DNA from: a virus
Taxonomy: Duplodnaviria > Heunggongvirae > Uroviricota > Caudoviricetes
Strand: one strand, 5' to 3'
DNA length: 64,000 bases
Virus record (IMG/VR): IMGVR_UViG_3300022555_000011
Location: 83,381 to 147,380 of that record
In this document: positions 1 through 64,000 of the stretch, in pieces
Layout: every line of letters begins with the position of its first letter
Position numbering within the stretch: the first letter of the stretch is position 1
Notes under the pieces: generated by a model
Databases searched by the model: none
Seen by the model: only the letters and a program-made list of their open reading frames with translations
Told to the model about the DNA's origin: nothing
Position numbers and translations under genes: made by a program

Positions 1-51
1 GTTTATTTATATTATTTATACAGATTGCTTTCATATTTTATTTTTTTGTAA

Positions 52-231
52 TTAATTGTGATATATTGTTCCTGGATGTAATATCCATTTTTTATCAGTT
101 ACTATATTGCCACATTCTTCAATAGTGTAATAAACGTTAAAGAAAAAAATGTATTTATCTTTTGGTTTTATAATTTCTAATTTTTTTCCATTAATAAGAG
201 TCAATTTAATTGGTTTATTTTTTTTCCCCAT
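52..231 (-). CDS. small hypothetical protein (59 aa), below ORF-track cutoff
   Basis: hand translation from ATG at 229-231 to TAA at 52-54: MGKKNKPIKLTLINGKK... Confidence 0.25.
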   Translation of the reverse strand: MGKKNKPIKLTLINGKKLEIIKPKDKYIFFFNVYYTIEECGNIVTDKKWILHPGTIYHN

Positions 232-259
232 ATTTTATTTTTTATAAATTATTTATTTT

Positions 260-598
260 TTAAATTAAAGCTATATTTTCATCTTCAACTTCTAATGTTT
301 CTATAATTTCTTCATCTTTTTTAAGATAAATTTTATTATCATCCCATCTCTGATATGCATCAAAATTTAATTCATAACCTTCATAATCCCCATAAGGATA
401 TATTTTTTGACCCTCTGTTAGAGTATATTTTTTTGTATTAGGACCTTGTAATAAATTGTAACACATATTAGCATTTGTAGTTATGTTATTTATTATAACT
501 TTATTTTCATCTTTATTATCTATAATTTGATTTAATTCTGATGTTAATTGATTTAATGCTTTTGAGTACGATGTTTCTGTAATTTTTATTGTTTTCAT
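260..598 (-). CDS. hypothetical small protein, MKTIKI family (tandem paralog of 617..961)
   Basis: ORF track; N-term MKTIKITETSYS and C-term NKIYLKKDEEIIE..EDEN shared with neighbour. Confidence 0.5.
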   Translation of the reverse strand: MKTIKITETSYSKALNQLTSELNQIIDNKDENKVIINNITTNANMCYNLLQGPNTKKYTLTEGQKIYPYGDYEGYELNFDAYQRWDDNKIYLKKDEEIIETLEVEDENIALI

Positions 599-616
599 TT
601 ATTTAATTTATTTTTA

Positions 617-961
617 TTATAATAAAATATCATTTTCATCTTCAATTTCAATAATTTCAATAATTTCATCTTCCTTTTTAAGATAGATTTTATTATCGTT
701 CCATTTTTGTAATTGATCAACAATTAGTGGTAAATTATAAAAAATGCCAAGTTGAAAAAATGGTAGTGATTTATCATTTTCATCTCTACTAGATTTTTGG
801 GAATTAAGAGAATAAAATAAAGAATCTTGTAATATAGAAGCAATATTACCATTTGTCACCATACTATTTATTATATTCTTATCTATAATTTCATTTAGTT
901 CCGTTGTTAAATGCTTTAAGGACTCTGTGTATTTGCTTTCTGCAATTTTTATTGTTTTCAT
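617..961 (-). CDS. hypothetical small protein, MKTIKI family paralog
   Basis: ORF track; MKTIKIAESKYTES N-term, conserved C-terminal block. Confidence 0.5.
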   Translation of the reverse strand: MKTIKIAESKYTESLKHLTTELNEIIDKNIINSMVTNGNIASILQDSLFYSLNSQKSSRDENDKSLPFFQLGIFYNLPLIVDQLQKWNDNKIYLKKEDEIIEIIEIEDENDILL

Positions 962-1001
962 TTTATAAGTTTTTATTTTTATATATAATAAATTATGAGT
1001 T

Positions 1002-1568
1002 ATGTTTAAAAATAATTATAAAATGAAAACTTACGAACAATTTACACAAAAATCAGATTTAATTAAATTAAAAGAATATCAAGTTAAATATATTTCACCT
1101 TTTTTTAAGAAATTAGGTTATAATGATATTGAAGTTAATTTTGAATTGTGGGAAGATTCAGGTAAAATAGATCCAACAGAATTTGATAGTGAGAAAGATA
1201 TGATAAAAATTAAGCCAGAATTTGTAAAATATATTTTATTAAAAGGAGACACTTGTGGCTGGTTAATTCACGAAACTGCTCATCATATTGCACATATTAA
1301 AAATATAATTGATGATAATGTAGAATATCCAGCAAATAAGATAGAAAGATTTACATACTCTTGTCAATTTAAATATTTACAAGAAAAAGGATTAAAATCT
1401 ATTGATCAATTAAAAAACGATAGATATTTTAAACATGAATTTTCTGGTGGTTCTAATAATGACGAAAAAAGAATGCCAATATTATCATTATATTGGAAAA
1501 CCCCAGATGTTTGGATTAAGAATCCAGATAAAATTACACCAGAATTACAAAAATTAATAAATATATGA
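1002..1568 (+). CDS. HExxH zinc-metallopeptidase-like protein with CTS-like N-terminus (probable start at 1023, MKTYEQFTQK)
   Basis: HETAHH motif (GWLIHETAHHIAH); second Met gives T4 CTS-like MKTYEQF. Confidence 0.5.
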   Translation: MFKNNYKMKTYEQFTQKSDLIKLKEYQVKYISPFFKKLGYNDIEVNFELWEDSGKIDPTEFDSEKDMIKIKPEFVKYILLKGDTCGWLIHETAHHIAHIKNIIDDNVEYPANKIERFTYSCQFKYLQEKGLKSIDQLKNDRYFKHEFSGGSNNDEKRMPILSLYWKTPDVWIKNPDKITPELQKLINI

Positions 1569-1960
1569 AAATACTAAAACTTAATGAATCTTTATATAGT
1601 GGTAAAATTGATAATCTTTATAAAAAATCAATTTTATATGAAAGTGTTAAATTAAAAGAAGAATCATTAAAAATTATTAATGAATATCTTGAATATAATT
1701 TAGAATTTAGAAAAAAATATTTTATAAATTATAAAAATACATTTAATAATGTATTTGGTGGTGGAAGTATTGTAAATCCAACAGACATTGAAGATAATGA
1801 AATTATTGAATTTGAGTTGGAAAATAATAGATTTTTATTAAATAATAAGAGAGGAACTAAACATTGGTTAACACAAAAAGAGACATTAGAACTTTTAAGT
1901 TTTGTAAATAATCCAGATTTAATAAGTTTAGTAAGATCACAAAAGAAATACAATATTTAA
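1565..1960 (+). CDS. CTS-like/KYNI family small protein
   Basis: N-term MKILKLNE, C-term SQKKYNI, ATGA overlap with upstream gene. Confidence 0.5.
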   Translation: MKILKLNESLYSGKIDNLYKKSILYESVKLKEESLKIINEYLEYNLEFRKKYFINYKNTFNNVFGGGSIVNPTDIEDNEIIEFELENNRFLLNNKRGTKHWLTQKETLELLSFVNNPDLISLVRSQKKYNI

Positions 1961-2114
1961 AGTCGGTATATATAAAAATTTTTTTTTAGAATTCTGTTTT
2001 TTCTAAAAAATCCTTAACCAATATATTAAAATTAAGGAATATTTTTTTATATATCTTATTTTCAGAGGGAAGAGATAGATTTTTATATATAGTAAAAAAT
2101 AATCATAAAGATAT

Positions 2115-2678
2115 ATGCCATTAGCACACTTTACAGCAGTGGAATCTCACAGAGAAAAGTGGGAACCTATACACCTTAATTTATTTGAGGCAACAATTAT
2201 TTTGCCTCAAGTTTTACAATCAATACATCCAAATGCAACACATTTGCTTTTGGAAAATACAGTTGAAGCTAATATGCCAACTTATCCAATACTTGCAACC
2301 GCAGAACAAAGATTTAAGTATTCAACTCGTCTTTTTGTTATGATGCCAGAGTCAACATCTATTAAGGATTTGAAAATTAAATTCAATCTTAATCAAAATG
2401 ATGATTATCAAATATTCTGTTTTAAAATGCTGAAAGATTGGTATGATTTAGCATGGAATAATGAAACTGGTACACTTCATTATAAGAAAAATTTAGTTGG
2501 TGATATTATTATACATCAACATGATAAAGAAGGTAAAGTTATTAGACGTGTAACTTATCATAATGCAATGATGTTAGCATTCTCTGGAATGGAATCATTA
2601 AATTGGGCATCAGGCACAGAAATAATGAGTCTTGATACAACATTTGCTGCAGACTACTGGGAAGATTTCTACTATTAG
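2115..2678 (+). CDS. hypothetical protein
   Basis: 187-aa ORF, no recognisable motif. Confidence 0.5.
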   Translation: MPLAHFTAVESHREKWEPIHLNLFEATIILPQVLQSIHPNATHLLLENTVEANMPTYPILATAEQRFKYSTRLFVMMPESTSIKDLKIKFNLNQNDDYQIFCFKMLKDWYDLAWNNETGTLHYKKNLVGDIIIHQHDKEGKVIRRVTYHNAMMLAFSGMESLNWASGTEIMSLDTTFAADYWEDFYY

Positions 2679-2801
2679 GCCCAAGTGCCTTATTTTAAGG
2701 TACTTTAAGAAAAGATATAATGAAAATTATATCTTTTTTTATTTTTATGATTATTGGGAACAACTTTTTATTTTTTATAAACTATATAAAATAAAAAAGA
2801 T

Positions 2802-3503
2802 ATGGAGAAAATATGTAGAATTTGTGGAAAGCCAAAAAATATAGAAGAATTTCATAAGAAAAAAGATACTCCAGATGGACATAGAAATGAGTGTAAAGAG
2901 TGTGTAAAAGGCATTCAAAAAAAATATAAAGAAGTTCCTGGATTTAAAGAAAAACAAAAAGAATATGATCAGAATTATTATTCTGAAAATAGATTAAAAT
3001 TATTGGAAAATAAAAAAGAATATCATAAAGAAAATAGAGACAAAATTCTTGTTCAAAAAGAACAATATAGAAATGATCCAAATAATGTTGATAAGATTAA
3101 AGATTATTTGAAAAATTATAGACTTGAAAATAAAGATAAATCAAAAGAATGGAGACAAAATAATAGACCTATATTAGCAAAAAATCAAGAAAATTATAGA
3201 TTAAATAATCCTCATATAGTTGCCTGGAGAAGTTTGCTTTATTCAACTTTAAAAAGGCTTGGTACTAAAAAACAAGGTCACACTATAGATATGTTAGGAT
3301 ATTCAGCATTACAACTAAAAGAACACATAGAAATCCAATTTTTGCCTGGAATGACTTGGGAAAATCACGGTGAGTGGCACATAGATCATGTAAGACCAGT
3401 GACTAATTTTCCAACAACAGAGGATGTTAAAATTGTTTGTGCATTAGAAAATTTACAACCTTTATGGGGATTTGATAATTTGTCAAAATCAAGTAGATAT
3501 TAA
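2802..3503 (+). CDS. HNH homing endonuclease with N-terminal CxxC zinc ribbon (paralog of 43568..44335)
   Basis: CRICGK...CKEC; WHIDHVRPV...NLQPLW..N HNH motif. Confidence 0.7.
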   Translation: MEKICRICGKPKNIEEFHKKKDTPDGHRNECKECVKGIQKKYKEVPGFKEKQKEYDQNYYSENRLKLLENKKEYHKENRDKILVQKEQYRNDPNNVDKIKDYLKNYRLENKDKSKEWRQNNRPILAKNQENYRLNNPHIVAWRSLLYSTLKRLGTKKQGHTIDMLGYSALQLKEHIEIQFLPGMTWENHGEWHIDHVRPVTNFPTTEDVKIVCALENLQPLWGFDNLSKSSRY

Positions 3504-3510
3504 AAATCGC

Positions 3511-3756
3511 TTATTCAGTTTGTGTTTCAGGTGTTGGAATACTTTTAACTTTAGGTTTAACAAAGCACATAATAATAAGAGCTAAAACTGCTAATCCATC
3601 AGCAATAAGTGCAGCACTTTTTTGTGCATAGGTAAAATCTGTTCCACCAGACATTCCAATAAAAAGTCCAAGAACAAATGCACCAGCCATAGGTAGTAGT
3701 GCGTACCATTTCCATCCACGAAACCAAGCGACGATTGTAAGAATAATTTGTAACAT
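3511..3756 (-). CDS. small membrane protein (holin-like, 2 TM)
   Basis: 81 aa, hydrophobic helices, charged C-terminus. Confidence 0.4.
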   Translation of the reverse strand: MLQIILTIVAWFRGWKWYALLPMAGAFVLGLFIGMSGGTDFTYAQKSAALIADGLAVLALIIMCFVKPKVKSIPTPETQTE

Positions 3757-3952
3757 AATGAGTGATTTTAATTTGATTTTTATATGAAATATTGTATAAA
3801 ATGTTTAATATTTTCTGTATATGTAGGTGAATAGTGTCAATCTGTCTATGAAAACTGTCAATCCATCTATTTATCAGTTATTTATCAATAACTTATATTA
3901 AGTTTGTGTATATATAAGATATAAAAACAAATTTAAAAACAATTAAAAGATT

Positions 3953-4420
3953 ATGAAAACACTTAGCACAAACACAAAATTGGTTCTAGCATTTTTTGCT
4001 GGAATGTTATTCTTACTATTAGTAAATGTAGGAAGAGGTCACAACAGACACGAAAAATTCAATCATGAAAAATTCGCTCAAGCTGGAAAAGTTGAGATGA
4101 AAAAAGATTGTAACTGTGAAGGTAAAAATTTCAGATTTGAAGGTCGTCAAAATTTTAGACACAATGGACCTGAGATGAGAGGAATGAGAAATCCTGAAAT
4201 GAGAGGAATGAGAAATCCTGAAATGAAAGGTAGATTTAATCCTGCTATGAGAGATTCTAATATGAGGGATCATAGATTTTCATATTATCATATGGAAAGA
4301 CCTATTAACAGAGTTCCTATAATGTTGGATGAAATTGTAATTACAGCACCTAAACTTAGTTATGTTCCAACAACAAATATGATTGGTGAAGTTGTTGTTT
4401 TTGCACAAAAACTTAGTTAA
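3953..4420 (+). CDS. secreted repeat protein (signal peptide, PEMRGMRN repeats)
   Basis: N-terminal hydrophobic signal; 27-nt tandem coding repeats. Confidence 0.45.
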   Translation: MKTLSTNTKLVLAFFAGMLFLLLVNVGRGHNRHEKFNHEKFAQAGKVEMKKDCNCEGKNFRFEGRQNFRHNGPEMRGMRNPEMRGMRNPEMKGRFNPAMRDSNMRDHRFSYYHMERPINRVPIMLDEIVITAPKLSYVPTTNMIGEVVVFAQKLS

Positions 4421-4437
4421 TAAAAACTTAGATACAT

Positions 4438-4468
4438 TAAAAGCCTCAATTTGAGGCTTTTTTTATTT
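4438..4468. terminator. bidirectional intrinsic terminator
   Basis: AAAAGCCTCAAATTGAGGCTTTTTTT. Confidence 0.7.
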
Positions 4469-5125
4469 TACATATATGTCTAATGTATTTGGGAATTTAA
4501 CTGAATAATCTGACCATGCTGAATAGAATGATAGATATGCTGAGCCAGTTCCATACCACATAATATCAACTTTTGGATATCCGTATGGTGGATTTGTGCC
4601 ATAAAATTGCATTACTTTTCCATTTTTAATGTTAAAAGAATAACTAATTACATCTGTAGAATATTTTGGAGGTTGTCCTGTTTGATCATATTGAGGTATT
4701 AACGTATATGTTTCTGTTGATTTTAGTGTAGGAGTTTTATTACCTTCTATTTTCCAATATGGTCCTTGCTTATAATATAGATTCAGAGTTTCTTTCCAAG
4801 AACCAAGTGTTAGGTTTAATTCACTATAATTCAATCTAGTGATGCCTGATATTATTGGTTCTCTTGTTTTTGTGACCATTGGCATTAGTTGGCAAATTAC
4901 TTTTGCACTATTTTGTCCAGATATAATATGAAATGGAGGATCTACTGTCCAAGTATAATTTTTTGGTCCTGGTTTTGATAATACAAACCCCTCATAAGTG
5001 AAGCTGTATAATATTTGTGGATCTGAATATCCTGGCGGTGTGTTTGGATATGAATGTGCAATACCATTGTTATCAAAGTCATAAACATATTCAATATCAT
5101 TTATATTATATGTTGGTATAATCAT
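4463..5125 (-). CDS. hypothetical protein
   Basis: 220-aa ORF sharing bidirectional terminator with 3953..4420. Confidence 0.5.
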   Translation of the reverse strand: MIIPTYNINDIEYVYDFDNNGIAHSYPNTPPGYSDPQILYSFTYEGFVLSKPGPKNYTWTVDPPFHIISGQNSAKVICQLMPMVTKTREPIISGITRLNYSELNLTLGSWKETLNLYYKQGPYWKIEGNKTPTLKSTETYTLIPQYDQTGQPPKYSTDVISYSFNIKNGKVMQFYGTNPPYGYPKVDIMWYGTGSAYLSFYSAWSDYSVKFPNTLDIYVK

Positions 5126-5200
5126 TTTAAGAGTTTTCTTTTATATATTAATTTTAGGGGACAGAATTGTTTTAATATATAAAATAAAAATTTAATAAAG

Positions 5201-6157
5201 ATGGCTGATAATTTTAAAAATAAACAAGAACAAGAAGCTCTAAAGTATTTGGAGCAGAATTTTGTAGGTGATCAGGACAATAGTTTGGATAATATACAAA
5301 AAGCTGATTTATCTTATTTGGATAATGTACCTTCTAATGAATATATGGTTATACCATTGGAAATTTTGCCTTGCGGATTATTTTATAAACCTGGCACAAA
5401 GATTAGTATTAGAGCTGCTAAAGTTCAAGAAGTTCAGGCTTACTCTGTTGTAGATGATAAAAATTATTTAGATATAACAGAAAAAATGAATGGTATTTTA
5501 AGTTCTTGTGTTAAATATGTTTATGGAAATGGCATGCAAGGATCTTATAAAGATGTGAGAGATGGAGATAGATTGTTTTTAATTTTTATGATAAGAGAAT
5601 TAACATTTCCAGGTGGTAAAAATTTAACAAAAGATGCAGTTTGTGAAAATTGTGGACATGAGTTTAAAATGGAGTTGAGGGCAACTAGTTCTAATAAAGT
5701 TCAAAAAACATTTGTGAATTATGAGATGCCAGAAAAACTTGTAAAGTTTTTTGATAAAAATGAAAGAGTTTTTGTATTTAATATTGATGGTGTTGATTAT
5801 AAATTAGCACCTCCAACTATTGGTATTCAAGAAATTTTCTTTGGTGATATTAAGAATAAAATTCAAATAGATAAAAATCCTAATGTTGCATTTTTGAAAC
5901 TTGCATCATTTTTACTTCATGATAGAATTAAAATTACTGAAGAAGGTATAAAAGCTAAAGAACAGGAGTTTAAGAATCTAAGTATGAAAACATTCCAAAT
6001 TTTGAATCATGCAGTCGGTCAAATATTATTTGGTATTAAAGAAATGAAATGTGATTGTCCATCGTGTGGTCTGGAGGTCCGCACCGATATGAGCTTTCCC
6101 TCAGGAGCCTCAGACATTTTCGTTATTCCAGATGCCATTGACGAATATTTTGGATAG
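5201..6157 (+). CDS. hypothetical protein with two CxxC zinc-ribbon motifs
   Basis: CENCGHEF...CDCPSCG. Confidence 0.5.
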   Translation: MADNFKNKQEQEALKYLEQNFVGDQDNSLDNIQKADLSYLDNVPSNEYMVIPLEILPCGLFYKPGTKISIRAAKVQEVQAYSVVDDKNYLDITEKMNGILSSCVKYVYGNGMQGSYKDVRDGDRLFLIFMIRELTFPGGKNLTKDAVCENCGHEFKMELRATSSNKVQKTFVNYEMPEKLVKFFDKNERVFVFNIDGVDYKLAPPTIGIQEIFFGDIKNKIQIDKNPNVAFLKLASFLLHDRIKITEEGIKAKEQEFKNLSMKTFQILNHAVGQILFGIKEMKCDCPSCGLEVRTDMSFPSGASDIFVIPDAIDEYFG

Positions 6158-6389
6158 TAAATTTGGGTTTATGGATATTCAAGGTATTGCACCAAGATAT
6201 ATAAATGAATTATCTTGGTGGGAATATGAAGAATATGTGAAGAGGTTAAATGATAAAATTGAGAAGGAAAATAAGCAACAACAAGAGTCTCATAAAAATC
6301 AACAACAAGTGCCTAATATGTCTGATTATTCTAAAAAAATACCAAATGTTAGTTCTATGATGAATAATTTAGGAAAATATAAACCATAA
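6132..6389 (+). CDS. hypothetical protein (Q/N-rich)
   Basis: ORF track. Confidence 0.3.
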   Translation: MPLTNILDSKFGFMDIQGIAPRYINELSWWEYEEYVKRLNDKIEKENKQQQESHKNQQQVPNMSDYSKKIPNVSSMMNNLGKYKP

Positions 6390-6433
6390 CAGTTGAAAAT
6401 CAAAGGAGTTTCATAATTATATGTGAGACTTTT

Positions 6434-6703
6434 TTGATTTTAAATTATAATATATATAGAAAAACAATCACAACTATGAAGAAACTTAAAAACTATGATC
6501 AATTTGTAAAGGAGTCCTTTACATTAACTTTAGATCAATTGCCTACTATTGGCGATATTGTTGATAAAGTAAATTGGAAAGAAGGTGAAAAAATCGCTTT
6601 TATAGATTTTAAAGGTATTAAAAATATACCAGTTCACATTGCAGGCAAAGAAGCTGAGATGGATTTAGAAATTGAAAATACACTTGAAGTAGAAAAAGCA
6701 TAA
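6434..6703 (+). CDS. small CTS-like protein (likely true start at 6476, MKKLKNYDQFVKE)
   Basis: internal Met gives CTS-like N-terminus. Confidence 0.4.
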   Translation: MILNYNIYRKTITTMKKLKNYDQFVKESFTLTLDQLPTIGDIVDKVNWKEGEKIAFIDFKGIKNIPVHIAGKEAEMDLEIENTLEVEKA

Positions 6704-6718
6704 TTTATATATATTTTT

Positions 6719-7180
6719 ATGGGAAATTCTAATGAAAAATTAATGGAAGCAACAGAAAGCCATAAACTTTCTGGTGTTGTACTTATTTATAATAATAAGA
6801 TATTGTTGGTGCGCCCTAAGAAATTCAAAAGAAAAATGAGAAAATGGTCTATTCCAAAGGGACATATAGAAGAAAAAATGACAAAAATTCAAACAGCATT
6901 AAAAGAATTGAAGGAAGAATCAACAGTAAAATTGAAAAAAAGACATTTGAAGGGTAGTCCAAAGGTGATTATCGATTATTTTAAAGCTGGTGCTTACAAG
7001 AAATTAACTTGCTATATTGTTAGAATAGAAAGAGAAGAGATGAATGTTAAATTATTTAATGATATGATATTAGGTAATTTTTTGAAAGGTGAAACAGTTG
7101 AAGCTGGATTTTTTTCAAAAGAAGATGCAACAAAGATTATAGAAAGACATCAATTAGATTTATTAAAATTCTTAGATTAA
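6719..7180 (+). CDS. Nudix-like hydrolase
   Basis: PKGHIEEKMTKIQTALKELKEESTV approximates Nudix box GX5EX7REUXEEXGU. Confidence 0.45.
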   Translation: MGNSNEKLMEATESHKLSGVVLIYNNKILLVRPKKFKRKMRKWSIPKGHIEEKMTKIQTALKELKEESTVKLKKRHLKGSPKVIIDYFKAGAYKKLTCYIVRIEREEMNVKLFNDMILGNFLKGETVEAGFFSKEDATKIIERHQLDLLKFLD

Positions 7181-7183
7181 TAT

Positions 7184-8092
7184 ATGAGTAGGAGATTGAC
7201 AACTGAGCAATTTATAGAAAAATCAAATGAAGTTCATAATAATAAATATGATTATAGCCTGGTTTGTTATAAAAATAATTTTACTAAGGTAAAAATTATA
7301 TGTCCTGAACATGGAGTGTTCGAACAAAGACCAAGTGGTCATATTTATTTAGAACAAGGCTGTCCTATATGTTATGGAAATAAAAAAATAACAAGAGATG
7401 AGTTTATAAAAAGTGCAATTGATATACATGATGATAAATATGATTATAGTTTAGTTGATTATAAAAACAATTTCACTAAAGTAAAAATAATATGTCCAGT
7501 TCATGGTATATTTGAACAAAAACCAAATAATCATATAATACAAAAACGTGGTTGTTTAAGATGTTCAGGTAAAAATTTGAAAACTACAGAAGAGTTTATA
7601 TTATTTGCTAAAAATATTCACGGAGATTTATATGATTATAGTTTAGTAAATTATAGTAATAGCCTTACAAATGTTAAGATTATATGTAAAAAACATGGTG
7701 TATTTGAACAACGACCAGATTCTCATATTTGCAGAAGTCATGGTTGTCCAATATGTAAAAATAGTAAAGGTGAGCAAATTATAATTAATGCATTGAATGA
7801 TAATAATTTTTCATTTGTTAGACAGAAGGAATTTTTGGAATGTAAGGATAAAAAAGCTTTACCATTTGACTTTTATTTACCAAGCCAAAATTTGTGTATA
7901 GAATACGATGGATTACAACACTTTGAACCAGTTGAATTTTGGGGTGGTATTGAAAATTTAGAATATGTCAAAAAGCACGATCAAATTAAAACTAATTATT
8001 GTAGAGATAATGATATTAAATTAATTAGAATTAAGTATAATAGGAAATTAAGTTCTATTGATATTTTAGAAAAAATATATAATTATGATTAA
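7184..8092 (+). CDS. homing-endonuclease-like protein: three zinc-ribbon repeats plus C-terminal PD-(D/E)xK-like nuclease domain
   Basis: 3x KYDYSLV.Y.NNFTKVKIICP.HG.FEQ.P..H...GCP.C; C-term IEYDGLQHF...K. Confidence 0.45.
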   Translation: MSRRLTTEQFIEKSNEVHNNKYDYSLVCYKNNFTKVKIICPEHGVFEQRPSGHIYLEQGCPICYGNKKITRDEFIKSAIDIHDDKYDYSLVDYKNNFTKVKIICPVHGIFEQKPNNHIIQKRGCLRCSGKNLKTTEEFILFAKNIHGDLYDYSLVNYSNSLTNVKIICKKHGVFEQRPDSHICRSHGCPICKNSKGEQIIINALNDNNFSFVRQKEFLECKDKKALPFDFYLPSQNLCIEYDGLQHFEPVEFWGGIENLEYVKKHDQIKTNYCRDNDIKLIRIKYNRKLSSIDILEKIYNYD

Positions 8093-8969
8093 TAAGGAGT
8101 TATGTTTTTTTGACTTAGATAATACACTTTGGTATATAAAGAGTGATATATGGGTTATTGATAAAAATAAACCAGCAGTTCCAATATTTAAGATTTCTCC
8201 TATTGAATTCGCTTTAATTAAAAGTGGAATTTATGTTAAAGATGATATTCTAATTGAATATAATAATGAAAAATTTTATATCTCTAAAGATATAATGGAG
8301 AGAATTTTAAGAAAAAATAAAAACACCAGATTAGGCAATTTAGGAATATCTTACAGTGAATATTTTGATGATGATATTTTAAATAAAAAAGATGTACAAC
8401 TATTACTCAATAATGTTAAACATCTTATAGGTAAAAATATCGAGATTGGACTTTTAACAGCCAGAAGTGATAGAAAAAAACACACACCTTTACTTAATAA
8501 ATTAAGACTTAAATTAAAAGAATACGGATTAGAGATAGATAAAATATATTTCGTTTCTGAATCTATTAGAATAACTGGTCACCAAGATAGAGTGTTTTAT
8601 GATAAGAATAAAGTTCTTTTGAGTCATTTAATTGGCTTAACAATAGATAATGATAGATTTATGCCAGTTAAAAAAGATGCTTATAATAAAGTTTATTTTT
8701 ATGATGATGTTAAATCCAATACTGCTAATCTTAATAATTTACAAGATTATTTTGATTATTTAGTTAGAAATAGTGATAGTGAGTGTGTAGAGTTCATAAA
8801 TAATAGACTTGACAATAATGAATTAATTTTAGTAAATAATTTGATTACAAATAATGAAGTAAATCCTTTTGAAACAAATGTAATTAAATTAAAATCACCA
8901 GTTAAGTATCCTATGAGAGTTGAAGATAAGAAACTTACTGTAAAATTTGAAAATTTTAGAAAGTATTAA
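8085..8969 (+). CDS. HAD-superfamily phosphatase
   Basis: N-terminal FFDLDNTLW (DxDxT motif I). Confidence 0.5.
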   Translation: MINKELCFFDLDNTLWYIKSDIWVIDKNKPAVPIFKISPIEFALIKSGIYVKDDILIEYNNEKFYISKDIMERILRKNKNTRLGNLGISYSEYFDDDILNKKDVQLLLNNVKHLIGKNIEIGLLTARSDRKKHTPLLNKLRLKLKEYGLEIDKIYFVSESIRITGHQDRVFYDKNKVLLSHLIGLTIDNDRFMPVKKDAYNKVYFYDDVKSNTANLNNLQDYFDYLVRNSDSECVEFINNRLDNNELILVNNLITNNEVNPFETNVIKLKSPVKYPMRVEDKKLTVKFENFRKY

Positions 8970-10309
8970 TTTCTTGTAACTACAACTGTTGAAGTTTTTA
9001 TTGTTCCTTTACCATCTTTTACTTTACATGTATATGTTGTTTCTGGTAATCTGGCTTTTAATGGATTATTATAATATGGAATATTTGGTATTACAGTTCT
9101 AACTCCATCATCATCTCCATCTAAATCGTTTGGATCTCTTGGTATAATATTTCCATTTATATCTGTCCATTCATATGAGAATTGATAATCACTTCCAGAC
9201 GCTTCAACTGATAATTTTACTTCTTTACCTTTACTAACAACAGAAGGTTCTGCTTTTGCTTTTACTGTTAGTGAAATACTATCCATTTTCTTTTTAGCTT
9301 TGTTTAATGCAGATGTTACTTTATTTAATAATCCTAATACAACTGTAAGTGCAGCTAATATAGTTACAAATATTCCAAATATCATATTAATTTGTGCTAT
9401 AACTGGTTGAGCTTCTTTTGGTAATAATAAACCAATAGTGTCAATTATTACTAATAACGGTAATATTTCTGCTGTTTTTTGTTGTAATTTTTTTATAGCT
9501 TCCATCATTGTTAGTACAGCAGTCATAGCAGTTGGGATTCCTGCACCAAATGGTAAAATAACTATTGACGATACTAATGCAGCTATTGATGTTGCTATGG
9601 TTGCTATAGTTGTTGGTATTGCTATTGTGAATTCTCCTAATTTAATTCCTAATTGTACTAAACCATTTTCTAAATCTTTTATTTGCTGGTTTATTTTTTT
9701 CCACATTGGATGATTTTCATCAATTGGTGGCTGATAATCTTCATCTCCAGGTTGTGCTACGCAAGCAGGATCTATTTTATCATTATCATATAGTTTACCA
9801 TTCTTATAATAAATTTTACCATAAATACATAGTTGTGCATCTTCTTCTGATAATGGGGGATTAAATGATGCACCTTGCATTATTAACATTTTTTTTGCAA
9901 TTTGTCTTTGAGTTAATAATTTTGGCTTAATAGCTTTGCTCCAAATGTCTGCTGGAACTTTTGATACTGGAGGTAATCCAATTACTTGTAATTCTGTTAT
10001 TTTTTTCTGTAAGTCATCTTTAGATTTTGTTAATTCTGTTGTTGAAGCTGTATTAAATGTGGTTCCGCTATCTACTGTTGATTTAACTGGTGGAATTGTT
10101 GTATTTTTTGTTGTAGATGAATTTGTTGTAGTTAGAGTCATATTTTCAACACCAGGATAAGAATCTTTTAATCCTAAAATTGCCTCTTGAACTAAAATAT
10201 CATTTGTAGCTGCGAATGATGGAGTACCTGAATATATTTGAGTGCCATTATCATATACTATTACCCATTTTTTAGGACCAAGAGTACCAAATTTATATGT
10301 AAATGCCAT
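8966..10309 (-). CDS. membrane-anchored protein with C-terminal Ig-like region (possible virion protein)
   Basis: two long hydrophobic segments; Thr/Ser-rich N-terminal half. Confidence 0.45.
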   Translation of the reverse strand: MAFTYKFGTLGPKKWVIVYDNGTQIYSGTPSFAATNDILVQEAILGLKDSYPGVENMTLTTTNSSTTKNTTIPPVKSTVDSGTTFNTASTTELTKSKDDLQKKITELQVIGLPPVSKVPADIWSKAIKPKLLTQRQIAKKMLIMQGASFNPPLSEEDAQLCIYGKIYYKNGKLYDNDKIDPACVAQPGDEDYQPPIDENHPMWKKINQQIKDLENGLVQLGIKLGEFTIAIPTTIATIATSIAALVSSIVILPFGAGIPTAMTAVLTMMEAIKKLQQKTAEILPLLVIIDTIGLLLPKEAQPVIAQINMIFGIFVTILAALTVVLGLLNKVTSALNKAKKKMDSISLTVKAKAEPSVVSKGKEVKLSVEASGSDYQFSYEWTDINGNIIPRDPNDLDGDDDGVRTVIPNIPYYNNPLKARLPETTYTCKVKDGKGTIKTSTVVVTRN

Positions 10310-10356
10310 GAATTAATTATTTTTTATTTATATATAAAAATGAATCATTCTTAAAA

Positions 10357-10488
10357 TGATTTTTAAATTTTAATATATAAAAAAAAATAAATGATAAATA
10401 TGAAAAATTTATATTCTAAAAATGATTTTTAAATTTTAATATATAAAAAAAAATAAATGATAAATATGAAAAATTTATATTCTAAAAA
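10357..10488. repeat. 2 x 66-bp tandem duplication including start region of gene 10457
   Basis: unit TGATTTTTAAATTTTAATATATAAAAAAAAATAAATGATAAATATGAAAAATTTATATTCTAAAAA at 10357 and 10423. Confidence 0.7.
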
Positions 10489-11443
10489 TGAGTTCTTAAA
10501 TCTTCAAAAAGAAGGTGAGATGATCAATGAAGGTTTTATTGGTAAAATGTTCAAAGGTTTATATGCCAGTATTGTGAAATATTCTAAAAATGTTAAAGGG
10601 TCAAAAGAGATAGATAAAGTTTATGTTAACTATCAAAAAGAAGTAGATAAAGCTTTTGCAAAATTTGGAAATATTGGTACAGCGGAAGCAACTAATACTG
10701 CTATTAAAAATACTAATGCTGCACCATCAGGTAGAACCGTAGATAATATAAATATATCTTACGAAATTTCTCAAAAATTATACGAGGCTGATGCTGGCAC
10801 AACTCCGCCAGAGGAAACACCAGAACAACAGGCAAAAAATACTGAAGAACAGAAAACTCTGGCAAATTTAACACCTCAAAAATTAGAGGAAATTTCTAAG
10901 CTAACAAAAAATAGAATTGAAGAATTAAAGAAAGAATTAGAAACTGCAATAAATACAATTGTCTCAAAATTGTCTAAAAATCCAGATTATTCATCAGATA
11001 AATTGTCAAAATATGCAACTATTAAAAAAAATGAATTTAATTCATATGTTTATAATCAATGGTATGGTGTTTATCAAAAGACTGGTGATCAAGCAAAATT
11101 AGAAGAAATAATAAAATCCAAAAAAGCTGCAGAAGCTGCTCTTAAGCAATCAATAGACCAAATAACTTCTAATATATCTGAAACTCAACTTGAAATAAAA
11201 TTAGGTGTTACATATTTATATAAAAATTCAGAAGGTAAAAATATTCAAGTAAAGGTAATTGGTAGATCGGTTGGTAAAAATCAAGACAATGAAGAAACTA
11301 CAAATCCAGAACATAAAACAATGTGGAAAGTTGGCAAAACAGCAGATGAGGTCACTCCAGTGGTAATAAAATTAGATGAAGTTGTGCCAAATGTTAGATT
11401 CTGGGTAGCACCATCAACACTTAAAGCGATACCAACACCTTGA
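10457..11443 (+). CDS. hypothetical protein
   Basis: 328-aa ORF; start region tandemly duplicated upstream. Confidence 0.5.
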   Translation: MINMKNLYSKNEFLNLQKEGEMINEGFIGKMFKGLYASIVKYSKNVKGSKEIDKVYVNYQKEVDKAFAKFGNIGTAEATNTAIKNTNAAPSGRTVDNINISYEISQKLYEADAGTTPPEETPEQQAKNTEEQKTLANLTPQKLEEISKLTKNRIEELKKELETAINTIVSKLSKNPDYSSDKLSKYATIKKNEFNSYVYNQWYGVYQKTGDQAKLEEIIKSKKAAEAALKQSIDQITSNISETQLEIKLGVTYLYKNSEGKNIQVKVIGRSVGKNQDNEETTNPEHKTMWKVGKTADEVTPVVIKLDEVVPNVRFWVAPSTLKAIPTP

Positions 11444-12324
11444 ACAATTTAACACCATATAGTGAATTTTTAACAGAAGGCAACTTGTCTCCTGTATCTA
11501 TTTTTTTAAAAGCTCAGTATAATAATATATTTAAGGAACCAAATCAAAACTTGAATAATTTATTTACTACTTTTATAAAAAAAGCAGATGTAGATAAAAA
11601 TGTTCCAAATTTATATCAAAGATATGTCAGGGCAAGTCAGACAATAATACAAAATGAAATAAATAATGCTGAAACAACTGATGCTATTAATAAATTAGTG
11701 ACAGATGAAATAAAATATTTTTATTTTTCTCTAAAATCTGTTATAAATAAACTTCAGAATGATGAATTTACAATGAAAGGTATATTTAAAGAATCTGGTG
11801 ATAGAGCATTACAATATTTGATGTGTGGTAGTGATGAAAAAGTTGATATGATGCCAGAAGACCAATTTGCTAATGCTGTAACTAATTATATTAATAAACC
11901 AAAAAGTGGTTCAGATCCTGGTGGCGCTATTGCCCAGATAAAAAATAAAGTAGGTTTAGACACCCAACCACAACAGGCAACACCTGCAACAGAAAGTATT
12001 ATGAATAATATTTATAAGATTTTAGAAGCTGATGAACCAGCAACAACAGACCCAGCCGCAGATTTAGTAAAATATAAAAAGAGTGCTATAGAGTGGGTTA
12101 ATAAGTCATTGTTTGACTTATTAAAGCCTAAAATTCAAGTATTAACCAAGTTAGGTGCAACCAATAGCAATAGTGTTGATCAGCTCTCAAAACAGATGAA
12201 AAGTACTACCAATGACAATGCTAAGAAAATGATTATAAATAAAATTATGAATATGGATAAAGTTGAATTGTCAGCGTTAGCAAAATCATTAGGATTTAGT
12301 GAAGAAGAAATAGGACAAATATAA
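11440..12324 (+). CDS. hypothetical protein
   Basis: ATGA overlap with upstream gene. Confidence 0.5.
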   Translation: MNNLTPYSEFLTEGNLSPVSIFLKAQYNNIFKEPNQNLNNLFTTFIKKADVDKNVPNLYQRYVRASQTIIQNEINNAETTDAINKLVTDEIKYFYFSLKSVINKLQNDEFTMKGIFKESGDRALQYLMCGSDEKVDMMPEDQFANAVTNYINKPKSGSDPGGAIAQIKNKVGLDTQPQQATPATESIMNNIYKILEADEPATTDPAADLVKYKKSAIEWVNKSLFDLLKPKIQVLTKLGATNSNSVDQLSKQMKSTTNDNAKKMIINKIMNMDKVELSALAKSLGFSEEEIGQI

Positions 12325-12325
12325 T

Positions 12326-12727
12326 ATGGAAATTAAAAAATTTGAAGCTTATAGAGGACCAGATTTGATGAATTTGAATAGAGATAAATTTATCAACGAA
12401 CTTATAGATCTTTTTACTGATTGTGAAATATTTGGATACACAAGTAATGGAACTAGTTATACAACTGATGAAGAGATTTTAATTGTTTATCTCACTAAAG
12501 AGGTAAAACCTGGTAAATTTGTTAATAAAGCGGTAAAATTGGATCTATCTAATCTTGGAATAGAAATAGGCACTCAAGAATTTGATGATGAAAAAGAAGA
12601 TTTTAATGATTTTATACCAGAAATTAATTTAGACACACCATATGCGCATAAAGTTAAAGAATTTTCTGAACCACTTAGAAAAGAATATGTGCCAATTAAA
12701 AAAAATGTAGGTAAATTTAATATTTAA
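12326..12727 (+). CDS. CTS-like/KFNI family small protein
   Basis: MEIKKFEAYRG ... NVGKFNI. Confidence 0.5.
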   Translation: MEIKKFEAYRGPDLMNLNRDKFINELIDLFTDCEIFGYTSNGTSYTTDEEILIVYLTKEVKPGKFVNKAVKLDLSNLGIEIGTQEFDDEKEDFNDFIPEINLDTPYAHKVKEFSEPLRKEYVPIKKNVGKFNI

Positions 12728-12775
12728 TTTTTTATTCAAATTTTATTATTATCTTTGTATATTAAATCAAAAACT

Positions 12776-12931
12776 ATGAGCCTTTACTTAGAACAAATTG
12801 AACATCTTGAAAGAGCACTTGGTCGTAAGTCCAAGTCTAGAAAGTGGCACAAAAACCAACGTAATCGCAAGATTCGTAGAGTTAAACAAGACGAAGTTCC
12901 TCATATAAAATATAATGGTTGGGAATACTAA
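12776..12931 (+). CDS. small highly basic protein (51 aa), not in ORF track
   Basis: hand translation MSLYLEQIEHLERALGRKSKSRKWHKNQRNRKIRRVKQDEVPHIKYNGWEY; locally GC-richer. Confidence 0.35.
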   Translation: MSLYLEQIEHLERALGRKSKSRKWHKNQRNRKIRRVKQDEVPHIKYNGWEY

Positions 12932-13220
12932 AATGAAAATATTTGATTTTAATTTATTTAAGAAAAAGAAAGAACCAAAACCTAAAACAATATTGAGTGA
13001 CGAAGAAAAATTCAATGTTGAAAATTTTAATGATTGGTTTAATACTATTTACGATGGCTATACTGGTCGTCCTGGTGCACCTGGAATATTTTTGAGAACT
13101 GATAAACTTGGAAATAATATGATTGAAGATTGGTTTGAATATCTAAATGTTGAATATTCATATGCAGAAGTTATTAAAATGCATGAACTGGTCAGATTAA
13201 ATTGGAAATCACAATACTAA
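12915..13220 (+). CDS. hypothetical protein
   Basis: ORF track. Confidence 0.4.
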   Translation: MVGNTKMKIFDFNLFKKKKEPKPKTILSDEEKFNVENFNDWFNTIYDGYTGRPGAPGIFLRTDKLGNNMIEDWFEYLNVEYSYAEVIKMHELVRLNWKSQY

Positions 13221-13221
13221 A

Positions 13222-13971
13222 ATGAAAACATATTCTAAATTTATTGAATTGACAAATAATTTTAAAATTCAAGACTTTCCTTCTGAATTAGTTAATGAAG
13301 GTTTAATAAGAAGTTTTGATTATAATATATTTGTTGATAAATTAAATAAACTGTTTAAAAAATATGGTAAGACCGTTTTAATTGAACAAAGTCATCAAGG
13401 AGTATTAATAACTTTTGAAAATCATGTTTTTAATAAACATTTATATACGGAACTACTTTCATTATTAAATGTTTGCGGCTATGTTATGTCATATTATTAT
13501 TATGAATATTTTGATTTTGATAAAGTAAAGATTGGCAAGGCAGGTGAAAAAGAGATATTTAATAAAAAGTATGATCTAATGATGATAAATATTATAAAAA
13601 AATATGATATTGAAAATTATAAAGGCTTACCAGAATATTTATATCATGTAACCGAAAAAAAATATCTAGAAAAAATACTAAAAAAAGGATTAATACCAAA
13701 AGCAAAAAATAAAATAGAAGAACATCCAGAAAGAATATATTTTACAGATACTATTGATGGCGCAGAAGATTTTAGAGAAATACTTGAAGATAGATTAAAT
13801 TTAAACTTTGATGATATTATCATATTAAAAATTAATACAAAACTATTAAATAAAATAAAATTATATTACGATCCAACTTTTTTCGAAACCGAATATGAGT
13901 ATGAAAATAATTTATATAAAGCATTTTATACTTACGATAATATCTCACCTTATTCAATAGAAATTATATAA
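13222..13971 (+). CDS. CTS-tagged protein, C-terminal domain weakly Tpt1/ADP-ribosyltransferase-like
   Basis: MKTYSKFIELT N-term; YHVTEKKYLEKILKKGLIP...RIYFTD. Confidence 0.45.
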   Translation: MKTYSKFIELTNNFKIQDFPSELVNEGLIRSFDYNIFVDKLNKLFKKYGKTVLIEQSHQGVLITFENHVFNKHLYTELLSLLNVCGYVMSYYYYEYFDFDKVKIGKAGEKEIFNKKYDLMMINIIKKYDIENYKGLPEYLYHVTEKKYLEKILKKGLIPKAKNKIEEHPERIYFTDTIDGAEDFREILEDRLNLNFDDIIILKINTKLLNKIKLYYDPTFFETEYEYENNLYKAFYTYDNISPYSIEII

Positions 13972-13983
13972 CACTAAAATAAA

Positions 13984-14481
13984 ATGGAAAAACTTACTTT
14001 TAAATTTATTAGAGCCGTTGGTTCTATATGGTCTTTGCTTATACATACCATATTGTTTATTGGTTCATTTTGTCTGTATTTTTTAGGTGCTAATTTACAA
14101 AGCATTTTACTTGTTCTTACAACAATTGTTTCACTTGAAGCTATTTATTTGGCTATTTTTATTCAAATGAGTGTTAACTTTCAATCAAAAAAATTGGATT
14201 TGGTACAAGAAGATGTTGAAGATATTCAAGAGGATATGGAAGATATCCAAAAAGATGTTAAAGAAATTCAAAAAGATGTTGATGAAATTCAAGAAGACGT
14301 AGAAGAAATTCAAGAGAATGTAGAAGAGGATGAAGACGAAGATGAGGATGATGATGATTCTGATCTTAAAAAAATTAAAGAAACATTAGAAATTCTTATG
14401 AAAGAAGTTATAGACCTTAAGAAACAATATAAAAATAATAGAATTATTAAAAAAGGTGGCAATGAAGATAAAAAAAGTTAA
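13984..14481 (+). CDS. membrane protein with acidic EDxxEIQ repeats
   Basis: 2 TM then (E/K)DV.EIQ repeats and DEDEDEDDDD. Confidence 0.5.
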   Translation: MEKLTFKFIRAVGSIWSLLIHTILFIGSFCLYFLGANLQSILLVLTTIVSLEAIYLAIFIQMSVNFQSKKLDLVQEDVEDIQEDMEDIQKDVKEIQKDVDEIQEDVEEIQENVEEDEDEDEDDDDSDLKKIKETLEILMKEVIDLKKQYKNNRIIKKGGNEDKKS

Positions 14482-14863
14482 TGAAATATCAGATTCTTCA
14501 GATATAATTAAAATTGAAGGTAAAAAATTTAGTGATAATTCTATTCCAGTAACTAATAGTAGAAAAGTTTTAGATTGGATTGTTAATACTCAATTCAAAA
14601 CTGAGAAAAATTTAATGCAAAATTTAATTGTTGAATTGACTGAACTTTTTGGAACATATAATAGAGGATTAAGGTTAGAGTTTTTAACAAAATTGTGGAT
14701 TTTAAAATATAAAGACATAACATTTAATGTTTTTACTGCAAAAGGTAAAGGAACATCAATTGAAATTGTTGATCAAGAATTTGAAGATATTAGATTTGGT
14801 AAGAAAGACAAAGAAATTATTGAATTTTTAGAAAAATTAACAATATTAGTAAATAAAAAATAA
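14456..14863 (+). CDS. hypothetical protein (MKIKKVNE N-term family)
   Basis: shares MKIKKVNE with 15078..15521. Confidence 0.45.
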   Translation: MAMKIKKVNEISDSSDIIKIEGKKFSDNSIPVTNSRKVLDWIVNTQFKTEKNLMQNLIVELTELFGTYNRGLRLEFLTKLWILKYKDITFNVFTAKGKGTSIEIVDQEFEDIRFGKKDKEIIEFLEKLTILVNKK

Positions 14864-15073
14864 ATGATAAAAGAAAAAGATAGAGTTATAGTTGACCTTG
14901 AAGTATATGATAAAGTAAAAGAATTTGGAAATCAAAATGAAATTATAAGTAGAACAAAAAATGGAATAAAGGCAACTGTAATTTTTCATAACAACAAAAG
15001 AGGATACGCAACAATACAATTTGATGATGATTTTTATTGTGGAATTGATACACAAGCATTAAAAATAATTTAA
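14864..15073 (+). CDS. hypothetical small protein
   Basis: ORF track. Confidence 0.4.
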   Translation: MIKEKDRVIVDLEVYDKVKEFGNQNEIISRTKNGIKATVIFHNNKRGYATIQFDDDFYCGIDTQALKII

Positions 15074-15077
15074 TAAT

Positions 15078-15521
15078 ATGAAAATTAAAAAAGTAAACGA
15101 GATGAAAAATTCTGATAATTTCATAGAATGGATCAATAATAGATCAGATAAAGATGAAATTATTGACATTTTGCAATTAGAAGGTGAAGAAGTTAGTCCA
15201 AATGTTTATGATTTTTATGGTGATATGATTAGTGGTGTAAAAATTGATGTCGACGAATTAGAAGGCTTTGGTACTTCTTGTGGTCGAAAAGATAATACCT
15301 GTTTTGATAATGAAATTATAGATTATCTTAAAGAATCTGGTGTAGATTATATTGTATCTACAATATTTTTAAATGAGCCAAATAAACTTGGACACTGTTT
15401 AATACCTTTTAAAAATGAAAAAGCGGCAAGAAAATTTTCAAAAATGATAGATGCTAGACTTGGGTCTTTATCCAGTCAAGGTGAAGTTAACGATGAATAT
15501 TTTTTCTTTGAAACTGAATAA
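15078..15521 (+). CDS. hypothetical protein (MKIKKVNE N-term family)
   Basis: ORF track; followed by terminator. Confidence 0.5.
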   Translation: MKIKKVNEMKNSDNFIEWINNRSDKDEIIDILQLEGEEVSPNVYDFYGDMISGVKIDVDELEGFGTSCGRKDNTCFDNEIIDYLKESGVDYIVSTIFLNEPNKLGHCLIPFKNEKAARKFSKMIDARLGSLSSQGEVNDEYFFFETE

Positions 15522-15534
15522 AAAATAATTTATA

Positions 15535-15563
15535 AAAAAACACCTTTTTAAGGTGTTTTTTGT
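15535..15563. terminator. bidirectional intrinsic terminator
   Basis: AAAAACACCTTTTTAAGGTGTTTTTTG. Confidence 0.65.
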
Positions 15564-15841
15564 TAAACTAATGTCAAAGAACCACTAGTAAATTCATATT
15601 CAAATGGTCCTTCATAGATAGATTGTTCATCGCTGTGAATATATACTACACTAGAAGTCATAAACCAAGTACAACAAACCAAATCTCCATCAATTGAACT
15701 GATAGTCATTTTAGGACCACCAGAGTTTAATGTAACAACATCACCTACTTTAAATTCATTCATAATATTTTTTATTTTAATATATAAGATATTATTTATA
15801 ATGTTTATGGAAAAATAAAATAAACTTTTAAAATTTTTCAA
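15563..15841 (-). CDS. hypothetical protein
   Basis: ORF track. Confidence 0.45.
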   Translation of the reverse strand: MKNFKSLFYFSINIINNILYIKIKNIMNEFKVGDVVTLNSGGPKMTISSIDGDLVCCTWFMTSSVVYIHSDEQSIYEGPFEYEFTSGSLTLV

Positions 15842-15986
15842 TATATACTAAAAACAATCAAAAATAGAAAAAAATGACTTTTTTTGATAAATATATAGAA
15901 TTATATTTTTTTATTTGGAAAAAGTCTTTATCTTTGTACAGAAATTAAGAATATAAAAAAACAAAACAAGATAATAAATAGAAATT

Positions 15987-16091
15987 ATGAAAAACATTAG
16001 GACAAATACAGCGACAGTGGCAACGACAACAACAGCCCCCGTAGGAGGCAGACCAGTCAGACTACGCTCAGGTGTATTGTACCTAATTTAA
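15987..16091 (+). CDS. possible 34-aa peptide preceding tRNA array
   Basis: hand translation MKNIRTNTATVATTTTAPVGGRPVRLRSGVLYLI; GC-rich; followed by terminator. Confidence 0.2.
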   Translation: MKNIRTNTATVATTTTAPVGGRPVRLRSGVLYLI

Positions 16092-16117
16092 TATATAGTT
16101 TAATTAGTTATCAAAAA

Positions 16118-16148
16118 AACCTGAGTTGTCAACCAACTCAGGTTTTTT
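16118..16148 (+). terminator. intrinsic terminator before tRNA array
   Basis: ACCTGAGTTGTCAACCAACTCAGGTTTTTTG. Confidence 0.65.
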
Positions 16149-16164
16149 GTTTTTAGTAAGTTAT

Positions 16165-16254
16165 CTAATAGTGGAGGAGTCAGGTTTACCTCGCTTGATT
16201 TGGGATCAAGAGGCAACGAAAGTTCATACGTGGGTTCGAATCCCACCTATTAGA
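16165..16254 (+). tRNA. tRNA-Pro(TGG)-like with class-II-like 19-nt variable arm
   Basis: acceptor CTAATAG/CTATTAG, anticodon arm CTTGA-TTTGGGA-TCAAG, T-arm GTGGG-TTCGAAT-CCCAC, discriminator A. Confidence 0.5.
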
Positions 16255-16316
16255 CAAGCTAGACTGTTAGAATTTCATAGACCGTTCAGAAAACGGAAGC
16301 TTAGAAATTCAGTTAT

Positions 16317-16391
16317 CGGGGTGTACTGCAGCTGGTTATACTACGGTGTTCTGGAAACATCGGTCCGCAGGTTCGAATCCTGTCACCCCGA
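16317..16391 (+). tRNA. tRNA-like, isotype uncertain (anticodon loop TCTGGAA, poor D-stem)
   Basis: perfect 7-bp acceptor CGGGGTG/CACCCCG, T-arm GCAGG-TTCGAAT-CCTGT. Confidence 0.35.
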
Positions 16392-16399
16392 CAAAAAAT

Positions 16400-16478
16400 G
16401 GTCCTGTATTGGCTCCGCCTTCTAAGCGAGATGTGCATAATGGAAATGAAAATGTGGGTTCGAGTCCCACCTGGATCA
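16400..16478 (+). tRNA. tRNA-like element A (paralog of 20881..20959), non-canonical interior
   Basis: T-arm GTGGG-TTCGAGT-CCCAC, acceptor GGTCCTG/CTGGATC with one T:T mismatch. Confidence 0.3.
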
Positions 16479-16494
16479 CTAAAAAATAATTGTT

Positions 16495-16746
16495 ATGAAT
16501 AAAGATGAATTTGTGAAATGGTTAGATGAAGATAGTAGTTTTTCAAGATCATATATAAATGATAATGATAATTGGGAAGAATTACAGAATTATGCAGAAT
16601 TTATTTTTGACTATTTGGAAGTAAATGAAAATTCTGCAACATTTAAATGGGAAGAATGGTATTGGGGTGGTAGAGAATATAGATCAACAGAATATTCATT
16701 TGACGAATTTATTGAAAGATATAATAATTTTGAATTAAGAAACTAA
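16495..16746 (+). CDS. hypothetical protein embedded in tRNA array
   Basis: ORF track, 83 aa. Confidence 0.45.
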   Translation: MNKDEFVKWLDEDSSFSRSYINDNDNWEELQNYAEFIFDYLEVNENSATFKWEEWYWGGREYRSTEYSFDEFIERYNNFELRN

Positions 16747-16810
16747 AAATTTCTTGTTCTTTGACATATTTAAGATTTAGAATTAGTGAAGATGTGAATC
16801 TTCACAAATT

Positions 16811-16887
16811 GGGGACGTAGCTCAATTGGCTAGAGCACTTGATTTGCATTCAAGAGGTTGGGATATCGTTCATCCTCGTCTCCACCA
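16811..16887 (+). tRNA. tRNA-Ala(TGC), CCA encoded
   Basis: GGGGACG acceptor with G3:U70, D-arm GCTC-AATTGGCTA-GAGC, anticodon loop TTTGCAT, 3' CGTCTCC-A-CCA. Confidence 0.6.
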
Positions 16888-16888
16888 T

Positions 16889-16961
16889 GGGTCATTGGTG
16901 AAGTTGACTATCACAGGAGTTTTGCACTCTCCAGTCACGGGTTTGATGCCCGTATGTATCC
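16889..16961 (+). pseudogene. degenerate tRNA-Ala-like pseudo-tRNA in tandem
   Basis: GGGTCAT...GTGA/TCAC D-stem, anticodon loop TTTGCAC, aberrant T-loop TTTGATG, 2 acceptor mismatches. Confidence 0.3.
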
Positions 16962-17029
16962 ACGATGTAGGGTTTTACGATTTTATATTTCCTTGAAACT
17001 TTTATAGTTGAGAAAGAAAAATCGAATTT

Positions 17030-17102
17030 GCAATTGTAGTTCAGTAGGTAGAATGCATCTGTGGTATAGATGATGTCGTGGGTTCGATTCCCACCTTTTG
17101 CT
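17030..17102 (+). tRNA. tRNA-Thr(GGT)
   Basis: TAGTTCAGTAGGTAGAAT D-arm, anticodon arm CATCT-GTGGTAT-AGATG, T-loop TTCGATT; 2 T:T mismatches in acceptor. Confidence 0.45.
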
Positions 17103-17158
17103 CTAAAATAAAGAAAACAAAAATGCTTTTTTGTTATATATAATAATAAAAAGTAAAT

Positions 17159-17842
17159 ATGAAATGGATAAAAGAATTAGATGAAAAAATAATAAATTTG
17201 GTTAAAAATGGCAAATCTTATAATGAAATTTCAGATGAAATTAATATGTCACCAAATTCTATTAGAAATAGATGTTTTAGATTAAATATAAAAAGTAGTA
17301 GTTATAAGAAAGATAAGACAAAAAAATTTTATTGTGTAGAATGCAATAAAGAATTTATTGATAATAAAGATAAAAATAGAAAATTTTGTAGTAATAGTTG
17401 TTCTGCAATATTTAATAATAAAACAATAACTAGAAAAAAAGTTACAGAAATTAAATTATGTTTAAATTGTAAATGTGAACTAGTTAATAAAAATAGTAAA
17501 TATTGTTCACAAAAATGTCAAATAGAATTTCAAACTGATAATCTTATAGAAAAATGGAAAAATGGTGAAATTGATGGTAACACTGGTATTAATAAAGAAG
17601 GTTTGTCTGTAACAATACGCAAATATATTATTAAAAAATATAACAATAAATGTTCAGTGTGTGGTTGGAATGAAGTTAATATTTTTACAGGTGTTGTCCC
17701 ATTAGAGGTTGACCATATTGATGGTAATCATTTAAATAGTAAAGAAGAAAATTTAAGACCTCTTTGTCCATCTTGTCATTCATTAACTGAATTTTATGGT
17801 GGTAGAAATAAAGGTAGAGGAAGAAAATATAGAAGAAAATAA
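17159..17842 (+). CDS. HNH homing endonuclease with tandem N-terminal zinc ribbons
   Basis: C..C...FCSNSCSAIFNN x2; EVDHIDGNHLN...LRPLCPSCHS. Confidence 0.7.
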   Translation: MKWIKELDEKIINLVKNGKSYNEISDEINMSPNSIRNRCFRLNIKSSSYKKDKTKKFYCVECNKEFIDNKDKNRKFCSNSCSAIFNNKTITRKKVTEIKLCLNCKCELVNKNSKYCSQKCQIEFQTDNLIEKWKNGEIDGNTGINKEGLSVTIRKYIIKKYNNKCSVCGWNEVNIFTGVVPLEVDHIDGNHLNSKEENLRPLCPSCHSLTEFYGGRNKGRGRKYRRK

Positions 17843-17844
17843 TT

Positions 17845-17930
17845 GCGAGAGTCGCATAGTGGTCGATTGCGCCAGCCTTCCAAGCTGGAAAGATAATATC
17901 ACACCGAGGGTTCGAATCCCTTTTCTCGCT
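17845..17930 (+). tRNA. tRNA-Gly(TCC) with class-II-like architecture (3-bp D-stem, about 16-nt variable arm)
   Basis: GCGAGAG acceptor, D-arm GCA-TAGTGGTCGAT-TGC, anticodon arm CCAGC-CTTCCAA-GCTGG (as in E. coli Gly-UCC), discriminator T. Confidence 0.5.
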
Positions 17931-17936
17931 CGTTTT

Positions 17937-18024
17937 GCAGTAATCTCCTAGTGGCCGATGGAACTGGGTTGCCAATCCAGTTAGTGAAAGCGCATCGTGG
18001 GTTCGAATCCCACTTACTGCTCCA
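17937..18024 (+). tRNA. tRNA-Gly(GCC) with class-II-like architecture, CCA encoded
   Basis: GCAGTAA/TTACTGC acceptor, D-arm TCC-TAGTGGCCGAT-GGA, anticodon arm CTGGG-TTGCCAA-TCCAG, 16-nt variable region, T-arm GTGGG-TTCGAAT-CCCAC, T-CCA. Confidence 0.55.
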
Positions 18025-18199
18025 AATTAAAATTAAAAATTATGAGTTCTAAAAACAAAAAAAGAAAAGAAAAAAATTGTTATTCAAATCATGGCTTTGC
18101 TTTGAAAGTAAGCGATATGAAATTGAAAAGATTACTTTATTTTAATGCTTCTATGAGAAGAAAAAATAATAAATTTGAAATAGAATAAAATATTAAAAT

Positions 18200-18275
18200 G
18201 CATCCTTCGCTTAGTTGGTTTTAAAGCATCTGTTTTACACACAGAGGATCGGCGGTTCGAATCCGTCAGGATGTA
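18200..18275 (+). tRNA. tRNA-Val(TAC)
   Basis: GCATCCT acceptor, D-arm GCTT-AGTTGGTTTTA-AAGC, anticodon arm TCTGT-TTTACAC-ACAGA, T-arm GGCGG-TTCGAAT-CCGTC. Confidence 0.6.
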
Positions 18276-18310
18276 CAAAATAAAAAGCAAATAAAAGACA
18301 AAGATGTGAT

Positions 18311-19210
18311 TTGACTTCAACTTTTTTTATATATAGTAATAAAATATGTATGGAAAATATGGAAAATAAAAAATGTCTTAATTGTGGTTGTTCACTAACA
18401 TATGAAAAAAGAAATAATAAATTTTGTGGAAGTTCATGTGCCGCTATTTTTAATAATAAAAATAGAAAAGGTAAATATGTTTATAATTTAAGTGAAACTG
18501 GATTAAATAACATTATTGAATCTAATAAAATTAATTTTCTTAAAAAAAGAAAACCTAAATTGTGCAAAAATTGTCAAAGTCCTTTTTATAACGAAAAAGG
18601 TGAAAAATTAAATTTTTGTTCTGATGATTGTAAAAAAGAATATAAAAAAGAAATTAAAGTTATTTCTGATGAAACTAAACAAAAGTTATCTAGTTCTTTG
18701 AAAAATTTTTATAAAACAGATGAAGGTGAAATAAATAAACAGAAATTAAGTTTATTATATATTGGAAAAATTTTTTCTGATGAATCTAAATTAAAATTAA
18801 GTATATCTGCTAAAAATAGATGTGAAGATATTAATGAAAGAATAAGATTGAGAGAAATCGGTAGAAAAGGAGGATTTGGTAAGAGTGGCTATACTATTAA
18901 TGGTATTTATTATCAGAGTACTTTTGAAAAAAAATGTTTTGAGTTTTTAGAAGAAAATAAAATAGAGTTTGAACCTCATAAGAGTTTGCCAGATTCTAGC
19001 AAAATATGTGATATATATTTTTCAGATAAAAATATATGGATTGAATTGGATGGAATTAATAGAGAAAAAAGAAAAAAATGGTTAAGTAAAGAATATAATT
19101 ATTGGTTAGATAAATTGAATGAATATAAAGAAAAAAAATTAGATTTTAAAATTTTTTATAATTATAATGAATTTATAGATTTTTTAAATACAAATGTCCC
19201 CATCGCTTAG
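18311..19210 (+). CDS. homing endonuclease: N-terminal zinc ribbon plus PD-(D/E)xK-like domain
   Basis: CLNCGCS...FCGSSCAAIFNN; ICDIYFSDKNIWIELDGINREK; stop TAG lies in downstream tRNA. Confidence 0.6.
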   Translation: MTSTFFIYSNKICMENMENKKCLNCGCSLTYEKRNNKFCGSSCAAIFNNKNRKGKYVYNLSETGLNNIIESNKINFLKKRKPKLCKNCQSPFYNEKGEKLNFCSDDCKKEYKKEIKVISDETKQKLSSSLKNFYKTDEGEINKQKLSLLYIGKIFSDESKLKLSISAKNRCEDINERIRLREIGRKGGFGKSGYTINGIYYQSTFEKKCFEFLEENKIEFEPHKSLPDSSKICDIYFSDKNIWIELDGINREKRKKWLSKEYNYWLDKLNEYKEKKLDFKIFYNYNEFIDFLNTNVPIA

Positions 19211-19271
19211 TTGGCTATAAAGCGTCTGTTTTACATGCAGAAGATCCAAGGTTCGAGTCCTTGTGGGGATA
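19196..19271 (+). tRNA. tRNA-Val(TAC) second copy, 5' 15 nt overlapped by endonuclease ORF
   Basis: GTCCCCA/TGGGGAT acceptor, same D-arm and anticodon arm as 18200..18275 (loop TTTACAT), T-loop TTCGAGT. Confidence 0.5.
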
Positions 19272-19280
19272 CAAATAAAT

Positions 19281-19354
19281 TTACGGATAGTTCAGTAGGT
19301 CAGAATACTTGTGTGACATGCAAGAGGTCGTGGGCTCGAATCCCACTCCGTAAA
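19281..19354 (+). tRNA. tRNA, anticodon loop GTGACAT (possibly Val-GAC)
   Basis: perfect acceptor TTACGGA/TCCGTAA, TAGTTCAGTAGGTCAGAAT D-arm, T-loop CTCGAAT. Confidence 0.4.
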
Positions 19355-19446
19355 CAAATTGTGATAAAATAATCAATATATTGTAATTTTTCTCACATTT
19401 TATATATTTTTTGAATATTTGTGATTTTTTTATCAATATATTTTAT

Positions 19447-19519
19447 GCAGTCTTAATATAGTTGGTTATTATTCTGGCTTTGTAACCCAGGTACGTGAGT
19501 TCGAATCTCACAGTCTGCT
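19447..19519 (+). tRNA. tRNA-Thr(TGT), class I
   Basis: acceptor GCAGTCT/AGTCTGC (1 mismatch), anticodon loop TTTGTAA, T-arm GTGAG-TTCGAAT-CTCAC. Confidence 0.45.
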
Positions 19520-19539
19520 CAAAAACTATTTTAATTTAC

Positions 19540-19610
19540 GCTTCTGTAATTTAATGTAAAATGCCGAATTCGTAACTCGGAGAATGCAAGTTCAAGACTT
19601 GTCAGAAGCT
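19540..19610 (+). tRNA. tRNA-Thr(CGT)-like with AT-rich D-arm lacking GG
   Basis: perfect acceptor GCTTCTG/CAGAAGC, anticodon loop TTCGTAA, T-loop TTCAAGA. Confidence 0.35.
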
Positions 19611-19623
19611 CAAAAACAAACAA

Positions 19624-19703
19624 CGAGGTTTTGGGGAGTCAGGTCACCCCGCCACATTTGGGATGTGGAGCAATTATCGCAGGTTCGAATCCTGCAACCT
19701 CGA
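19624..19703 (+). tRNA. tRNA-Pro(TGG) with 10-nt variable region
   Basis: CGAGGTT/AACCTCG acceptor, D-arm GGGG-AGTCAGGTCA-CCCC, anticodon arm CCACA-TTTGGGA-TGTGG, T-arm GCAGG-TTCGAAT-CCTGC, discriminator A. Confidence 0.55.
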
Positions 19704-19758
19704 CAATATTTAGGTTCAAATAGTATAAACTTGATATATTTTTATTACTATATACTAT

Positions 19759-20598
19759 ATGAATAATTATTTAGGATCAAAAGAGCATAAAGACAATGCA
19801 AGAAATTCAATTTTATTAGGATTAAAAAAATTAAAAGAATTAAAGGTAGAAAGAATTAAAAAATATTATTCCGAGCCATCTTTTTGTTTATGTTGTGATA
19901 AAGTATTAAGTTATGAAAAGAAGAATAATAAATTTTGCTCTAGTTCATGCTCTGCAAGTTATAATAATAAAGGACGAATAGTATCAGATGAGCAAAAAAA
20001 GAAAGTAAGTTTAAGTTTATCTGGCATTAAAAGAAACGAAAAATTAAGCGAAAATATTAAGGAACATAAAAGAATATGTTCATATTGCAAAAAAGAGTTC
20101 ATAGTATGGAGACTTAATAACAATACTTTATCACATAGTAAGCATTGTAGTTCTGGTTGTACTAATTCCAGTATGAAAGAAAAAGTTAGTTTGATAATAA
20201 AAGAAAAAGTTAAGAATGGAACACATAAAGGCTGGCAAAGTAGAAATATTGAAAGTTATCCAGAGAAATTTTTTAAGATAGTTTTAGAAAATAATGGGAT
20301 AAAATATAAATTCAATAAAGTTATTTCAAAAAGAAGTTTAGGTTTAGATTGTGATGCTAATTATTTTTTAGATTTTTATCTGAAAGATAAAAATATAGAT
20401 TTAGAAATAGATGGAAAGCAACATAATTATGAGGATAGAATAGAAAATGATGAATTAAGAGATTTTACATTGATAAAAAATGGATTTATAGTGTATAGAA
20501 TAAAGTGGAAAGAAATACAAACAAATGACGGTAAAAATTACATAAAAAATGAAATTGATAAGTTTTTAGAATTTTATAATAATGCCTTCTTCGCATAG
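19759..20598 (+). CDS. homing endonuclease: N-terminal zinc ribbon plus PD-(D/E)xK-like domain
   Basis: CLCCDK...FCSSSCSASYNN; LDFYLKDKNIDLEIDGKQH; stop TAG lies in downstream tRNA. Confidence 0.6.
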   Translation: MNNYLGSKEHKDNARNSILLGLKKLKELKVERIKKYYSEPSFCLCCDKVLSYEKKNNKFCSSSCSASYNNKGRIVSDEQKKKVSLSLSGIKRNEKLSENIKEHKRICSYCKKEFIVWRLNNNTLSHSKHCSSGCTNSSMKEKVSLIIKEKVKNGTHKGWQSRNIESYPEKFFKIVLENNGIKYKFNKVISKRSLGLDCDANYFLDFYLKDKNIDLEIDGKQHNYEDRIENDELRDFTLIKNGFIVYRIKWKEIQTNDGKNYIKNEIDKFLEFYNNAFFA

Positions 20599-20668
20599 CG
20601 GTCGATTGCACCTGACTTGTAATCAGGATCTGAATTAAGACACGTCGGTTCGAATCCGACAGAAGGCT
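20584..20668 (+). tRNA. tRNA with Thr(TGT) anticodon and class-II architecture (16-nt variable arm)
   Basis: perfect stems: GCCTTCT/AGAAGGC, D-arm GCA-TAGCGGTCGAT-TGC, CCTGA-CTTGTAA-TCAGG, GTCGG-TTCGAAT-CCGAC. Confidence 0.5.
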
Positions 20669-20674
20669 CAAAAT

Positions 20675-20746
20675 GGCTTCATAATTTAAGGGATAAAATT
20701 CGGGATTTCTAATCCCGCCATCTGAGTTCGAGTCTCAGTGAGGCTA
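20675..20746 (+). tRNA. tRNA-Arg(TCT)
   Basis: D-stem ATTT/AAAT, anticodon arm CGGGA-TTTCTAA-TCCCG, T-arm CTGAG-TTCGAGT-CTCAG. Confidence 0.55.
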
Positions 20747-20753
20747 CTATAAC

Positions 20754-20825
20754 GCAGAAGAAGCTCATTAGGTCGAGTAGGAGATTTCAATCTTCAGGTA
20801 GCGAGTTCGAATCTCGTCTTCTGCT
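20754..20825 (+). tRNA. tRNA-like with irregular anticodon arm (loop TTTCAA(T); TCA or TTC?)
   Basis: perfect acceptor GCAGAAG/CTTCTGC, D-arm GCTC-ATTAGGTC-GAGT, T-arm GCGAG-TTCGAAT-CTCGT. Confidence 0.35.
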
Positions 20826-20880
20826 CAAAAATATGTCGGGAACGGGAACGCACTGCTGGCGAGCAGCCCGCCGACACCAT

Positions 20881-20959
20881 GCACCTGTAATGGCGGAGTT
20901 TCCTAAACTCTATGTGCATAACGGAATGAAAAATGTGGGTTCGAATCCCATCTGGTGCC
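20881..20959 (+). tRNA. tRNA-like element B (paralog of 16400..16478)
   Basis: T-arm GTGGG-TTCGAAT-CCCAT, acceptor GCACCTG/CTGGTGC with T:T mismatch at same position as element A. Confidence 0.3.
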
Positions 20960-21047
20960 CAATTCTAAATCTTAAATTAATCTCTCTAAAAATATTAAAC
21001 TTTTATATTTTTTTAATTTATAATATTTTATAAATAAATTTTCAAAA

Positions 21048-21995
21048 ATGAGAGAGATAATTTTTAAAAACACAAAATTGAAGCCAATTGTACAGCAAAC
21101 TGAATATGGTCATGAGTGTACATTTGAAACCCTGTTCTTTGATGAAAGTAATCCTGATCTTATACGTGGCAAATTTAGTGATATTGTATTAAACAATATT
21201 TCTGGATCTGTATTGCATAGAAATTATGTTGAATATCTTAAAATAGCATATAATAATGATTATGGTATAGTTATTAGTCCTAATCATATTTGGTTCACAA
21301 TTCTTTGTAGTTTGGCAAAAATTATTAAAGATGATGCTGATCTATTTAAGAAGTTTTTTACCAAATCAGAAAAAGAAGAAAAAACAATAGTTGAGTTAAA
21401 AGAAGGTGGAGTAAGTATGATTGAGATGCCAATTGAAAAAATGATGGATTTAATTCTTAAACAATTACCATCTAAAATAAAAAAATCATATATTTTACCA
21501 AAAATTAGTACCACTACACCAGAATTTGAATTGGCTTGTGCAACTGCGTTTCTTGATACTTGTTCTCCTTATTATGATTATCGTTTTTATGGTTGTGGTT
21601 ATAATAAAATAAAAATTCTTGGCACAAAAAAGGATTATGAAGTTTTATCTAAATCATTTAATGATTTGATTAATAAACTTATTCCAGGACATTACAAGAT
21701 TGATAAGATAAATAAATTTTATGATTCTGTAAGTGAAACATTTCATAAAATTGATAGAAATTATGATGATGATAAATTTTGGGAAAGAATTCTTTGGACA
21801 GAATATGGATATATATCACAAAATTTAGATGGTTGGATTATGCCTTTGCAATTGCGTGATGCTCATTATGCAATTTGTGAATATACAGAAATATTATCAA
21901 ATAAAAAATATGCTTTTAGCACTGGTATATTTTCTTCAAAAATTGAGGATGGATATTTAATTCCTGAATTTGAAAAATTTATAGTGAGTTTATGA
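21048..21995 (+). CDS. hypothetical protein
   Basis: 315-aa ORF. Confidence 0.5.
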   Translation: MREIIFKNTKLKPIVQQTEYGHECTFETLFFDESNPDLIRGKFSDIVLNNISGSVLHRNYVEYLKIAYNNDYGIVISPNHIWFTILCSLAKIIKDDADLFKKFFTKSEKEEKTIVELKEGGVSMIEMPIEKMMDLILKQLPSKIKKSYILPKISTTTPEFELACATAFLDTCSPYYDYRFYGCGYNKIKILGTKKDYEVLSKSFNDLINKLIPGHYKIDKINKFYDSVSETFHKIDRNYDDDKFWERILWTEYGYISQNLDGWIMPLQLRDAHYAICEYTEILSNKKYAFSTGIFSSKIEDGYLIPEFEKFIVSL

Positions 21996-22171
21996 CAGAT
22001 AAAATACGCAATATTATTTTGATTATATTATTTATTATTGGAATTTTAGCAGTAATATTGATTGCTACGCTTGTTGAAATTCTTGCTGATATAGGAGCAG
22101 TTATTATTATTTTTTCTGGGTTTGCTGCATTTTTTGTGTTGCATTGGGATTGGTTTTCTAAGAAAAAATAA
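21992..22171 (+). CDS. small two-TM membrane protein (59 aa), not in ORF track
   Basis: hand translation MTDKIRNIILIILFIIGILAVILIATLVEILADIGAVIIIFSGFAAFFVLHWDWFSKKK; ATGA overlap. Confidence 0.4.
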   Translation: MTDKIRNIILIILFIIGILAVILIATLVEILADIGAVIIIFSGFAAFFVLHWDWFSKKK

Positions 22172-22201
22172 AAACATAATTTAACTAAAAAAGCCTGAAA
22201 A

Positions 22202-22230
22202 CCCTGAATTAAACTTTCAGGGTTTTTTTA
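22202..22230 (+). terminator. intrinsic terminator (first of tandem pair)
   Basis: CCCTGAATTAAACTTTCAGGGTTTTTTT. Confidence 0.65.
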
Positions 22231-22287
22231 TTTCTGTAGGATTTGGATTTTTTGTTCACTAAAAATATTACAAAAATTTAACTAAAA

Positions 22288-22322
22288 AAGCCTGAAAATA
22301 ATTCATTTTCAGGCTTTTTTTG
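22288..22322 (+). terminator. intrinsic terminator (second of tandem pair)
   Basis: AGCCTGAAAATAATTCATTTTCAGGCTTTTTTT. Confidence 0.65.
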
Positions 22323-23432
22323 TACTTATTGTATTTTTTATTTTTATATATAAAAGTAAAAACTACGGTGAAAAATTACAAAGAGAAAAAGGTATTGTTT
22401 ATACTAAAGAAGAGAGAAGATTACGGTCCTAAACATCATGATCATAAAAGTTTAAGTACTGGTTTATATAATTCTGCAAGATTTGTTAATGAGATGTTGG
22501 TTGAGAATGGTATTAATTCTCATATGGTTGTTGTTAATGATAATAATGATATTGATAGAGAGGTTACTAAACATAGACCAACTCATGTTGTTATTGAAGC
22601 ACTTTGGGTCGTGCCAGAAAAATTCGCAATTTTACATAAACTTCATCCTAATGTTAAATGGATAATAAGAATGCACAGTGAGATTCCATTTATAGCAAAT
22701 GAAGGAAATGCGATGACTTGGTTGGGTGAATATGTTAAATATGAAAATGTTAGTATTGCATTTAATGCAAAAAGAATCTTAAAAGATTTTAAATTTTACA
22801 TTAAAACAGAAATGAGTTGGTCAGAAAAAGAAGTTGATCATAGAGTATTATATTTTCCAAATTATTTTCCACAAGATTATAAGGTAAAAAAATATGATAA
22901 AAAGAAAGAAGTCCTTAATGTTGCTTGTTTTGGAGCTGTTAGACCTTTAAAGAATCATTTGAATCAGGCATTAGCTGCATTAAGGTTTGCAGAATCTCTT
23001 GGTAAGCATCTACATTTCCACATTAATGTTGGAAGGTTTGAAATGAAGGGAGATCCAGTTTATAAGAATTTGAAGGGTATGTTTGATCAACTTTCAAATA
23101 GTCATCATAAGTTAATTGAGCATGAATGGATGCCTAGAGAAGTTTTTTTAGAATTATGTGAAAAAATGGATATTGGAATGCAGGTTTCTTTTTCTGAAAC
23201 TTTTAATATTGTTGGCTGTGATTTGATTAGTCAGGGTGTTCCATTAATTGGATCTGCTGAAATTGTTTGGATGAATAAGTTATATATGGCTGATCCGACT
23301 AGTACTGATTGTATGGTTAATAAATTAAAACGTTTATATTTTCATCCATATTTTAATGTTATAACAAATCAACTATTATTAACTCGTTATACTAATACAT
23401 CTAAAAATATTTGGGTTAGTTATTTTAAGTAA
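22320..23432 (+). CDS. hypothetical protein, possibly glycosyltransferase-like (true start probably downstream of 22320)
   Basis: ORF track; N-terminal 15 aa read through terminator T-run. Confidence 0.35.
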   Translation: MYLLYFLFLYIKVKTTVKNYKEKKVLFILKKREDYGPKHHDHKSLSTGLYNSARFVNEMLVENGINSHMVVVNDNNDIDREVTKHRPTHVVIEALWVVPEKFAILHKLHPNVKWIIRMHSEIPFIANEGNAMTWLGEYVKYENVSIAFNAKRILKDFKFYIKTEMSWSEKEVDHRVLYFPNYFPQDYKVKKYDKKKEVLNVACFGAVRPLKNHLNQALAALRFAESLGKHLHFHINVGRFEMKGDPVYKNLKGMFDQLSNSHHKLIEHEWMPREVFLELCEKMDIGMQVSFSETFNIVGCDLISQGVPLIGSAEIVWMNKLYMADPTSTDCMVNKLKRLYFHPYFNVITNQLLLTRYTNTSKNIWVSYFK

Positions 23433-23452
23433 AATGTATTTATCATTATAGA

Positions 23453-23482
23453 AAAGCCTGGAAAAATTTTCAGGCTTTTTCT
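23453..23482 (+). terminator. intrinsic terminator
   Basis: AAGCCTGGAAAAATTTTCAGGCTTTTT. Confidence 0.6.
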
Positions 23483-23532
23483 GTTTTCTGTTTTTAGAAA
23501 ATTATATATATGTTTATAAAATAAGGTGAAAC

Positions 23533-26500
23533 ATGAGCGAATGGATTTTACAGTATGAAGAAGGTGAACCAATAAGAAGGAAATTAAATGAATTAAAAAG
23601 CACTGTTGATTTTATAGTTGCATCTGGTCTTACTTATACTTCTGGTACTTCTGGAACATCAGGTTCTGATGGAACTTCTGGTACATCTGGCACATCTGGT
23701 ACATCTGGCACATCTGGTACATCTGGTAAAGATGGTGTTTTTTTAGGAAGTTCAGGAAGTTCAGGCTTGTCTGGTGTTGATGGAACTTCAGGAACATCAG
23801 GCACGAATGGAACAGATGGAACATCAGGTACTAATGGGACGGATGGAACATCGGGCACTAACGGAACGGATGGTACATCGGGCACTAATGGAACTGATGG
23901 TACATCAGGTACTAACGGTACGAATGGAACGGATGGAACATCGGGCACTAACGGTACGAATGGAACTGATGGAACATCAGGCACAAATGGAACAGATGGA
24001 ACATCAGGCACGAATGGAACAGATGGAACATCAGGTACTAATGGGACGGATGGAACATCGGGCACTAACGGAACGGATGGAACATCGGGCACTAACGGTA
24101 CGAATGGAACGGATGGAACATCAGGTACTAACGGTACGAATGGAACGGATGGAACATCGGGCACTAACGGTACGAATGGAACGAATGGTACATCAGGCAC
24201 AAATGGTACATCTGGAACTAATGGTACATCAGGCACAAATGGTACATCTGGAACTAATGGTACATCAGGCACAAATGGTACATCTGGAACATCAGGAACG
24301 AATGGTACATCAGGCACGAATGGTACAAATGGTACAAATGGTACATCTGGAACGAATGGTACATCTGGAACGAATGGTACAAATGGTACATCTGGAACGA
24401 ATGGTACAAATGGTACAAATGGTACATCTGGAACGAATGGTACATCTGGAACGAATGGTACAAATGGCACATCTGGAACGAATGGCACAAATGGTACATC
24501 TGGAACGAATGGTACATCTGGAACGAATGGTACAAATGGTACATCTGGAACGAATGGTACATCTGGAACGAATGGTACAAATGGTACGAATGGTACAAAT
24601 GGTACATCTGGAACGAATGGTACATCAGGAACTTCAGGTGTTGGTATTTCTGGAACTAATGGAACATCAGGATCTTCTGGTATATCTTTAAATCCAAATG
24701 AATTAATAAATATACAATCAACTGGTGTATTGACTGGTGGTATTTTACAAATACCTTCAACTGGATCAACTGCTACATATTTTAATATAACAGATGGTAC
24801 TGGTTATATAATAAATAATTATACTGATCCATTAAATCCAATTAAAACTATTATAAGTTGGAGTGGATTAACAGGAATAACATCAGAATTTAGTTGGTTG
24901 GATGGTGAAGAATCAAATGTTGCAATTGATATAAATGGTAATGTTTTTCAACAAGTAAATCAATTTACAGATGCACAAAGAACAGATTTAATTGTATTAG
25001 GAACATTAGGACATTATGATGATGGTGGTGATATTGATTATGTTATACCAGAGCCAGTATCAATAACAGAGCCATTAGTTAAATTAGATAGTTTTTTACA
25101 AATGTTTGGCGCATTTAATGTTACTGGTAATGTTTTTTATGCTAATGGATCAAATTTAAATGTGAGTAAAACTGCTGGTGAGACATTTGATAATAATAAC
25201 AATTATTATATTGATAAAAAAACACCATCATTAGTTATTAGTGATTCGATATCAAAGTGTTGGTTTAATTATTATTTTAGAAGTGGTTCAACTTGGGAAT
25301 TTGGTGACTACACACAAAGCATTGACCCTAATAGATATGATACTGGAAATGGATTAACTGGTGTAACTGCTTCAGGATATACTATTCAAATGATATTCTA
25401 TTATGCTCCATTAGATAATGTTAGCCTAAATGTGGATATTCAATATGGTCAAAAGGTATATACTTCAAAAGAAAACGCTTTAGCAGATATAAATAATATA
25501 GTTGCAATTAATCCGTATTTAAATATGGATACATTTAGAGGATGGTTAATTGTTAAACAAGGTGCTACTGAGTTAAATAGTGATAATCAAGCAAGATTTA
25601 TTTCAGCAGGAAAGTTTGGTTTAGTGTCAAGTTCAACTGGAACAGGAGTAAGTGGAGGTATTACAACAGCTTCAAATATAGGTTTATATGGTCAAGGATT
25701 ATTTCACGATAAATTGGGTGTAGATTTAAGATTTAAAAATATAAATGCATATTCTGGTATAACAGTTATTGATAATCCTTCAAGTAATACATTGGATTTA
25801 TTTTTAACAAATATAAGTACTGGAACATCAGGCACATCAGGTACTAATGGTACATCTGGTACATCTGGAGTAGGAACTAATGGAACATCAGGTACATCTG
25901 GTGTTGGAACAAATGGAACATCAGGTACATCTGGTATAGGTATTTCTGGAACTAATGGAACATCAGGTACATCTGGAACTAACGGAACCTCAGGTACATC
26001 TGGAACTAACGGAACATCAGGCACATCTGGTATTTCTGGAACTAATGGAACTTCTGGCACAAATGGTACAAATGGAACTAATGGAACATCAGGTACATCT
26101 GGAGTAGGAACTAATGGAACATCTGGAACAAATGGAACATCAGGCACGTCTGGAGTAGGAACAAATGGAACATCAGGCACGTCTGGAGTAGGAACAAATG
26201 GAACATCAGGCACGTCTGGAGTAGGAACTAATGGAACAAATGGAACATCAGGTACATCTGGCGTTGGAACTAATGGAACATCAGGTACATCTGGAGTAGG
26301 AACATCTGGAACAAATGGAACATCAGGCACATCTGGTGTTGGAACAAATGGAACAAATGGAACATCAGGCACATCTGGTGTTGGAACAAATGGAACATCA
26401 GGTACATCAGGTGTAGGAACATCAGGAACTAATGGAACATCAGGAATAAATGGTGTTACTGGTGGTGTTACTATGTTATTTAGATTTAGTGGTTCTACAT

Positions 26501-27186
26501 TAGCAACTACAACAACTGGGTATACTCAATTTAATAATTTGACATTATCAAGTGTTACTCATTTATATGTTAGTGAAACAGATAGAAACGGTGCAAATAT
26601 AGATAAATATTTAGATTCAGTTGGTGTAGGAGATTATATTAAGATTTTTTCGGAACAAGATAATACAAAATTTCATTTATTTCAATTAAGTTCTGGATTC
26701 ACAAGTGGTGCTGGAGTAGATGATATGCCAGTAACATATATAGTAGGAAATGGAACATTTGCATTAAATGAGTTGATAGGATTTTCAACTGCAACAAAAG
26801 GAAATGCTGGTACTTCTGGCACAAATGGTGTAGGTATATCCAATATTACTTTTTTATTAGCAGTAGGAACTATATTAACAACTGGTACTAATAAAGCAAG
26901 AGTTACAGTTCCATATGTAGGAACAATATTAAAAGCATATGCAAGTTCTGGAACTGGACCACAAGGTGCGGACGATATTTTTGATATATATAGAAATGGT
27001 GTGAGTATATGGAATATTACGCAATCTAACAGATTAAAAATTTTAAGTGGTCAGACCTATGGAACTCAATCATCTTTTGATATAACTTCTATTGCAGAAG
27101 GTGATATTTTATCAATAGATGTAGATCAAGTTGGTAGTACAACACCAGGTGGAGATATATCAGTTCAATTAAAAATACAAATTTAA
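23533..27186 (+). CDS. collagen-like (GXY)n repeat tail-fibre-like protein
   Basis: two long G-T-S/G-T-N/G-T-D triplet-repeat regions flanking a globular domain; SD AAGGTGA upstream. Confidence 0.7.
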   Translation: MSEWILQYEEGEPIRRKLNELKSTVDFIVASGLTYTSGTSGTSGSDGTSGTSGTSGTSGTSGTSGKDGVFLGSSGSSGLSGVDGTSGTSGTNGTDGTSGTNGTDGTSGTNGTDGTSGTNGTDGTSGTNGTNGTDGTSGTNGTNGTDGTSGTNGTDGTSGTNGTDGTSGTNGTDGTSGTNGTDGTSGTNGTNGTDGTSGTNGTNGTDGTSGTNGTNGTNGTSGTNGTSGTNGTSGTNGTSGTNGTSGTNGTSGTSGTNGTSGTNGTNGTNGTSGTNGTSGTNGTNGTSGTNGTNGTNGTSGTNGTSGTNGTNGTSGTNGTNGTSGTNGTSGTNGTNGTSGTNGTSGTNGTNGTNGTNGTSGTNGTSGTSGVGISGTNGTSGSSGISLNPNELINIQSTGVLTGGILQIPSTGSTATYFNITDGTGYIINNYTDPLNPIKTIISWSGLTGITSEFSWLDGEESNVAIDINGNVFQQVNQFTDAQRTDLIVLGTLGHYDDGGDIDYVIPEPVSITEPLVKLDSFLQMFGAFNVTGNVFYANGSNLNVSKTAGETFDNNNNYYIDKKTPSLVISDSISKCWFNYYFRSGSTWEFGDYTQSIDPNRYDTGNGLTGVTASGYTIQMIFYYAPLDNVSLNVDIQYGQKVYTSKENALADINNIVAINPYLNMDTFRGWLIVKQGATELNSDNQARFISAGKFGLVSSSTGTGVSGGITTASNIGLYGQGLFHDKLGVDLRFKNINAYSGITVIDNPSSNTLDLFLTNISTGTSGTSGTNGTSGTSGVGTNGTSGTSGVGTNGTSGTSGIGISGTNGTSGTSGTNGTSGTSGTNGTSGTSGISGTNGTSGTNGTNGTNGTSGTSGVGTNGTSGTNGTSGTSGVGTNGTSGTSGVGTNGTSGTSGVGTNGTNGTSGTSGVGTNGTSGTSGVGTSGTNGTSGTSGVGTNGTNGTSGTSGVGTNGTSGTSGVGTSGTNGTSGINGVTGGVTMLFRFSGSTLATTTTGYTQFNNLTLSSVTHLYVSETDRNGANIDKYLDSVGVGDYIKIFSEQDNTKFHLFQLSSGFTSGAGVDDMPVTYIVGNGTFALNELIGFSTATKGNAGTSGTNGVGISNITFLLAVGTILTTGTNKARVTVPYVGTILKAYASSGTGPQGADDIFDIYRNGVSIWNITQSNRLKILSGQTYGTQSSFDITSIAEGDILSIDVDQVGSTTPGGDISVQLKIQI

Positions 27187-27203
27187 AAAACAATAATAAT
27201 AAC

Positions 27204-30200
27204 ATGGCAAAGCAATGGAGCACAATAGATTTTACAGAGTCGTATACAACAGGAAATACATATGATTCAACAAAAAATAGTATTTTTGGAGGTTTGGAAG
27301 TTACTAATGGTGTAATTCGAGTACCATTACCAAGGGTAATTCCATATCTTGAACAAGGTAATGGCGCATTACTAGCCAACTCCGTATATGCTGATTCAAA
27401 TTATATTTATACAGTTACTACAATGGCTACTGGTTTAACAGTTAGAGTAAACAGATGGAATAAAAAAACACAGATTTGGGCTGGATACATTATTATGACT
27501 TTATCTAAAGCATCAGAAATAAATACTTGTAGAGATATTTGGGTTAATTCTGGTTCTACAGAAGTGATTGTTGGTTTTACAGCAGCAACTGCATTACAAG
27601 GTGGACTTGCTTGGGTTTATGGACTTACTACAAATGATTGGGCTGGTGTAACTTTGCTTGCTGGTATTAATACAATTGCACCAAGAATGTGTTATTTAAT
27701 TAGATCAGGTGTTATTGATAGAACAGTTGTTGTTGGTTCTGGTACTAACTTTCAGTCTTATTCAACTCAAAACGGTACAACACTTGCTACACAAGCAGGT
27801 GCTGCTACATATACAGTTGCAACAGCAATTTATGCTACATCAGGATGGGCTGTTGCTTATGGAGGAGGATTATGGGTTTCAGCAGGTGAAGGAACAAACT
27901 CATTAGCTTGGTCTTATGATGGTATAACTTGGACAGCGATTGCTTCTGGTGTTGGTAACTTTTCTACAAGAGGTAGAGGTGTGTGTTATGGTGAAATTCC
28001 TGGAGTTGGTGGTAGATGGGTTGCTGTTGGTGTAGGTACAAACTCTATTATTTATTCTAATGATGGTGTAAACTGGGTTATTCCCGCACAAGGTATTACG
28101 GCTACTGGTGTGTTCACTACTGGCGCATATGGTGTGTGCTGGGATGGTACAAATTTCTGGGCAGTTGGTCAAGGTACAAATACATTAGCATCATCACCTG
28201 ATGGTATAAACTGGACTGGCTATGGTCAAGCTGCTGATGGTGGCGCAAATCACTCTCCATTCTCAACCGCAGGTTATGGCATTGCATATAATGGTAGTCA
28301 ATATGTTGCAATGGGAATTGGTGGTATGACAATGGCATATTCTTCTAATGGTACTCAATGGACAGCATGTGCTTCACCTCCATTTACACAAGGAAACGCT
28401 GTGTGTTGGGGTGCACAAGTAGGTAATATAGTTACACCAGGTACAGCAATTACACCAAGATGGTGTGCTGTTGGTATTGGAGCATCACATACAATAGCTT
28501 GGTCAACAGATGGTATTAACTGGACTGGTGCTGGTGTTACAATGTTTCCAGCAATTTCTGGTGGTAATGGTGTATGTTTTAATGGTACAGTATTTACAGC
28601 AGTAGGTACTAAGGGCGCTGGTTCATTTACTGCGGCATATTCACATGATTGTGTGACTTGGAACGGTGTTTTAACTAATTTACCTCAGTTAATTGGACAA
28701 GCAGTTGGATGTAGTCCTGCTCCTAATATGTATCCTGCTAAAGTTGGATCTACAAATAATGTACTTTCAACTATTTCTAATATTGCATTGGATAATACAA
28801 ATAATACTGGTGTGAATAATGGTAATTGTAAAGTATATATAATACAGTCAACAAATTCTGTTGCTGCTCCTGCACTAACTTTATTAGATTTGAGTTCAGG
28901 ATTAACTTCACAAAATGGAATTATAACTGTTCCAGATACTTCAAGATTTAGTTCTGCAATTATGACATCAGAATATGCTTCTAACTTACCATCTGCTACT
29001 GTTTCACAGATTACAATTGCGTCACCAGGTGCTAATCATCCTGTTGGTATTTCAGGAGTCACTGCTTTATTCCTTACTCGTGGGACTGCGGCTGCAAGAG
29101 TCGGAAGAGTTGTTATAAGTAGATTTACTGCGGCAACGCCAACTACAAGAAGATCAAGACTTAATAATACCGCAACATTAACATTTGCTTCACACAACTT
29201 TACTGTTAACCAAAGAGTTATTGTTTATGGATTTACTGGTGTTAGTGGTGTGACTTATAATAATGGTGGATTTGGAAAAGAACCAGGTATTCAAGTAGTT
29301 ATAACATTTGCTAATGCAACAACGATTCAATATGTAAATATTGGACCTAACGAAGCTGATATGCCTGATACAAATGGAAGAGTAATCGCAACATTAATTG
29401 GTGAAGATGATTATATAACTGATATTCCACCATTAGGTGCAACAATTCAACAGCCTGTAAATAACTGGGCAGGACTTGCATATGATTCGTTTAATGATTA
29501 TTTTATAATTTTAAGTAATGGTTCATTTAGAAATTATAGGGGAATTTATAATCCAGGTTTACCATTAGAAAGATTTTGGGGTATAGTAAATTTTGAAACT
29601 AATCCAATTGCTGGTGCATATTTACCTGCTGTAGCTGCAACGATGCTTTCTGTGAGAATTGGCTATGCTGATAGAACATTAATAGTACCAAGACAAGGTT
29701 TGACTGCCGCCGTTCCAGCTGCTCAACAATTATTATTAATAGAAGTTGGAGCACAAGGATCTTATGTTATAACAAAAGAAATTCTCACAACTAATGCGAC
29801 TGCTTTTTATAGAGTATATACATCTGAAAAAAGAGGTGGTAGTGGAAGTTATTCAAAAGAAAGATATGATATTTATTATAGAACAACTGGTATTTCTGAT
29901 AATTCAGGTGCATGGACTATAATTAATGACGAAGCATCTTTATATAATGTGACAGCGGCGGCTTCAATTCAGTTTAAGATAGTTTTTGATATACTTAATT
30001 GGACTTGTATTTCACCTGAGATTACTTCACTGGGCTTAACTTGGGAAGATGGTGTTACTTCTGATAGTCATTATCAACCATCAGTTGGTAAATCATCAGT
30101 GTCAGGTAAACAGTTTGCTTGGAAATTCGCTACACCTTTTGCACTTTCTGGAGGTACTATTCCAAATTTAAGAGTTAGATTATATGATGCTGTTTCTGGT

Positions 30201-30389
30201 GTTATGCAATGTGATGATAATACTGATACTAATCCAGCTTCTGGTAGTTTTCAAATAACAACTAATGATGGCGCTAACTGGACTAACTGGACAAATGCAG
30301 ATAAAGGAAATGAAACTACTTATTTGAGATATACACCTGCTTCAACGGCAAATAATATAATAATTAAGGCAGTATTAACATTATTATAA
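27204..30389 (+). CDS. BNR/Asp-box beta-propeller protein (tail fibre / receptor-binding candidate)
   Basis: repeated S-x-D-G-x-x-W-T motifs (SYDGITWT, SNDGVNWV, SPDGINWT, STDGINWT, SSNGTQWT). Confidence 0.6.
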   Translation: MAKQWSTIDFTESYTTGNTYDSTKNSIFGGLEVTNGVIRVPLPRVIPYLEQGNGALLANSVYADSNYIYTVTTMATGLTVRVNRWNKKTQIWAGYIIMTLSKASEINTCRDIWVNSGSTEVIVGFTAATALQGGLAWVYGLTTNDWAGVTLLAGINTIAPRMCYLIRSGVIDRTVVVGSGTNFQSYSTQNGTTLATQAGAATYTVATAIYATSGWAVAYGGGLWVSAGEGTNSLAWSYDGITWTAIASGVGNFSTRGRGVCYGEIPGVGGRWVAVGVGTNSIIYSNDGVNWVIPAQGITATGVFTTGAYGVCWDGTNFWAVGQGTNTLASSPDGINWTGYGQAADGGANHSPFSTAGYGIAYNGSQYVAMGIGGMTMAYSSNGTQWTACASPPFTQGNAVCWGAQVGNIVTPGTAITPRWCAVGIGASHTIAWSTDGINWTGAGVTMFPAISGGNGVCFNGTVFTAVGTKGAGSFTAAYSHDCVTWNGVLTNLPQLIGQAVGCSPAPNMYPAKVGSTNNVLSTISNIALDNTNNTGVNNGNCKVYIIQSTNSVAAPALTLLDLSSGLTSQNGIITVPDTSRFSSAIMTSEYASNLPSATVSQITIASPGANHPVGISGVTALFLTRGTAAARVGRVVISRFTAATPTTRRSRLNNTATLTFASHNFTVNQRVIVYGFTGVSGVTYNNGGFGKEPGIQVVITFANATTIQYVNIGPNEADMPDTNGRVIATLIGEDDYITDIPPLGATIQQPVNNWAGLAYDSFNDYFIILSNGSFRNYRGIYNPGLPLERFWGIVNFETNPIAGAYLPAVAATMLSVRIGYADRTLIVPRQGLTAAVPAAQQLLLIEVGAQGSYVITKEILTTNATAFYRVYTSEKRGGSGSYSKERYDIYYRTTGISDNSGAWTIINDEASLYNVTAAASIQFKIVFDILNWTCISPEITSLGLTWEDGVTSDSHYQPSVGKSSVSGKQFAWKFATPFALSGGTIPNLRVRLYDAVSGVMQCDDNTDTNPASGSFQITTNDGANWTNWTNADKGNETTYLRYTPASTANNIIIKAVLTLL

Positions 30390-30404
30390 AAATAAATATA
30401 AAAT

Positions 30405-30629
30405 ATGATACATAATCTAAAAATAGATAGGGATGCATTTATAGCAATTGTTGATGGTAGAAGAAAATTTGATTTTAGACCTAATGATAGAATATATGAT
30501 ATTGGTGATACAATAATTCATAGTGATGAAATTAATAATACTTGTGAGAGTGTTATCACGTATATTATGTATGATAGTCCTCTTTTATCTTTAAGTGGAT
30601 TTATAATAATATCAATTGAATTGAAATAA
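30405..30629 (+). CDS. hypothetical small protein
   Basis: ORF track. Confidence 0.35.
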   Translation: MIHNLKIDRDAFIAIVDGRRKFDFRPNDRIYDIGDTIIHSDEINNTCESVITYIMYDSPLLSLSGFIIISIELK

Positions 30630-30631
30630 TT

Positions 30632-30841
30632 ATGGCAATATCTGATATAGTATATACAGAATCTGATTATTTTATAATGGAATTGACTGGTATCACTGGT
30701 ACGGTAAATGATATTGTATTTGATAATCCATTAATAGATGAAATAATAGGCGTAAATGGTACTGCAAATGATGTTTTATTCGATGATAATACAGTAAGTG
30801 AGATACCAAATGTTTTGATTACTGATTTTGGCTTTATATAA
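30632..30841 (+). CDS. hypothetical small protein
   Basis: ORF track. Confidence 0.35.
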   Translation: MAISDIVYTESDYFIMELTGITGTVNDIVFDNPLIDEIIGVNGTANDVLFDDNTVSEIPNVLITDFGFI

Positions 30842-30912
30842 AAATAAAAAATAGAGTTACTTTTGATGGAATCAATGTATAAATTATAAATTAAAGTTTT
30901 AATATATACTTT

Positions 30913-31623
30913 ATGGAGTATTTAAAAACTTTTGAGTCTTATAATGATGATTTAATTTTAGAAAGATTGGATCTTCAGCCATTATTGAATTTATTAAAAT
31001 CATCAGTAAATAAAAATGCTATTGCAACATTAATTGTTGGTAGTTTATTGGCTGTATCAAGTGTTGCACAAGCAACTAATTTTATAGAAAATAGAACAGA
31101 TTTGGATCATAAAGATAAAGTTGTATTAGTTCAAGCTATTAAAAAATATCATGATCCATTAACATTGAGATTAAGTCATTCTGGTTGGGATCATATAAGA
31201 AAGCACGAAAAATTAAAATTGCAGGCGTATTCAATTGGTGATGGAATGATTACTATTGGATATGGTCATGCACTACCAGTTGATGAGTCTAAATATAAAG
31301 TTGGAGATAAGATTTCTGTTAAAACTGCAAATAATTTATTTATTCAGGATATGAATGTTGCAGCTAAGGGTGTTAAAAGAATATTTGAAGAATGGAAAGA
31401 GCAGGGTATTAATATTAAACTTACTCAAAATCAATATGATGTGCTTGTGAGTTTGGCATACAATCTTGGTGTCACCGATTTACGAACAAGTAATTTCATT
31501 CAATTTATTAAGGAAAATAAACTTACTAGAGCTGCTAAGCAAATTAGAATTACTGGTATCAGTGAAAAATTTCCTGGATTGGAGAAGAGAAGATTAGAAG
31601 AATATAAAATGTTTATATCTTAA
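30913..31623 (+). CDS. GH24 (T4-type) lysozyme with CTS-like N-terminus and signal/anchor segment
   Basis: MEYLKTFESYND; AIATLIVGSLLAVSSVAQA; E..11..D.GMITIGYGH; QYDVLVSLAYNLG. Confidence 0.7.
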   Translation: MEYLKTFESYNDDLILERLDLQPLLNLLKSSVNKNAIATLIVGSLLAVSSVAQATNFIENRTDLDHKDKVVLVQAIKKYHDPLTLRLSHSGWDHIRKHEKLKLQAYSIGDGMITIGYGHALPVDESKYKVGDKISVKTANNLFIQDMNVAAKGVKRIFEEWKEQGINIKLTQNQYDVLVSLAYNLGVTDLRTSNFIQFIKENKLTRAAKQIRITGISEKFPGLEKRRLEEYKMFIS

Positions 31624-31755
31624 AATCGTTTTCGAGAATATCCTTGATTATAATGATTTTTAAATAGGTCTCCAAGTAATCCTTTAGAATGTGCTGCGTT
31701 CTTCCGTCCAATAATTACGACTTTCAAATGTTTTTAGATATTTCATTTATATCTC

Positions 31756-32049
31756 TTAAATATTAAATTTTATTGTTTGTAATTTTAATTTAAAATTATC
31801 AATTTCTTCTGTTGTTAATTTTCTTTCAATTGAAGTTCCAGGTGTATCATCATAATATTCTTTTATTCCATTTTCTTTTAGTAAGATGAAAGTGTGCATA
31901 TTTATAATATCAAGTTTATAATCTTTTCTATATTTAATTGTTACAATTTTTCCTGGTATATAATTTGATTTATAATTTTTAATTAAAACATAATCATTTT
32001 CTTTGTAAATCTGAAATTCTATTTCTTCAAATGTTTTTAGGTATTTCAT
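31756..32049 (-). CDS. CTS/KYNI family small protein
   Basis: MKYLKTFEEIEF ... TIKFNI. Confidence 0.5.
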   Translation of the reverse strand: MKYLKTFEEIEFQIYKENDYVLIKNYKSNYIPGKIVTIKYRKDYKLDIINMHTFILLKENGIKEYYDDTPGTSIERKLTTEEIDNFKLKLQTIKFNI

Positions 32050-32405
32050 AGATTATATTTTATTAATGTTTCTAATTCTTTATCATCGTCAGAATAAGCT
32101 ACGACATCACTATATTGAAATGAATGATAGTATAATGGGTTATTTTTATCCATTTGAGAATTACCCCAAGATGAAAAATGATTTAAAATATTATTTGGTA
32201 TATTTTTATACTTAACATGAATAAAAATAGATTTTGTATCTATAATTTTTCCTATATTAGTATTTATAAATTTTTCAAATTCTGTATAATTAGATGAAAA
32301 ATTATTACGTTCTCTGCATTTTATTATGACATAATCACAATCTTTCGGTCTATTACTTCTATTAAATGAGAATACAACTTCTTCAAACTGTTTTAGATGT
32401 TTCAT
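32046..32405 (-). CDS. CTS/KYNI family small protein
   Basis: MKHLKQFEEVVF ... LIKYNL. Confidence 0.5.
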   Translation of the reverse strand: MKHLKQFEEVVFSFNRSNRPKDCDYVIIKCRERNNFSSNYTEFEKFINTNIGKIIDTKSIFIHVKYKNIPNNILNHFSSWGNSQMDKNNPLYYHSFQYSDVVAYSDDDKELETLIKYNL

Positions 32406-33499
32406 AGATTAAATTTATTTGAAATTTGTTTTAATTTTACAGTTTCTCTATTTTTTAATCTTTGTTCATTGGTTCTTTTTAATTTATCAACGAATTTTTT
32501 AACAAAGTCTTCAACAGAAATATTTTCTCCAGAATCATATCTAGATACTAAATTACCATTTCTGAATTCATTTGTTCTTGGATTATTTTTTATACTACGA
32601 ACTTGTACAATAAATTTTGTGTTATATCTGTAAATTCCTCTATTTATAGTTTCAATACTAAATATTTTACATCCATAATCATCATCTAATAGGAATATTG
32701 TTTCCTCTACACAAAGACTTGATGATGTTTCTTTTAAATGTTTTGAAAATTCTTCTTGAATTTTTTCTTTTAATTTATCTTTTTCTTCTTGTTCTAAATA
32801 ATTTTCTCTTTCGATTGGATTAGATGAATCTTTTCTAGGATACTGCATAGATTCGTTTTTAATGAATTTTTTAAATTTAGTGAATATTCCTTGTTTTTGA
32901 GAGTCAGTACCGAAAGAAAATTGAGTTTTTTGTTCTGATTTATAAGGTTCTGTAATGTCTAGAATTACAGGAGGTTTTTTATTACTATATAGTTGACTTT
33001 TTGAATAATTATAAAAATCAAATTGCGGATTTTTTCTTTTTATTTTTTTAAGTAAATCTTCTGTTATTTTTTCATTTTTTTTACTAAGATCATTATAATT
33101 TTCTGTAGATATACCAATTGCAAATGCATTTTCATTTCTTAATCTATAAAAGAAAACAAATTTTGTATTAAGGTCATATATTCTACTACCTTTTTCTACC
33201 AGCTCTAATGCTTCTCCCATTGTGCTATGATAAAATGACATATTTCTTTGTGCAACATATAAATCACCATCAGATGTTCCAATAGCTCTTACATTATCTT
33301 CAAAATTTTTTAGTGTTTTAGGATTTTTGAATAGTGCTATTTTTTTATCATAAGGATCTTTAACATATGCAACTGGCGGTATTTTAGAGATATAGTTTTG
33401 ATATTTATATTCAAAATCTTTATTAGGATTTTCAAAATAAAATCTTTTTTCTGCATATTCGTCAGCTACACCTTCATTAAATTTTTTAATATGATTCAT
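32402..33499 (-). CDS. CTS/KYNI family protein (365 aa)
   Basis: MNHIKKFNEGVAD ... ISNKFNL. Confidence 0.5.
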   Translation of the reverse strand: MNHIKKFNEGVADEYAEKRFYFENPNKDFEYKYQNYISKIPPVAYVKDPYDKKIALFKNPKTLKNFEDNVRAIGTSDGDLYVAQRNMSFYHSTMGEALELVEKGSRIYDLNTKFVFFYRLRNENAFAIGISTENYNDLSKKNEKITEDLLKKIKRKNPQFDFYNYSKSQLYSNKKPPVILDITEPYKSEQKTQFSFGTDSQKQGIFTKFKKFIKNESMQYPRKDSSNPIERENYLEQEEKDKLKEKIQEEFSKHLKETSSSLCVEETIFLLDDDYGCKIFSIETINRGIYRYNTKFIVQVRSIKNNPRTNEFRNGNLVSRYDSGENISVEDFVKKFVDKLKRTNEQRLKNRETVKLKQISNKFNL

Positions 33500-33786
33500 A
33501 TATTATATTTAGCTAAATTTTTTTTGTATTCAAATTTGAATATTTCTTTCGGTTTTAGTTTTCTTTTTATTTCAGTATCGACATTATTAAGAGTTACTAA
33601 TTTGTTTTTATCTAAATCAAAAACTTCAATTTTATATTGAACCTTGTTTTGCCCATATAAATATTGTAATCCAATTACTTTTGCATAATGATCGTATGGA
33701 GTTCCACCATCAAAATATACATAACTATAATTATATTTTACAGGTATGTGTGGTATACTAGTTTCAAACATTTTTAAATATTTCAT
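33496..33786 (-). CDS. CTS/KYNI family small protein
   Basis: MKYLKMFETS ... NLAKYNI. Confidence 0.5.
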   Translation of the reverse strand: MKYLKMFETSIPHIPVKYNYSYVYFDGGTPYDHYAKVIGLQYLYGQNKVQYKIEVFDLDKNKLVTLNNVDTEIKRKLKPKEIFKFEYKKNLAKYNI

Positions 33787-34073
33787 ACATTATATTTATT
33801 AATTCTCTCTTCATAATCATATTTCTCTATTTCTTCTGATGTTAATAACCTAACTATTTCTTTTTCTTGTATTGCATCTTCCTCACCATTCGGATATTTA
33901 ATATAATATGGAGACTCACTAAATCTTGAATAATCTATATCAATTATTTTTGCAAGGGAATGTGGTGGAATACTTAGATTGTTTAAGTTTTTTGTTAGTA
34001 ACTTAACATTTATCAAAATATAATCATTAATCTTATATCTTCTATATGCTTCAAACTTTTTTAAATATTTCAT
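33783..34073 (-). CDS. CTS/KYNI family small protein
   Basis: MKYLKKFEAYRR ... RINKYNV. Confidence 0.5.
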   Translation of the reverse strand: MKYLKKFEAYRRYKINDYILINVKLLTKNLNNLSIPPHSLAKIIDIDYSRFSESPYYIKYPNGEEDAIQEKEIVRLLTSEEIEKYDYEERINKYNV

Positions 34074-34118
34074 ATAATATCTATATATAATTTTTTATGT
34101 ATAAAAAAATGATTACAT

Positions 34119-34835
34119 TTGCATATGATGACACGATTACAAGAATACTTTGAAGATCAAATTAGAATTTTTAATGAACATCATTCCAGATTGCTCATAG
34201 ATGTGACTGAGGAAGATATTCATAAGATAAGAACTACACTTAAAAGACTGAAAAATTTTAACATCTTACTAGATGGCTTACTTTTCAGAGATAAGGATTT
34301 CCCCACGGGCTTTACTAATTTATTTAAACTGTCAGGTGAGATCAGAGATATTCAAATCCAGCAAAAGATTTTAGCAGATTATAAAGATCCTTATCAATTA
34401 TATCTTTCTGAAATGCTTGAAAAGAAACTAGAGCTTTTTAAGATTAAAGAAAGCTTTCAAGAAGAATTTAAACATTTGAGTGATAAATTGGATCGAATAG
34501 AGGAATTTCATATTGATGAACAAATCCTAGCAAATGTTAATTCTAGAGTGGAGATTGGACTGTCTGATATTTGCAATATAGAAATTACACCAACAAATTT
34601 GCATGAGATAAGAATCAGATTAAAGAGAATTTATTATACTCTTTTAATGTTGGATGAAAAGTCTAAGATTAATAAGATAGATGATATTCAGGAAACAATC
34701 GGATTGTGGCATGACCATGATGTTACTATTGAGAGAATAACTGAATTTGATAATGATTTAGAAATAATTGATTCTTTATCAAAGAAAAGAGATGATTTTT
34801 ATAAAAAATCTTTAGAATTACTTAAAGAATTATAA
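34119..34835 (+). CDS. hypothetical protein
   Basis: 238-aa ORF. Confidence 0.5.
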   Translation: MHMMTRLQEYFEDQIRIFNEHHSRLLIDVTEEDIHKIRTTLKRLKNFNILLDGLLFRDKDFPTGFTNLFKLSGEIRDIQIQQKILADYKDPYQLYLSEMLEKKLELFKIKESFQEEFKHLSDKLDRIEEFHIDEQILANVNSRVEIGLSDICNIEITPTNLHEIRIRLKRIYYTLLMLDEKSKINKIDDIQETIGLWHDHDVTIERITEFDNDLEIIDSLSKKRDDFYKKSLELLKEL

Positions 34836-35765
34836 TTACATACTTATTTTATCTAGTTCTGAAATTTTATTCCAATCTATTGCTAATAAAAATTCTATAT
34901 CATCTGTTGACGGCCTTACTGTTGATATGTATTTAATAAACAATTCATTATCAACTGGACTATTCATATCCTTAATATATCCTTTTTTTACCATATAACT
35001 TTTAAATGTTTTCCATCTAGCGAATATTTCTGGCGCTGATGATAAATATTCAATATGATTTATTGTTTTATCAGATAAATCCTTAATTAATTTTTTTATT
35101 TCTTGACCACTTTTATTAAATCTTGCGCCAAAAATAGATGCATATTTCCTATGTATATAATTTTCATCTTTATCTTTTACACTTTTATCAATAAATTGAG
35201 GTAGATTTAATTCTACACTTAAATCACCTTTTTGACCTAATAAAGCATCTACGTAGTGATAAATTTCATGAACTAATGTATTAACTAAATCATCATCATT
35301 TTCATACATTTTATTAACAATAATTATATTTTCAGTTGAAGTTTTATTTAGTTTAAATAATGGATAATAAATTGGATTTCTGCCCATTGATTTTTCAAGA
35401 TCGCCAAGTTTCATATACAATGCAACAGTAGTTTTTTTAAGTATGTTTTTGCCAGTTGGATTAGCAAATTTTATTGTTATATTTCTCAATGAATCTAGAA
35501 TGTATGATTTTACATCAGATTTAAATCTTGGTGAAATTTTAATTTGTTCTATGATGTTTGTTTTTAGACTATCTATTTGGTGTTTTTGATCAGATGTGCC
35601 GTCATATGATGCTGAGTTGACTATTGTATATAAATTGTTTATCTCACTGTAATTATTAACTGTAGTATAACCAGCATATAACATAGTTAAGTACATTGCA
35701 ACATCCCAAAATTTTATCTTTTCATCTATATGTTCATATTGAGTAAATTCTTTAATGTATTTCAT
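34836..35765 (-). CDS. CTS-tagged HExxH zinc-metallopeptidase-like protein
   Basis: MKYIKEFTQYEH N-term; LVHEIYHYVDA. Confidence 0.5.
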   Translation of the reverse strand: MKYIKEFTQYEHIDEKIKFWDVAMYLTMLYAGYTTVNNYSEINNLYTIVNSASYDGTSDQKHQIDSLKTNIIEQIKISPRFKSDVKSYILDSLRNITIKFANPTGKNILKKTTVALYMKLGDLEKSMGRNPIYYPLFKLNKTSTENIIIVNKMYENDDDLVNTLVHEIYHYVDALLGQKGDLSVELNLPQFIDKSVKDKDENYIHRKYASIFGARFNKSGQEIKKLIKDLSDKTINHIEYLSSAPEIFARWKTFKSYMVKKGYIKDMNSPVDNELFIKYISTVRPSTDDIEFLLAIDWNKISELDKISM

Positions 35766-35801
35766 ATAATATATATTAAAAAAAATTATAAAAAAAGAGA
35801 T

Positions 35802-36194
35802 TCAAACTTTGAATCTCTTTTTCATTTTTAAACATTTGCCTATTACTTTATGCGGATCAAATTTTTTAGTTATTTTTTTATATGTTGGTTTTTGATGAAA
35901 AGGTGTCGCACCAGACGAACCAGATGTTCCTGTAGAAAAATATATCAATGGTTTATTATCACCATAGTTGTGAATTATATTTTCATCATATAGTAATTTG
36001 AATAATTTGATTATTTGACCATTAGTTGTGCTTATGTTTAATAGTTTCAACTTCCTAATATTAGTTGATGATAAATGATAACATGTTTGTACAACAATAC
36101 CATTTATTGAATCTTCCACAATTTCAATTTCAGGAAAAGTGTGAATAAATTCTCTAATTATTTCATTGTTACTATTTACTATTTTAAAATACAT
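35802..36194 (-). CDS. hypothetical protein (MYFKI family, intact paralog)
   Basis: ORF track. Confidence 0.45.
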   Translation of the reverse strand: MYFKIVNSNNEIIREFIHTFPEIEIVEDSINGIVVQTCYHLSSTNIRKLKLLNISTTNGQIIKLFKLLYDENIIHNYGDNKPLIYFSTGTSGSSGATPFHQKPTYKKITKKFDPHKVIGKCLKMKKRFKV

Positions 36195-36634
36195 TTTCTA
36201 TTTCAAATTTTAATTTTTCAATTAAAATATCAGCAATTGACATTTCTGGAGTTTCACTAGTATTGATATTTAGATCGAAATTTAAATCAGTAGAAGAAGG
36301 TTTTGAACCACTTGATCCACTTGTTCCACTTCTACCATTTGTTCCACTAGAACCAGTAGTACCAGATTCTTGATAAAATTGAGGTTTTTCTTCACTAAGA
36401 GTAATTAACTCTTTATCGTACAATAATGTTTGCAATGTTTTCAATCTTTTTTTTTGCAGATTCATCATGCAAACTTAGAATTTTAATTTTTCTAATTTGT
36501 TTTATGTCTAGATAATAGTAATCCATAATTGGATGTTTAAATCTATCATCATTCATTTTTTCTACTTCTGAAAAAGTACTGATAACTTTATCAATTTCTT
36601 CTTTTTCTTGCCATTTTTTAATTGTAAAATACAT
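36184..36634 (-). pseudogene. MYFKI-family paralog split by frameshift at an A9 tract (pseudogene or slippage-dependent)
   Basis: ORFs 36413..36634 and 36184..36468 match N- and C-parts of 35802..36194; frames switch at A9 (36447-36455). Confidence 0.4.
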
Positions 36635-36865
36635 AAACTTTTTTTATTTTTTATATACATAATCTAACAATTAGTTTAGATAAAAATATTTTGAAAATAA
36701 ATTAAACTTTTCAATTTTCCTAAACTATAAACTTATTACACTTTTCTGAAAAGAAAAAAGTTCATTGGAAATAGAAAAATATGACATTTTTTAAAAAATA
36801 TATAATAATGTTGAAAATTTCTTAAACTTTTTAATTTTTTTGAAATAACAATATATTCGTTCTTT

Positions 36866-37275
36866 GACAAAACATAAAAATTATTGATGAATACATACAG
36901 CGACAAAAAACCCTTATATGGAAAAAATCGTATTCAGTTAATTTTTATAAAAATATAATACTCATAAAGAATACATTCTGCAAAATCTAAAAACTAGATA
37001 AATAACAGAAAAGCTGTGAGTGTGTAAGTGTTTTTAACTTTTCTAAGGTTTCCACTTTGTTTGCACACCACTATAAATAGGCTAAAACAGAACAAAAAAT
37101 TTTGAAAAGAAAGTTTACTCTGGGTTTTTGAGAAAAACCCTTGTATTCTGTTGAGATTTTCACATCTAGACCTATGGATCTGTACGGATTCGGCTGGCCT
37201 GGAACAAATCCTAGGTTTTGATACCTGGGTGAAGATCCCAACTAAATGAATTTTTAGTTGGGATTTTTTATTTAA
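36866..37275 (+). ncRNA. candidate structured non-coding transcript / long 5' leader
   Basis: about 650-bp ORF-free region, TTGACA-like element near 36866, local GC-rich hairpins, ends in terminator. Confidence 0.25.
37243..37275 (+). terminator. intrinsic terminator upstream of 37312
   Basis: ATCCCAACTAAATGAATTTTTAGTTGGGATTTTTT. Confidence 0.6.
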
Positions 37276-37298
37276 TAACAAAAACAAAAAAAAACAAA

Positions 37299-37305
37299 AA
37301 GGAGG
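37299..37305 (+). promoter_or_regulatory. strong Shine-Dalgarno AAGGAGG 7 nt upstream of ATG 37312
   Basis: seen in sequence. Confidence 0.6.
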
Positions 37306-37311
37306 TTTATT

Positions 37312-37746
37312 ATGCAATCAGCATCAAATTTAGTAAATGTGACAAGACAAGAAAATACCTTAACAAATAATGGTATGGTAACAAATTCAACCAGTTTGAA
37401 TTCAAATGTTGATATGTTCTTTTTAGCGGGAGCTTCAAGGAAAATGTCAGAAAAAGATATTGAAACCCTTTTCCAAAAGGCGATTGTGGAAGATCCATCA
37501 GTTGCTTTAAAACTTATGTTCTGGTCAAGAGACCCAAGAGGTGGAGCTGGAGAAAGAAGGTTCTTTAGAATTTGTGCTATGTTTCTTCGTAAGAATTATC
37601 CAGAATATTTACTTAAAAATTTGAAACATATTGCTGAATATGGAAGATATGATGATTTGACTTTTTTGTTGAGCGAAGGTGAAAATGATAAAGTGGATAA
37701 AGAAATTCTATCATATATAAAAGAAACTTTAGAAGGTGACAAATGA
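37312..37746 (+). CDS. N-terminal piece of a DUF2828/TROVE-vWA-like protein
   Basis: FWSRDPRGGAGERRFFRICAMFLR; gene interrupted by LAGLIDADG ORF. Confidence 0.45.
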   Translation: MQSASNLVNVTRQENTLTNNGMVTNSTSLNSNVDMFFLAGASRKMSEKDIETLFQKAIVEDPSVALKLMFWSRDPRGGAGERRFFRICAMFLRKNYPEYLLKNLKHIAEYGRYDDLTFLLSEGENDKVDKEILSYIKETLEGDK

Positions 37747-38611
37747 TTATATTGATTTTAGTGTAATTGACTCTGAATTAAAAGCATATTTAATTGGATT
37801 TTTTTATGCTGATGCTACTTTATCAGAGTATGTGATTTCAGTTAGGTTATCAATAAAAGATAAAGCACATCTTGAGAAATTGGCAAATATTTTAGATAAG
37901 CCAACTTCTATTAAAGATGTAAAAAATAAAAATGGTAAAATTTATAAAGCGATTGGTTTTAATATATGTAGTAAACAAACTGTTGACTCATTGAGAAAAA
38001 TTGGATTTGTTGTAAATAAGACTTATCAAATTGATGATGTTGTTTTTAATAATGTTCCTGATAATTTAAAAAGACATTTTGCCAGAGGATTTTTAGATGG
38101 TGATGGTACTATATTTTTTTCAAAATGGAAAGATAAAAAACATAATTGGAATAGAAATCCAAGATGCTCTGTCGGTTTTGTTTCTTATAATAGTAGATTA
38201 TTAGAAACTATTAAAAATTGGTTACAACAAGTTCTAAATTTGGAAGATAAAAATATTAAAAGTGATAATTTTGAAGATTTAGAAAAAAATGAAAAATATT
38301 GGAGACTTATTTATAGTGGAAATAGAGTTAGTAAAAAAATATTAGATTTACTATATGATAATTCCACAATTTATATGGACAGAAAATATGAAAAATATTT
38401 AGAAATTGCTGTATATACACCTAAAGGTTATCATTTTAATACTGCTGAAAAAGTTTGGAAGGTTCCTTATAAGGATGAATTTAATAAACAAAAAGCAAAG
38501 AGATTTAAAGATGAAGTTGATGCACAGAATTTTTTAAAAGATATAAAAAACAATAACAATAAAAATAAAATTAAGACGTATGAAAAATTTATTAGCAAAA
38601 TGGTTAAGTAG
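37736..38611 (+). CDS. LAGLIDADG homing endonuclease (GTG start)
   Basis: KAYLIGFFYADATL and FARGFLDGDGTIFF double LAGLIDADG motifs. Confidence 0.7.
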   Translation: MTNDYIDFSVIDSELKAYLIGFFYADATLSEYVISVRLSIKDKAHLEKLANILDKPTSIKDVKNKNGKIYKAIGFNICSKQTVDSLRKIGFVVNKTYQIDDVVFNNVPDNLKRHFARGFLDGDGTIFFSKWKDKKHNWNRNPRCSVGFVSYNSRLLETIKNWLQQVLNLEDKNIKSDNFEDLEKNEKYWRLIYSGNRVSKKILDLLYDNSTIYMDRKYEKYLEIAVYTPKGYHFNTAEKVWKVPYKDEFNKQKAKRFKDEVDAQNFLKDIKNNNNKNKIKTYEKFISKMVK

Positions 38612-39563
38612 AAAAGGATATGAATTTAACAAGGTTCGTAAGTATATGGGATTATCCCCAAAGGAATATCGTAAACTTGTTGTTGGTTTATCAAATACTG
38701 TTGAGCAAAAAATGTGTGCAAAGGATTGGGAAGAAATTACCTATTCACATGTACCTTCAGTTGCTATGAACAAGTATAGAAAAGCATTCTTAAAGAATGA
38801 TATGGGCCGTTTCAATGAGTATATTGAACTGGTACACGAAGGTAAGGAAGAAATCAAGGCTGGTGTTTTGTTTCCACATATGTTATATGAAGCTTGGAAG
38901 AGACATGAAGATAAAAGAGCAGTCGAGGCACAATGGAATAATCTTCCAGACTTCATGGCAGATTCGAATGAGAGAGTCATTCCAGTTTGCGACGTATCAG
39001 GTAGTATGTCAGGTCTTCCAATGTCAGTTTCAGTAGCATTGGGTGTATATATGTCTGAAAGAAATAGAAGTATTTTCAAGGACGCATTTATTACATTCTC
39101 AAGTGAACCAACAATGCAATATTTGAAAGGTTCATTGTATGAAAGACTTCGTCAGTTGGAAAGTGCTGAATGGGGTATGAGCACTAACTTAGAAGGTGTT
39201 TATAAGTTGATATTGAATAAAGCAACTAAGAATAACCTTCCAGAGAGCGAAATGCCAACTAAAATATTGATTATTTCTGATATGGAATTTAATCAATGTG
39301 CTCAAAATGGAAATGATACTGCTTTATCAATGATAAAGAGAATGTATTCTGAGGCTGGTTATAAATTGCCAGATATCATTTTCTGGAATGTTAATGGTAG
39401 ACTTGGTAATGTTCCTTCAAACTTTAAAGCAAAGAATGTAGGACTAGTTTCAGGATTCAGTCCAGCAATATTAAAATCTGTTCTATCAGGTAGCATTGAT
39501 ACACCAGAAAGTTTGATGTTGAAAACTATAAATAGTGAAAGGTACCAACCAATCACAGCTTAA
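38580..39563 (+). CDS. C-terminal piece: vWA-domain protein
   Basis: VIPVCDVSGSMSG MIDAS motif; ILIISDMEFNQ. Confidence 0.55.
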   Translation: MKNLLAKWLSRKGYEFNKVRKYMGLSPKEYRKLVVGLSNTVEQKMCAKDWEEITYSHVPSVAMNKYRKAFLKNDMGRFNEYIELVHEGKEEIKAGVLFPHMLYEAWKRHEDKRAVEAQWNNLPDFMADSNERVIPVCDVSGSMSGLPMSVSVALGVYMSERNRSIFKDAFITFSSEPTMQYLKGSLYERLRQLESAEWGMSTNLEGVYKLILNKATKNNLPESEMPTKILIISDMEFNQCAQNGNDTALSMIKRMYSEAGYKLPDIIFWNVNGRLGNVPSNFKAKNVGLVSGFSPAILKSVLSGSIDTPESLMLKTINSERYQPITA

Positions 39564-39564
39564 A

Positions 39565-39595
39565 TAAAAAAAACCTCTTCGGAGGTTTTTTTATT
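39565..39595 (+). terminator. intrinsic terminator
   Basis: AAAAAACCTCTTCGGAGGTTTTTTT. Confidence 0.7.
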
Positions 39596-39909
39596 TTAAA
39601 TATTTTTGTATATTTGTTGTAATAAATATGTAATTATGAAAAAAAATAAATCTGATAGAATCAAACAGGAGTTTTCAGAAAATAAAGATGGTTCAAGATC
39701 ACCATAATCTATACCACAAATAATCGCCATTAGTATTCGTTATTCTTAATATTTAATTTTTCTTGTAATTCTTCAAGTGTGTATTTATTATATGCTGCTA
39801 TTAATACTTTTAGTTTTAATTCATCATTAATATTTTCTGGTTTAATTCTAAGATCATCAGGCTTACTTCTAGCCCATCTTCTATTTTCACTTGTAATCAT
39901 ATTGTTTAA

Positions 39910-40983
39910 TTATTTTTTGAATAAGTCTGAAATAGATGCGTGTGTATTTACTCTATTTATAGACTTTGCTATTAAGTCTGCTACACTTATAACTTTTATT
40001 TTATCTGATTTGATTGTCAATGGAATTGTGTCAGTGATTATAATTTCTGTAATTTTAGATTTTTCAATTCTCTCATATGCTGGACCTGATAAAACTGCGT
40101 GTGGAATACAAGCTCTTACACTTAATGCTCCTTTTTTGTTTATTAAAATATCAGCGGCTGTAGTAATTGTTCCAGCAGTGTCAATAATATCATCAATAAA
40201 AATAACATTACAACCATTAACGTCTCCAATAAGTTCCATTTTATCTATCGTATTTGCAACACTTCTTTCTTTATACATAAAGATCATTCTAGTCTTAAAG
40301 TGCTCTGCATAAGGTTTTACTCTTTTTCCGCCACCTTCATCTGGTGAGCCAATGACCATATTTTTAAGGTTTAATGTTTCAATATATGGCATAAAAACAT
40401 AAGAACTTTTTAATGCGTCAACTGGAATATTGAAAAATCCACTAATTTGATCTGCATGAAGGTCTATTGTTATGATTCTGGTTGCTCCTGCGGTTTGAAT
40501 TATGTCCGCTAACATTTTAGCTGTGATTGGAACTCTTGGTCTATCTTTTCTATCTTGTCTTGCCCATCCAAAGTATGGAATAACTGCAACAATGTCTTTT
40601 GCTGATGCCCTCTTAGCTGCATCAATCATTTGAAGTAATTCAAAAACACTGTCAGATGATGAGATGAGATATTTTAGATATTCTCTGGCTTCTTCTTGTT
40701 TTTCTGGTGGTATAAGTTGTACTATTCTCTCAGCTTCATTATAAGATGAATATAGAGAGGATATGAGGAAGACCTTATCACCTCTTACATTTTCATCTAA
40801 ACCATGGCAAAACTCACCGTCTGAGAAAACTTTGAAATTACTTTTGCTTAGTTCGACACCATATGAAGAAGCTATTTGTTCTGCTAAATAGATTGATTTA
40901 GAACTTGAAAAAATTTTTACTGACATATTTTCTTTTAATTTGGGGTTTATATGAAAAATATTGTTAAAAGTTTTGTTCGTCAC
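39910..40983 (-). CDS. prs: ribose-phosphate pyrophosphokinase (PRPP synthetase)
   Basis: GWARQDRK, DLHADQISGFFNIPVD, DDIIDTAGT. Confidence 0.85.
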   Translation of the reverse strand: MTNKTFNNIFHINPKLKENMSVKIFSSSKSIYLAEQIASSYGVELSKSNFKVFSDGEFCHGLDENVRGDKVFLISSLYSSYNEAERIVQLIPPEKQEEAREYLKYLISSSDSVFELLQMIDAAKRASAKDIVAVIPYFGWARQDRKDRPRVPITAKMLADIIQTAGATRIITIDLHADQISGFFNIPVDALKSSYVFMPYIETLNLKNMVIGSPDEGGGKRVKPYAEHFKTRMIFMYKERSVANTIDKMELIGDVNGCNVIFIDDIIDTAGTITTAADILINKKGALSVRACIPHAVLSGPAYERIEKSKITEIIITDTIPLTIKSDKIKVISVADLIAKSINRVNTHASISDLFKK

Positions 40984-41038
40984 GCAATATAAGAATCTTT
41001 TTTAAAACAAAAAAAATTCAGATTTCTCTGAATTTTTT
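40950..41038. repeat. direct repeat copy A (about 88 bp, includes prs 5' end, A-run, terminator hairpin)
   Basis: near-identical to 41959..42046. Confidence 0.6.
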
Positions 41039-41040
41039 AT
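41012..41040. terminator. bidirectional terminator (inside repeat copy A)
   Basis: AAAAAATTCAGATTTCTCTGAATTTTTT. Confidence 0.6.
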
Positions 41041-41054
41041 TTTAACATTATTTA

Positions 41055-41807
41055 TTAAATACTAACATCTTTTATAACCCAAAGGTCATCTGCCAAATTA
41101 TTATTTGTTACATAAGCATAAGGTATAGTGAAATAGCCTTTCATTCCCCAATTTGGACCCCAACTATTTCTAACAATGAATCTTTGTGTAGAATCATCAT
41201 AACCAACACAAAGAACAGCATGACCACCAAGCACAGTTTCATTTTTAGCTGGCATTGGTACAATCCCAGTTTTTGCAACAGTATCAGATTCAAAACTTGT
41301 ATAGACTGTAAATCCAAATACAAAAGGATCACCAGCAGCAAGACATTGTTTAAGAGAATTCAAATCTTGTGGTACTCTTGAATAAACTTTAGATACATAT
41401 TTTAATCCTTCTTTAAATGCCGTTGTTGATGGCTTTGTTTTAAATTTTGAAATAACATATGGCCAAGTTGTTTCATTGCAAGCACCTTGTGTGCTCACAG
41501 CTTTCATACCATCACGTATCATTGCACCAGAATCTTGTTTTACTGTATTTTCAATAACTCTTTCGTTATAATATATAAATAATCTAGATGGCACAAAAGG
41601 TTTAGGGTCTTTTTTCTTTATTTGTTCATATTCTATTGAGCCAGCGATTGCATTTCCTGTGCATGATCCAAGTTGACCTTGATCATAAACTGGTGGACAT
41701 AAAGGTGATAAATCAACCTTAGGCGGCAAAGTAATGGGAGCCATTACTTTATAAGTGTAGTCTCTTTGATCTGGTAGATCAGGCTTCCAACCATAATTTT
41801 TTTTCAT
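41055..41807 (-). CDS. papain-like (C1A) cysteine protease
   Basis: QGQLGSCTGNA (Cys), GGHAVLCVGYDD (His), NSWGPNWGMKGY. Confidence 0.75.
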   Translation of the reverse strand: MKKNYGWKPDLPDQRDYTYKVMAPITLPPKVDLSPLCPPVYDQGQLGSCTGNAIAGSIEYEQIKKKDPKPFVPSRLFIYYNERVIENTVKQDSGAMIRDGMKAVSTQGACNETTWPYVISKFKTKPSTTAFKEGLKYVSKVYSRVPQDLNSLKQCLAAGDPFVFGFTVYTSFESDTVAKTGIVPMPAKNETVLGGHAVLCVGYDDSTQRFIVRNSWGPNWGMKGYFTIPYAYVTNNNLADDLWVIKDVSI

Positions 41808-41958
41808 AAGTTTTTTTTTATTCTATATATTAATAAACAAAAAATGAAAAATTCACTAAATAAATAAAAATAATAAATAGACATTATGCTAAGTTTTTTT
41901 GGTGGTAAAAGTAAAATGGGAGAATGGATATATCAATTCATTCCAAAAGATATAGCAA

Positions 41959-42046
41959 CGAAAAATATTGTTAAAAGTTTTTTATACTGAACGAATCTAC
42001 GGAACTTTTTTAAAACAAAAAAATCCAGATTTCTCTGGATTTTTTT
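41959..42046. repeat. direct repeat copy B
   Basis: GAAAAATATTGTTAAAAGTTTT...TTTTAAAACAAAAAAATCCAGATTTCTCTGGATTTTTTT. Confidence 0.6.
42018..42046. terminator. bidirectional terminator (inside repeat copy B)
   Basis: AAAAAATCCAGATTTCTCTGGATTTTTTT. Confidence 0.6.
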
Positions 42047-42062
42047 GTTTATATTTTTCAGA

Positions 42063-42893
42063 TTATTTGCCTCCTGCGTTATAAACTGGTGTTGCACTAC
42101 CAAAGATGAAGGTAAGATTTGCATCTTTTTTATCTTTAACCAATTCAACTTTTTCTTTCTCAATTTCAAGATGCCTTAAACTTAGATATTCTGAAACTGA
42201 CATACCCATTTCGTTTTTATATGCCTTGTCAGCAATAGCCTTATTGATTTCTGCTTGTTTCCTTGCGAATTCGGCATCTGCCCTTGCATTCTGTGTTAGA
42301 ATACTTTGATTTTGTGCGGCTGTTAATTTAGTTTCTGTTAATACTTGTTCTGGTGGTGTAATAGCACCAATGGAAACTTGAAGAATTTCAACAGGCAAAT
42401 TTAATTTCTTTGCATAAGCAGTAATGTCTGTAAAAATGTCTCGTTCAAGTTGTGCAGAAATCTCACGTTTACTTGCCAAGTCAAACATCTTAAATGCACA
42501 AGCCTTGTCTCGTACCATTGTTCTAAATGATGCTTGTAAACTATGTTTATACCATTCTGCGGAAAATTTTTCATAAAGTACTGGTGTATTACCACTTTGA
42601 ACTAGAACTTTAAGATATGCACTAAATGAAACTGGTGTGTTATCAGAAGGAATCATATTTACGAAATCTTCTGTAATTGTTTCAGGAGTGATGGCGAACT
42701 CTTTATGATCTGTAGTGAACACACACCAAGTAGAACCTGCTGAAACTGGAGTCTTGTCAACACCACCATGACCAAAGAACATAGGCTTGTAAATCAACAC
42801 AGATTCAACACCTGCATCTGGCTGAACTCGGTAACAACTTGTCAATGACAATGCAAAAAGCAACGAAAGAAATAGAAACTTAAAATTTTTCAT
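42063..42893 (-). CDS. SPFH/band-7 domain lipoprotein
   Basis: lipobox LTSC; Ala/Gln-rich C-terminal helix typical of SPFH. Confidence 0.55.
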   Translation of the reverse strand: MKNFKFLFLSLLFALSLTSCYRVQPDAGVESVLIYKPMFFGHGGVDKTPVSAGSTWCVFTTDHKEFAITPETITEDFVNMIPSDNTPVSFSAYLKVLVQSGNTPVLYEKFSAEWYKHSLQASFRTMVRDKACAFKMFDLASKREISAQLERDIFTDITAYAKKLNLPVEILQVSIGAITPPEQVLTETKLTAAQNQSILTQNARADAEFARKQAEINKAIADKAYKNEMGMSVSEYLSLRHLEIEKEKVELVKDKKDANLTFIFGSATPVYNAGGK

Positions 42894-42953
42894 GTTTAGA
42901 AATTTTATGTGAATAATGTTTATAAGAATGACTACAAAGATAAAACTAATTTT

Positions 42954-43133
42954 TTAAATAAAAAAGGAATTTCCACAATCTGGACAATATTTTTCATCTA
43001 TTTCATCTTTTGAAAAAGATTTATCATAAGTACATTCGCCAACAACATCTTCAATTTTCAGATCATTAAAACAATAAGGACACTGCATTATAGCATCCTG
43101 TTCCCTCATTGTATCTAAATCAAAAAAACTCAT
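42954..43133 (-). CDS. small zinc-ribbon protein (59 aa), not in ORF track
   Basis: hand translation MSFFDLDTMREQDAIMQCPYCFNDLKIEDVVGECTYDKSFSKDEIDEKYCPDCGNSFFI. Confidence 0.35.
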   Translation of the reverse strand: MSFFDLDTMREQDAIMQCPYCFNDLKIEDVVGECTYDKSFSKDEIDEKYCPDCGNSFFI

Positions 43134-43187
43134 AATATTTAAGTATTTATTATGGACAAAGATAATTAAAATATTTCAACAATACAA

Positions 43188-43337
43188 TTATTCTCGAGCT
43201 TTTTTTATAAGAAATTCAATATATTCAGATTTGCTTAATTTTTTTTCTTGTAGATATTTTTCAAGTTTTTCATTAAGTTCTTTATCTATTGTTATTCCAA
43301 TAGATTTTTTTTTTGATTCTGATTTTGGTCTTACCAT
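43188..43337 (-). CDS. ribbon-helix-helix (CopG/Arc-like) small DNA-binding protein (49 aa)
   Basis: hand translation MVRPKSESKKKSIGITIDKELNEKLEKYLQEKKLSKSEYIEFLIKKARE. Confidence 0.4.
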   Translation of the reverse strand: MVRPKSESKKKSIGITIDKELNEKLEKYLQEKKLSKSEYIEFLIKKARE

Positions 43338-43434
43338 TTCATTATGATTTTTTTTTATTATAGTCAAAAAAATATTTAAAAATGGAAAAATATGACTTTA
43401 TTTTATTTATATATACCTATAAAATACCTATTTT

Positions 43435-43614
43435 ATGAAAAAGATAAAAACTAAAGAAAAGATTTCAGTTGCTTTAAGCATTGAAATTAGAGAATATTTA
43501 AAAAGTAATATTGAAAACACTTCAAAATATATTGAATATTTGATATATGAGGATTTGATTAAAAATAATGCAATTGAAAAAAAAGAATATTATAGTTATG
43601 AAAAAAATATGTAA
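43435..43614 (+). CDS. ribbon-helix-helix-like small protein (59 aa), divergent from 43188..43337
   Basis: hand translation MKKIKTKEKISVALSIEIREYLKSNIENTSKYIEYLIYEDL... Confidence 0.35.
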   Translation: MKKIKTKEKISVALSIEIREYLKSNIENTSKYIEYLIYEDLIKNNAIEKKEYYSYEKNM

Positions 43615-44335
43615 AAGATGTGTTGAGGATAAGAATGTTGAGGAGTTTAGAAAACATATAGGAATTTGTAAAAAATGCGAGGCTGAAAAATCTTTAGAAT
43701 ACTATAAAGACAATAAAGAAAAAATAAAAGAACGGTCTAAAAATTATAACAATACATATAATGGTAGTGATAAATGTAAGGAAACTAAAAAGAGATGGAG
43801 AAAAACCAATGTTGATAATATAAAGAAATATAATAAAGAAAAACATATAAAGAGTTATCCAAATAATAAAATAGAAATATGTGAAAAAAATAGAAATTAT
43901 CGTAGTAATAATTTAGAAAAATTTAGAAATAGAGAAAAAATAAAAAGGGATGATGATTCATATAGAGAATATAGACGAAAATATATTAAAGCACATTCTG
44001 AAAAAAATCCTCATGTCTATGCTTGGAGATCGTTATTAAGAAATGCTTTAAAAAGGCTTGGTATGAAAAAAGAAGGTAAGACTATTGACATATTGGGATT
44101 TTCAGCATTAGATTTAAAAATAGTCATAGAAAATAAATTTACTACAGGAATGACTTGGGAAAATTATGGAGAATGGCACATTGATCATATAAAGCCAGTT
44201 ATATTATTTGGTTATGATACTAATCCTTCTATTGTTAATGCTTTGACTAACTTGAATCCAATGTGGTCTACAAATAGAGTTATTGATGGAATTTTATATG
44301 AAGGAAATTTAAACAAAGGAAAGAAATTTAACTAA
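43568..44335 (+). CDS. HNH homing endonuclease (paralog of 2802..3503; likely start MKKICKRC near 43598)
   Basis: CKRC...CKKC; WHIDHIKPV...NLNPMWS.N. Confidence 0.7.
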   Translation: MQLKKKNIIVMKKICKRCVEDKNVEEFRKHIGICKKCEAEKSLEYYKDNKEKIKERSKNYNNTYNGSDKCKETKKRWRKTNVDNIKKYNKEKHIKSYPNNKIEICEKNRNYRSNNLEKFRNREKIKRDDDSYREYRRKYIKAHSEKNPHVYAWRSLLRNALKRLGMKKEGKTIDILGFSALDLKIVIENKFTTGMTWENYGEWHIDHIKPVILFGYDTNPSIVNALTNLNPMWSTNRVIDGILYEGNLNKGKKFN

Positions 44336-44350
44336 ATAAAAATAAAATCT

Positions 44351-45550
44351 ATGGCAAAAACACCAGCACTTCATTCATATTTCGGTGGAAAGAATCGTTT
44401 CGAAGATTACATAAAACCTATTGTACCATTAAATTATAAAGTATATCTGGAGCCATTTGCTGGCTCGTTTGGCGTTTATTTTTTTCTTGATATGCCAAAA
44501 GATACTAAGGTTATATATAATGATATAAATAGGGATCAGGCAAATTTAGTTGCATGTTCAAAGCAGTATGAAAAATTTTATGATTATCTGAAAAATGAAT
44601 TAGATTCTGTCACAGGATCATTATATTGTAAAGAAACTGATTCTGAATTGATAAAAATTCATTATAAAGAATTATATTATTCATTAAAAAAATCTAACTT
44701 TAGAAATGAAACTTTTAATATTCCAGATTTTAAAAGAGCATCATTATATTCTTTTCTTTTGACATCAGCATTTTCAAGTTGTTCATATACTGCAGCTGGG
44801 TTTAGTGGATTTAAATTGAAAACTTTTTTGAATAAATTGAAAAATGTAGAATTACAAAAAAAATTAGATAAAATAAATATATTTGAGACATTGAGTTTTG
44901 AGGAAATTATAATGAAGTATGATTCGCCAGATACATTTATTTATTTAGATCCTCCGTATAATTCCGTTGAGAAAAAAGGATCAGATGATCAAAGAGCTGG
45001 TTGGTATGGAACAAAAGATGAATTTGGTCAAAAAGAACATATCCAATTGTTAGAATTGTTAAAAACAACAAAATCAAGATGGGCTCTTTCTTATTATGAT
45101 TTCCCAGCATTATCTGAGCACCTTCCAAAAGACAAATATACTTGGTTAGAAAAAGATTTTTTTAGATCATCTGCAAGTTTTTCAGATACTAAAGATACAA
45201 AAGGTACGGAATTACTAATTTTAAATTATGATCCTAAACTTATTACAAGTTCAACTCCTATTTCTGAGAAATTAGTTGATGAAATTGAAGAAGCAAATGG
45301 GGGAGCTTTTATTGCACCATTAAAAGAGGATGTGAAAATACTCAAAGATTTTGTAGAAAAACTTGTATCAAATCAGAAGGATCTTGAACCAGAATATGCA
45401 AAAGTTGTAAATGATCATTTTTGGGAATTAGTTGAAAAGAAAGACTTGAAAGTTGAAGAAGTTAAGAAGGATTTGAAAGTTGAAGAAGTTAAGAAAGACT
45501 TGAACGTTGAAGAAGTAAAAAAAGAAGAAATAGATGACTTTTGGTTATGA
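44351..45550 (+). CDS. Dam-type N6-adenine DNA methyltransferase
   Basis: EPFAGSFGVYFF (motif I), IYLDPPYN (motif IV); C-terminal KKDLKVEEV x3. Confidence 0.7.
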   Translation: MAKTPALHSYFGGKNRFEDYIKPIVPLNYKVYLEPFAGSFGVYFFLDMPKDTKVIYNDINRDQANLVACSKQYEKFYDYLKNELDSVTGSLYCKETDSELIKIHYKELYYSLKKSNFRNETFNIPDFKRASLYSFLLTSAFSSCSYTAAGFSGFKLKTFLNKLKNVELQKKLDKINIFETLSFEEIIMKYDSPDTFIYLDPPYNSVEKKGSDDQRAGWYGTKDEFGQKEHIQLLELLKTTKSRWALSYYDFPALSEHLPKDKYTWLEKDFFRSSASFSDTKDTKGTELLILNYDPKLITSSTPISEKLVDEIEEANGGAFIAPLKEDVKILKDFVEKLVSNQKDLEPEYAKVVNDHFWELVEKKDLKVEEVKKDLKVEEVKKDLNVEEVKKEEIDDFWL

Positions 45551-45999
45551 GAACAGAATATTTATTGTTGTGTAAAAAGAATTACTATTCTGATAGTGGA
45601 AATACTTTTTTAAATTTATTTAAGAAGCCTATGTTTGTAAAGGGTCAAAAGTATAAAGTTGTAAAAGAAGTTATTACTTTTCCATATTCAACATCAAATG
45701 CTTCTGCATATTCAACAACATCAACAACACCTAGTTCTTCTGGTTCAACATCAATATTAATTGCTAATCCTCCATCATATTCAGGATTAACATCAACAAC
45801 CACAACAAGTATTGGATCAACAACAACAACGACTACATCTACAACATATCCAGCTAGTTATAATTGGACGAGTTATACTATAAATAGTACTCAAATTTCT
45901 GAAACATTTATATCTGATTATTTTTACACATTAAGAGAAGAGAGACAAATTAAATTATCTAAATTAAAGGAAGTCAATGAAAAAGAAGAAATATTATAG
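45541..45999 (+). CDS. Ser/Thr-rich hypothetical protein
   Basis: ORF track. Confidence 0.4.
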   Translation: MVMRTEYLLLCKKNYYSDSGNTFLNLFKKPMFVKGQKYKVVKEVITFPYSTSNASAYSTTSTTPSSSGSTSILIANPPSYSGLTSTTTTSIGSTTTTTTSTTYPASYNWTSYTINSTQISETFISDYFYTLREERQIKLSKLKEVNEKEEIL

Positions 46000-46132
46000 A
46001 AAAATAGTTATTGATAATAAAGAATAATTTAAATCCTTGTATATCAGAATCTGGTGGTTTTTATGCTGCTTGTTTAGAAGATGCTTTTACTTATAATGAT
46101 ATGATAGAAATGATAATAAATGATGCATTAAG

Positions 46133-46393
46133 ATGAAAGTTGTGTGTAATTCAATTGATCGCTATTCATACAACAAAGATGAGGTTTATGATTGTGAAAT
46201 AATTTACTATAATAATAAATTGGTTTATCATGTATTAAATCCAGAATGGCATAAAATGATGAGAACATTGTGTAAAGGTGCAAATTATGGATGTTGTGAT
46301 AAATTTCAAAAAGAATATTTTGATAAATATTTCATAGATATAAAAGAACAAAGAAAAATAAAATTGGAAAGAATAAATGCAATTAATATTTAG
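46133..46393 (+). CDS. hypothetical small Cys-rich protein
   Basis: ORF track. Confidence 0.4.
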   Translation: MKVVCNSIDRYSYNKDEVYDCEIIYYNNKLVYHVLNPEWHKMMRTLCKGANYGCCDKFQKEYFDKYFIDIKEQRKIKLERINAINI

Positions 46394-46850
46394 AAATACT
46401 ATAAATTATTTTGATAAATATGTTATTAAAGAAATAGTTGAATCAACTGGTTTCTTTTATGACATTGAGATTCCTATTGCTGTTGGACTTGTAGAAAGTA
46501 CAATTAAAGATGGCGAAGATTATAAATTTTTATTTGCTGAAATTTATGGAAAAACTGTGGCTTATACTTGTTATGGTTCAATTGAAGGTACTATTGGAGG
46601 CTATGATTTATATTGGATAGTCACCCATAATGATTACAGAGGTCAGGGCATAGGCAAATTGTTATTAGAGGAAACTCATCATCGGATAAAGGAAGAAGGT
46701 GGAAGGTATCTTATAGCTGAGACGTCATCAATTGAGAAGTACTTACCAACTCACAAATTTTATGAAAGTAATGGATATATTAAAGAAGCAACCATTAGAG
46801 ATTTTTATAGAATTGGTGATGATAAAATAATTTATTTGAAATTGTTATGA
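46377..46850 (+). CDS. GNAT family acetyltransferase
   Basis: WIVTHNDYRGQGIGKLLLEE. Confidence 0.6.
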   Translation: MQLIFRNTINYFDKYVIKEIVESTGFFYDIEIPIAVGLVESTIKDGEDYKFLFAEIYGKTVAYTCYGSIEGTIGGYDLYWIVTHNDYRGQGIGKLLLEETHHRIKEEGGRYLIAETSSIEKYLPTHKFYESNGYIKEATIRDFYRIGDDKIIYLKLL

Positions 46851-47299
46851 CAGAAGTTATAAAAATAATTATACCATTTGGTGTTAAAAATAAACTTAAT
46901 AGGATTTATACCAAGGAAAATTTTGAGCCACACATTCAAAAATTTTTAGACAATAGACCTAAATATGGAACTTTTATGGATTTAGTAGAGTCAGGAAGTA
47001 TAGATATTAGCAAAATTTCACATTCTATTGATGATATTTGGGTTAAAGATGAAAAGCTGATTGGTAAGATAACAATATTGGACACTCCTTACGGAAAAAT
47101 TCTTCAAAAGTTATATGATAGTGATGAATATTTTTCTGTAAGACCAATGTCTTTAGGCTCTGTTAATTCTGATTGTTTTGTAACGATTAATGAGTTGATA
47201 ACATTCAATATTGCGACTATTGACAATGATCCATACCTTGCAATAAAAGATATTAGAAGAATAAAATTAAAAAAAATAGAAAAAAATTATGAAAGTTAA
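46847..47299 (+). CDS. hypothetical protein
   Basis: ORF track. Confidence 0.45.
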   Translation: MTEVIKIIIPFGVKNKLNRIYTKENFEPHIQKFLDNRPKYGTFMDLVESGSIDISKISHSIDDIWVKDEKLIGKITILDTPYGKILQKLYDSDEYFSVRPMSLGSVNSDCFVTINELITFNIATIDNDPYLAIKDIRRIKLKKIEKNYES

Positions 47300-47350
47300 A
47301 ATTGTAAACAAATCGGAACGTGGTGAAGGCGGATTTGGAAGTACAGGAAA

Positions 47351-47686
47351 ATGAAAGAAGATATGTCAGCATTTATATTGGAAGCAGTTAAGAAAATGAA
47401 CAATTATCTTAAAGATATTATCGTGGTTGAAATTTTGGATACTGAAATGACAAGAAAATATCCAGATAATTACGCAAAATTTGGATATTTGGGCGCTATA
47501 ATTTTATTAACTTGTAATAATAGAAGTCAAAAAATTTTTCTAAAACATAGTTATGCAGAGAATATGTGTTTTTATCCTAGTATGATAGATGGCTTTATGT
47601 GTGATGTTACTAGAGATGATTTGCAAAAAATTATACTTAAATACGACAGAATTAAAAAATTAAAAAAAATAAATGAAGCCAATTAA
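47351..47686 (+). CDS. hypothetical protein
   Basis: ORF track. Confidence 0.45.
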   Translation: MKEDMSAFILEAVKKMNNYLKDIIVVEILDTEMTRKYPDNYAKFGYLGAIILLTCNNRSQKIFLKHSYAENMCFYPSMIDGFMCDVTRDDLQKIILKYDRIKKLKKINEAN

Positions 47687-48014
47687 TGCAACCTGGACAC
47701 AGCGAATGTACGAAGATGTGAAATATTTTGGTATTTTTGAATATAAATTTGAAAGTAAAGAAGAAAGAAAAATTGTTGAAAGACATTTTAATGTTGAACA
47801 TATCCTTACAGATAAAATCTATTATTCAATAGATAATAAAATATTGCGTAAATTAAAACTTTTTAAAATTTCTGATAATGAGATATATAAAATAATTCAG
47901 AAAATACTTGACAATTCAACCGTTGCTAATTTATCGTGGAAACTTAGTGAAGAATTAGCAAAAGAAATAGATAAGGAAATTATAAAAGAGTTATTTAAGT
48001 TAGGAAAAGTTTAA
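47673..48014 (+). CDS. hypothetical protein
   Basis: ORF track. Confidence 0.45.
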   Translation: MKPINATWTQRMYEDVKYFGIFEYKFESKEERKIVERHFNVEHILTDKIYYSIDNKILRKLKLFKISDNEIYKIIQKILDNSTVANLSWKLSEELAKEIDKEIIKELFKLGKV

Positions 48015-48328
48015 TACTTGAAAAATGGATTATCTTTTAATGCATCAAATCCTTTTTCATATCTTTCACAAATTTCAAGAAAATTATCAACTTCATTTTC
48101 TTCGAGATTAAACCATTCACCTTCCATTCTGTTTATTTTATAATAACGATGTACGGCAGTTTCTAATTTTCTATTATATTTCGTAGGGAATTTATATAGT
48201 TCGTATATTTTATAAGGATTGCCAGTTTGTAGAGGTTTTATTCTACTTTGAATTGTTCCTGTGGTGAAACCAATTTTGTAAACTGTATTTGAATCATTTG
48301 TGTTTTCTAATATATAAACAAATCCCAT
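48011..48328 (-). CDS. T5orf172/GIY-YIG-like domain protein
   Basis: GFVYILEN...VYKIGFTTGTIQSRIKPLQTGNP. Confidence 0.5.
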   Translation of the reverse strand: MGFVYILENTNDSNTVYKIGFTTGTIQSRIKPLQTGNPYKIYELYKFPTKYNRKLETAVHRYYKINRMEGEWFNLEENEVDNFLEICERYEKGFDALKDNPFFKY

Positions 48329-48379
48329 AATTATAAAGAATAATTTTTATTATATATTTATAATTATGGGTTTAATTTT

Positions 48380-49489
48380 TTATACTGGTTGAGAATCTGC
48401 TTTAATTTTATTAATAGCAGTTTGAAGATTTTGTTTTTCTTGTGGACCTAATTGATTAGTATCAGCACAATATAATTCTGCGCTATGTTTATAGAATTGT
48501 CCGTCTTTATCTATTAAAAATCTAAGTTGTCCAGTGCCAGGTCTAAAAATAAGAACTACAAGATTTCCTTGAAATCCTCCTTCTAATTTTATTCCTAAAT
48601 CTTCTATTTCCTGTTTTACTTCTGGACTGATTTCATTTATAAGAGATTCTTTAACGCTTTTAACATGATGAATTTGCTTATCAGAAAATCCTGGTTCTTG
48701 AATAACATCACCACCTAATCTCATTTTTGCATTATAAGCATCTGTTTTACTAGGAGTTTCAATAATTATTTTACCATCTTTTTGTTTTAGTTTACCTAAA
48801 TTTGGTCTATCTGATGTTTCTAAATCTGTTTCGTCTATATTAACTTTAACAAAACTATCTTCATATTCACCAACAGATTCTAAAAATTTTCCGAATGTTT
48901 TTATCTTTTTCATATTATGATTTATTTTTTCTTGTTGTATTCTTGGTTGTGCAGATACTGGCTGTTGACTTGCTGGTGGTGTACTATGTACTTTAACTGT
49001 ATCTGTTTGAGGTACAGGAGCTGGTTGAGCAGTTGCAACTGCAGCTTGTTGTACTGATTTTTGTTCTTCTTGTTTTTTTACTTGATATTCATCTTCAGTG
49101 TATTCTACAACTTTAGGATCTATTTTAATATCAATAAATTGACCACCTCTAATTTCACCACTTTCTATTGTACCTTTAAAAAATTTACCTTTATATATGA
49201 TACCTGATTTGAATGTTCCATCTCTCCAAACTCCATTGTACCATACTCCATTTTGCCAAGTGCCGTATCTCCATTCTCCATCTCTCCAAACACCGAAATA
49301 CCAAGAGCCATTATACCAAATACCTGCATTCCAAACTAATGTATTTTCAAATATTTCAAGTCTTGCATTTTTAATTTCAGCATTGACCATCCAATTAAAT
49401 TTGTTTTTAATTAGAATTTCGTCAATCTTCCATTGCTCTGTGTAGGTTTGACCGTTGAATTTAAGTTCGGAGTAACGATTATCAGACAT
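48380..49489 (-). CDS. MORN-repeat protein
   Basis: YNGSWYFGVWRDGEWRYGTWQNGVWYNGVWRDGTF. Confidence 0.45.
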   Translation of the reverse strand: MSDNRYSELKFNGQTYTEQWKIDEILIKNKFNWMVNAEIKNARLEIFENTLVWNAGIWYNGSWYFGVWRDGEWRYGTWQNGVWYNGVWRDGTFKSGIIYKGKFFKGTIESGEIRGGQFIDIKIDPKVVEYTEDEYQVKKQEEQKSVQQAAVATAQPAPVPQTDTVKVHSTPPASQQPVSAQPRIQQEKINHNMKKIKTFGKFLESVGEYEDSFVKVNIDETDLETSDRPNLGKLKQKDGKIIIETPSKTDAYNAKMRLGGDVIQEPGFSDKQIHHVKSVKESLINEISPEVKQEIEDLGIKLEGGFQGNLVVLIFRPGTGQLRFLIDKDGQFYKHSAELYCADTNQLGPQEKQNLQTAINKIKADSQPV

Positions 49490-50830
49490 ATTTATATTAT
49501 ATTTTTATTATATATAAATTTTTAATTTTAATTTTTACAATATGTTATTATATATAGTTCTGTAATTTCTTACATTCTTTTCCTAATTCTATGACTGAAC
49601 TAATGTTCTGGTCTTCAAAGGCGTTAATTTGGGTGAACTCAACCCTATTTTTAAAATTCGTTTTCCTTCATTTTCAATATTCTTTGCGGCATTAAAATCT
49701 CTATCGTGATTTGAACCACATTTTGGACAAATCCAATTGCGATCATTTAATGTTAAATCATCTTTCTTATATCCACAATTAGAACATAATTTACTTGAAG
49801 GAAACCATCTATCTATTTCAATTATATCTCTACCATACCAACTTGCTTTATATTTTAATATTTCTTTAAATCTATATAAACTTAATTCATTTATTGATTT
49901 TGCTAAACAATGATTTTTAATCATTCCTTTAACATTTAAATTTTCTATTACTATAACTTGGTTTTCGTTAAGTAATTTATTTGTAATCGAATGTAGATAG
50001 TATTCTTTTTTATTATTTAATTTTTCGTAAAATCTTGCTAATTTAATTCTTGACTTTTCTTTATTCTTGCTATTATTTTCTTTTCTTGAATGCAATTGAT
50101 GAAGTTTTTTTAACTTATCTTCATTATTTCTTCTAATCTTGATATTATCAAAATTAATTCCATCAGAACCAACAATGAAAGTTTTTATACCAACATCAAT
50201 TCCAATTACTTTATTAGTATTTGGTAATTTTTTATTATTATCTCTATCAATTAAAATAGATAAATAATATTTATTTGATCTTGTTTTTGTTAGTGTTATT
50301 GATTTTATCTTTTTTTGATTTTTATTAATAAATTTTTCATCATTTTTTGAACATTTATAATGAATACAATTTAACGACCTAGTTAAATTTATCATATTGC
50401 CTGTTATTCCAATAATAGCATCACTAGGAAATCTACAAGATTGTTTGTTGTCTTTTTTTGATTTAAATTTTGGAAATCCATAATCATTTTTGAAAAATGA
50501 TTTATATGCGCTTTCTAGATTTATGAGTGTTTGTTGAATAACTTTAGAATGACTATCTCTAATCCAAATATACTCAGTTTTTAGTGATGTTAGATATTTT
50601 CCAACTTCCCCAAACGAAGTAGATTTTTTATTTTCATTATATTCATTTATTTTATATGATAAGCAATTATTATAAACAAATCTACAAGTACCCAGCATCT
50701 TATTTATATAAGATTGCTGATTTTCGTTTGGATAAATTTTTATTTTAATTGCCTTTAACATAAGTATAATAATTTTATACTCTATATATAAATAAAATAA
50801 AGTCATATTTTTCTATTTTTGTAACTTTCT
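49490..50830 (-). mobile_element. tnpB-only IS200/IS605-like element (ends not defined)
   Basis: TnpB ORF; no tnpA seen. Confidence 0.3.
49589..50806 (-). CDS. tnpB: TnpB (IS200/IS605 OrfB) RuvC-like nuclease with C-terminal zinc finger
   Basis: N-term IKIKIYPNENQQSYINKMLGTCRFVYNNCL; GIDVGIK; CSNCGYKK...CPKCGSNHDRDFNAAKNI. Confidence 0.75.
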   Translation of the reverse strand: MTLFYLYIEYKIIILMLKAIKIKIYPNENQQSYINKMLGTCRFVYNNCLSYKINEYNENKKSTSFGEVGKYLTSLKTEYIWIRDSHSKVIQQTLINLESAYKSFFKNDYGFPKFKSKKDNKQSCRFPSDAIIGITGNMINLTRSLNCIHYKCSKNDEKFINKNQKKIKSITLTKTRSNKYYLSILIDRDNNKKLPNTNKVIGIDVGIKTFIVGSDGINFDNIKIRRNNEDKLKKLHQLHSRKENNSKNKEKSRIKLARFYEKLNNKKEYYLHSITNKLLNENQVIVIENLNVKGMIKNHCLAKSINELSLYRFKEILKYKASWYGRDIIEIDRWFPSSKLCSNCGYKKDDLTLNDRNWICPKCGSNHDRDFNAAKNIENEGKRILKIGLSSPKLTPLKTRTLVQS

Positions 50831-50882
50831 TATAAGGGAACCACTATAAGAATATATATACTTAAAAAATAATAATTTTGTT

Positions 50883-51692
50883 ATGTCAAGTTTTTATGTA
50901 GATAAAGCAACTGGTGAAAAAGTCAGTATAATAAGTGAGGATACGAATTTTTATGTATTAAATAATAGTGTTAGTATTAAGAAAGATGTCTTTGCTAGAA
51001 AATATGAGCAAGAAGTGGAGATTGACCCTAATAGTTTTTTTAGTACTAACTATTCAACAGATCCATTATTAAATATTGCTAATCAAATCAGAAATATAGA
51101 TAGTAGTAAAGTGAATGAAAATCAAGGTGGTGGTGCTAGTGTTAAATTTGTTCAAGCACCAGTTATTCTTTCTGATACATCATTACCACCAGGAGGTGTT
51201 GTAAAACAACCTCAAATGGAAGGTGAAATTAAACTGTCTAAGGAACAAAAAGATGCTATGTTGGCTCAATGGAGACAAAGTATGCCTGGCGCACAAGGTG
51301 CTCCAGAACCAAAAAATTGGGATGATGAAGAAGAAAGACTCTTTAATGAACTAGATCCTGTTGCAATTCAAGAAGCACAATCAAGACCACAACGTGTTAA
51401 ACCAGTAGAACAACCAAAAGTTGATCCAATTCAAATGATGTTTAAAATGTTTAAAAATAATTATCCAGTTAAATTAAGCGTTTTAATAGAAGAAAATATA
51501 CCTAATCCAACATTTATTGGAATGGTTCAAGAAAATGTTGAAGCTGATGCTGTTGAATATTATGCAAATTTAATATCAGACAAATTATTAAAAGATCCTT
51601 CTAAACTTAAAGATCAAATTTATAATCAACTTAAAAGTATTATAAATAAAGAGTTGGGTATTGTAGAGGAAGAAAAAGAAAAAGAAGAATAA
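50883..51692 (+). CDS. hypothetical protein
   Basis: ORF track. Confidence 0.5.
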   Translation: MSSFYVDKATGEKVSIISEDTNFYVLNNSVSIKKDVFARKYEQEVEIDPNSFFSTNYSTDPLLNIANQIRNIDSSKVNENQGGGASVKFVQAPVILSDTSLPPGGVVKQPQMEGEIKLSKEQKDAMLAQWRQSMPGAQGAPEPKNWDDEEERLFNELDPVAIQEAQSRPQRVKPVEQPKVDPIQMMFKMFKNNYPVKLSVLIEENIPNPTFIGMVQENVEADAVEYYANLISDKLLKDPSKLKDQIYNQLKSIINKELGIVEEEKEKEE

Positions 51693-51693
51693 T

Positions 51694-52059
51694 ATGACGA
51701 ACATAGACAATGAACTTATAAGACTTAGAAAGTTTAAGGAGTTTCAAATGAAGATAACCAAAATGTCTGGATATCTTGCTGATTATTATATTGATAGAGC
51801 AATAGAATCTGATGATTATTCTGATATTTCTAGTTATTTGATAGATTATTTTGAAAGTTATGATATTGGATATTTGGTTTCTAAATATAACGAATTTGGA
51901 TTAAATGAAAAAATTGAGGATTTTGATTTTGATATTTCTGAATGGTATAAAGTTAGAGATTCAAAGGAAGTTTTAAGTAACTGGACTGAGACCAAAAATA
52001 TGGATGAAGACGAATATATTCAGTATATGATTGAAAAAAGAAAAAATGAAACAGAATAA
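51694..52059 (+). CDS. hypothetical protein
   Basis: ORF track. Confidence 0.45.
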   Translation: MTNIDNELIRLRKFKEFQMKITKMSGYLADYYIDRAIESDDYSDISSYLIDYFESYDIGYLVSKYNEFGLNEKIEDFDFDISEWYKVRDSKEVLSNWTETKNMDEDEYIQYMIEKRKNETE

Positions 52060-52430
52060 TGATTGCTGAACAATATATTAATGAAGGTATAAGAATAAGA
52101 AAAGCATATATTCAAAACTTAAAAGAGATTTTAAAGCAGGAACCTATTATTTTAGAGAGAAAGAATTTTTTCGAAAAAATAAAAGATGAAATGGAAGCCA
52201 CTGTTAAGTCTGATTTAAATGAAGTTAAAAAAATGTTGGAACTTAATAATAAGTTGATAGTTATAGAGAAAGAAATAAAAAATATTCAAGATATAATTAA
52301 ACCATATTATGATAAAATAGAGAATTTAAAAACAGATAGAGATAAATTGTATTTAGCAATAACAAGCAAGTATCCTGGAATTAAACAGGAAGAGATAGAA
52401 AAAGATATAATGTCTAGAGTTGATGAATGA
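52059..52430 (+). CDS. coiled-coil hypothetical protein
   Basis: ORF track. Confidence 0.45.
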   Translation: MIAEQYINEGIRIRKAYIQNLKEILKQEPIILERKNFFEKIKDEMEATVKSDLNEVKKMLELNNKLIVIEKEIKNIQDIIKPYYDKIENLKTDRDKLYLAITSKYPGIKQEEIEKDIMSRVDE

Positions 52431-52891
52431 AACATTTTTTAATTATATTAGTATTATTATTGTGCAGTTGTGCAACTATGAAGAATTTCTATTCTCAGTA
52501 TGATGCATATTATATTATAAAGCAAAATAATTTATTATTTGTTCAATTAACATTAAATGATAAACCTACATTATTTTTACTTGATACTGGTTCAAGCAAA
52601 TCATTTTTAGATATAAATAAAGCAACAACTTATCATTTCACTTATATAGATAAACCTATTGAAAAATATGCTGGTATTGGAGGTTTGGAAAATATTTACA
52701 CTGTTGTAGATTATGAAATTAAAGGGATGCATATTGCATTTCTTGGCATCAGTTTAGAAGAATTAAATCCATATTTCAAAAAAGATAATTTGAAAATTGC
52801 TGGTCTTATTGGATCTGATTATTTGATTATTAGAAATGCGATAATAGATTATGAAAATTCGATACTTTATTTAAAAAGGGGAAATATATGA
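52427..52891 (+). CDS. retropepsin-like (clan AA) aspartic peptidase, lipoprotein
   Basis: LLLCSC signal; FLLDTGSSKSFLD; AGLIGSDYL. Confidence 0.5.
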   Translation: MKHFLIILVLLLCSCATMKNFYSQYDAYYIIKQNNLLFVQLTLNDKPTLFLLDTGSSKSFLDINKATTYHFTYIDKPIEKYAGIGGLENIYTVVDYEIKGMHIAFLGISLEELNPYFKKDNLKIAGLIGSDYLIIRNAIIDYENSILYLKRGNI

Positions 52892-52998
52892 ATAAAATAG
52901 ATAAAGTTAAAGATTGTTAAATGATGTTAAAATTATATTAAATTGACCTTTTTCGGTATATTTTATTTATATATAATAATAAATAAAAGTATATATAC

Positions 52999-54243
52999 TT
53001 GAAATTAACTGAAAGACATATAATAACAAAATATCATCCTAACTTTAAAGAGTGTGATGATTTATGTTTTAAATCAAAAAATATCTATAACAGGTCACTA
53101 TATCTAATCAAAGAAGACTTGAAAGACAATAAATATGATGTTCTTAATAAATTATTTAATTATATGAAATCAGAAGATTGTTTTAAGGAATTACCTATGA
53201 AAGTTGCGACAGCAACCACAATTCAGGTTCAAAAAATATATAAATCATTCTTTAAATCAATGATATATTATGGTAAAAATCCTACAAAATATAAAAGTAG
53301 GCCAGAACAACCAAGGTTTTTAAGCAAAGAAAAGGGTAGATTTATAATATCGTATAATTATCAAGCAATATCAAAAAAAGTATTTAAGGCAGCAAACAAG
53401 ATCAAACTATCAGGAACAAATATTGAATTTACTACCAAATTAAAAGATTTTGAAACAATTGATTGTGTTAGAATTATACCAAGATTAAATCAGTATATTA
53501 TTGAAGTGTGCTATACTTTTAATGAAAGATCACAGGTTAGAGACAATAAAAGATATGGTTCTATTGATTTAGGTGTAAGCAATTTAGCAACATTCACATC
53601 AAGTATTAAAGGATTTCAACCATTAATTTTTAATGGAAAACCATTAAAATCAATAAATCAGTATTATAATAAAAAAATGGCTTTAATGAAGTCAAAACTT
53701 GAGTTAGTAAATAAGAAAAAATCAAGTAAAAAATTAAGGTTATTAACAAATAAAAGAAACAATAAGGTAGATAATTATTTACATAAAGCAAGCAAAGAAA
53801 TAGTTAAAACTTTAGTTGCTAATAATATGTCAAAATTAGTTATTGGTAAAAATGATGGTTGGAAGTTTGAAACCAAAATGTCAAAGCAATCTAATCAAAA
53901 TTTTATTCAGATACCACATAGTAGATTTATACAAATGATCCAGTATAAATGCGAAAAAGAGGGTATTCGTGTTATCGTTCAAGAAGAAAGTTATACCAGT
54001 AAAGCATCTTTCTTGAATTTAGATGTTATGCCAATTTACGATAAGAATAATGATACCATGCACATATTTAGTGGATATCGTAAATCAAGAGGTTTATATA
54101 AAGTTAAGTCCGATGGACGGTCTATCAATGCTGATATAAATGGTAGTTATAACATATTAAGAAAAGCAATTCCAAATGTTTTTTCAAATGGAATAGAGGG
54201 TTTTGTAGTTAACCCAAAAGTTATTAAATTAACTTTAAACTAA
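52999..54243 (+). CDS. tnpB: TnpB-like RuvC nuclease lacking the C-terminal CxxC zinc finger
   Basis: IDLGVSNLATF, ESYTSKAS, NADINGSYNILRKA. Confidence 0.65.
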   Translation: MKLTERHIITKYHPNFKECDDLCFKSKNIYNRSLYLIKEDLKDNKYDVLNKLFNYMKSEDCFKELPMKVATATTIQVQKIYKSFFKSMIYYGKNPTKYKSRPEQPRFLSKEKGRFIISYNYQAISKKVFKAANKIKLSGTNIEFTTKLKDFETIDCVRIIPRLNQYIIEVCYTFNERSQVRDNKRYGSIDLGVSNLATFTSSIKGFQPLIFNGKPLKSINQYYNKKMALMKSKLELVNKKKSSKKLRLLTNKRNNKVDNYLHKASKEIVKTLVANNMSKLVIGKNDGWKFETKMSKQSNQNFIQIPHSRFIQMIQYKCEKEGIRVIVQEESYTSKASFLNLDVMPIYDKNNDTMHIFSGYRKSRGLYKVKSDGRSINADINGSYNILRKAIPNVFSNGIEGFVVNPKVIKLTLN

Positions 54244-54279
54244 TTTATTTATTTAATATATAACTTAGAAACTATTAGT

Positions 54280-54500
54280 TCTTTGAAAATTTGGGGGTGC
54301 ATGTTTTGACAGTAATGTAGAATGAGGTTATCAGCAAGTATCGCATTGTCTAGAGTGGCGATTAATAAATTAGTGGGTATAAACAATAAATGGCGAAGCA
54401 CATACGCATATCGTTACTTCTAAATCAACAATCGCAGTTGCTGGAACTGTAGTTGAGACCGAAGTTTCTGTAGCCTAAACAGGAAAACCAGAACATTCTT
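54280..54500 (+). ncRNA. candidate TnpB-associated omega-RNA / structured ncRNA
   Basis: 470-bp ORF-free, GC-richer region directly 3' of tnpB; hairpin GGGGAG-TCGTA-TCCCC; terminator at 54678. Confidence 0.3.
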
Positions 54501-54677
54501 TTTCGTAAACGATTTTGAGATTATCATAAATGGTTAGAGGATTTAATAATTACCTTTTCAAAATTATTTATTTTTGTTTGTTTTAGAAAAAATAAAATAA
54601 ACTTGTAGAAGATGCCAAAAGGCGTTATTGGACGGGGAGTCGTATCCCCCACCTCCACATCTGATAATCAGATAGTT

Positions 54678-54712
54678 AAGAGTTGATAAGAAATTATCAA
54701 CTCTTTTTTTGT
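54678..54712 (+). terminator. intrinsic terminator
   Basis: AGAGTTGATAAGAAATTATCAACTCTTTTTTT. Confidence 0.65.
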
Positions 54713-54759
54713 TTTAAATATGGATTAAAATTTTTTTATATATAAAAGAAAAATAAAGA

Positions 54760-55581
54760 ATGAGTATATATAGAAGAAGAATCTCAAAAGGTAAACTTAC
54801 ATCAAGAGACGAATCAAGAGTTAGAGCTATGCAAGAAATTTTGCACGGTGAAGAAATTACAACCACGACGACGACAACTAGTCCATTCACATATACACAA
54901 CTTGCTGGTGGTATTGGTCAATATACTCAAGGTGTTTCTTTAACTGGAAGCACTCCGTTTGTAGGTGGAAGTGGTTCATATGCATTTAATGGAACTAATG
55001 GATTTATTGAAATTTATCCAGGTTCTGATACTGCATTAGGTACTGGAGATTATACAATTGAATGGTTTTATAATGAGAATATGCAAAAGGATCATCCTAG
55101 ATTTTTTAGTATTGGAAATTATTATGATGGTGCAACGATGGATTGTTCTGTTGAAGCTGATTTATGGTGGTTTGGTGAGAATGGTGCATGGGTTAGTGTT
55201 ATTCCTCCAAACTACAATACAAGTCCAAATATAGGTGGTGATTTGATTGGTCAATGGCATCACTTTGCAATTGTTCGCATTAGTGGATTCACATCTATGT
55301 ATAAGGATGCTAATTTAAAAACCTCATTTGTAGATAATAATAATCTAAATAATATTACAACGCCTTTGATTATTTCACAAGATGATAAATTGAGTGATCC
55401 AGAGTGCTATATAAATGGCTTAATATCAAATTTTAGATGGATTAAAGGATTGGGTATTTATACACAAGCAGGATTCACAGTGCCTACGAGTGATTTAACT
55501 GAAACAGCATCAGCAAATCCATATGGTGGAAGTTACACTGAGGCAATTGGTAGTGGATATACTAAATTTTTATTAATTTAA
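54760..55581 (+). CDS. concanavalin-A-like lectin/LamG-domain protein (structural candidate)
   Basis: ALGTGDYTIEWFYNEN; SGFTSMYKDANL. Confidence 0.4.
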   Translation: MSIYRRRISKGKLTSRDESRVRAMQEILHGEEITTTTTTTSPFTYTQLAGGIGQYTQGVSLTGSTPFVGGSGSYAFNGTNGFIEIYPGSDTALGTGDYTIEWFYNENMQKDHPRFFSIGNYYDGATMDCSVEADLWWFGENGAWVSVIPPNYNTSPNIGGDLIGQWHHFAIVRISGFTSMYKDANLKTSFVDNNNLNNITTPLIISQDDKLSDPECYINGLISNFRWIKGLGIYTQAGFTVPTSDLTETASANPYGGSYTEAIGSGYTKFLLI

Positions 55582-55627
55582 AATATGGTTATAAAATTTT
55601 TATATATAATAAAAAAATAAAATTATT

Positions 55628-55903
55628 ATGGCACTAGAACTTCAAAGAATAGATCCTTGGGATGGAGATAGTAATACAGGATTAACATATTATGGTTATG
55701 CAACAGCAGGTACACAAGATACAGATGCATTATGGTCGATTTCAAGAAAAACTGTTGTTGGAGGTGTTTTAAAATATGAATATCCTTATATAACTGGAAC
55801 AACAATGGCAAATACATATCCAGCAATAGATGTAAACAATGTAACTTATTTACAATTATCTGGACTTGTTTGGGCGGATAGAGCAGGATATATTTATAAA
55901 TAA
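55628..55903 (+). CDS. hypothetical protein
   Basis: ORF track. Confidence 0.45.
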   Translation: MALELQRIDPWDGDSNTGLTYYGYATAGTQDTDALWSISRKTVVGGVLKYEYPYITGTTMANTYPAIDVNNVTYLQLSGLVWADRAGYIYK

Positions 55904-55918
55904 ATAAAAAATAAAAAT

Positions 55919-56755
55919 ATGAAAAAATTTAGCACGTTAGATACAGAAATTAAACAAAAATATGAATTGAAAGATTCACTTAGGAATCAGATTTATTCAT
56001 TGATAGAGAATACTATTTTACTTAAATTTTCAAGTGATAAATCTGTGCATGCAGATATAGATATTCATGGTAAAGAAGAATTGGTTGAAAAGATTAAAGG
56101 TTTGATTGATGATGTTAGAATTAAAGAAAGAACTTTAACATTAGAAACAGTTAAGAAAAATGTTTATAGAAATTTCGATATGAAATGGTTGAATGAACAA
56201 ATCGAAAATTTAAAAAAGTTTAAAATTGGATCTGAGTTTGTTTTACTTGAAAAAATTCAAGATTCAAGAGTGGAAAATCAATATAAAGCAAGTGTTCTTA
56301 GTTATTTTTCAAAAAAATTGTTTGAAGATAAAAAAATTGGTGAATTTGAATTTGATTATGATCCATCAGAAGGTATATTTAAATTTGTTGATGAAGCTGA
56401 TGGCATAGTTGTAAAAGCTACACCATTTTATAATGATAATAGTGGATTTCCAATTGAAGTTTTTGATGAAGATCAAGCAGAATCTCACATATTTATGGAA
56501 CAAAGAGATTTTAATATTGAAGAACTTCTTTATAGAAGATATAGAGAGATAATGGAAAAATTTTTAATTGAAGATTATGAGAGTTTGATTAAAAAGGTTA
56601 ATAAATTTGATGAACAAAATGGTGCAGAAGATGTTAAACCAGAGCCAATAGAAGATTTTGATAATGGTGAAATTTCAGAAGTTGAAAAAAACAACCCAGA
56701 TTTATACCCACCAAGATGGAAAGAAGTTGATGGAGCAATGAGTGGAATGAAATAA
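55919..56755 (+). CDS. hypothetical acidic protein
   Basis: ORF track. Confidence 0.5.
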   Translation: MKKFSTLDTEIKQKYELKDSLRNQIYSLIENTILLKFSSDKSVHADIDIHGKEELVEKIKGLIDDVRIKERTLTLETVKKNVYRNFDMKWLNEQIENLKKFKIGSEFVLLEKIQDSRVENQYKASVLSYFSKKLFEDKKIGEFEFDYDPSEGIFKFVDEADGIVVKATPFYNDNSGFPIEVFDEDQAESHIFMEQRDFNIEELLYRRYREIMEKFLIEDYESLIKKVNKFDEQNGAEDVKPEPIEDFDNGEISEVEKNNPDLYPPRWKEVDGAMSGMK

Positions 56756-56785
56756 AAAAAAAGAGGCAATTGCCTCTTTTTTTAT
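56755..56785. terminator. bidirectional terminator between convergent genes
   Basis: AAAAAAAAGAGGCAATTGCCTCTTTTTTT. Confidence 0.7.
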
Positions 56786-58614
56786 TTCTTACTTTTAACT
56801 AGTTTTAATATATCTTCATCAGACATATCATTAACCCTGTTTCGTATGTCATTAGCATCAACTCTATCCTTTCTAACTTCTTCACTTTTAATGAATTTGT
56901 GTTCAACAGTGTCTTGAGATGCACTAGATTTAATATTTATAGTTAAATTATGAAAATATGTAGTTGGAATGACATTTTCATTAGAATCAACATACTTAAT
57001 TTCAACTAAGTCACCTTCTCTACTTAAACTAAGCTCAGAAGCAATGTTACTATTAATCTGAAATGAATGAGAATTATTCTTGAACATTAAATAGTACATT
57101 TTATCTGAGCCACTTAATTCCCAACCCATACGATAAATAACATCATTAATTTTGTTTAACTGAATTGCATTATCTGTAACGATTTGGCCATTGCGTTCCA
57201 TAAGGATTTTCTGATATGCGGCTAATGCTTTAGCAGGTGTTTCACCAAAAGCCACCCTTTTAGTCGATGTTTCTACAATCGCTAAGCCTTCATAATTGTA
57301 TTTTTGACCTAAAACTGGCACAAGTGCTGAAAGAATACCATATACATTTTCATAAACTACTTGACCACTTGCATGCATATTTTTGAAGCTAACTTTGGCA
57401 TTAACTGCACCAACAATTGCATCTTCTGTTCCACCATTATCAGTTAATACATAATTAGTTGCCTTTCCAGTTCTAGAATTTACATACATAATACTCAACA
57501 TACTATGGTCTGAATTATTTGTGGATGTTATAGGGATAGCAAATACACATTCATTTTCAGTTGAATAATTAAGAGTTACATTCTCTGATTGTTTAAGACC
57601 TCTTTTACCAGACCAACTATTAACCCAACCACCTTGATATAGACCCCAATAATCTACGTAACTTGAAGCAATTTCTGCTGGCATTACTCTATCAATCCAA
57701 GATGGAGTGGTTCCGATTGGAATAATACCACTATCTGTTCCAGTTTGAGGATTAAAGGCAATCACACCTTCAACAACTAAACCAGAATATCCAATAGTTG
57801 GTTTACACACTGTAACCACATAGAATACTTCACCATTATTATCAGATTCAAATGAATAGTCCATTAAAACTTTATTAGGATATTTACGATATAACATACG
57901 TTCTAGATTGTCACCAAAAAATGCTTCTGGTGTATATTTCATTTTAACGTTATTTATCAATTTCGGTGTTGCATATGGATCTGTTGCACTTACTTTAACA
58001 TATCCAGGTACACAATCTACATTTAACCATACAAAATAACCTGTAAAATCTAATGGAATAAGATAGACATATTCTAAGCCATTTTTACCTTCAATTTTCT
58101 GTAGTGTTATGTGATTTCCTGATAGTTGAAATTGACTACCATCTTTAACTACAGTTTTAGCCATAGAAAATGCGTAATTTGGTGGAACTAACCTAATGTT
58201 TGTTGGATCAATTTGTTTTGTGTCCTGTGTCCAATGTTTTTCTGTTTTATCACTAATTGTACCAATAAGTTTAGCATAATCAGATGATCTAAACATACCA
58301 GAAGTTCCAATAGCATAACCTATTATAACAACAATAGAGCCAATTGCAAGTAAAATTGATGGTACATTAACTGAATCTTCATCAATAGAACTACCAACAA
58401 CAGCAGAAATAACAAATAGAATAAATAACCAACCACCAATCCAACCTCCTAGAGGATATGCAAGTGACGGCATTAGACCATAAAAAATAAGCCATGATAG
58501 AAAAACATAGATTACTCCAGTGATAATGAAGGTTGGTGTTTTGCTATCTGATTTTGATAAAAGAATAGGAAGTGCTCCTACAATAGCAACGATTAAAGAA
58601 ATTAAGAAAATCAT
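56782..58614 (-). CDS. polytopic membrane protein with large extracytoplasmic domain
   Basis: about 5 N-terminal TM helices. Confidence 0.5.
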   Translation of the reverse strand: MIFLISLIVAIVGALPILLSKSDSKTPTFIITGVIYVFLSWLIFYGLMPSLAYPLGGWIGGWLFILFVISAVVGSSIDEDSVNVPSILLAIGSIVVIIGYAIGTSGMFRSSDYAKLIGTISDKTEKHWTQDTKQIDPTNIRLVPPNYAFSMAKTVVKDGSQFQLSGNHITLQKIEGKNGLEYVYLIPLDFTGYFVWLNVDCVPGYVKVSATDPYATPKLINNVKMKYTPEAFFGDNLERMLYRKYPNKVLMDYSFESDNNGEVFYVVTVCKPTIGYSGLVVEGVIAFNPQTGTDSGIIPIGTTPSWIDRVMPAEIASSYVDYWGLYQGGWVNSWSGKRGLKQSENVTLNYSTENECVFAIPITSTNNSDHSMLSIMYVNSRTGKATNYVLTDNGGTEDAIVGAVNAKVSFKNMHASGQVVYENVYGILSALVPVLGQKYNYEGLAIVETSTKRVAFGETPAKALAAYQKILMERNGQIVTDNAIQLNKINDVIYRMGWELSGSDKMYYLMFKNNSHSFQINSNIASELSLSREGDLVEIKYVDSNENVIPTTYFHNLTINIKSSASQDTVEHKFIKSEEVRKDRVDANDIRNRVNDMSDEDILKLVKSKK

Positions 58615-58664
58615 CTTTTTTAATTTTAGTTAATAAATATGATACAAAGATAATATATTTTTTC

Positions 58665-58697
58665 AAAAAAAAAGAGCCTTTGGCTCTTTTTTTTTAT
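58665..58697 (-). terminator. intrinsic terminator after hsp20
   Basis: AAAAAAAAAGAGCCTTTGGCTCTTTTTTTTTT. Confidence 0.65.
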
Positions 58698-59128
58698 TTA
58701 ATTGTGATTTTAATGTTCTCTTTCTTTTCTTCTTGTTTTAATTTTGGAATTTCTACAATTAATATTCCATTATCCATAGTTGCTGAAATTTCATCCTTGT
58801 TTACACCTTTAGGAATTGCGAAACTTCTTTCAAAACTAGATTTGTAGAATTCTCTTCTGTAATAACTTTCATTTTTTTCTTCTTTATTATCTTCAACATT
58901 TGAAGAAATTTTAAGAACATCATTCTCTAATTCAATTTTAATATCTTCTTTTTTGAGACCTGGTGCTGAAATCTCAACAAGATATTCATTTTCATTTTCT
59001 GAAACATTTGATAATCCACCATTTCTTGTTAATGATGCTGGTAGATAATAATCAAAATCATTATCAAAAAACTTCCTTGCTAAATCCAAAAATGGACTTT
59101 CTGATCTGTTAACTAAACTTCTATTCAT
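58694..59128 (-). CDS. small heat-shock protein (Hsp20/alpha-crystallin)
   Basis: EISAPGLKKEDIKIELENDVLKIS ... DNGILIVEIPK. Confidence 0.8.
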   Translation of the reverse strand: MNRSLVNRSESPFLDLARKFFDNDFDYYLPASLTRNGGLSNVSENENEYLVEISAPGLKKEDIKIELENDVLKISSNVEDNKEEKNESYYRREFYKSSFERSFAIPKGVNKDEISATMDNGILIVEIPKLKQEEKKENIKITIK

Positions 59129-59250
59129 ATTCTTTCATTTATTTTTTAGGTTTTTAACCTTGTTTATTATGATTATAAATAAACAATATGTGTGCCAAAT
59201 AAAATATATGATGGTTTGTCTGAATAGTTTAATAAATATATGTCAAAATG

Positions 59251-61131
59251 TCAGTTTATTGATATTACATTACCAGAAGTGTTCAAAACAAAATTGTAAG
59301 TTTTATTATTTACTGTAATTGAATTGATCATATTTTGATTATCTCTTGTAATAGGTATTTTTTTAGACGAAATATTACCATTTAAATCATTATAATAGAA
59401 TATAGTTGAATTTGTACCTAAACTATATATGTCAGCGTAAAATAAAAATTGATTTATTGGTTCAATAGATTTTTTATTAAACCTAATAATTGCTAATTCT
59501 AACACTTTTTCTGAATTTGTGAACCATTCATTTGATAGTGATGCAAAAAATTCTTGTGGATTATTGGTAAAAAAATCTGAAAAATCTGGTGTGCTACTAC
59601 CCCTTAGATAATTTGAAGAAATTGTACCAGCTTGTTTAATAATTTGATTTTTTCTTGAAAACAATTTTTCATTTACATTAATATAATATGCATCAACAAT
59701 ATGATTAATTTCATGTGATAATGCTGAACAAAATACTGAGGTCACACCAGGGCTAACATCATTTGGAAATTGATTTTCAGGATATTGACCTATTGGATAT
59801 GAAAATGAATTAACAGCCCCATAACTACCTCCAAGCCCAACACTATATGTTTTTCCTAAGAAGTCACTAAATGAAATTCCACTTAAATTGTGTAGTTTGC
59901 TTGGTATTAAACTTAAAATATCTTGTGCGAATTTTTTTTGATTCTTATCTAATTTTGAATTATCAAAAAGTACGATTTGATTATTTTTCCAAATTGATAA
60001 ATATTCATCTGTTAAACCTAAAGTTACACCAATTTCATCTATGATATTGCTTGTTAATTCCTTAGTGTTTATAAGTGTACCATGAATTCTTTCTCTATTC
60101 CAGATTATTGAAGATTCTGATGTTTGGTCATATACTTTTCCTTTTTTAAATTCTGAATGAGAACGAATTAATTTGGTATAAAAATTATAAATAGTGTCTC
60201 TTAGTATATCATTTTTAGGTAAAAAATTTACTGTGTATCCTATAAATACATTAGCATTCGTGAATTTCTTCCTAATTGCTTCATTATTTTGAAGAGTTGG
60301 TATTAGGTTATTTGGATAGTCTTTGATTATAGTTCTTATATTTTTAATTGAGCCAGATAATGTCCAATCTTCAATTAATGGATAAAAATTAGTGACTATT
60401 GGAGTATTCCACATAAGTTCATTGCTAAATTTAAATCCGAATGGTATTGCAATACTATTCATTGCATAATCATCAATTTTTGGATTACAATATGAAGTAT
60501 AGCTCCAACCAAGGCCAGCAATTAAAACTCCTCCCCCATTTTGAACAAAATTCTTTATAACTAAAACTTCAGATTCAGAATATGGCACAGCATTATTCCA
60601 GTCATTCCCAAATAAAACTATTCCAACATTTTTTAGATCATTTTCAGTTATTTTGTTATTAGTGTTTGTAATTGTAAATCCATTAGATTCTAATTCTTTC
60701 AATAATACTGTCATATTATTAATATTGGCAAATCCATTTTTTATTAATATTTTTTTATTGTCTGAATTTAACCATTTCATAGAATTTACGAAAAATTTTA
60801 AGTTGTCATATTTACCATCAGTTAATAATAATCCTTCATGACCAACAGCCATGACTTTACCTTTTCCGTATTGTGTGGCAACTGAAACAATAGAAAAACC
60901 ATTATCACCAAGAGATATGTCTCCAGATGCGATTGGCATAACATTGGAATTTAAGATGTAAATTGGACTTAAATATCCACCAGACAATGTATCAACTTCA
61001 TTTGTAATATTTATGGCATTAGCAACAACTGGTGCTAACATTTCAAATTGCGGAATTTGTATATCTGGTTCTAATTCTCTTTTAGAGCAACTAACAAGTA
61101 GAATAATAAGAAATAATAGAAAATATCTCAT
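59251..61131 (-). CDS. secreted lipoprotein with HExxH zinc-metallopeptidase motif (M60/enhancin-like?)
   Basis: lipobox LVSC; ALSHEINHIVDAYY. Confidence 0.4.
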   Translation of the reverse strand: MRYFLLFLIILLVSCSKRELEPDIQIPQFEMLAPVVANAINITNEVDTLSGGYLSPIYILNSNVMPIASGDISLGDNGFSIVSVATQYGKGKVMAVGHEGLLLTDGKYDNLKFFVNSMKWLNSDNKKILIKNGFANINNMTVLLKELESNGFTITNTNNKITENDLKNVGIVLFGNDWNNAVPYSESEVLVIKNFVQNGGGVLIAGLGWSYTSYCNPKIDDYAMNSIAIPFGFKFSNELMWNTPIVTNFYPLIEDWTLSGSIKNIRTIIKDYPNNLIPTLQNNEAIRKKFTNANVFIGYTVNFLPKNDILRDTIYNFYTKLIRSHSEFKKGKVYDQTSESSIIWNRERIHGTLINTKELTSNIIDEIGVTLGLTDEYLSIWKNNQIVLFDNSKLDKNQKKFAQDILSLIPSKLHNLSGISFSDFLGKTYSVGLGGSYGAVNSFSYPIGQYPENQFPNDVSPGVTSVFCSALSHEINHIVDAYYINVNEKLFSRKNQIIKQAGTISSNYLRGSSTPDFSDFFTNNPQEFFASLSNEWFTNSEKVLELAIIRFNKKSIEPINQFLFYADIYSLGTNSTIFYYNDLNGNISSKKIPITRDNQNMINSITVNNKTYNFVLNTSGNVISIN

Positions 61132-61225
61132 ATTTTTAATTTTTTATAAGTTATGAAACGCAAAGATAATATACTTTTTTGAAGTAAAAAATTATTTAGG
61201 ATCTAATTTATATAATATATAAATT

Positions 61226-61714
61226 ATGGAAAATCTTAAAACTATTAAATCTAAAATTCACAATTGGGAAACACTTAAGGATCAAATTGAAATTTGGCGA
61301 TCTGAAAATAAAAAAATAGTATTTACTAATGGATGCTTTGATATTATACATCGTGGTCATGTAGAATATTTATCGAAAGCTGCTGATTTTGGTGATATTC
61401 TTATAGTTGGGATGAATTCAGATAATTCACCATATTGGCTTACAAAAGGACCAAATAGACCAATCAATAACCAAGACACTAGATCAATAGTTTTATCATC
61501 TTTATTTTTTGTTGATGCTGTTGTTCATTTTCAAGAAGAAACACCAATAGAACTGATAAAAATGATAGTGCCTGATGTTTTAACAAAGGGTAAAGACTAT
61601 ATTACAGAGAATATAGTTGGGTATAGTGTTGTTAAGGAAAATGGAGGAGAAGTAATAACTGTTGAATTAACTGATGGTTATTCAACAACAAGTATTATTG
61701 AGAAATTACTTTAA
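61226..61714 (+). CDS. nucleotidyltransferase (cytidylyltransferase, RfaE-II/TagD-like)
   Basis: FTNGCFDIIHRGHVEYL HxGH motif. Confidence 0.7.
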   Translation: MENLKTIKSKIHNWETLKDQIEIWRSENKKIVFTNGCFDIIHRGHVEYLSKAADFGDILIVGMNSDNSPYWLTKGPNRPINNQDTRSIVLSSLFFVDAVVHFQEETPIELIKMIVPDVLTKGKDYITENIVGYSVVKENGGEVITVELTDGYSTTSIIEKLL

Positions 61715-62006
61715 TTTTTTTAGAACCGTTTTCAAAATTTTTATTCCAAACAGTTCTGGTTTTATCATCCTTAAAATCATCAAAAGCTGACCATCCTTTT
61801 TTCTTTTTTCCATCATTATAACCGTTTAGATAAACATTTTCATATCCTTTGGCTTTTACTTTTAATTTTTTATCTTCTGAGTTGACAATTGTGAAATCAG
61901 TTATTAATAATTCTGGATTATCTTTCAAATCTCTTATAATTATCTTATATTCAACATTTATATATTTTCCTGTTGATGCTTCTATAAATTGATTGTATGT
62001 TTTCAT
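61695..62006 (-). CDS. CTS-tagged small protein
   Basis: MKTYNQFIEAS closely matches T4 IPIII CTS MKTYQEFIAEA. Confidence 0.5.
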   Translation of the reverse strand: MKTYNQFIEASTGKYINVEYKIIIRDLKDNPELLITDFTIVNSEDKKLKVKAKGYENVYLNGYNDGKKKKGWSAFDDFKDDKTRTVWNKNFENGSKKIKVISQ

Positions 62007-62506
62007 ATGTTGTATTTATTTGCTGATATACCGATTATTATTTTATCTCTATATTTTTTTAATATTTTTGGATGGATTTCAGAAAAACGTAATATATCTT
62101 CAATGTCACCATTTGATTCTTCCACTCCATCTTCTATGAAAAATTTATAAAAACTATTAAAATCTCTATTAAATAAATCTTCTTGAAAATTATATAATAA
62201 TTCAGCACCTGCTTCTATTTTAAGTTTTTCTTTTTTTGTATTTAATTGCTCTAATTCTTTTTCTTTTTTTTCAATTTCTTTATCAATAGGCAAATATTCT
62301 AATACTTTTTTTAAATTTCTTGATTTTGCGAAATTTAAAGCTTTTTTATCTGTAAAATTCTTATACTCACTTAATTTTGTTTCATTTCCAACGACAGAAA
62401 TCCAATCTATAATACCACTGTCAGTATTTCCTGTAAAATCTTCAGCAAATTGTTTAACATCACTTGCTAAATTTTCGTTTATACTATTAAATCTTTCTAT
62501 TTTCAT
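62003..62506 (-). CDS. CTS/KYNI family protein
   Basis: MKIERFNSINEN ... SANKYNI. Confidence 0.5.
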   Translation of the reverse strand: MKIERFNSINENLASDVKQFAEDFTGNTDSGIIDWISVVGNETKLSEYKNFTDKKALNFAKSRNLKKVLEYLPIDKEIEKKEKELEQLNTKKEKLKIEAGAELLYNFQEDLFNRDFNSFYKFFIEDGVEESNGDIEDILRFSEIHPKILKKYRDKIIIGISANKYNI

Positions 62507-62778
62507 ATGTTATACTTTTTTGATATTGGTTCTATCATATACTTATCAATATCTTTTTTACTGGCTTTTTTTACTATATGAGATGGTCTTATAGATAAAT
62601 CACCATATATTCTATTATCTAAATCTGTTATAGTCCACCAATTATCAAATGCTTTTGATTTTTCTTTAATGACTCCTACTTTTATATCATATACACCTAC
62701 AGCTTTCTTTAATTTAAAAACAACAGTATCTCCTATTTCATATTCTTTTTTTGCTTCAAATGTTTTGATATATTTCAT
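62503..62778 (-). CDS. CTS/KYNI family small protein
   Basis: MKYIKTFEAKKEY ... ISKKYNI. Confidence 0.5.
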   Translation of the reverse strand: MKYIKTFEAKKEYEIGDTVVFKLKKAVGVYDIKVGVIKEKSKAFDNWWTITDLDNRIYGDLSIRPSHIVKKASKKDIDKYMIEPISKKYNI

Positions 62779-62807
62779 ACTAACTATATATTAAATTTAA
62801 AATGAAA

Positions 62808-62868
62808 AATCCTTCAATAGAAGGATTTTTTAACTTGCAATAAACACCTTTTTTCGGTGTTTATTGCA
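62808..62868 (-). terminator. double hairpin terminator
   Basis: ATCCTTCAATAGAAGGAT + TTGCAATAAACACC-TTTTTTC-GGTGTTTATTGCAA. Confidence 0.55.
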
Positions 62869-62870
62869 AT

Positions 62871-63848
62871 TTAAATTCTGATATTATTAAATAGAACATC
62901 CTGAAATCCAGAAGGTAAATACCTTCCATCTAATCTTGTCAAAGTTCTAGAAAATTTAATATTTTCTACTACTTTTTCTTTAAAATCAATATCTCTATTT
63001 TTCTTATAAATGTACAATATATCACTTAGTTGAGTTATAAATTCATCAGAGTCAAAATCAATTTCATTTGGAAATCTATCTTTGAACATTTTGTAAACTG
63101 TACTTGATCCAGCATCACCAATTCCTTTTAATTCTGGTGTAAACTTAACGACACTTAAAACATTATCTCCACTATCACCAGCAACCAATTTTTTGAAATA
63201 TGATTCTTCTTTATCAACTTCTTTAATTTTTGCTCTGCTTGTTACCTTATCAAAATAGTTCATAAAATCAATATTGTCATCAGCCATATCAAATATATCA
63301 CCTTCAGTGGTATCTTCAATGTGTTTTAAGAAAATTCTATGATTTTTTGGAACAAAAAGAACTTCATTTTGAAATTTATGATTATACATTATATTTATAT
63401 AATTTTCTGCAACACTAAATTTTAATAATTGGTGAATATCACCATCATTAGATAAAATTAGATTAGATGTACCTTCTTTATTTGTTTCATGCACAATATG
63501 AGCAATAATATCATCACCTTCAAAAGGATCTATTTGATATTGTAAACAATTGTGTCTATGTTTAATGTTTTCTTTGAATTTGTCAAATGTATCAAATACA
63601 AATTCCCAATCAATATCCAAATCTTTCTTTCTTTTACCTTTGTATTCTGGATATATGTTTTTTCTCCAATTTCTTTTGCTATCTGATATAACGTATATTA
63701 AATTAAACGGATATTCATGCGTTATTTTATTATAATCGTTTAGCAATAGTGTTTCTAAATCACCGTAAAGTGTTTTTAATTTATGTAAGATGAAGACGGA
63801 TCTGTAGAGACAATAATTTGCATCCAACACTAAATTCATTCTAATCAT
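62871..63848 (-). CDS. 5'-3' exonuclease / RNase H (FEN family, T4 rnh-like)
   Basis: LVLDANYCLYRSVF and VISDSKRNWRKNIYPEYKGKRKK. Confidence 0.55.
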   Translation of the reverse strand: MIRMNLVLDANYCLYRSVFILHKLKTLYGDLETLLLNDYNKITHEYPFNLIYVISDSKRNWRKNIYPEYKGKRKKDLDIDWEFVFDTFDKFKENIKHRHNCLQYQIDPFEGDDIIAHIVHETNKEGTSNLILSNDGDIHQLLKFSVAENYINIMYNHKFQNEVLFVPKNHRIFLKHIEDTTEGDIFDMADDNIDFMNYFDKVTSRAKIKEVDKEESYFKKLVAGDSGDNVLSVVKFTPELKGIGDAGSSTVYKMFKDRFPNEIDFDSDEFITQLSDILYIYKKNRDIDFKEKVVENIKFSRTLTRLDGRYLPSGFQDVLFNNIRI

Positions 63849-64000
63849 TTATTTATATTATTTTTTATTTATATATCATTTTTTTATTGATTTGTTTAAA
63901 TAGGAACTTCATTTATTTATATATACTTTATAGTTGATGGTAACTATAAAAAATAATTTAAATAAATGATATTAACAGAAAAAGTAAAAGTAAAAATAAA

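What the first reader, a model, noticed from the sequence alone, without database searches (positions are those of the whole stretch)
37312..39563. LAGLIDADG endonuclease splits a DUF2828/vWA-like gene into pieces
The N-terminal ORF at 37312..37746 contains FWSRDPRGGAGERR. The C-terminal ORF at 38580..39563 contains the vWA MIDAS motif DVSGSMSG. A free-standing LAGLIDADG endonuclease at 37736(GTG)..38611 separates them. The three ORFs are in three different frames and overlap at both junctions, so this is not an in-frame intein. The closest precedents are T4 gene 39/60 split by mobA and Aeh1 nrdA split by mobE. It is either genes-in-pieces or a group I intron carrying the endonuclease. The upstream half has the only strong Shine-Dalgarno site in the region.
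Basis: partly seen in the sequence, partly recalled or inferred. Interest (0 to 1): 0.6.

Follow-up and report, generated by a model that had tools for sequence, protein, structure and literature searches.

The report
Homing endonuclease splits phage Ro60 gene
A selfish DNA-cutting gene has landed inside a phage's Ro60-like RNA-binding gene and cut it into two separately translated halves, and related phages show every stage from the uninterrupted gene to a permanently split gene from which the invader has since been lost.

Summary
Three overlapping ORFs in three frames lie at 37312-37746, 37736-38611 and 38580-39563. The outer two are the N- and C-terminal parts of one DUF2828/DUF7788 protein, which fold search shows to be a Ro60 homolog. 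The middle ORF is a monomeric, two-motif LAGLIDADG endonuclease with a C-terminal Arm/AP2-like DNA-binding domain.

- No intron RNA family matches in eight loci.
- The endonuclease ORF fills the whole insert.
- Related metagenomic phages keep the same split, with the same stop and the same ATG, after the endonuclease has been partly deleted (220 or 315 nt left) or lost entirely (22-nt spacer).
- Insert lengths fall in all three mod-3 classes.
- Both halves remain under purifying selection (dN/dS 0.06-0.23).

Close relatives carry the intact 461-462-aa gene at the same syntenic locus. The window's gene is 91-98% identical to such an allele, except for a foreign tract of about 1.08 kb (about 37560-38640) shared by all split alleles. 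That is the signature of homing with co-conversion. The split falls in a 3-residue turn between helices. A distant homolog is split at the same turn by an opposite-strand GIY-YIG-like gene.

This is a new member of a known kind (Aeh1 nrdA/mobE, T4 39/60/mobA), with an unusually complete decay series.

The parts
37312..37746 (+). N piece of the split Ro60-like gene (144 aa). It ends ...IKETLEGDK followed by TGA.
   Evidence: ORF. Pfam DUF2828 positions 1-117, E 3e-14. Collinear with residues 1-136 of intact P0001 and L013. dN/dS 0.09-0.21 among split alleles.
37300..37305 (+). AGGAGG Shine-Dalgarno sequence of the N piece, the only strong SD in the window.
   Evidence: 1 of 55 long ORFs has a strong SD. 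It is conserved upstream of intact and split alleles.
37560..37743 (+). Left co-converted flank: the N-tail segment of the split-specific haplotype, with 8 extra residues relative to intact alleles.
   Evidence: 60-70% DNA identity to intact L013 here in all but one short bin (a 16-nt bin at 88%), against 83-100% upstream within the gene. 53% aa identity to intact alleles against 75-82% to other split alleles. Median dN/dS 0.175.
37744..38585 (+). Inserted segment by collinearity with intact alleles (842 nt). It begins with the N-piece stop TGA and ends with ATG AAA, the first two codons of the C piece.
   Evidence: Junction alignments. LEGDK|NLLAKWL has the same length as the intact LEKENGLLAKWL.
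37736..38611 (+). Free-standing LAGLIDADG homing endonuclease gene (291 aa, GTG start). It overlaps the N-piece stop by 11 nt and the C-piece start by 32 nt.
   Evidence: Pfam LAGLIDADG_3 and LAGLIDADG_1 above cut-off. AF2 model pLDDT 88 with two alpha-beta-beta-alpha-beta-beta-alpha repeats. Foldseek hits to bI3 maturase, I-AniI, I-OnuI and PI-SceI, E down to 1e-10. dN/dS 0.19-0.31. The start codon is GTG or ATG in relatives.
37778..37816 (+). LAGLIDADG motif 1 (LKAYLIGFFYADA; catalytic-position Asp D26).
   Evidence: G21 and D26 are invariant, and A17, Y18 and A25 nearly invariant, in 40 homologs.
38072..38110 (+). LAGLIDADG motif 2 (HFARGFLDGDGT; catalytic-position Asp D123).
   Evidence: F115, R117, G118, D121, G122, D123 and G124 are nearly invariant.
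38432..38605 (+). C-terminal three-stranded sheet plus helix of the endonuclease, an Arm/AP2-like DNA-binding domain.
   Evidence: Model strands 233-235, 240-246 and 252-257 and helix 260-290. Pfam Arm-DNA-bind_4 gives E 0.022 here and 26.6 bits (cut-off 22.3) in the L174 ortholog.
38580..39563 (+). C piece of the split Ro60-like gene (327 aa). It starts MKNLLAKWLSRKGYEF and contains the vWA MIDAS motif DVSGSMSG.
   Evidence: ORF. Pfam DUF2828 positions 298-401 plus DUF7788. 98% aa identity to intact P0001. dN/dS 0.06-0.23. Its A-rich, SD-less leader resembles the other genes of the window.
38586..38640 (+). Right co-converted flank (C-head of the split haplotype).
   Evidence: 58-69% DNA identity to intact L013 here, rising to at least 93% from 38640. 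89-94% aa identity among split alleles. Contigs L004-L006 end at the window-equivalent position 38629.
39567..39592 (+). Terminator-like hairpin closing the N-HEG-C unit.
   Evidence: No terminator-like site lies between 37268 and 39355, so the three ORFs are probably co-transcribed (inference).
37095..37275 (+). Conserved structured non-coding element upstream of the gene, ending in the terminator hairpin 37231-37268. This is context, not part of the split.
   Evidence: Present in 27 loci (17 distinct sequences) upstream of intact and split alleles. The 5' hairpin has compensatory changes and the terminator stem is invariant. Fold z = -4.28.

Best explanation
A free-standing LAGLIDADG homing endonuclease gene (HEG) has inserted into a phage Ro60-like gene. 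The insertion point is a 3-residue turn between two helices of the N-terminal helical domain, just before the invariant LLAKW..R motif.

The inserted cassette supplies a stop codon for the upstream part and an ATG for the downstream part. The gene is therefore expressed as two polypeptides (144 aa and 327 aa) that must associate non-covalently to rebuild the Ro60 ring. There is no RNA or protein splicing.

The HEG is probably translated at a low level by re-initiation at a GTG or ATG that overlaps the N-piece stop. It probably cuts intact alleles at the conserved site and is copied in by recombinational repair, together with about 185 bp of left flank and about 55 bp of right flank (co-conversion). 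This explains the foreign tract in the window.

Once fixed, the HEG decays by internal deletion, but the split persists as a scar.

Shown here: the anatomy, the intact alleles, the decay series, the mosaic tract, purifying selection, and the absence of intron or intein features. Inferred: endonuclease activity and target, co-transcription, translational coupling, and physical reassembly of the two pieces.
For: (1) The two ORFs are halves of one gene. They match the same Pfam family. They are collinear with intact 461-486-aa homologs. About 150 of about 165 fetched loci are intact.

(2) An empty-site allele exists. P0001 is an intact 462-aa protein whose C-terminal 327 residues are 98% identical to the C piece. 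It sits in the same gene neighbourhood, in a sister sample of split contigs.

(3) The split persists without the HEG. L044 keeps 220 nt of insert, L022/L176 keep 315 nt (that C piece is on 22 contigs), and L010-12/L017 keep a 22-nt spacer (at least 7 contigs). All keep the N stop and ATG AAA AAT.

(4) The distance between conserved anchors is 845, 830 or 1106 nt (mod 3 = 2), 846 or 324 nt (mod 3 = 0), and 34 or 229 nt (mod 3 = 1). Both ORFs are open in every case.

(5) Selection: N piece dN/dS 0.09-0.21, C piece 0.06-0.23, split-specific N tail median 0.175 at dS 0.73.

(6) No group I or II intron family matches at E<=10 in the window or E<=1 in seven other loci. The HEG ORF spans the whole insert.

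(7) Mosaic: against intact L013 the window is 91-98% identical outside codons 88-162 and 50-53% identical inside. That segment is shared by all split alleles and is linked to the split state in 15 of 15 split clusters and 0 intact proteins.

(8) The HEG looks functional: both catalytic-position Asp residues are conserved, it has the LAGLIDADG fold, and dN/dS is 0.19-0.31.

(9) The C piece's SD-less, A-rich leader is the norm in this genome; 54 of 55 ORFs lack a strong SD.

(10) The split lies in a turn between helix 121-133 and helix 137-142 of a confident model (pLDDT 93).

(11) A distant homolog (L125) is independently split at the same turn by an opposite-strand GIY-YIG-like ORF.
Against: - There are no expression or protein data. 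Nothing shows that the two polypeptides are made in useful amounts, that they associate, or that the complex binds RNA.
- Part of the pairwise divergence used for dN/dS may predate HEG arrival in each lineage. The split-specific tail addresses this only partly.
- The HEG-less scar allele is a single protein lineage (P0058, plus a recombinant P0056), so its long-term persistence after HEG loss is not demonstrated.
- The top fold matches of the HEG include two intron maturases (bI3, I-AniI).
- A candidate excision 37738..38582 would obey the group I rule (5' exon ends in U, insert ends in G) and restore the frame in the window's own allele.
- Rfam's group I model is known to be insensitive to ORF-filled, AT-rich introns.
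Confidence: 0.82

Rival explanations
1. The insert is a group I (or other self-splicing) intron that carries the LAGLIDADG ORF. The mRNA is spliced to give a full-length Ro60-like protein.
For: LAGLIDADG enzymes are typically intron- or intein-encoded. The best fold matches include the maturases bI3 and I-AniI. Excision of 37738..38582 (845 nt) would leave a 5' exon ending in U and an insert ending in G, and an in-frame LEG|KNLLAKW (read).
Against: No intron family matches at E<=10 in the window or E<=1 in 7 related loci. The ORF occupies the entire insert, which leaves no non-coding core. Alleles with 22-, 220- and 315-nt inserts keep both ORFs. Insert lengths fall in all three mod-3 classes, including a full-length HEG allele (L018, 846 nt). 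A stop at the junction and an ATG exactly at the start of homology are conserved in every allele. Splicing would not require either.
Confidence: 0.04
2. The split gene is a pseudogene. The HEG insertion killed the gene, and the two ORFs are decaying remnants.
For: The gene is probably accessory, since many phages lack it. No expression data exist.
Against: Both ORFs stay open in at least 9 distinct alleles with dS of 0.5-2.4 and dN/dS of 0.06-0.23. The split-specific N tail has dN/dS 0.175. A random 327-codon frame of this composition was stop-free in 0 of 20,000 simulations. The stop, ATG and flanking codons are conserved.
Confidence: 0.05
3. The gene was already split, by an intercistronic spacer as in gene 43 of phage 44RR, and the HEG later invaded the intergenic gap. 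On this view the HEG did not cause the split.
For: HEG-less split alleles with a 22-nt spacer exist. Free-standing HEGs usually sit in intergenic regions (PMC2988022).
Against: The 22-nt spacer is the 3' end of the HEG coding sequence. Intermediates keep both HEG ends (L044) or the HEG 3' third (L022/L176), which indicates progressive deletion from a HEG+ state. HEG+ alleles span the whole diversity of the split clade (C pieces 76-99% identical), whereas the scar allele is one lineage. The HEG start codon lies inside the N-piece tail, and the HEG reads through the spacer into the C piece.
Confidence: 0.07
4. The arrangement is a 'fractured gene': the halves carry split-intein parts, and protein trans-splicing restores one polypeptide. 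Alternatively, it is a degenerate in-frame intein.
For: It has the same layout as the fractured genes of Dassa et al. (host N part, free-standing HEG, host C part; PMC2677866). LAGLIDADG domains are common in inteins (one search hits PI-SceI and the TliVMA intein).
Against: The N and C pieces are collinear with the intact protein with only 8 extra residues, which leaves no room for an IntN of about 100 aa or an IntC of about 35 aa. There is no Hint or intein Pfam hit. The three ORFs are in different frames. The first LAGLIDADG helix starts at HEG residue 15.
Confidence: 0.01
5. Ribosomes bypass the insert, as in T4 gene 60. They would take off at the AAA before the TGA and land on the AAA after the ATG, producing a full-length protein, at least in the short-spacer alleles.
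For: AAA-TGA ... ATG-AAA flanks the insert in W, L009, L010, L022, L044 and L174. Hopping would give LEGDK-NLLAKWL, exactly collinear with intact alleles. The T4 precedent is linked to a HEG (mobA; PMC2988022).
Against: In L173 the last sense codon is GAA, which does not match the AAA. In L018 it is AAG. The gap is 830-1106 nt in the HEG+ alleles. The ATG is universally conserved, which bypass does not need. No take-off hairpin or nascent-peptide signal was identified.
Confidence: 0.02

Closest known systems
Aeromonas phage Aeh1 nrdA-a / mobE / nrdA-b (genes-in-pieces ribonucleotide reductase)
   Same: A free-standing HEG is inserted into a conserved coding region that is intact in relatives. 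It creates two ORFs that are separately translated and (in Aeh1, shown biochemically) reassemble into a functional enzyme. The HEG start overlaps the upstream stop, suggesting translational coupling (PMC2988022).
   Different: The HEG is LAGLIDADG plus an Arm/AP2-like domain rather than HNH. The host gene is an accessory Ro60-like RNA-binding protein, not an essential enzyme. Here alleles with decayed or lost HEG that retain the split are documented. Function of the split protein is untested.
T4 topoisomerase genes 39/60 split by mobA
   Same: A free-standing HEG with a GUG start that overlaps the upstream ORF splits a gene that is contiguous in other phages (PMC2988022).
   Different: T4 gene 60 additionally has the 50-nt translational bypass. 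There is no evidence for bypass here, and the HEG family is different.
Gene 43 (DNA polymerase) split in Aeromonas phage 25 (seg-like HEG) and in 44RR (IC-UTS spacer without HEG)
   Same: The same gene is split at one site, with a HEG in one phage and only a short untranslated spacer in another (PMC2988022). This parallels the HEG+ and 22-nt-spacer alleles here.
   Different: For gene 43 the direction (HEG first or split first) is unresolved. Here deletion intermediates (220-nt and 315-nt remnants) indicate HEG first, then decay.
Fractured genes with split inteins and a free-standing HEG (Dassa et al. 2009, PMC2677866)
   Same: The gene order is host-N, free-standing HEG, host-C on one strand, in environmental phage sequences.
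   Different: Fractured genes carry split-intein halves that trans-splice the protein. None are present here.
Ro60 / Rsr and phage phiLo Ro60 (host gene family)
   Same: The intact homolog's model matches Ro60 structures (1yvr, 2i91, 9l5y, 2nvo). It has a helical ring plus a vWA domain with a MIDAS motif. A structured RNA element lies next to the gene, as Y RNAs do for Ro60 (PMC4201824, PMC12135203).
   Different: Sequence identity to solved Ro60 structures is 11-17%. It is classified in Pfam as DUF2828/DUF7788, not TROVE. RNA partners are unknown. No split Ro60 has been described in the papers searched.

Membership tests
Genes-in-pieces created by a free-standing homing endonuclease | The flanking ORFs are collinear parts of a gene that is a single ORF in relatives. 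| tested here: met
   About 150 intact loci. The closest intact allele is 91% identical overall.
Genes-in-pieces created by a free-standing homing endonuclease | The intervening ORF is a homing endonuclease that is not embedded in an intron or intein. | tested here: met
   LAGLIDADG by Pfam, model and Foldseek. No intron RNA family. Different frames and no Hint domain.
Genes-in-pieces created by a free-standing homing endonuclease | Each piece has its own stop or start, and both are maintained by selection. | tested here: met
   The stop and ATG are conserved in all 9 or more alleles. dN/dS is 0.06-0.23.
Genes-in-pieces created by a free-standing homing endonuclease | The two polypeptides reassemble into a functional protein. 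| not testable with these tools
   The only support is indirect: the split lies in an inter-helix turn of a confident model.
Group I intron with an intron-encoded endonuclease | A conserved ribozyme core is detectable as RNA. | tested here: not met
   No Intron_gpI hit, or any intron family, at E<=10 or E<=1 in 7 loci. The model is insensitive to ORF-filled introns, so this alone is not decisive.
Group I intron with an intron-encoded endonuclease | Excision at fixed junctions restores the reading frame in all functional alleles. | tested here: not met
   Insert lengths are 845/830/1106 nt, 846/324 nt and 34/229 nt, which is mod 3 = 2, 0 and 1.
Group I intron with an intron-encoded endonuclease | Spliced mRNA is observed. 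| not testable with these tools
   No transcript data are available.
Intein / split-intein fractured gene | The insert is in frame with the host and has Hint splicing blocks (or IntN/IntC halves) at the junctions. | tested here: not met
   Three frames. No Hint domain. The pieces are collinear with the intact protein with only 8 extra residues.
LAGLIDADG homing endonuclease (monomeric, two-motif) | Two LAGLIDADG helices with acidic catalytic residues, and a duplicated alpha-beta-beta-alpha-beta-beta-alpha fold. | tested here: met
   D26 and D123 are conserved. Topology from the model. Foldseek E of 1e-10 to 1e-6 to I-AniI, bI3 and I-OnuI.
LAGLIDADG homing endonuclease (monomeric, two-motif) | Site-specific cleavage of the HEG-less allele, and homing. 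| not testable with these tools
   Indirect evidence only: a foreign tract of about 1.08 kb around the HEG in an otherwise L013-like gene, and presence/absence polymorphism in sister samples.
Ro60 / TROVE-vWA RNA-binding proteins | A helical-repeat ring plus a vWA domain with a MIDAS motif. | tested here: met
   Model pLDDT 93. The top 8 PDB matches are all Ro60/Rsr, TM up to 0.63. DVSGSMSG is in the C piece.
Ro60 / TROVE-vWA RNA-binding proteins | Binds Y RNA or misfolded RNA. | not testable with these tools
   A conserved structured RNA element lies upstream but matches no Rfam family.
T4 gene 60-type translational bypass | Matched take-off and landing codons, with a stop directly after the take-off codon. 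| tested here: inconclusive
   AAA-TGA...ATG-AAA occurs in most alleles, but L173 has GAA and L018 has AAG. The gap is 28 nt in scar alleles and over 800 nt in HEG+ alleles.

The most novel reading that the evidence does not exclude
In the short-spacer 'scar' alleles, and conceivably as the selective reason for the conserved AAA-stop ... ATG-AAA design, ribosomes hop from the AAA before the stop to the AAA after the ATG. This would make a full-length Ro60-like protein. It would be a second natural example of T4 gene 60-type programmed bypass, again associated with a homing-endonuclease cassette.
Probability: 0.02. Interest if true: 0.8.

Novelty: new member of a known kind. Interest (0 to 1): 0.45.

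Why it matters
Gene fission by a free-standing homing endonuclease is known from only a handful of phage cases. A 2023 survey still cites 'at least one instance' (PMC10448857), and the known cases involve HNH or GIY-YIG enzymes in essential replication genes.

This locus adds a LAGLIDADG enzyme and a non-enzymatic, ring-shaped RNA-binding protein. More usefully, one gene family shows the whole trajectory:
- the intact target
- the invaded, split gene with a co-converted flank haplotype
- internally deleted endonuclease remnants
- a 22-nt scar with the split retained

This bears on an open question raised for T4-type gene 43: does the HEG cause the split, or does it invade an existing one? It also shows how a selfish element can permanently convert one gene into two subunit genes.

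The same structural turn is hit independently by a GIY-YIG-like gene in a distant homolog. That marks it as a site that is both permissive in the protein and attractive as a conserved DNA target.

It also gives a natural split point for engineering two-piece Ro60 proteins.

Tried and rejected
- Megablast of 36000-41000 against GenBank phages found no match, so the window is not a deposited phage.
- A back-translated search for the HEG in IMG/VR gave only one 30%-identical locus and was uninformative. The C-piece search was far more productive.
- A sequence search of the HEG against the PDB gave only marginal hits: spurious RecA repeats, and 6bcg at E 0.011. Fold search was needed.
- The literature search for DUF2828 returned only unrelated plant and animal papers.
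- The window-versus-L044 segment comparison did not show a clear cassette/body contrast, with 87-100% identity throughout. It is not used as evidence.
- The automatic left anchor for L173 was a false match inside the HEG. That row is ignored. By ORF coordinates, L173 is in class mod 3 = 2.
- The ATGA repeat at both insert ends (37743-46 and 38580-83) was considered as a target-site duplication. It was rejected because deleting between the repeats (837 nt) would not restore the frame.
- The third protein-database search (for intact carriers of the split haplotype) was not spent, because it would not change the verdict.
Full report
**1. Observation**

The three ORFs are exactly as described.
- N ORF: 37312..37746, 144 aa, contains FWSRDPRGGAGERR.
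- Middle ORF: 37736..38611, 291 aa, GTG start.
- C ORF: 38580..39563, 327 aa, contains DVSGSMSG.

They are in three frames. They overlap by 11 nt at the left junction and 32 nt at the right.

Pfam places the N ORF at DUF2828 profile positions 1-117. It places the C ORF at DUF2828 positions 298-401, followed by DUF7788. The middle ORF matches LAGLIDADG_3 and LAGLIDADG_1, both above their curated cut-offs. The middle ORF also has a weak Arm-DNA-bind_4 match at its C-terminus, and that match is significant in an ortholog.

The same three-ORF arrangement, with an identical endonuclease protein, is on at least 8 independent metagenome contigs. It is therefore not an assembly or frameshift artefact.

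**2. The flanking ORFs are one gene, and that gene is a Ro60 homolog**

Both halves hit the same annotated gene ('Ro-like RNA-binding protein', 'DUF2828') in hundreds of phages, adjacently and in one frame.

Intact single-ORF homologs were read in megaphage LR756501 (486 aa) and Stenotrophomonas phage DLP_6 (466 aa). The window's pieces abut on them almost seamlessly. The N piece ends ...IKETLEGDK* and the C piece starts MKNLLAKWLSRKG, against ...LESKDGLLGKWLPRKG in the intact protein.

An AlphaFold2 model of the closest intact relative, P0001, has pLDDT 93 and pTM 0.91. Its eight best PDB matches are all Ro60/Rsr structures, including the recently solved Ro60 of Thermus phage phiLo (PMC12135203).

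Counting from the invariant W142, the split corresponds to N136|G137 of P0001. This is the 3-residue turn between helix 121-133 and the short helix 137-142 that carries the invariant L138, L139, K141, W142 and R145.

**3. Relatives show every state of the site**

A search with a conceptual N+C fusion returned two groups:
- Intact 461-462-aa proteins at up to 91% identity.
- A series of split C pieces (324-334 aa, 76-99% identical), all beginning MKNLLAKWL(S/N)RKGYEF.

P0001, the 91% intact allele, lies in the same gene neighbourhood as the window. The 130-aa and 149-aa genes are upstream, and PRPP synthetase and a C1 peptidase are downstream. It comes from a sister sample of contigs that carry the split gene. 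This is an empty-site allele.

Classifying about 170 fetched loci by tblastn and reading the junctions gave the following states.

| State | Loci | Detail |
|---|---|---|
| Intact | about 150 | single ORF |
| Split, full HEG | window, L003-7, L009, L018, L173, L174 | HEG 286-384 aa, 72-77% identical to one another |
| Split, HEG internally deleted | L044 | 220 nt left, both HEG ends kept |
| Split, HEG remnant | L022/L176 | 315 nt left, about 9 N-terminal codons plus the C-terminal third; that C piece is on 22 contigs |
| Split, no HEG | L010, L011, L012, L017 | only a 22-nt spacer, which corresponds to the last ~20 nt of the HEG insert |

Every split allele keeps a stop directly after ...LEG(D/E)(K/E), or after ...LEK in L018. 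Every split allele keeps ATG AAA AAT TTA TTA GCA.

**4. Intron, intein and split intein are rejected**

- No intron RNA family matches the window at E<=10, or seven other loci at E<=1.
- The endonuclease ORF fills the insert from end to end, leaving no non-coding core.
- A 22-nt spacer cannot be a ribozyme, yet the flanking ORFs persist in that allele.
- The distance between conserved flanking anchors is 845, 830 or 1106 nt (mod 3 = 2), 846 or 324 nt (mod 3 = 0), and 34 or 229 nt (mod 3 = 1). Excision at fixed junctions could restore the frame in only one of these classes, yet both ORFs are open in all of them.
- An intein is excluded by the three frames and the absence of any Hint domain. The first LAGLIDADG helix begins at residue 15 of the middle ORF.
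- The 'fractured gene' arrangement of Dassa et al. requires split-intein halves at the ends of the pieces (PMC2677866). Here the pieces are collinear with the intact protein with only 8 extra residues.

**5. Both pieces are maintained**

Pairwise Nei-Gojobori dN/dS values among split alleles:

| Gene | dN/dS | dS |
|---|---|---|
| N piece | 0.09-0.21 | 0.4-1.8 |
| C piece | 0.06-0.23 | 0.6-2.4 |
| HEG | 0.19-0.31 | 0.5-0.8 |

Some body divergence could predate HEG arrival, so I also analysed the N-tail segment that exists only in the split haplotype. Its median dN/dS is 0.175 at dS 0.73.

The C piece has no Shine-Dalgarno sequence, but neither do 54 of the 55 long ORFs in the window. Its leader is 63% A, which is typical here. 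Together with a T9SS Por_Secre_tail gene next to the locus in L176, this suggests a Bacteroidota host with SD-independent initiation (inference).

Terminator-like hairpins bracket the unit at 37231-37268 and 39567-39592, and none lies between the three ORFs. Co-transcription is therefore likely (inference).

**6. Evidence for homing**

Against the intact allele L013, the window's gene is 98% and 93% identical in codons 1-87. It is 53% identical in codons 88-144 and 50% in codons 145-162, then 91-98% identical after that.

At the DNA level the foreign tract runs from about 37560 to about 38640. That is the 842-nt insert plus about 185 nt of left flank and about 55 nt of right flank.

All split alleles share this flank haplotype, although their gene bodies are only about 80% identical to the window. 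The haplotype has an 8-residue insertion, GRYDD in place of GRWDD, and WLSRKGYEF in place of WLPR.... It occurs in 15 of 15 matching split C-piece clusters and in no intact protein among the top hits.

This is the pattern expected from double-strand-break repair with co-conversion of flanking markers, which also makes the recipient resistant to re-cleavage.

Three contigs end at the window-equivalent position 38629, at the right edge of the tract. This is consistent with the assembly graph branching where the shared cassette meets different backgrounds. It is suggestive only.

**7. The endonuclease**

The model (pLDDT 88) has two alpha-beta-beta-alpha-beta-beta-alpha repeats, followed by a three-stranded sheet and a long helix at residues 233-290.

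Foldseek matches bI3 maturase, I-AniI, I-OnuI, PI-SceI and others. G21 and D26 in motif 1 are invariant and D121-G124 in motif 2 are nearly invariant across 40 homologs.

Its start codon overlaps the N-piece stop: GGTGACAAATGA in the window, and ATG in L173. The same kind of arrangement is discussed for mobE, mobA, segC and segF as translational coupling or re-initiation that keeps HEG expression low (PMC2988022).

Relatives at 28-34% identity occur in crAss-like, Lak, Staphylococcus, Bacillus and Flavobacterium phages.

**8. Direction of evolution**

Intact alleles dominate throughout the family, so intact is the ancestral state.

The remnant alleles keep HEG ends, and the 22-nt spacer is HEG 3' sequence. 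The scar state is therefore derived by deletion and is not an ancestral intergenic gap.

The alternative, that the HEG invaded a pre-existing split, keeps a small probability. This question was left open for gene 43 of phage 25 and 44RR (PMC2988022).

**9. An independent hit at the same turn**

In L125, a homolog only about 49% identical, the gene is again in two ORFs: 163 aa ending after ...KKGLNDG plus 28 residues, and 369 aa with 21 extra residues before SLCAKWMPR.

They are separated by an opposite-strand 241-aa ORF with a GIY-YIG-like N-terminus. Its SegE_GIY-YIG match has E 1e-4 at 22.7 bits, just under the 25-bit cut-off.

Two HEG families have therefore split this gene at the same place. 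The site is permissive in the protein, and it lies next to the most conserved DNA of the N-terminal domain.

**10. Comparison and verdict**

This works like, and qualifies as, a genes-in-pieces locus of the Aeh1 nrdA/mobE and T4 39/60/mobA type.

New elements:
- the HEG family (LAGLIDADG plus an Arm/AP2-like domain)
- the host gene (Ro60-like)
- a natural series that documents invasion, decay and a persistent split

Untested:
- endonuclease activity
- expression of the pieces
- reassembly of the two pieces

A gene 60-type bypass across the AAA-stop ... ATG-AAA design cannot be strictly excluded for the short-spacer alleles. It is unlikely, because the codon match is broken in L173 and the ATG is universally conserved.

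Noticed in passing
window 37095-37275 (+): A conserved structured non-coding element lies immediately upstream of the Ro60-like gene. It consists of a 5' hairpin with compensatory changes, an invariant single-stranded TTGTATTCTGTTGAGATTTT, lineage-variable middle hairpins, and a sequence-invariant terminator hairpin AAATCCCAACT...AGTTGGGATTTTTT. It was found in 27 loci (17 distinct sequences) and matches no Rfam family. The invariant motif resembles the 3' arm of the terminator, so it could be an attenuator-type leader. Alternatively it could be a Y-RNA-like partner of the Ro60 protein.
   Followed up: partly
window 37300-37305: The N piece has the only strong Shine-Dalgarno sequence (AGGAGG) among 55 long ORFs of the window, and it is conserved in relatives. 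A lone strong SD in an otherwise SD-less, probably Bacteroidota-infecting, phage genome may be regulatory.
   Followed up: partly
L125:1688-4044: A distant DUF2828/Ro60-like homolog is independently split at the same inter-helix turn by an opposite-strand GIY-YIG-like ORF (2160..2885, minus strand). Each piece has an extra tail or head of about 20-28 residues.
   Followed up: partly
L173:1878-3032 and L174:1896-3032: Orthologous endonucleases of 378-384 aa carry an insertion of about 90 residues relative to the window's 291-aa enzyme. In L173 there is a weak SPOR-like match at residues 256-300. The nature of the insertion was not examined.
   Followed up: no
window 16165-20960: A cluster of 17 tRNA genes on the + strand. 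Several are unusually long calls (86-93 nt: Pro, Gly, Arg, Thr) and one has an undetermined anticodon. Some may contain introns or be mis-called.
   Followed up: no
window 39910-41807 (-): A PRPP synthetase-like gene (39910..40983) and a papain-family C1 peptidase-like gene (41055..41807) lie downstream of the locus. The Pfam assignments come from the syntenic P0001 contig, and the pair is conserved in synteny in relatives.
   Followed up: no
L002:1312-2352 (LR756501, 735-kb megaphage): An RtcB-like RNA ligase ORF, judged by eye from its motifs (GGGNHF, HGAGR), sits directly upstream of the megaphage's intact Ro60-like gene. This recalls the bacterial rsr-yrl-rtcBA operon.
   Followed up: no
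L004, L005, L006 (contig ends), equivalent to window 38629: Three independent metagenome contigs stop within about 10 nt of the right edge of the co-converted tract. This suggests strain-level heterogeneity (the cassette in several backgrounds, or HEG+ and HEG- populations) that breaks the assemblies at this point.
   Followed up: partly
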